This document shows, one piece after another, positions 1 to 41,094 of a stretch of 41,094 nt of DNA (position 1 is the stretch's first letter; each line of letters opens with the position of its first letter). Where the stretch lies: the IMG/VR virus record IMGVR_UViG_2872152978_000011; one strand, written 5' to 3'. The DNA comes from a virus. Its lineage: Duplodnaviria > Heunggongvirae > Uroviricota > Caudoviricetes. The notes under the pieces were generated by a model that was not told where the DNA came from, did no database searches, and saw only the letters and a program-made list of their open reading frames with translations. Position numbers and translations under genes: made by a program.

Positions 1-20566: not shown

Positions 20567-22168
20567 TCACCCGGAGAAGGTAAATCCCTCAAGAGGCAGC
20601 AACTCTGCCAGTCGCTCCTCCGGCCACTCCGGCAGACGCATCAGGACGTCTGTCAACCAGGCATGCGGCTCCAGACCGTTGCGTTTCGCGGTTTCCAGCA
20701 AGCTCATTATTTGCGCGGCGCGTTCTCCCGCCATCTGCGAACCGGCGAACAGCCACGATTTTCTGCCCAGAACCACGTTTTTGATGGCCCGTTCACACAC
20801 ATTATTATCCAGCGGCACCGCACCATCTTCCAGGAAGCGGCTCAGTTCCACGCGATGAGACAGCGCATAGGCAATGGCTTTGTGTAATGCCTTTCCCGGA
20901 GAACATTGCGGTTCCTGCTCTTCAAGCCATGACCACAGTTCTTCCAGTATCGGACGGGCATAACGCTGTCGCCACTGGCGGATTTTTTCCACGGGGCGGC
21001 TACTGATCTTCTTCTCAAGACGGTACAACCCCGCGATTTTCTTCACGGCTATGGCAGCCCGTGGATCTTTACTGATTTTATACAGGTCGGCGAAGCCCCT
21101 GCGGGCATGGGCCCAGCATCCGGCCAGCGTGATCTCCGGCACTTTGTTTGCCAGAGTCCGGTATGCTTTATGTCCGTCGACAACCAGCGTCCCGCCCCAG
21201 CCCTGAAGCCAGTTTTCAGGATACTCATGGCTACGTCCGGTCCGGCAGTCGAAGCACACAACTGACGGTCCCGTCCTTTCTCCACTGACGTATGCCCACT
21301 GATAACCGGAGCAGGATTTACCGCCTTTCTTCGTGTTCAGGATCTTCAGGGTAGTCTCATCTGCATGCACCACCGGACGGTTTATCAACTCGCGATGGAG
21401 TAACGCCGCCAGGGGAGATAATGCGGCACCCGCCGCGCCAACCATGTCAGCCATCGAACTGACGGGCAGCCCGACATCTGAACGGGCAAAGACCTGTTGC
21501 TGGCGATACAGAGGCAGGTGGTCACCGTATTTATTGATGATCACCTGTGCGATGACTGATGGCTCAACGGCACTTTTCGGGAGGATATGTGCCGGCATTT
21601 CACCGCTGAACACCTTCTGGCAACAGGGACAACTGTATTGCGGACGGACATAACGGTTCACCACAAAGTGAGCGGGAATATACTCCAGTTTTTCACTCAC
21701 CGCATCGCGGATATAGTGCAGCGGCTCGTCACATTCAGGGCAATGGTCAGTGTCCGGCTGGATAATTTTTTCCACCCGTGGAAGATGAACCGGTAAGGGT
21801 TTGCGTATCGGGCGTGAACGGGACGCTTTTTCATCTTCTTCAGGGGATTGCGGGAGCAGTTTATCCAGATGTGCGGTAAGCGCGGCGATATCGGCATCAA
21901 CATCCTCTTCGAATAGGGAGCGTTGCATACCAGCCAGCGTTTCACATTTTTTTCCGAAGCGCTGTTGACGAACCAGTTTCAGCATTTCTTCCAGAAGCTG
22001 GATGCGCCGGCTTTTCTCCAGTAATTCCCGCTCTTTTTCGGCATTCTCCGACATGACTTCTTGTACCATGGCAAGTGCCATAGCACGCAGTTTTTCGATG
22101 TCATTCGTGGTGTTGAGAGCGGAGATATCCATACAGGGGAGTATACCACTCCAGATACGGATATTCAT
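20567..22168 (-). CDS. IS66-family transposase (orf3) of element X, 533 aa
   Basis: Homologous to, but clearly distinct from, the copy A/B transposase (same CPEC/DDE architecture). Confidence 0.85.
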   Translation of the reverse strand: MNIRIWSGILPCMDISALNTTNDIEKLRAMALAMVQEVMSENAEKERELLEKSRRIQLLEEMLKLVRQQRFGKKCETLAGMQRSLFEEDVDADIAALTAHLDKLLPQSPEEDEKASRSRPIRKPLPVHLPRVEKIIQPDTDHCPECDEPLHYIRDAVSEKLEYIPAHFVVNRYVRPQYSCPCCQKVFSGEMPAHILPKSAVEPSVIAQVIINKYGDHLPLYRQQQVFARSDVGLPVSSMADMVGAAGAALSPLAALLHRELINRPVVHADETTLKILNTKKGGKSCSGYQWAYVSGERTGPSVVCFDCRTGRSHEYPENWLQGWGGTLVVDGHKAYRTLANKVPEITLAGCWAHARRGFADLYKISKDPRAAIAVKKIAGLYRLEKKISSRPVEKIRQWRQRYARPILEELWSWLEEQEPQCSPGKALHKAIAYALSHRVELSRFLEDGAVPLDNNVCERAIKNVVLGRKSWLFAGSQMAGERAAQIMSLLETAKRNGLEPHAWLTDVLMRLPEWPEERLAELLPLEGFTFSG

Positions 22169-22174
22169 TATTTT

Positions 22175-22567
22175 TCACTGAGTTAGCAGTGTATTTTGCG
22201 TGTTTTCAGGGCGCAGTTCAGGTTCATTCTGCCAGACCCATTTCGTCAGGTCATGTCCCTTAACCTGCTGCCAGTCAACACCGGCAATCAGCCAGTTAAA
22301 CTCGTCGGGAGTGAGGTGCCAGGCAGTGTCATTTGCACGTGGCCAGCGGAAGCTGCCTTTGTGCAGACGGCGGGTACACAACCACACCCCGTGTTTATCC
22401 CACCGGAGAACTTTGATACGCGAACGGGCTTTGTTAACAAAGACGAAGGCGGCTCCCTCATGCCATGTCGACCGGAGTTCATCCTGTATATACTGCGTCA
22501 GTGAGTCGATGCCCCGGCGCATGTCAACAGGTTTAATTGCGATGAAGACATTATCAGGACTGAGCAT
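22175..22567 (-). CDS. IS66-family orf2 (TnpB) of element X
   Basis: 130 aa, alignable by eye with the copy A TnpB (…WLCTRRLHKGSFRWP versus …LCLFTRRLEEGQFIWP). Confidence 0.8.
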   Translation of the reverse strand: MLSPDNVFIAIKPVDMRRGIDSLTQYIQDELRSTWHEGAAFVFVNKARSRIKVLRWDKHGVWLCTRRLHKGSFRWPRANDTAWHLTPDEFNWLIAGVDWQQVKGHDLTKWVWQNEPELRPENTQNTLLTQ

Positions 22568-22671
22568 ATTTGAGTGCCCTGAAGAGTAAGCGTAAACTGA
22601 CCGCCGTATGTAGCCATTAAGCCTGTATTGGTAACGTAGGTGCCCACCTTTTCAACTAGTGGACACCTGTT

Positions 22672-23091
22672 ATGGAACAGAAAGCATTATCTGCAGAACC
22701 CCGCAGATCATTTTCAAATGAGTTTAAACTTCAAATGGTTAAACTGGCTTCACAACCAGGAGCCTCTGTTGCCCGTATTGCCCGGGAACACGATATCAAT
22801 GATAACCTGCTGTTCAAATGGCTCAGGCTCTGGCAGAACGAAGGGCGCATATCGCGGCGTCTTCCGGTAACAACCTCTTCTGACACTGGCGTTGAATTAT
22901 TACCTGTGGAGATAACGCCGGATGAGCCGAAAGAACCGGTGGCTGCTCTTACTCCGTCTTTATCTACTCAGACTACAGTTAGTGCCAGCTCCTGCAAGGT
23001 GGAGTTCCGTCACGGTAACATGACGCTGGAAAATCCTTCACCAGAGCTGCTCACAGTGTTGATCCGTGAACTGACCGGGTGGGGACGATGA
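22672..23091 (+). CDS. IS66-family orf1 (TnpA), copy B
   Basis: Identical protein to 19692-20111. Confidence 0.85.
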   Translation: MEQKALSAEPRRSFSNEFKLQMVKLASQPGASVARIAREHDINDNLLFKWLRLWQNEGRISRRLPVTTSSDTGVELLPVEITPDEPKEPVAALTPSLSTQTTVSASSCKVEFRHGNMTLENPSPELLTVLIRELTGWGR

Positions 23092-23438
23092 TCTCACTCC
23101 CGTCAGGCACCCGCATCTGGCTCGTTGCTGGGATAACCGATATGCGTAAGTCTTTCAACGGGCTGGGTGAACAGGTACAGCATGTGCTGAATGATAATCC
23201 CTTCTCCGGTCACCTGTTCATCTTCCGTGGCCGACGGGGTGACATGATTAAAATCCTGTGGGCTGATGCTGATGGTCTGTGCCTGTTCACCAGACGCCTG
23301 GAGGAAGGCCAGTTTATCTGGCCTGCTGTGCGTGACGGCAAGGTATCCATTACCCGCTCGCAACTGGCAATGCTCCTCGATAAGCTGGACTGGCGTCAGC
23401 CAAAAACATCCCGCCTTAACGCACTGACAATGTTGTAA
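23079..23438 (+). CDS. IS66-family orf2 (TnpB), copy B
   Basis: Identical protein to 19345-19704. Confidence 0.9.
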   Translation: MGTMISLPSGTRIWLVAGITDMRKSFNGLGEQVQHVLNDNPFSGHLFIFRGRRGDMIKILWADADGLCLFTRRLEEGQFIWPAVRDGKVSITRSQLAMLLDKLDWRQPKTSRLNALTML

Positions 23439-23468
23439 AAATGTCATGGCCGGATTATAAAAACGGCC

Positions 23469-25061
23469 ATGAATCAAAAATACCTCATTCGCATTGCAGA
23501 ACTGGAATGCCAGCTCCGTCAGAAAGACCAGCAACTGAGTCTGGTTGAAGAGACGGAGGCCTTCCTGCGCTCTGCACTGGCCCGCGCCGAAGAAAAGATC
23601 GAAGAAGATGAACGGGAAATAGAACATCTGCGGGCTCAGATAGAAAAACTGCGCCGGATGCTGTTCGGTACCCGTTCTGAAAAACTGCGTCGTGAAGTTG
23701 AACAGGCTGAGGCCCTGCTGAAACAACGCGAACAGGACAGTGATCGTTACAGTGGGCGGGAAGACGATCCGCAGGTTCCCCGCCAGTTGCGACAGTCTCG
23801 TCATCGTCGCCCGTTACCGGAGCATCTGCCCCGCGAAATAAATCGCCTGGAGCCAGAAGAAAGCTGTTGCCCGGAGTGTGGCGGTGAGCTGGATTATCTG
23901 GGGGAAGTCAGCGCAGAACAACTGGAACTGGTGAGCAGCGCTCTGAAAGTGATCCGCACAGAACGGGTAAAAAAAGCCTGTACAAAATGTGACTGCATCG
24001 TTGAAGCACCGGCACCATCCCGTCCGATAGAGCGTGGTATCGCGGGCCCGGGGTTACTTGCCCGCGTGTTAACGGGAAAATACTGCGAACACCTGCCACT
24101 GTATCGTCAGAGTGAAATTTTTGCCCGTCAGGGTGTCGAACTGAGCCGTGCATTACTCTCCAACTGGGTTGACGCGTGCTGCCAGTTAATGACGCCGCTG
24201 AATGATGCTCTGTACCGTTATGTGATGAACAGCCGCAAAGTTCACACTGATGACACACCAGTAAAAGTGCTGGCACCGGGCAGGAAGAAGGCGAAAACAG
24301 GATATATCTGGACGTATGTCCGGGATGACAGGAATGCCGGTTCGCCAGAGCCTCCGGCGGTCTGGTTCGCCTACTCACCGGACCATCAGGGTAAACATCC
24401 GGAGCAGCACCTTAGTCCCTTCCGGGGTATCCTGCAGGCAGATGCGTTTAATGGTTACGATCGGCTGTTCAGTGCCGAACGAGAAGGCGGCGCGTTGACG
24501 GAAGCAGGATGCTGGGCTCATGCGCGGCGCAAAGTCCACGATGTATATATCAGTACCAAAAGCGCGACAGCGGAAGAAGCCCTGAAACTAATCGGTGAGC
24601 TGTACGCCATCGAGCACGAAATACGCGGGTTGCCGGTGTCTGAACGCCTGGCGGTCAGGCAAATGCAGAGTAAACCGCTACTGACTTCCCTGTATAAGCT
24701 GATGCAGGAGAAAGAACAGACGTTATCGAAAAAATGCCGTCTGAGAGATGCGTTCCGGTATATCAGGAAGCACTGGGTTGCGTTGTGCAACTTCAGTGAT
24801 GATGGTCTGGCTGAGGCGGATAATAATGCCGCGGAAAGAGCGCTTCGTGCAGTCTGTCTCGGAAAGAAAAACTTTATGTTCTTCGGCAGCGATCACGGTG
24901 GAGAGCGTGGTGCGCTACTGTACGGGCTGATCGGCACCTGCCGACTGAACGGTATCGATCCGGAAGCGTATCTGCGCTATATCCTGAGCGTACTGCCGGA
25001 ATGGCCTTCCAACCGTGTTGACGAACTCCTGCCATGGAACGTAGCACTCACCAATAAATAA
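23469..25061 (+). CDS. IS66-family transposase (orf3/TnpC), copy B
   Basis: Identical 530-aa protein to 17722-19314. Confidence 0.9.
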   Translation: MNQKYLIRIAELECQLRQKDQQLSLVEETEAFLRSALARAEEKIEEDEREIEHLRAQIEKLRRMLFGTRSEKLRREVEQAEALLKQREQDSDRYSGREDDPQVPRQLRQSRHRRPLPEHLPREINRLEPEESCCPECGGELDYLGEVSAEQLELVSSALKVIRTERVKKACTKCDCIVEAPAPSRPIERGIAGPGLLARVLTGKYCEHLPLYRQSEIFARQGVELSRALLSNWVDACCQLMTPLNDALYRYVMNSRKVHTDDTPVKVLAPGRKKAKTGYIWTYVRDDRNAGSPEPPAVWFAYSPDHQGKHPEQHLSPFRGILQADAFNGYDRLFSAEREGGALTEAGCWAHARRKVHDVYISTKSATAEEALKLIGELYAIEHEIRGLPVSERLAVRQMQSKPLLTSLYKLMQEKEQTLSKKCRLRDAFRYIRKHWVALCNFSDDGLAEADNNAAERALRAVCLGKKNFMFFGSDHGGERGALLYGLIGTCRLNGIDPEAYLRYILSVLPEWPSNRVDELLPWNVALTNK

Positions 25062-25288
25062 GCGTCAATACGGTGCTCCGTTGACGCTTACCCTGAAGAC
25101 ATCGGTAAGTTGTGACGGCTGACAGCACATCCGTACTCCACCGGGAAGGAAGAGCGTGACTGGCTCATTCGTGACGGGCTGTGGTACATCAGCATGCAGT
25201 GGTGGCGCAATATGAACGTAAGCGTACAGCCTGAACCGTCTGGTCAGAATCTGACGAATTAAACAAAGTGGTGTCCACCAAATAAGTA

Positions 25289-25690
25289 GTGGGAACCAAA
25301 GTGTCAGATATGCAGAAAAATGTGAATCCCGGCAGGCGAAAAGGCTGCCCTAATTATCCTCCCGAATTTAAACAGCAGCTCGTTGCTGCCTCCTGTGAAC
25401 CCGGGATATCCATCTCAAAACTTGCTCTTGAAAATGGCATTAACGCCAATCTGTTGTTCAAATGGCGACAACAATGGCGCGAGGGAAAGCTGCTATTACC
25501 TTCTTCAGAGAGCCCCCAGCTACTTCCTGTGACTCTCGATGCAGCTGCCGAACAGCCAGAATCGCTCGCAGAGGATCCGGAAACCCTCAGTATCAGCTGT
25601 GAGGTAACGTTCCGGCACGGGACGCTCCGCTTCAATGGCAATGTCAGCGAAAAGCTCCTGACTCTGCTGATACAGGAACTGAAGCGATGA
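25289..25690 (+). CDS. IS66-family orf1 (TnpA) of element Y
   Basis: 133 aa HTH protein (...GISISKLALENGINANLLFKWRQQW...). Confidence 0.8.
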   Translation: MGTKVSDMQKNVNPGRRKGCPNYPPEFKQQLVAASCEPGISISKLALENGINANLLFKWRQQWREGKLLLPSSESPQLLPVTLDAAAEQPESLAEDPETLSISCEVTFRHGTLRFNGNVSEKLLTLLIQELKR

Positions 25691-26034
25691 TCCCGTTACC
25701 TTCCGGGACCAAAATTTGGCTGGTTGCCGGTATCACCGATATGAGAAATGGCTTCAACGGCCTGGCGGCAAAGGTGCAGACGACGCTGAAAGACGATCCG
25801 ATGTCAGGTCACGTTTTTATCTTCCGTGGGCGTAATGGCAGTCAGGTAAAGCTCCTCTGGTCTACCGGCGATGGACTGTGTCTGCTGACCAAACGGCTGG
25901 AGCGCGGCCGCTTCGCCTGGCCGTCAGCCCGGGATGGCAAAGTGTTCCTCACACCGGCACAGCTGGCGATGCTCCTTGAAGGTATCGACTGGCGGCAGCC
26001 TAAAAGACTGCTTACGTCCCTGACTATGTTGTAA
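25687..26034 (+). CDS. IS66-family orf2 (TnpB) of element Y
   Basis: MIPLPSGTKIWLVAGITDMRNGFNGL...; start overlaps the orf1 stop. Confidence 0.9.
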   Translation: MIPLPSGTKIWLVAGITDMRNGFNGLAAKVQTTLKDDPMSGHVFIFRGRNGSQVKLLWSTGDGLCLLTKRLERGRFAWPSARDGKVFLTPAQLAMLLEGIDWRQPKRLLTSLTML

Positions 26035-26082
26035 GCCTCTTTATCCTGGTCGACGCTGAATGAGCCTGGTAATATACCCGGT

Positions 26083-27621
26083 ATGAGCAGCTCACTTCCT
26101 GACGATATCAATGCACTGAAACGTCTCCTTGCCGAACAGGAGGCGCTGAACCGTGCCCTGCTGGAAAAGCTGAACGAGCGTGAACGCGAAATAGACCATC
26201 TGCAGGCACAGCTGGATAAGCTGCGCCGGATGAACTTCGGCAGCCGCTCCGAAAAAGTCTCCCGTCGTATCGCACAGATGGAAGCTGACCTGAAGGCACT
26301 TCAGAAAGAAAGTGATACCCTTACCGGTCGGGTTGACGACCCGGCCGTGCAGCGCCCGCTGCGTCAAACCCGCACCCGCAAACCGTTCCCCGAATCACTC
26401 CCCCGCGATGAAAAACGGCTGCTGCCGGCAGCGTCATGCTGCCCGGAATGTGGAGGCTCACTGAGCTATCCGGGTGAGGATGCCGCCGAACAGCTGGAGT
26501 TGATGCGCAGCGTCTTCCGGGTTATCCGGACTGTACGTGAAAAGCATGCCTGTACTCAGTGCGATGCCATCGTGCAGGCCCCCGCGCCTTCACGGCCCAT
26601 CGAGCGGGGTATCGCAGGACCGGGGCTGCTGGCCCGCGTGCTGATCTCAAAGTATGCAGAGCACACCCCGCTGTACCGCCAGTCTGAAATGTACGGCCGC
26701 CAGGGCGTGGAGCTGAGTCGTTCACTGCTGTCGGGCTGGGTGGATGCATGCTGCCGGCTACTGTCACCGCTGGAAGAAGCGCTTCAGGATTATGTGCTGA
26801 CTGACGGTAAGCTCCATGCTGATGACACGCCTGTCCCGGTGCTGTTGCCAGGCAATAAGAAAACGAAGACCGGGCGGTTATGGACCTACGTTCGTGACGA
26901 CCGTAACGCCGGGTCAACGCTGGCGCCGGCGGTGTGGTTCGCTTACAGCCCGGACAGAAAAGGCATCCATCCGCAGACCCATCTTGCGGGGTTCAGTGGT
27001 GTACTGCAGGCGGATGCATACGCCGGGTTCAACGAGCTGTACCGGGATGGCCGGATAACGGAAGCCGCCTGTTGGGCTCACGCCCGCCGTAAAATCCACG
27101 ATGTGCACGTTCGCACCCCGTCAGCCCTGACGGAGGAAGCGCTGAAACGGATCGGCGAACTGTACGCCATCGAGGCAGAGATAAGGGGAATGACGGCGGA
27201 GCAGCGCCTTGCCGAACGTCAGTTGAAAACGAAACCGCTGCTGAAATCCCTGGAAAGCTGGCTGCGTGAAAAGATGAAAACCCTGTCGCGACACTCAGAA
27301 CTGGCGAAAGCGTTCGCATACGCCCTGAACCAGTGGCCGGCGCTGACGTACTATGCAGATGATGGCCGGGCTGAGGCGGACAATAACATCGCTGAAAATG
27401 CGTTGCGGATGGTCAGTCTGGGCCGCAAAAACTACCTGTTCTTCGGTTCGGATCATGGAGGAGAGCGGGGAGCGCTGCTGTACAGCCTGATCGGGACGTG
27501 CAAACTGAACGGAGTGGAGCCAGAAAGCTACCTCCGCTATGTACTTGACGTCATAGCCGACTGGCCGATAAACCGGGTCGGCGAACTGCTCCCCTGGCGC
27601 GTAGCACTGCCGACTGAATAA
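26083..27621 (+). CDS. IS66-family transposase (orf3/TnpC) of element Y, 512 aa
   Basis: CPECGG...CTQCD zinc ribbon plus DDE region; homologous to the other two TnpC proteins. Confidence 0.9.
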
Positions 27622-27666
27622 CACATCCCCGTCAATACGGTTCTTGCTGCACGCTTACATATGAAC

Positions 27667-27846
27667 GGGAAGAACGGTCGGTTCATTTGCCCGGCGTTCA
27701 GCTTTTGCGACATCCTGCGGCCATTCGCGAAGTGATGTGAAGGGAATATCGTTGAGTTCACAGTATTGCTGACGTGTAAGACCACTGGCGCGCCAGGCAG
27801 CAACGTGCTGCCTTTTCTGTTCAATGGTCCATCGGGGTTTTGACAT
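27667..27846 (-). pseudogene. 5' part of orf1 (TnpA-like HTH) of element X, interrupted by element Y
   Basis: MSKPRWTIEQKRQHVAAWRASGLTRQQYCELNDIPFTSLREW...; the reading frame runs into the terminal repeat of Y. Confidence 0.5.
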
Positions 27847-27959
27847 CGATTATCTCCGGTAAGTTGGTGAATGGATGTCGGTAATACTAACTGACCGAAG
27901 ATCCCTGTGAAGATGACTTCCCCGTAACGACACGATTTGGTGTGGTTATTGCCACCTCC

Positions 27960-28361
27960 TTAATTCGTGTACGTGATCTGGTACGTGATTTCCGCCATCG
28001 CCCAGGTGGCCATCTCATTATCACGTTGATAGTTAAAACCGAGTGGGATCATGGTGTCGATGAGTCCGGAAAGCACCGGAATATCCTTCATGGCCGGAAA
28101 TATGGTGTTCTCCATCCACGTATCCAGCTCAGAATCCGGCGCCTGTGCACGGACGAAAACGGCAATATGCAGAACAGCCTGCCAGTCGTCCTCATCCGTC
28201 ATTTTTCCGGTGTACTGCGCATCACTCAGCCACACCGCCACGGCGGGCAGTTCCTGCGCATCAATAAATGCCGGAAGCCCGTCAAAAAGCACGACATTCC
28301 CCCCGCATTCGCCCTTCAGGCTTGCCAGTACTGCCTGGCGGATTTGTGTGTGCCTGTTCAT
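27960..28361 (-). CDS. U: Tail terminator protein U
   Basis: 133 aa, MNRHTQIRQAVLASLKGECGGNVVLFDGLPAFIDAQELPAVAVWLSDAQYTG... resembles lambda U; synteny Z-U-V. Confidence 0.85.
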   Translation of the reverse strand: MNRHTQIRQAVLASLKGECGGNVVLFDGLPAFIDAQELPAVAVWLSDAQYTGKMTDEDDWQAVLHIAVFVRAQAPDSELDTWMENTIFPAMKDIPVLSGLIDTMIPLGFNYQRDNEMATWAMAEITYQITYTN

Positions 28362-28945
28362 CCCAAATGTATCCTCAGTTGCTGTTTCAGGGCATACCCC
28401 AGCTGTTTCGGCATTTCCGCGGCAATGATGCGGTCGCGGGCATCCTCAAATGCCTGTGTCAGCGGTCCGGCCAGCGGAATTTTCACAACCTCCACGGGCA
28501 GACGATTTTTTCTGGGCCGCCCCTTACTGTCCTTTCCTGTTTCAAAACACGCTTCAGGAAGACGCCTGAGAACATGCCAGCGACCATTCGCCAGCTGCTG
28601 GATAAACGCACCACGAAAAAAGTATTTCCCCACCTTCAGTCCGTCACCGGCACGCCGGCATGTTGTGCCAAGCTTAATGGCGGGCAGATTGCCCCGGTTA
28701 ACACGGATACGGGCATACATTTTTCCTGCCGGACTGGCTTTAAATACCCGGACGCGCTGACGCACCAGTTTCAGGGGGCCCCCCTTCACCTGGTTATCTC
28801 CCACAACGGTATTCCTGGCGACCTGCCGGGTGGCAACCGAGACAACTTTTGCAGCAACCCGGTTTACTGCCCATGCGCTGGCCTGCGGCACCATACGGGT
28901 ATCAAGACTGTTCAGATTGCGGATGGCATTCTCAAGCACCCTCAT
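28358..28945 (-). CDS. Z: Tail completion protein Z (assigned mainly by synteny and size)
   Basis: 195-aa ORF between FII and U, overlapping both; sequence identity not recalled. Confidence 0.65.
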   Translation of the reverse strand: MRVLENAIRNLNSLDTRMVPQASAWAVNRVAAKVVSVATRQVARNTVVGDNQVKGGPLKLVRQRVRVFKASPAGKMYARIRVNRGNLPAIKLGTTCRRAGDGLKVGKYFFRGAFIQQLANGRWHVLRRLPEACFETGKDSKGRPRKNRLPVEVVKIPLAGPLTQAFEDARDRIIAAEMPKQLGYALKQQLRIHLG

Positions 28946-29300
28946 AATATCCCCCTGCCCTTACGTTTCCTGCTCCTTCACGCCGCAACCGGATATAACT
29001 ACATCCGCCGTCATCAGGAGTAATACGATCCACGCTGAAAGACTCCCGGCCAATCATCAGCGAATCATTGCGACACAGCTGTAAAATATCTGCCGTTTTC
29101 ACAAACAGGGATGGTAAAGAGTCTTCAATACGCACACCGCCGGCTACCAGAGAAATACTTTCAGGATCGTCAAAAACGCCGGAAATCCGGTGTCCTTTTA
29201 ACTGGCCTGATGTAATGACTGCAGTAATGCCCATATTGCGAATAATGGCCCTGTCTGCGAGATCAAGCGCGGCATCAAACAGATTATCGAAATCAGCCAC
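28932..29300 (-). CDS. FII: Head-tail joining protein FII
   Basis: MADFDNLFDAALDLADRAIIRNMGITAVITSG...GVFDDPESISLV...SLPSLFVKT... matches lambda FII. Confidence 0.85.
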   Translation of the reverse strand: MADFDNLFDAALDLADRAIIRNMGITAVITSGQLKGHRISGVFDDPESISLVAGGVRIEDSLPSLFVKTADILQLCRNDSLMIGRESFSVDRITPDDGGCSYIRLRREGAGNVRAGGYYEGA

Positions 29301-29311
29301 AATCCCCCCTG

Positions 29312-29695
29312 CTACTGCATTTTTACCAGGTCATCTTTTACCAGACTGGTGGCCATGCCGGCAGGCACGCGAAACACCGTTTCCGGCAGAACCAGTTTCA
29401 CTGGCTTATCCTGTGTGGCGTGAAGCGCGTCAATATGCAGCGTCGTCCGTGCCACCACCCTGACCAGCTCATCCGTATTCTGAATCATCCTCTCCGGCGG
29501 AACTGCCTCCCCGTTATTTTCCTGCCCGGTAAGCACACTTGCCTGGTTGTCAGTGCCATCCACACCACCAAGCTCCTCTTCCAGCTCTGCCACACGCTGT
29601 GCGATATCTGCCGCGCTTCCCGACATATCAGGCTCACGCCCCAGCAATTCTGACAGCTCTTTCAGACGTTTCAGATTCTCGTCTTTCTTTGCCAT
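29312..29695 (-). CDS. FI: DNA packaging/head assembly protein FI
   Basis: From the internal start MAKKDENLKRLKELSELLGREPDMSGS...HIDALHATQDKPVKLVLPETVFRVPAGMA... (lambda FI-like). The upstream head genes are absent; IS4 begins at 29736. Confidence 0.8.
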   Translation of the reverse strand: MAKKDENLKRLKELSELLGREPDMSGSAADIAQRVAELEEELGGVDGTDNQASVLTGQENNGEAVPPERMIQNTDELVRVVARTTLHIDALHATQDKPVKLVLPETVFRVPAGMATSLVKDDLVKMQ

Positions 29696-29735
29696 ATTTC
29701 TTTCCGGTTCAGTAAAAAACGGGGGCATACTGCCC

Positions 29736-31160
29736 TAATGCCAGTCAGTTAAGCAACTGACTGGCTCTTTTTCGGGGCTGTGGGGTATTTCCAGGGCCTC
29801 TCCTTTACCACTATCGGGAAGGCCCTTCCCCTTCTCGTCGGTAATTTCACAAGTTGTCCCATACTTGCAAGATCGCGCATCAGCTCCGGTATACGTCCCG
29901 GTGAAGCGCCCTGCAATGTCATCAGCATTCTCATCACCATTCCGCATGATTCTGAGAAACTCAGTTGATTCGGCCAGTAACCTTTCAGATGTTCCGCCAT
30001 TTTAATCATCTGATATCTCACCAGATTATAAGCCAGTAAGACACCCCACAGCTCTTGCTCCACAAGCTCCGGCTTTTTACTTCTCAGCGTCAGCCTGCTC
30101 AGTTGCATCGTCTGTTTTATCTCCCTGTATCCCAGTTCAATTTCCCAGCGATGACTGTACAGATCCGCCATTTCTCCTCCGGGGAAGCGCATGGCGTCCG
30201 TCATCGACGTCAGCAGATGGCAGACTTTTCCTTTGCGCGTCACGGTCAGCAGGCGGGCTGTCACTTCATTTCCCAGTCCCGGCCACTTTTTTCGTGCCTG
30301 CGGGCTGGTTTTCAGCTTCACCAGATGATCGCCTTTACCCAGTTTTCTGAGCTCTTCATATTGCGCTCCCTTTCTGAGAGGTATCATCCAGTGGCGGTGT
30401 TCTCCCGCCAGGCTCCAGGCATTTAACAGTCCCAGTGAGTAATAACCTTTATCCATTAACGTCAGAGTGTTATCGCCGGTTTGTTCTATAAGTTGCTCAG
30501 CAAGCTCATTTTCGCTGTTCTTCATCGTGCCGAAGGCTGCAGCCGTCAGCAGATGGCTGGTCAGTTCCATCTGGCAGACCATTTTGACCTGCGGGTAGAG
30601 CGCCGGGTTCCCGGCATGTGTCTGGCGGGGGAAGGCTGCATCGTTCTCTGGTGTATCCGGTGTGCGCCAGAACACACCATCGATGGCCAGCAGGGTCAGG
30701 CCGCACCAGTGCGGATGCGGCGTGGCGTTATGCCAGAGCTGCGCTGTTTTCGTGAACACGCGGCGGACAGCCTCACTTCCCAGGCGCTGGCGGGCCTGAA
30801 TAACGGCACTGGGGCAACGAAGGGGCGATTGCCCGGCAGCATGATGTCCAGGCGATTCACAATCTGGTGAAGAGGTTCTTTACGCTCAAGCGCCATGCCA
30901 ACAATACACCAGACCATCATTTCGAGGGGAAGACGGCGCTTGCGTAGCGTTACAGTACCTGATTCGGCAAGGCAACGAGAGATGAGTTCGGGGTCGAGGT
31001 AATCCCCCAGAGAAGTCAGTGGGTTACGCAGAGAATCGTAACGGGATACCAGATCAAGAGCCTGTCCAATGTGCATAAAAAAATCCGGAAACAAGTGAGC
31101 GTTTCCGGATTCTTACACAGCCACTGGATCGGTCAACTGATCCTTAACTGATCGGCATTA
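29736..31160 (-). mobile_element. IS4 (1425 bp here) with inactivated transposase
   Basis: Terminal repeats TAATGCCAGTCAGTTAAGC (29736) and, reverse-complemented, TAATGCCGATCAGTTAAGG (ending 31160); no matching target duplication in the flanks. Confidence 0.9.
29749..31076 (-). pseudogene. IS4 transposase, frameshifted
   Basis: N-terminal part (MHIGQALDLVSRYDSLRNPLTSLGDYL... in ORF 30696-31094) and C-terminal part (ORF 29749-30759) are in different frames; the break is around 30760-30820 (my best guess 30808-30814). Confidence 0.85.
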
Positions 31161-31915
31161 CTGACTGGAACCCCTCTTTATATTTGCACTTTTCCGCTGA
31201 ACGATCGCGTCCGGCGGTGGAGCTGCTTGCCAGAGTGCCGCTGGAAAATGTCGAATATGTCGCCGATCTTGGCTGTGGCCCAGGTAACAGCACCGCCCTT
31301 CTACAACAACGTTGGCCTGCGGCCAGGATAACAGGCATCGACTCGTCTCCGGCGATGATTGCTGAAGCGCGCAGTGCTTTGCCAGACTGCCAGTTCGTGG
31401 AAGCAGACATCCGCAACTGGCAACCGGTACAGGCACTCGATCTGATTTTTGCTAATGCCTCACTGCAATGGCTGCCTGACCACTACGAATTGTTTCCTCA
31501 CTTGGTTTCTTTACTTAATCCGCAGGGCGTGCTGGCAGTACAGATGCCAGATAACTGGCTGGAGCCGACCCATGTGCTCATGCGCGAAGTTGCCTGGGAA
31601 CAAAACTACCCGGATCGCGGGCGTGAGCCGTTGGCTGGCGTTCATGCTTACTACGATATTTTGAGCGAAGCCGGATGTGAGGTCGATATCTGGCGAACCA
31701 CCTACTATCACCAGATGCCGTCGCACCAGGCGATTATCGATTGGGTGACCGCCACTGGATTACGTCCGTGGTTACAGGATCTGACCGAGAGCGAACAGCA
31801 GCTTTTTCTTAAGCGCTACCATCAGATGCTGGAAGAGCAGTATCCACTGCAAGAGAACGGACAGATACTGCTGGCATTTCCGCGTCTTTTTATTGTTGCC
31901 CGGCGTATGGAGTAA
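31161..31915 (+). pseudogene. tam: Trans-aconitate 2-methyltransferase gene lacking its start codon (IS4 junction)
   Basis: The frame reads (T)[47 protein letters not shown]... (SAM-methyltransferase motif) starting directly at the IS4 end; the annotated TTG at 31184 is an internal Leu codon. Confidence 0.8.
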
Positions 31916-31918
31916 ATA

Positions 31919-32833
31919 TCACGTCAGCTGGTAATGACGATCGGGAAGAATTTTTGCTGGAATTTCGGCTTCATCGTTCATCTGTAAGAGGTCAATTTCA
32001 ATAGCGTTGCAGATGGCATCCAGCGGTAAATCATTGTTTTCAGTACCGAACGGATCTTCCAGTTCTTCCGCCAGACAATCCAGCGAAATAAAAGTGTAGG
32101 AAATCAGCACAGAGATAAAAGGCGTCATGTAATGCAGGTCCACGACCAGCGCGAACGGCAGCATGATACAAAACAGATAAACAGTACGATGCAAAATCAG
32201 GGTGTAGGCAAAGGGAATTGGCGTATAGGCAATGCGCTCGCATCCTGCCAGGACCGCTGAAATATCATTAAGCCGATCGTTGAGGCTAATAAACAGGATT
32301 TCTGAAAGCTGCCCATTGCGGCGCTGAACCGCCAACCACTCCCCCATTATTAACAAGATACGGTTAGCTGGAGAGTTCGAAGCCAGTACAGGCTGAAGAT
32401 CTTCAGTCTTGAGATAATGAGCCAGCACTTCCGCCTGTGGCTGTTTGCGTAATGTCATGCGTAAACAGTGGGCGAAGGCGATTTGCAGCCTGGCAAACTC
32501 CCTTACACTTGCCGAATCCGGCAATGTCGTTTTTACCTCACGTAGTAACGACCGTGAGGCAATCATCAACTGTCCCCAAAGTTTTCGCGCTTCAACGTAA
32601 CGGGCGTACCCGGCATTATTACGAAAACCAAGAAAAATGGCGATGGCGACACCGAGAATGCTGAACGGTGCGAGGGTGAATTTGATGCCCAGATGCGTGT
32701 ACCAGGGCAGCATGAAAATAACAGCGATAGAAAAGAGAAAATTGAGTAGTAAGCGCGAGGATATCTTGGATAATACTGAGCCGTGCCAGACAAAAATACG
32801 GCGCAGCCAGTGTTGTTGTGGACGAACAATCAT
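31919..32833 (-). CDS. yneE: Bestrophin-like UPF0187 inner-membrane protein
   Basis: 304 aa from the internal Met (MIVRPQQHWLRRIFVWHGSVLSKI...); convergent with tam, as in the tam-yneE-uxaB arrangement I recall for E. coli K-12. Confidence 0.75.
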   Translation of the reverse strand: MIVRPQQHWLRRIFVWHGSVLSKISSRLLLNFLFSIAVIFMLPWYTHLGIKFTLAPFSILGVAIAIFLGFRNNAGYARYVEARKLWGQLMIASRSLLREVKTTLPDSASVREFARLQIAFAHCLRMTLRKQPQAEVLAHYLKTEDLQPVLASNSPANRILLIMGEWLAVQRRNGQLSEILFISLNDRLNDISAVLAGCERIAYTPIPFAYTLILHRTVYLFCIMLPFALVVDLHYMTPFISVLISYTFISLDCLAEELEDPFGTENNDLPLDAICNAIEIDLLQMNDEAEIPAKILPDRHYQLT

Positions 32834-33029
32834 GGTTATCTTCAGGCGTGGAAAAGTCGCCCTATTAAACGTGATTACGATCACATTCTCAAGACGCTAC
32901 TTACAAATTACCTACAAGCTTACAACATTAACAGGCGCTGCATGTGGCACCTGTTAATGATAAAGGTATATAGGATGTTGTAACTAATATAGTGAAATAA
33001 GAAACCCGGTCGAAACCGGGTTCAGAGTA

Positions 33030-33938
33030 TTAGCACAACGGGCGTACAGCTTCGCGCATCCCTTTTTCAAGAATCGCATCCAGGTCATTAGCAACCTGCT
33101 CGACCAGACCAGGCACTTGCGTCAGGTCCTGCTCCCAGTGGTCTTTTTCTGCCAAAACAATCGCTACCAGTTCCGGGGTGCCGATAACACGGTCACGATG
33201 CTGGCTCCAGAGTTGCTGATAACGTTCCAGCCAGTGTGCATCGTCCTGTACCGGATATGTTTCTCCGTTACGCTCACCGCGATAGAAGGCAATCAATGCC
33301 GTTAATGCGAAAGTAAGGCGCGCCGGAAGTGTGCCGTTTGCCTTCTGCCCTGCCAGCAGCTGCGGCAGGATGCGGGTGCGGAACTTGGTCATACCGTTGA
33401 GCGCGATAGACAGCAGCTGATGCTTAATGTACGGGTTACGGAAACGCCCGGTGACTGCACTGGCGAAAGATTCCAGTTCATCACGAGGCAAATCCAGTAC
33501 CTGAATAATTTCTTCGTAGATGGCTTTTTCAACGAATGCGCAAATTTCAGCATCGTTCATCGCTTCACCTACGGTATCCAGCCCTGCCTGGAACGCCACC
33601 GGCACCAGCGCGGTGTGCGCACCGTTGAGGATTGCCACTTTGCGTTCTTTATACGGTTTAATATCGTCAACAATCAGCACATTGAGCGGATATTTGTCCA
33701 GGCGCAGCTCAGTCGCTAAGGATTTCGGCCCCTGAATCACAAACAGGTAAAAGTGTTCAGCGGTGTCGAGAAAACCATCGTGATAACCCAGTTCTTCTTC
33801 CAGTTTAGCCACTTCACCACCCCGGTAGCTGTCGGTTTTGCGCGTCAGCTTAGGCAGAGTGACGGACGTCACATTACCCACTTCGTTTTCACCATCCACA
33901 AACAGCGTAAAAAAGCGAAGATGTTTTGGCACAGCCAT
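33030..33938 (-). pseudogene. uxaB: Chimeric ORF: P2-like tail tube (FII) N-terminal ~41 codons fused in frame to the 3' ~260 codons of uxaB (altronate oxidoreductase)
   Basis: N-terminus [41 protein letters not shown] resembles P2 FII (MALPRKLKYLNLF...[12 protein letters not shown]); from ...[29 protein letters not shown]... to the stop it is UxaB C-terminal sequence. Junction near 33811-33819. Confidence 0.8.
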
Positions 33939-35122
33939 CAGGCACCTCCCAGCACCGCAAATGCGGGTTCAAAGTATTCATCAGTAAACGTCTGGTAAAG
34001 CTCCATGTCTTCCAGTGGCGGAACGGGCGTATATTTGTAGCGAATACGCACACGTCCCTGACGTAAATCCGTGGTGCTGTTATCCACCACGTCATACCAG
34101 CACTCCGCGCCAATCAGTTTCCCGGCAGTCACCAGTGAATCCAGTTTTGCCCTGATGGCACTGATAACATCCTTCACATTCGCAGGCGTCAGTGGACTGT
34201 CGATGGTTTCAAACTGCGCTTCCGCAATTGAATCAGCCAGCACCTGTGCGGTTCGGGTATACACCTCAAAGATGTAGGCGTTCGTTTCCGGTGTGCGGTT
34301 ACCCCAGAAGCGGACCCCGTTGCGACGAATAATGGTCGTGATTTCTTTGTTGTTGAGGCTGTTGGCATCGCTGTCTTCGGCCTGCAACGACCAGAACACA
34401 TGCCTCGACATCCCCAGCACATTTTTAACCGGAACGTTGGACAGCGATTTGTTCCATCCCTGTTCATGGTCAATGTACGCACGAAGGCCGCACGCATAGG
34501 CAGGCGCGGGGAACGTTTCGTTTTTGCCATTTTTCGGGTTGTAGGCGATGAAGTCCGGCCATAAGAGCATCACCTCACGTTCGTTGAATTTCTGGCGGTA
34601 GGTAATTGCCTCGGCCATCGTGTTACAGCCATGACATGAGGCATACACAAACGCGCGCAGTTTATCTGCAATCACGCACAGGGATTTTGTTACCGCCTCC
34701 GTGTCCAGCTCCGGCGCGGCCAGAATACGCGGACGGTATCCGATGCTTTCATCCTGCTCTGCAACAAGCAGCGCATACATCCCCATATAGCTGCCGTCAT
34801 CCTCAGAACCACCGATAACCAGTTGATCCTGCGTTTTTCCGTCTTCTTCTTTGTGTTCAGCCACGCGAACGACGATCACCTTTGTGCTCACCTGGTCTGC
34901 GATGGCCTTAAGCGCACGATAAAGCGTCCCCGTTGTCCCGCATTTTCCCAGCACGTCATTGACGCGGGTCAGCAGTGTGGGCTTGTTCAGCGGGAACAGC
35001 TTCGCGTCCGCATCATCCGCCGTTGCCACGATACCGATAACGCTGGAATCAACATCGTTAATCGCTGTTACCAGGTCGGTATTCTCCGTAACACGGGCAC
35101 CATGAAAACGAGTTTCACTCAT
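33938..35122 (-). CDS. P2-like contractile tail sheath protein (FI)
   Basis: 394 aa; alignable by eye with P2 FI (…[30 protein letters not shown]..., ...[11 protein letters not shown]..., ...[10 protein letters not shown]...). Confidence 0.85.
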
Positions 35123-35279
35123 AGCTTCAGCCCCTTGTATCCGTTAAATGATTCAGCAACAATCATCACCCACCACGCGCGTAATCTCACCCCTGCGCCG
35201 TTCTCCCGCCACGGCGACAACAAAAAGCAGTACCCCCCTCCGCACGCACATGCGACCATGCCGCACAGGGAGGGAGCAG

Positions 35280-36389
35280 ATGACCGACACCACCATGCAA
35301 TTGCTCAGTCAGGGCACGGCCCCCGTGAAAATGCCGGATTTTGATATTCTCTCGGAGGGTAAAACGCTGTCAGGCGTGGCGGAGCGCCTGATGAGCCTGT
35401 AACTGACCGACAACCGGGGATTTGAGGCGGACCAGCTCACCATCACGCTGGATGATGCGGATGGTCAGTTGCAGCTACCGCCACGGGGCGCGCGTCTGAC
35501 GGTTCTCATTGGCTGGAAAGGGGAACCGCTGACAGAAAAAGGCACTTACATTGTTGATGAAATCGCTCACGAAGGACCGCCGGACAGGCTGACTGTTTCA
35601 GCCAGAAGCGCAGATTTTCGGGATGAATTTAACGTTAAACGTGAGGTGTCCTGGCATGATGTGACCGTTGAGCGTGTGGTATCCGCCATCGCTCATCGGT
35701 ACGGTCTGAAACCGCAAATCAGCGAAATGCTGATGGATATCGAAATCGACCACGCCGACCAGACCGAAGAAAGCGACATGTCCTTTCTTACGCGCATGGC
35801 GGAAATGCTGGGAGCAATCGCCACGGTAAAAAGCGGCAATCTGTTATTCATCATGCCAGGTGGTGGCGTGAACGCACAGGGGCAGCCGTTGCCCTCGTTC
35901 GCCATTACACGCAGCAGCGGCGATCGCCATCAGTTCCGCATTGCTGACCGCGAGGCGTATACGGGGGTACGCGCCTACTGGCTTGATCTTAATTACGGGA
36001 AAAAGAAAAAAGTCAGCGTGAAACGCCGCAAACCGCCAAAACCCAAAAAGGAGAAAAGCAGCAGTCGGGAAGGCGACTATATGGAAGGTGCGGAAGGCAA
36101 CGTGTTTGTGTTACGCAAGACTTATCAGAACGAGCAGGCAGCAAGACGCGCAGCGGCGGCAAAGTGGCAGCAGCTACAACGCGGAGCCGCATCATTCTCC
36201 ATCACGCTGGCGCGTGGTCGTGCAGAACTCTATCCCGAAATGCATGGCACAGTGACAGGCTTTAAAAGCGAGATTGATTATCAGGACTGGATTATTGCAA
36301 AAGCCGAGCACACCATTGATAACAGCGGCTTTACCACGCAGCTTGAACTTGAAGCAAAAATCCCGGAATGGATAGCAGAAACAGAATAA
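35280..36389 (+). pseudogene. P2-like tail protein D (late control gene D family) with an in-frame ochre codon
   Basis: ...LTDNRGFEADQLTITLDDADGQLQLPPRGARLTVLIGWKGEPL... and a C-terminus matching P2 D; the same frame upstream (ORF 35148-35402) ends in TAA at 35400-35402, immediately before LTDNRGF. The proposed start (ATG about 35280) is uncertain. Confidence 0.75.
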
Positions 36390-36637
36390 ATCTCTTAAAA
36401 ATATTATTTTTGAGATGTGCTTCTACACTGACAGTAAGAACAAAAGATAATGTATCAGCCCACTAGATGTCAGAGGTTGGGGCATCAACCAGATGCTAAC
36501 AATAATACGGATGTTTTTCCCACATGACAGAGGAAGTCAAGTATAATCTTCACAGTCCATCCCGTCCAAGGGAATATGACTCAATAGTAAAAGTTCCAGT
36601 TTAGTTAGTAGACCCACACTTTATAGAAGAGTAATTC

Positions 36638-36928
36638 ATGATTGGACAATTTTTAAGTGCAACAGAGATTTTAGCAAAGAACTATGTTCGTAATAAAATG
36701 GTTAAAAATCCATTTTATTCGAATTTAAAATGGAATTTTATTGAAAAAAACATCATAAGATTAACATCCTCACCGGTTAAATCAGTACTTTGCATATCAG
36801 CTTTTTCATTTGTACTACTTTATGTTGGATATTTAAACGAATTATTTATAAAAAATAATCTTTTACATTATTTCCCGTTTAGGCATTCATTAACCGAATG
36901 GCAAACAACCATTTTAAGTGGCCGGTAA
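36638..36928 (+). CDS. Hypothetical protein, AT-rich, with a hydrophobic segment; 3' end runs into IS1
   Basis: 96-aa ORF whose stop codon lies inside the IS1 terminal repeat; contains VLCISAFSFVLLYVGYL; no family recognised. Confidence 0.3.
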   Translation: MIGQFLSATEILAKNYVRNKMVKNPFYSNLKWNFIEKNIIRLTSSPVKSVLCISAFSFVLLYVGYLNELFIKNNLLHYFPFRHSLTEWQTTILSGR

Positions 36929-36938
36929 TGACTCCAAC

Positions 36939-37442
36939 TTACTGATAGTGTTTTATGTTCAGATAATGCCCGATGACCTTGTCATGCAGCTCCACCGATT
37001 TTGAGAACGACAGTGACTTCCGTCCCAGCCTTGCCAGATGTTGTCTCAGATTCAGATTATGTCGCTCAATGCGCTGAGTGTAACGCTTGCTGATAACGTG
37101 CAGCTTTCCCTTCAGGCGTGATTCATACAGCGGCCAGCCATCCGTCATCCATACCACGACCTCAAAGGCCGACAGCAGGCTCAGAAGACGCTCCAGTGTG
37201 GCCAGAGTGCGTTCACCGAAGACGTGCGCCACAACCGTCCTCCGTATCCTGTCATACGCGTAAAACAGCCAGCGCTGACGTGATTTAGCACCGACGTAGC
37301 CCCACTGTTCGTCCATTTCAGCGCAGACAATCACATCACTGCCCGGTTGTATGCGCGAGGTTACTGACTGCGGCCTGAGTTTTTTAAGTGACGTAAAACC
37401 GTGTTGAGGCCAACGCCCATAATGCGTGCACTGGCGCGACAT
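36939..37442 (-). CDS. insB: IS1 InsB reading frame
   Basis: 167 aa, identical to 1720-2223. Confidence 0.9.
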
Positions 37443-37636
37443 CCGACGCCATTCATGGCCATATCAATGATTTTCTGGTGCGTACCGGGCTGAGAGGCGG
37501 TGTAAGTGAACTGTAGTTGCCATGTTTTACGGCAATGAGAGCAGAGATAGCGCTGATGTCCGGCAGTGCTTTTGCCGTTACGCACCACGCCTTCAGTAGC
37601 GGAGCAGGAAGGACATCTGATGGAAATGGAAGCCAC
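37361..37636 (-). CDS. insA: IS1 InsA
   Basis: 91 aa, near-identical to 2142-2417. Confidence 0.95.
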
Positions 37637-37700
37637 GCAAGCACCTTAAAATCACCATCATACACTAAATCAGTAAGTTGGCAGCATTACCATAAATGCG

Positions 37701-37928
37701 TTGACTGACATGCGTATATGCACATGTCTTTATCTGACATCAAGAATCAATACTTCTGACAAACTAATGACACATTACATTAAACTTATTTTAGAGGGTA
37801 AACTTATTGACCAAACCGGTGGATATGAAACTCCCACTGAAGAAATTGATAATGCAAGCCAACTAATCAAGATATTAATTAGAATCTGCCTGTGGACATG
37901 GTCTGAAAATATGGAGCACAATGGGTAG
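37701..37928 (+). CDS. Hypothetical ORF fragment (75 aa), AT-rich; begins at the IS1 junction and is in frame with the next ORF across a single TAG
   Basis: Reading frame opens immediately after the IS1 end; stop TAG at 37926-37928 is directly followed by the ATG at 37929 in the same frame. Confidence 0.3.
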   Translation: MTDMRICTCLYLTSRINTSDKLMTHYIKLILEGKLIDQTGGYETPTEEIDNASQLIKILIRICLWTWSENMEHNG

Positions 37929-39032
37929 ATGAATAGTTTAGCAAGGCGTTTACGTGACTATGATAAAACAGACATGGTGATGGGCAAAGTTTACAGTAAT
38001 GTTTTTGACTGTGGATTTATTGATATGGAACAATCATGGATTCAGCTATTATTAATTTTTTCTAACAAGAACGATAGCGTATCAAAAGAAATAAAAGAAG
38101 CAATAGAAAACAACTATATAACATATCGTGAGAAGCAACGACTCATTGGAGTATTATCAAAAATTTGTAACTCCATCGAATACACTAAAATCAAGCTGAC
38201 TTTAACATTGGACGATCTCCAAACAAAAAAAGAAAACTTAAGAAAGTTGCTTCAAGAGCATATTAACATGCTAAAGAAAGATCTTGATATGAGACTTCAG
38301 GATGCTGCCATAGATGTACATCGACTAGATAGCACTGCACGTAAAACATCAGAACATCTTCGTAAACGCATCAAGAAAACGCTCCCTCTTTCACTTTTCA
38401 AATCTATTGATTTTAAGCAGGCTAGCGATTGTTTCACAAAACATAAGATATCTATTAAGATAGATAAAGAACCGTATGCCGAAGGAATAGAATCCATCCC
38501 TTATATCAATGAAGGTGATATTCAAGCAGACTTAATTCTCAAGGACATCCAGAGAATAATACTTTCAAATTTATTTAGCACTGGCTGTTCGCAACATACC
38601 GTAATAGAAGATTTCAATATGTTGATTGATCACATAAAATCATCTGCTGACTTGGCTGGCAAACTGGTTCTTGTGATGAGTAAAGAGATCTTTCAGCAAT
38701 ATAATCGTATGCTTTTCGATAATCCCAACCTCAGAGAACTAATGAGAAAAAATGATGATGGCTCTATGAACATAACTACTGAATCCGGTACCCGTAAGGT
38801 TTACTTCTTACCATTTGTTAATCAACCATTTTCTCTTGTGGTAAAGGATAACTACTTCACTAAATTAATTATTAGAGAATATGATAATAATAAGTTAGTA
38901 AATGTCACTTCAGAGAATATCAAAAGTGACTCAGATAAATTCAAGCTAACTCTTAACTATGAGTTGAATATAGTATTTGAAGGAAACGCTGATTTAAAAA
39001 TAGCTCACTCGCAAAGAGTGACATCAGAATAA
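37929..39032 (+). CDS. Hypothetical protein (367 aa), AT-rich, K/E/N/I-rich with a predicted coiled-coil region; function unknown
   Basis: Long uninterrupted ORF in a visibly AT-rich segment between P2-like D and ogr; no recognisable catalytic motif or family. Confidence 0.5.
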   Translation: MNSLARRLRDYDKTDMVMGKVYSNVFDCGFIDMEQSWIQLLLIFSNKNDSVSKEIKEAIENNYITYREKQRLIGVLSKICNSIEYTKIKLTLTLDDLQTKKENLRKLLQEHINMLKKDLDMRLQDAAIDVHRLDSTARKTSEHLRKRIKKTLPLSLFKSIDFKQASDCFTKHKISIKIDKEPYAEGIESIPYINEGDIQADLILKDIQRIILSNLFSTGCSQHTVIEDFNMLIDHIKSSADLAGKLVLVMSKEIFQQYNRMLFDNPNLRELMRKNDDGSMNITTESGTRKVYFLPFVNQPFSLVVKDNYFTKLIIREYDNNKLVNVTSENIKSDSDKFKLTLNYELNIVFEGNADLKIAHSQRVTSE

Positions 39033-39167
39033 TATCTTTGACGGCGCTCCTTAGAGTGCCGTTCGTTTATTAACTAATGCTAAAAATCATTATATAGAGA
39101 AAGTCATGTTTAAATCTTAGAGAATACAACCTAGAATAGTGCAAGCACTACAATAAGAGAGGTCGCT

Positions 39168-39363
39168 ATGTTCCGTTGTCCGCTTTGTGGCGCATCTGCC
39201 CGTATCCGCACCAGTCGTCCGGAAAATGATTCAAACACCGTGAGACAAAAGTATTATCAGTGTAACAATCTAGAATGCGGCGTATGTTTCTCAACACTGG
39301 AAGCCTTCCACAAATTCACTTCAAAGCACGCCTCCCCCATTCACTCATCAGAGGGCATCCCGT
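39168..39363 (+). pseudogene. ogr: Ogr/Delta-family zinc-finger late-gene activator, interrupted near codon 65 by IS2
   Basis: MFRCPLCGASARIRTSRPENDSNTVRQKYYQCNNLECGVCFSTLEAF... resembles P2 Ogr (MFHCPLCQHAAHARTSRY...YHQCQNVNC...); the frame continues after the IS2 at 40699-40763. Confidence 0.7.
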
Positions 39364-39374
39364 TGGATTTGCCC

Positions 39375-40280
39375 CTATATTTCCAGACATCTGTTATCAC
39401 TTAACCCATTACAAGCCCGCTGCCGCAGATATTCCCGTGGCGAGCGATAACCCAGCGCACTATGCGGATGCCATTCGTTATAATGCTCGAACGCCTCTGC
39501 AAGGTTCTTTGCTGCCGTTAACCCGTCTGGTTTGGGCATGATACTGATGTAGTCACGCTTTATCGTTTTCACGAAGCTCTCTGCTATTCCGTTACTCTCC
39601 GGACTCCGCACCGCCGTGTTCTTCGGTTCAAGTCCCAACATCCGGGCGAACTGGCGTGTTTCATTAGCCCGGTAGCATGAACCATTATCCGTCAGCCACT
39701 CCACTGGAGACGACGGAAGATCGTTGCCGAAGCGGCGTTCCACCGCTCCCAGCATGACGTCCTGTACTGTTTCACTGTTGAAGCCGCCGGTAGTCACCGC
39801 CCAGTGCAGTGCCTCACGATCACAGCAGTCCAGCGCGAACGTGACACGCAGTCTCTCTCCGTTATCACAGCAGAACTCGAACCCGTCAGAGCACCATCGC
39901 TGATTGCTTTCTTTCACGGCCACTCTGCCTGTATGTGCCCGTTTCGATGGCGGTACAGCAGGTTTTCGCTCAAGCAACAGCGCATTCTGGCGCATGATCC
40001 GGTAAACACGTTTGGCATTGATCGCAGGCATACCATCAAGTTCTGCCTGTCTGCGAAGCAGCGCCCATACCCGACGATAACCATACGTGGGCAGCTCTCC
40101 GATAACATGGTGTATACGGAGAAGCACATCCGTATCATCAGTGTGACGACTGCGGCGGCCATCCATCCAGTCATCGGTTCGTCTGAGAATGACGTGCAAC
40201 TGCGCACGCGACACCCGGAGACAACGGCTGACTAAGCTTACTCCCCATCCCCGGGCAATAAGGGCGCGTGCGCTATCCAC
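39375..40280 (-). CDS. insD: IS2 transposase OrfB (InsD)
   Basis: 301 aa, IS3-family DDE transposase matching IS2 InsD. Confidence 0.9.

Positions 40281-41094: not shown

Follow-up and report, generated by a model that had tools for sequence, protein, structure and literature searches.

The IS4 element that lies between the lambda-type packaging gene FI and the gene tam is best explained, with a probability of about 0.55, as a recombinant copy of a well-known insertion sequence, produced when two IS4 copies recombined and now marking the breakpoint of a chromosomal rearrangement. The window, by which we mean the whole stretch of 41,094 nucleotides that was analysed, is 100% identical to CP026840.1, which is probably Shigella dysenteriae ATCC 9753. 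The anatomy of the element, its flanks, the presence of the joint across the lineage and its polarity relative to E. coli maps were observed directly, whereas the recombination of two copies is inferred. The site is an ordinary scar of IS-mediated rearrangement, of a known kind, and adds one more documented instance in Shigella. Coordinates of the features discussed below are collected in Table 1.

Table 1. Features at and around the FI-IS4-tam joint (positions in the window)
Feature	Position	Strand	Remarks
FI (lambda-type DNA-packaging)	29312-29695	minus	127 aa; PF14000 Packaging_FI; last prophage gene before the junction
Capsid(E)-FI intergenic remnant	29696-29735		A-run 29714-29719, cggg, then GGCATACTGCCC
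IS4	29736-31160	minus (transposase)	1425 bp; 99% identity to annotated IS4 copies
IS4 terminal inverted repeats	29736-29754 and 31142-31160
Remaining transposase, native frame	29749-30809	minus	DDE domain, without N-terminus
Truncated N-terminal transposase ORF	30696-31076	minus	89 native and 37 out-of-frame residues (translation, ORF list)
Frameshift site	30810-30813		G4 run, G5 (GGGGG) in intact copies; transposase codon 88-89
tam (trans-aconitate 2-methyltransferase) frame	31157-31915	plus	98% identity to annotated tam
tam-side flank CTGACTGGAACC	31161-31172	plus	tam codons 2-5, right half of tam target
yneE (bestrophin family)	31919-32833	minus	intact; identified by annotation
Tail tube/uxaB fusion	33030-33938	minus	in-frame; 41 first tube codons and 261 last uxaB codons

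The IS4 element and its transposase frame

The ends of the element were set against two 1426-bp IS4 copies that bear target duplications. It begins with TAATGCCAGTCAG and closes with GATCGGCATTA, and its two ends, TAATGCCAGTCAGTTAAGC and TAATGCCGATCAGTTAAGG, are identical to those of both reference copies. With imperfect terminal repeats of about 18 bp starting TAATGCC and a length close to the expected 1426 bp or so, the element belongs to IS4, and over its full length it is 98.8-99.4% identical to RefSeq copies annotated as 'IS4-like element IS4 family transposase'. It shares with the E. coli IS4 of the K-12 insG type (IS4 family, subgroup IS4) 99% DNA identity, its terminal repeats, one transposase gene with Nterm_IS4 and DDE_Tnp_1 domains, and a preference for flanks made up of an A-run, 3-4 nt, a duplicated 12-13 bp, 3-4 nt and a T-run. 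It differs in carrying R422I, in being 1 bp shorter and in having no target duplication. Alignment with one of the 1426-bp copies gave two substitutions and one 1-bp deletion, and it is the resulting frameshift that makes the element 1 bp shorter. The length of 1425 bp proposed in an earlier sequence-only reading proved correct once the ends had been fixed; the interval that it assigned to the element, 29696-31183, does contain it but also takes in about 40 and 23 bp of flank.

The same reading had split the transposase into two frames, and alignment with the reference copies traced the split to the loss of one G from a run of five, so that the single uninterrupted DDE transposase gene of IS4, an element that uses no programmed frameshift, is broken here. 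Restoring one G yields a 442-aa transposase whose sole difference from the references is R422I. As it stands, a 336-aa ORF is called from a GTG at 30759, with an identical call in CP026840.1, while intact orthologous transposases at the same joint are 442 or 448 aa long and carry PF13006 and PF01609. The window IS4 is a mutated or mis-sequenced member of IS4, not a different element. The proposal that it is immobile does not hold up, as both its terminal repeats match those of active copies exactly and its gene is one base from intact; judged from sequence, it would be non-autonomous at most. Other IS4 copies were active in the lineage, as seen in a new insertion in FII with a 13-bp duplication.

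The frameshift had also been treated as a property of the junction, which comparison with relatives contradicts, since they share the joint mostly with five Gs. The run at 30810-30813 is G5 in seven related assemblies and G4A in three further ones, in which the frame is intact at the run (one of the three is broken at another G run); among the related assemblies compared, G4 was found only in CP026840.1 and in the indel-ridden CP026823.1. Because the FI-IS4-tam joint in related assemblies usually comes with an intact transposase, the frameshift is private to the strain. One G would have been lost later and separately from formation of the joint, either in the strain's copy or in the assembly, and the frameshift could be a homopolymer sequencing error.

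A crossover point inside the element was also sought by means of SNPs. All eight differences from the IS4 copy of E. coli FDAARGOS_1249 fall in the FI-proximal 620 bp, and no difference separates the three copies compared in the 800 bp nearest tam. However, this pattern is uninformative, because the third, unrelated copy has the window alleles at six of the eight positions.

Flanks of the element: prophage and tam

The 12-bp sequences on either side of the element, GGCATACTGCCC toward FI and CTGACTGGAACC toward tam, match at only 3 of 12 positions, and neither was found again elsewhere in the 41,094-nt window. Other IS4 copies show direct duplications of 12-13 bp; none of 11-13 bp is present here, and the earlier observation of unmatched flanks thus survived redefinition of the true ends. 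The missing duplication reflects later rearrangement, not a different transposition chemistry.

Each flank is half of an independent canonical insertion site, as would be expected of a hybrid IS. De Palmenaer et al. (2008; PMC2266710) reported that some elements of subgroup IS4 are strongly conserved in both target arms. On the FI side, GGCATACTGCCC (29724-29735) abuts the element, and the arrangement of A-run, 3-4 nt and 12 bp is the same as at three IS4 insertions bearing duplications. A terminator-like remnant, GGGCAGTATGCCC followed by CCGTTTTTT, lies on the minus strand at 29735-29723, and related prophages have a full hairpin at the matching site, 10-20 nt from the stop codon of the major capsid gene. 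By these resemblances the FI-side flank is recognizable as the left half of a canonical IS4 target together with half of the capsid-FI terminator hairpin. On the tam side, the reference is a simple IS4 insertion in tam of E. coli FDAARGOS_1249 (NZ_CP069459.1), which reads ATGT CTGACTGGAACC/IS4/CTGACTGGAACC CCTC. The insertion point, the orientation of IS4 and the IS4-tam junction sequence are shared with the window, and ATT-ACT replaces ATG-TCT in both, whereas the other side is lsrG-ATGT plus the duplicated CTGACTGGAACC in FDAARGOS_1249 and the prophage gene FI in the window. Identity by descent of the two insertions was considered and rejected: the flanking DNA is 98.0% identical, no closer than that of SE11. 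With only 98% identity in the flanking DNA, the tam hit in FDAARGOS_1249 is probably independent, and the site a hot spot.

After the IS4 end, tam resumes at CTGACTGGAAC where intact tam reads GGAGtaaaaaaATGTCTGACTGGAAC; therefore, ATG-T and the GGAG ribosome-binding site are gone. Loss of the start codon, with the IS4 end lying exactly after ATG-T, had been predicted and was confirmed against intact tam. The first codon is now ATT, supplied by the IS4 terminus, and gene callers give a 252-aa product from it. In the window sequence there is no Shine-Dalgarno sequence at this ATT and no promoter-like site pointing into tam, so that a start comprising ATG, Shine-Dalgarno sequence and promoter is no longer present. 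Since the in-frame ATT comes without a ribosome-binding site, it does not provide an alternative start of the kind that would speak against the loss. Having lost its promoter, ribosome-binding site and ATG, tam is probably silent; it is conceivable, though doubtful, that the in-frame ATT supplied by IS4 keeps the gene weakly translatable at what seems to be a recurrent insertion hot spot.

Orthology and synteny of tam with the tam-yneE-uxaB region of E. coli are retained, and tam-yneE-uxaB' is 98.0% identical to FDAARGOS_1249 and 97.8% identical to SE11. yneE forms part of this 2.65-kb chromosomal island, which lies between two prophage remnants; the exact YneE protein occurs in 367 index blocks, with the same context at every place listed. 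The right-hand boundary of the island is the tube/uxaB fusion, a second junction, to the prophage natively beside ihfA. Its breakpoint lies at 33815/33816 with a 2-bp overlap (BLAST against SE11 uxaB and the ETEC4088 tube gene); the tube portion is P2-like, and the product carries PF04985 and PF08125.

On the prophage side, the assignment of FI to lambda gpFI rests on its domain and on neighbours carrying PF05354, PF06763, PF06141 and PF16461; in related assemblies FII, Z, U, V, G/T and H come after it. Across 5,426 complete E. coli genomes, no FI matches its DNA at more than 81% identity. As first proposed, FI is the last lambda-like gene: no head gene occurs within the 41,094-nt window, and no prophage head or early genes are found at the locus. 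Compared with the ipaHd prophage of EIEC CFSAN029787, which has the lambda order E, FI, FII, Z, U, V, G, T, H, M, L, K, I, J, the window has its tail module in unchanged order, running from FI through J and lom to the tail fibre and ipaHd. From J to ipaHd it shares 99% identity with that prophage; identity between the FI-U segment and E. coli prophages is lower, at about 75-84%. Relative to the lambda/EIEC order, IS4 and tam stand in place of everything upstream of FI, J is split, and U is set apart from V by an IS66-family nest. This ipaH-carrying, lambda-like prophage is decayed in many other ways as well. Rfam and tRNA scans of the window returned nothing.

The joint in relatives and on E. 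coli maps

The FI-IS4-tam joint is present in 10 of the 10 places listed for the exact YneE protein. It also occurs, closed genomes included, in all places from the FI look-up that reach far enough, save PUGV01000524. That contig shows an apparent joint of the tam end of IS4 to ldtD, which we discarded as evidence because this draft contig is N-scaffolded through IS copies and hence unreliable. Both junction sequences (60 and 70 bp) are exact in nine independent assemblies from several projects and the tam-side sequence in six more, and short-read contigs break off precisely where IS4 ends and carry the same flank. The joint is old enough to be fixed in a Shigella lineage. One related assembly has a deletion from inside IS4 into the tail genes, beside an IS66-type element.

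In E. coli SE11 the order is tam(+)-yneE-uxaB, 28 kb, ydfI-ydfJ', tail fibre, J and onward to FI and capsid, and the same prophage, with ipaHd, is located at yecD in EIEC with its orientation unchanged. The earlier view that IS4 joins non-native neighbours is supported. However, on both maps the joint runs head to tail, from a higher map position into a lower one in the same orientation, and with this polarity a single colinear deletion cannot make it. The description of the site as a simple deletion junction is therefore contradicted by the gene order in SE11 and EIEC. The joint could have come from a deletion if the predecessor had been rearranged beforehand, or from reciprocal exchange; a plain deletion between direct IS4 copies needs earlier rearrangements, given the head-to-tail joint.

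The surroundings are heavily rearranged. To the left of the window lie IS-bounded blocks in mixed orientation (trg-cybB-gapC', mgtT and dcp-ydfI), and the locus lacks about 290 kb of DNA that in K-12 terms lies between trg and ihfA. This interval, which we take from the K-12 map to include essential genes such as tyrS, must for that reason be elsewhere in the genome. IS1, IS2, IS4 and IS66-family elements all occur within the 41-kb window, and other IS copies there have no duplications or lie beside deletions; one IS1 has a 1,492-bp adjacent deletion and no duplication. Relative to the IS-mediated scrambling and reduction of Shigella genomes, in which hybrid ISs without duplications stand at deletion or inversion breakpoints, the locus shares a high IS load, several ISs without duplications, decayed prophages and blocks out of E. 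coli order, with no difference in kind.

Origin of the joint

We propose that one IS4 copy inserted at tam codons 2-5, a typical IS4 target, and that another inserted in the capsid-FI terminator hairpin of the ipaH-carrying lambda-like prophage. Homologous recombination between the two would have left a single IS4 with its FI-side flank from one insertion and its tam-side flank from the other. The lsr side of tam is no longer adjacent at this place. The lack of a target duplication would follow because the flanks come from two separate insertions. Ngan et al. (2024; PMC11708052) reported recombination between ISs, along with adjacent deletion, as frequent causes of missing duplications, and the IS4 family, which uses cut-and-paste chemistry, has expanded in Shigella (PMC2266710). 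We lean toward a net loss of the DNA in between, rather than its relocation, in a predecessor that was scrambled already. Scans of GTDB representatives and IMG/VR turned up neither a second IS4 at the capsid-FI hairpin nor an intact copy of the exact hairpin; the former scan gave only a chance match in a Micavibrio MAG and the latter only a contig starting inside the same IS4 end.

Reciprocal recombination, whether by inversion or by translocation via an excised circle or duplication, is a tentative alternative in which nothing was lost, a reciprocal IS4 joining the prophage head genes to the lsr side of tam elsewhere in the genome. The head-to-tail joint relative to SE11 and EIEC has the polarity of a circle or duplication joint rather than that of a deletion, and both the blocks of mixed orientation left of the window and the trg-ihfA DNA that must be elsewhere are in keeping with such an event. 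The complementary flanks in the reciprocal product would be lsrG-ATGTCTGACTGGAACC/IS4 (ATGTCTGACTGGAACC then TAATGCCAGTC) and IS4/GGCATACTGCCC-capsid gene. However, the reciprocal junction, an IS4 end followed by GCATACTGCCC, was absent from viral contigs, and metagenome contigs gave six chance matches, none of the six preceded by IS4 sequence; these scans covered viral and metagenome collections and had low power, so that the missing junction is weak evidence. Brito et al. (2013; PMC3595036) found the full lsr operon absent from every Shigella genome surveyed, which also argues against simple relocation, as does the decay of the prophage in many other ways. It is doubtful, though conceivable, that FI-IS4-tam is no deletion scar but a novel joint that arose when IS4 mediated a tandem duplication or the excision of a circle, later re-integrated or trimmed; the 2.65-kb terminus piece (tam-yneE-uxaB') would then have been effectively transposed between prophages, with the head genes and lsr elsewhere.

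It seems unlikely that only one IS4, inserted either at tam or in the capsid-FI hairpin, was ever involved and was joined to the second site by an adjacent deletion or intramolecular transposition that removed the DNA between. Adjacent deletions are often the reason why duplications are missing (PMC11708052). The IS1 with its 1,492-bp deletion and the relative deleted from inside IS4 into the tail genes speak for this reading, and the far endpoint resembles a preferred IS4 target, the kind of site to which an intramolecular event would go. On the other hand, a cut-and-paste family (PMC2266710) does not readily give one-ended adjacent deletions, and the polarity of the joint is as much a problem here as for any deletion. 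That polarity makes one simple deletion on a colinear chromosome, from the prophage head genes to tam, highly improbable, even though the window has no head genes, no duplication and a tam cut off precisely where the IS ends: on the SE11 map, tam is found 28 kb beyond ydfI from the prophage with FI pointing away, the EIEC yecD site has the same polarity, and the tam-yneE-uxaB' island is itself cut on the right by the second prophage junction. Scarcely credible is an assembly artefact, by collapse or mis-joining through repeated ISs, as the source of the junction, the frameshift or both. A 1-bp homopolymer loss shared only by CP026840.1 and CP026823.1 is what such an artefact might look like, and homopolymer losses abound in the sister assemblies CP026823, CP026825 and CP026842. 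However, the loss of this G is the sole indel in 9.5 kb of the window assembly relative to 10 relatives, and the exact junction sequences in nine independent assemblies, with which short-read contigs agree, effectively refute the junction as an artefact.

Recombination between two IS4 copies thus remains our preferred reading. The site puts on record a single breakpoint from the scrambling of a Shigella terminus region by ISs and has little importance beyond bookkeeping. Two traps for annotation follow from the site: tam is called intact via an ATT start inside the IS4 end, and the IS4 'pseudogene' may be a homopolymer sequencing error. The site shows tam codons 2-5 and terminators made up of A-tract, hairpin and T-tract to be preferred IS4 targets. 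For genome scans, the absence of a target duplication at an IS is the mark of a rearrangement, the type of which is to be read from the polarity of its flanks against a reference map, with deletion not presumed.

The IS4 copy, its flanks and the start of tam

Sequence comparison agrees with the sequence-only reading that a copy of the insertion sequence IS4 separates FI of the prophage from tam; it is the only IS4 in the window. Its ends were set by comparison with two duplication-bearing copies, in FDAARGOS_1249 (L001) and FDAARGOS_944 (L002), both of which are 1426 bp long. The left end of IS4 is preceded by ...cagtAAAAAAcgggGGCATACTGCCC, which comes after the FI start codon (CAT, 29693-29695), and its right end adjoins CTGACTGGAACCcctcTTTATAT. 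The 12-mers abutting the element share 3 of their 12 bases; a target duplication is therefore absent, as had been proposed.

Three duplication-bearing IS4 insertions (the tam site, a site adjoining glgP, and the FII site of CP026805.1) share a common layout, in which 3-4 nt separate the duplicated 12-13 bp from an A-run on the left and another 3-4 nt separate them from a T-run on the right. The FI flank of the window matches the left half of this layout. It also keeps half of a terminator-type hairpin that related prophages have at this position, at a distance of 10-20 nt from the major capsid gene's stop codon. FDAARGOS_1249 has a simple, like-oriented IS4 insertion at the identical tam nucleotide, and there the element is bordered on its far side by lsrG...ATGT + CTGACTGGAACC. 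Since the tam-yneE-uxaB DNA of that strain is merely 98.0% identical to that of the window, no nearer than SE11, the two insertions are probably independent hits, and codons 2-5 of tam constitute a recurrent IS4 hot spot. Both flanks of the window element therefore look, by their layout, like halves of normal IS4 targets. Strikingly conserved target arms on both sides have been described for some members of subgroup IS4 (De Palmenaer et al., PMC2266710).

Uninterrupted tam reads GGAGtaaaaaaATGTCTGACTGGAACC. Compared with intact tam, the window copy lacks ATG-T, the Shine-Dalgarno sequence and all DNA upstream, confirming the loss of its start codon. The terminal bases of IS4 supply an in-frame ATT-ACT in place of ATG-TCT, which leads PGAP and other gene callers to annotate a "complete" Tam of 252 aa that begins at the ATT. 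No ribosome-binding site was found ahead of either this ATT or the in-frame TTG at 31184, and the sole promoter-like site of the region drives the transposase, pointing away from tam. Most likely, tam is silent. The tam of FDAARGOS_1249 is also called intact from an ATT, as it is in the loci L004-L025; because this start lies within the IS4 terminal repeat, the annotation conceals the disruption.

Coordinates of features in the window and in compared genomes
Feature	Genome	Position	Size	Details
IS4	window	29736-31160	1425 bp	TAATGCCAGTCAGTTAAGC to ...CTTAACTGATCGGCATTA; transposase on minus strand
P2-like tail tube::uxaB fusion	window	33030-33938		junction 33815/33816; in-frame; 41 tube codons + last 261 uxaB codons
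Tail-tip gene J	window	7310-10788	791 + 368 aa	two ORFs
First IS1	window	1705-2472		no target duplication (TGGCGATCG vs TTTTTTATA)
Second IS1	window	36924-37690		direct repeat of first IS1; no duplication
IS2-type element	window	39364-40693	1,330 bp	5-bp duplication
IS66-family nest	window	17691-27650		between tail genes V and U
Inverted copies in nest	window	17691-20197, 22586-25092	2,507 bp	perfect copies
TnpC in nest	window	26083-27621		
tam	FDAARGOS_1249 (NZ_CP069459.1)	13425-14183	252 aa	ATT start
IS66-type element beside truncated IS4	L017 (PSSQ01000002.1)	11740-14960		after first 233 transposase codons
Capsid-FI hairpin	EIEC CFSAN029787			AAAAACGGGAGCatttaGCTCCCG
Capsid-FI hairpin	E. 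coli M19			AAAAAAGGGGGtatatcGCCCCCC

Distribution and polarity of the joint

Exact-protein look-ups with FI, YneE and YdfI across NCBI assemblies revealed one arrangement common to many of them: sheath, tube::uxaB', yneE, tam, IS4, FI, FII, Z, U. The YneE sequence occurs in 367 index blocks, with the same context in 10 of 10 among the matches listed. The window itself corresponds to CP026840.1:4433378-4474471 (L021; 100% identity across 19,176 bp). Judged by the adjacent accession number, NZ_CP026841.1, which belongs to a plasmid of Shigella dysenteriae ATCC 9753, this chromosome is almost certainly that strain's, and the ipaH effector gene of the window fits the assignment. Junction sequences are identical in the related assemblies compared; the FI-IS4-tam joint is therefore real, old and fixed in a lineage. 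In one relative, L017, an IS66-type element comes directly after the first 233 codons of the IS4 transposase, and the remaining IS4 plus FI, FII, Z and U are missing, so that here another IS-adjacent deletion has cut into the junction.

We also compared the gene order with E. coli maps. The left end of the window carries ydfI, the last ~240 bp of the ydfJ side, IS1, ipaHd, tail fibre, lom and J. The order in SE11 is tam(+), yneE, uxaB, 28 kb, ydfI(-), ydfJ', tail fibre, J and so on, with the prophage capsid end as the part most distant from tam. In EIEC CFSAN029787 the prophage lies at yecD near aspS in the same orientation, with a capsid gene directly after FI, and its J-to-ipaHd end matches that of the window at 99% identity. 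Whichever of these sites is native, placing FI before tam in like orientation makes a head-to-tail joint. Duplication or an excised circle gives this polarity, whereas removing the DNA between two points on a colinear chromosome does not.

The tam-yneE-uxaB' segment is 2.65 kb long and ends on the right at a second junction, the tube::uxaB fusion. This junction, a product of illegitimate recombination at 2 bp of microhomology in which no IS took part, is kept in every related assembly. The P2-like prophage of the tube gene natively adjoins ihfA-pheT, which the K-12 map puts ~185 kb from uxaB. To the left of the window, CP026840.1 carries ydfZ, rspR, ydfG, dcp, IS1, mgtT, an IS3-type element and gapC'-cybB-ydcA-hokB-trg. 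These 10 kb comprise blocks that map to ~1.62 and ~1.49 Mb in K-12 and lie in mixed orientation, making the terminus region a mosaic of IS-bounded blocks. The trg-ihfA interval, ~290 kb of K-12-equivalent DNA, is absent at this place; since it contains essential genes such as tyrS, that DNA must lie elsewhere. Translocation or inversion accounts for at least some of the breakpoints that join these blocks.

The first IS1 parts the ydfI/ydfJ' remnant from ipaHd, an adjacency that is probably another rearrangement joint because EIEC CFSAN029787 has the ipaHd end at yecD. Beside the second IS1, a large gene with an MFS transporter annotation has lost 1,492 bp relative to E. coli ETEC4088, an IS-adjacent deletion. 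The IS2-type element, simply inserted between the ogr and hok genes of the P2-like remnant, serves as an internal control for an undisturbed insertion. In the IS66-family nest, the inverted copies flank a third element and are followed by a fourth; the nest is confined to the window strain and the relatives nearest to it (L020, L021), ~135 bp standing in its place in L004, L005, L007 and L016. The two ORFs of J together equal the 1159-aa J of SE11, and with this split the prophage tail module is defective too.

Transposase frameshift and mobility

Alignment with intact copies located the frameshift noted earlier: the transposase is one G short in a GGGGG run at 30810-30813. The frame is broken at codon 88-89, leaving a 126-aa N-terminal fragment and a DDE-bearing remainder in the original frame; with the G restored, the protein has 442 aa and differs from the references solely by R422I. 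The run is G5 in seven related assemblies, G4 in CP026840.1 and CP026823.1 only, and G4A in three others. One-base losses in G/C runs are typical of uncorrected long reads, and many occur in CP026823, CP026825 and CP026842. In these closed assemblies (CP026825.1, CP026823.1 and CP026842.1) such losses break the tape measure gene, Z, tam and the IS4 transposase, so caution is needed with any pseudogene called from them. In CP026840.1, the IS4 G-run is the sole indel in 9.5 kb. The frameshift could be either a genuine private mutation or a homopolymer error; it is a strain-private matter, possibly artefactual, separate from the joint.

The element had also been described as immobile, which is too strong: its ends are perfect, and IS4 still transposed in the lineage once the joint existed. 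CP026805.1 and its relatives (L006, L022 and L024) carry a second IS4 in FII, inverted, ~570 bp from the junction copy, and its clean 13-bp duplication (CACCGGATTTCCG) indicates transposition after the joint arose. The window copy would be more fairly termed non-autonomous.

Origin of the joint

We favor, at a probability of roughly 0.55, recombination between two IS4 copies at canonical targets, which would have left one hybrid IS4. Our estimates overlap and are not meant to sum to 1, since this recombination includes, as one variant, a reciprocal exchange in which nothing was lost; we hold that variant to be possible but doubtful. An adjacent deletion or intramolecular event involving one copy seems unlikely, although it and recombination between copies are both common causes of missing duplications (Ngan et al., PMC11708052). 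The sequence-only reading of a deletion junction was right in that the non-matching flanks speak against a simple insertion, but the one-step colinear deletion it implied is excluded by the polarity relative to SE11 and EIEC, and we give it very little credence. Least probable is an assembly artefact, given junctions that recur unchanged across assemblies, although for the frameshift alone the chance is higher.

Within the favored recombination between IS4 copies, we lean towards a net loss of the head and early genes and the lsr-proximal DNA in an already rearranged predecessor. This leaning rests on prophage decay elsewhere (the split J and the IS66-family nest between U and V), on IS-adjacent deletions visible in the window and in L017, and on the full lsr operon being missing in all Shigella surveyed (Brito et al., PMC3595036). 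The IS4 family uses cut-and-paste chemistry and has expanded in Shigella (De Palmenaer et al., PMC2266710). The element is a known IS4 in a public, annotated Shigella genome; it is nothing new in kind, and it acts as IS elements are known to act in Shigella.

Follow-up and report, generated by a model that had tools for sequence, protein, structure and literature searches.

Two protein families are the closest relatives of the gene described here. UxaB of E. coli (b1521) is a tagaturonate/altronate reductase of the long-chain mannitol dehydrogenase family, and the enzymes of this family need an N-terminal Rossmann domain for NAD(H). The tail tube protein of phage P88 (Xuanwuvirus, Peduoviridae) is a member of the P2 FII family (PF04985 / TIGR01611). 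The late promoters of P2-type phages need the activator Ogr, whose site has the form TGT-N12-ACA. Illegitimate recombination which depends on short homology and is independent of RecA is an established process in enterobacteria. It is also well documented that genes were inactivated by deletion and rearrangement in the evolution of Shigella (PMC7373316; PMC8072062), and S. dysenteriae is described as the most metabolically reduced species of the group, with many genes deleted (Hawkey et al. 2020, PMC7373316). The data of Hawkey et al. concern serotype 1, and uxa, galacturonate and hexuronate are not mentioned there (PMC7373316). Literature searches on uxaB together with Shigella and on the genome CP026840 returned nothing relevant, and no paper mentioning the uxaB event presented below was found.

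The window, that is the whole stretch of 41,094 nucleotides which was analysed, contains in its ORF list a minus-strand ORF of 302 aa with an ATG start (33030..33938). It is concluded with high confidence that this ORF is a fusion pseudogene, formed when the tail tube gene of a prophage was joined to uxaB at short homology and free of any IS element, and that neither parental function is to be expected of it. The coordinates of the ORF and of the features around it are collected in Table 1.

Table 1. Features of the fusion locus, in window coordinates
Feature	Position	Strand	Evidence or remark
Native uxaB intrinsic terminator, hairpin then T-run	33002..33023	-	
Chimeric ORF, 302 aa, native uxaB stop codon included	33030..33938	-	tube 1-41 :: UxaB 223-483
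uxaB 3' segment, UxaB residues 223-483 and stop	33030..33814	-	98.1% to K-12
Crossover: TG dinucleotide common to both parents, exact microhomology	33815..33816	-	alignment, megablast end-points
Imperfect homology patch, 11/15 bases, tube gene against uxaB (GCTACCGGGGTGGTG against GCTATCCGCGTGATG)	33815..33829	-	reading frames coincide
Tail-tube (FII-like) 5' segment, codons 1-41	33817..33938	-	40/41 aa identical to phage P88 tube protein
GGAGG ribosome-binding site, 6 nt 5' of the chimera ATG, within the sheath gene end	33945..33949	-	read directly
Tail sheath gene, intact, 394 aa, first in operon	33938..35122	-	389/394 identical to P88
Sheath/D divergent intergenic (late promoter) region, 157 bp	35123..35279	.	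154/157 identical to functional phage P88
Gene D pseudogene, premature stop at codon 41 (35400-35402; S41 in P88)	35280..36389	+	
ogr late-activator gene, cut after codon 65 of 86 by IS2	39168..39363	+	IS2 at 39364-40693, 5-bp target duplication
tam, native uxaB neighbour	31157-31915	+	
yneE, native uxaB neighbour	31919-32833	-	

Both parents can be recognised in the DNA as well as in the protein. Of the first 124 nt of the ORF, 123 are those of an intact tube gene from an E. coli prophage; of the last 787 nt, 769 agree with an intact E. coli uxaB. Among the Pfam profiles, Phage_tube (PF04985) is matched by aa 4-44 (E 9.7e-9; score 35.7 bits, cut-off 22.4) and Mannitol_dh_C (PF08125) by aa 92-289 (E 2.7e-58), and together with the DNA identities to both parents these matches exclude a resemblance by chance. 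The in-frame chimera of tail tube and UxaB that had been proposed in a preliminary description of this DNA is confirmed on the same grounds. The roughly 41 N-terminal residues, described there as similar to P2 FII, are neither a spurious match nor native UxaB sequence, and their phage source can be named more precisely as P88-like (Xuanwuvirus). The remainder, residues 42-302, corresponds to UxaB E223-C483, beginning at the residues that had been named and running to the native uxaB stop.

What is left of each parent is incomplete. Only profile positions 1-42 of 165 are matched in PF04985, which falls short of a full-length tube fold of about 170 aa, and the score with TIGR01611 (phage major tail tube) is 33.1 bits against a cut-off of 102.75. 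On the UxaB side, positions 1-189 of the 190 in Mannitol_dh_C are covered, so the C-terminal helical substrate-binding domain is present, while of the Rossmann NAD(H)-binding domain (PF01232) there remain the last 34 of 199 profile positions (166-199), with 15.7 bits below the cut-off of 27; the NAD-binding part is missing, as had been stated. Among PDB structures, the first 43 residues of the ORF pair with residues 1-43 of the R2-pyocin tube (3J9Q_S), and the only part of Pseudomonas mannitol 2-dehydrogenase (1LJ8) that aa 45-233 match is residues 243-429. With 41 of 170 tube residues and 261 of 483 UxaB residues left, both parent genes are destroyed, in line with the earlier claim; the C-terminal part of UxaB is there, and the share kept is 54% and not the two-thirds once estimated.

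The junction was mapped in a three-way alignment, in which the window was set against the uxaB of L001 and the tube gene of L002, both of them intact. The switch between the parents is seamless: tube-specific bases are read through 33817 and uxaB-specific bases from 33814, within the interval of about 33811-33819 suggested before, and the microhomology that was looked for there consists of the TG at 33816-33815. When 5,426 complete E. coli genomes were compared by megablast, uxaB homology extended from the left edge of the query to window position 33829, and the prophage match ran from 33815 on, with tube, sheath and gpD annotated in more than 1,100 genomes. According to the alignment the join is collinear, lies on one strand and holds neither filler nor IS element, and both parents are intact elsewhere.

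Such a junction has the appearance of a scar left by deletion-type illegitimate recombination at very short homology, a mechanism to which the scar itself points. It may be proposed that in a lineage of S. dysenteriae other than type 1 illegitimate recombination joined codon 41 of the tube gene to codon 223 of uxaB, that short homology and no IS element was used, and that the crossover fell in the shared TG of the 11/15 patch. On this view the tube gene came from a P88-like prophage, of the P2 family, that stood between btuC and ihfA. In the event nt 1-665 of uxaB, nt 125-513 of the tube gene, the remaining prophage and any chromosome between them would have been lost from the locus. The fusion gene still has the ribosome-binding site of the phage and its TGATG link to the sheath gene, and at its other end the stop codon and terminator of uxaB. 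BLAST with uxaB nt 1-665, tube nt 125-513 and the E-T-U block found no match, either in the window or among the S. dysenteriae loci that were fetched.

The local signals for translation are those of the phage. The stop codon of the sheath gene (33940-33938) shares one base with the ATG of the chimera (33938-33936), which gives TGATG, and the intact prophage and P88 have exactly this arrangement. The translational coupling noted in the preliminary description is thus kept, with TGATG in place of the ATGA that was given there, and with GGAGG upstream of the ATG the phage translation start can rightly be called intact. A scan for sigma-70 promoters found 4 sites, a number at chance level (expected 2.3±1.2), and among these transcription signals the uxaB terminator alone is meaningful.

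The phage DNA in the window shows 96-97% nucleotide identity to P88 and its relatives and is 99.7% identical to the prophage of E. coli ETEC4088, a strain which carries a complete P88-like prophage of about 38 kb between btuC and ihfA. The layout D(+)/sheath(-)/tube(-) is common to the window, P88 and the ETEC4088 prophage. An inversion within the prophage was considered for the divergence of D and sheath and was ruled out, since P88 and its relatives share this order and the 157-bp intergenic region. In the S. dysenteriae genome CP026840.1 the right end of the remnant continues into ogr, hok, ihfA and pheT, and because ihfA and pheT are reached, the phage side stands at its native site. About 7 kb of phage DNA is left, and the E/T/U, head, lysis, replication and integrase genes are absent at the locus. 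Judged from its sequence, the prophage is a dead remnant: the tube gene is cut at codon 41, a nonsense codon ends D early, IS2 divides ogr, and one deletion is linked to IS1.

Several smaller observations belong to this remnant. A 306-aa ORF which starts from TTG at 35469 is a mere downstream remainder of gene D. The zinc-finger part of ogr is kept and is joined to sequence from the IS2 end. A large cargo gene of the prophage has lost some 1.49 kb, in whose place an IS1 stands at about 36916-37692, apparently the mark of an IS1-associated deletion; in E. coli ETEC4088 this gene is annotated as an 'MFS transporter' of 1039 aa, and the missing stretch corresponds to L002 12110-13601. When the DNA upstream of the sheath gene was inspected by eye for an Ogr site of the P2 type, only TGT-N12-AGA was seen, at 35219-35202, and it was given no weight.

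The chromosomal flank, uxaB' with yneE and tam, is collinear with E. coli, where the intact uxaB adjoins these two genes. In comparison with K-12, the uxaB remnant shows 12 synonymous and 3 nonsynonymous changes and the intact yneE shows 11 and 2. Relaxed constraint in the remnant was sought against yneE and none was seen (3/12 versus 2/11 nonsynonymous to synonymous), and this lack of excess decay fits a recent event. The IS4 at 29749-31160, to the left of tam, abuts that gene in such a way that its first two codons are changed (M1I, S2T), and the IS4 transposase is broken into ORFs of 336 and 132 aa, as compared to 448 aa in strain CDC 74-1112.

How many steps led to the fusion is a separate matter. 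The two breakpoints correspond in K-12 to about 1,610,015 and 1,795,200 and are therefore about 185 kb apart. The interval presumably contains tyrS, ribE and other essential genes, so that a K-12-like ancestor would not survive the loss of the whole stretch in one deletion. Gene order is disturbed as well. The gene ydfI, which in K-12 stands right of uxaB, is found here left of tam-yneE-uxaB' in the same orientation. Left of ydfI, CP026840.1 has the order ydfZ-rspR-ydfG-dcp-IS1-mgtT-IS-gapC'-cybB-ydcA-hokB-trg, in which IS elements join mgtT to genes from about 1.49 Mb of K-12, and the K-12 block at 1.610-1.622 Mb (dgcF, glsB, sad, marRAB, eamA, ydeE) is absent from its usual place left of ydfI. 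The missing 5' half of uxaB was sought leftward from ydfI and does not lie within 10 kb. The K-12 distance with its essential genes and the synteny broken by IS elements imply that earlier rearrangements preceded the final join or that there were several steps; the region was therefore remodelled by IS-mediated rearrangements, either ahead of the final join or at about the same time.

A multi-step rearrangement in place of a deletion in situ is accordingly given an even chance. An IS4-bounded tam-yneE-uxaB' fragment may, for example, have moved beside the prophage remnant, or successive IS-mediated inversions may have been followed by a small deletion. Such a history would agree with the uxaB side, which is native for only about 2.7 kb before IS4 replaces the lsr operon of E. 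coli, with the changed side of ydfI, with the dgcF-to-ydeE block being out of place, and with the essential genes which the 185 kb in K-12 would presumably take in. The junction itself speaks against it: since it is collinear, on the same strand and clear of IS sequence, the final step would still be a deletion-type illegitimate join. The number of steps concerns history only and leaves the identity of the ORF unchanged. The deletion that had been suggested as the origin is thus upheld for the type of the junction, while one simple deletion is unproven with parents so far apart in K-12.

As regards function, no tagaturonate reductase activity is expected of the ORF, because the Rossmann NAD(H) domain is lost, and no tube polymerisation, because about 76% of the tube fold is missing. 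Transcription of the fusion operon would depend on the late promoter of the phage, and its expression is doubtful, the activator gene ogr being interrupted by IS2. To judge by its composition, the ORF most likely does nothing, and neither parental function would be expected. It can be imagined that the fusion protein is expressed and was selected for a new role, in that superinfection by a P2/P88-like phage supplies Ogr and the chimera caps or poisons tail-tube assembly; the chimera would then be an accidental anti-phage decoy. The promoter region (154/157 to P88), the sheath gene, the ribosome-binding site and the TGATG coupling are all intact, and every carrier examined has the ORF with the same sequence. 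Such identity, however, is what a young clonal lineage would show, and the flanks are likewise 99.9-100% identical. Selection is not required to explain the open frame, since one join out of three would be in frame by chance. The resident ogr is interrupted, gene D has a nonsense mutation, and 41 tube residues with a helical domain deprived of its Rossmann partner are unlikely to fold productively. A second, independent occurrence of such a fusion was not found. A selected role is on balance very improbable, and a non-functional pseudogene is the reading preferred here.

The fusion belongs to one host lineage. Window positions 25030-41094 are 100% identical to S. dysenteriae CP026840.1, and the window as a whole corresponds to positions 4433378-4474471 of that record; the IpaH effector gene and the IS1, IS2, IS4 and IS66 copies in the window also point to Shigella. 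A database entry with precisely this 302-aa sequence bears the name "tagaturonate reductase [Shigella dysenteriae]", and the protein is indexed in 62 assembly-collection blocks. Among the carrier contigs that were read are some from a closed genome, from drafts at NCBI and from Logan assemblies made independently from short reads; those with a name are S. dysenteriae, and the DNA of the ORF is identical in 10 of 10 fetched carriers. The carrier CDC 74-1112 is ST252 of the ST148 complex, distinct from the serotype-1 strain Sd197 (ST146). No junction-spanning sequence was found by megablast in the 5,426 complete E. coli genomes. An exact scan of a species-representative genome collection with the junction 40-mer CCGACAGCTACCGGGGTGGTGAAGTGGCTAAACTGGAAGA gave 0 hits, a result uninformative on Shigella because that collection probably holds no separate representatives of Shigella lineages. 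The junction, which the preliminary description had suggested looking for in other genomes as a lineage marker, is present in many S. dysenteriae assemblies, and the 40-mer is a clean candidate marker of the non-type-1 S. dysenteriae lineage which includes CDC 74-1112 (ST252) and CP026840.1.

Two further explanations have next to no probability. A chimeric contig, for which nothing more than the general risk of IS-rich genomes can be cited, is excluded because one and the same junction, on identical DNA, was recovered from a closed genome, from several NCBI drafts and, independently, from Logan short-read assemblies, where the contigs that carry it are 5.8 kb long and have IS copies at both ends. 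Equally negligible is the view that the phage integrated site-specifically into uxaB or carries a piece of it as cargo: phage and host DNA do adjoin directly, but the breakpoint lies in the middle of the tube structural gene and not at an attachment site, the right end of the prophage is at its usual btuC/ihfA site, P88-type phages are without uxaB sequence, and the uxaB side runs on into the chromosomal neighbours yneE and tam.

Other parts of the window show further features. An IpaH-family E3 ligase effector gene is present at 3077-4540 on the plus strand (NCBIfam IpaH_Shig domain, E 2.7e-170), with an IS1 at 1720-2223. The IpaH gene stands at the end of a lambdoid prophage inserted at the Qin/ydfJ site beside ydfI; the product called in CP026840.1 has only 374 aa and may be 5'-truncated. 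The lambda-type tail tip gene J, at 7310-10788 on the minus strand, is divided into two ORFs of 791 aa (J 1-782) and 368 aa (J 792-1163), so this lambdoid prophage is decaying too. Three copies of the IS66 family lie within 17722-27621, among them an inverted pair (17722-19314 minus and 23469-25061 plus). In strain GCA_002968215.1 the arrangement is different, with IS4 and IS66 directly adjoining the tail genes, which indicates IS66-mediated structural polymorphism among close relatives.

The deposited name of the protein deserves a comment. With NCBIfam NF002969 (tagaturonate reductase) the chimera scores 392.3 bits against a cut-off of 359, the intact UxaB reaching 811, and the match of the chimera is confined to profile positions 220-482 of 482. 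The database name arises because the C-terminal half alone clears this cut-off, and function is not thereby shown; automated metabolic reconstructions would wrongly credit the lineage with a step of the galacturonate pathway. Protein clustering at 90% identity hides lineage-specific fragments of this kind, as the chimera itself fell inside the UxaB cluster. The same cluster also lists YifB-family Mg-chelatase-like ATPases (506 aa), an apparent artefact of clustering. The main value of the locus is practical, as a lineage marker and a caveat for annotation, and no new biological question is opened by it.

When the locus is set beside the known systems, ORF residues 1-41 are like the P88 tail tube protein at 40 of 41 positions, and in both cases TGATG makes a 1-nt overlap with the end of the sheath gene; the ORF differs in keeping 41 of 170 residues, and it cannot be a tube subunit. 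With E. coli UxaB it shares residues 42-302 (about 98% to K-12) and beside them the native stop, terminator and neighbours, and it differs in that UxaB residues 1-222 with the Rossmann NAD(H)-binding domain are gone. The junction resembles the products of short-homology-dependent, RecA-independent illegitimate recombination in enterobacteria, having 2 bp of exact homology in a patch of 11/15 and no mobile-element sequence. The fusion is ordinary Shigella genome decay and a new instance of documented gene loss. It has in common with the reductive evolution of Shigella (PMC7373316; PMC8072062) that a core E. coli catabolic gene was lost in an IS-rich, highly rearranged genome. Most of the conserved pseudogenes of Hawkey et al. 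2020 (PMC7373316) are interrupted by IS elements, whereas here an IS-free microhomology join lies in frame with a phage gene, a tidy case of IS-independent, microhomology-mediated gene loss where IS-driven loss dominates.
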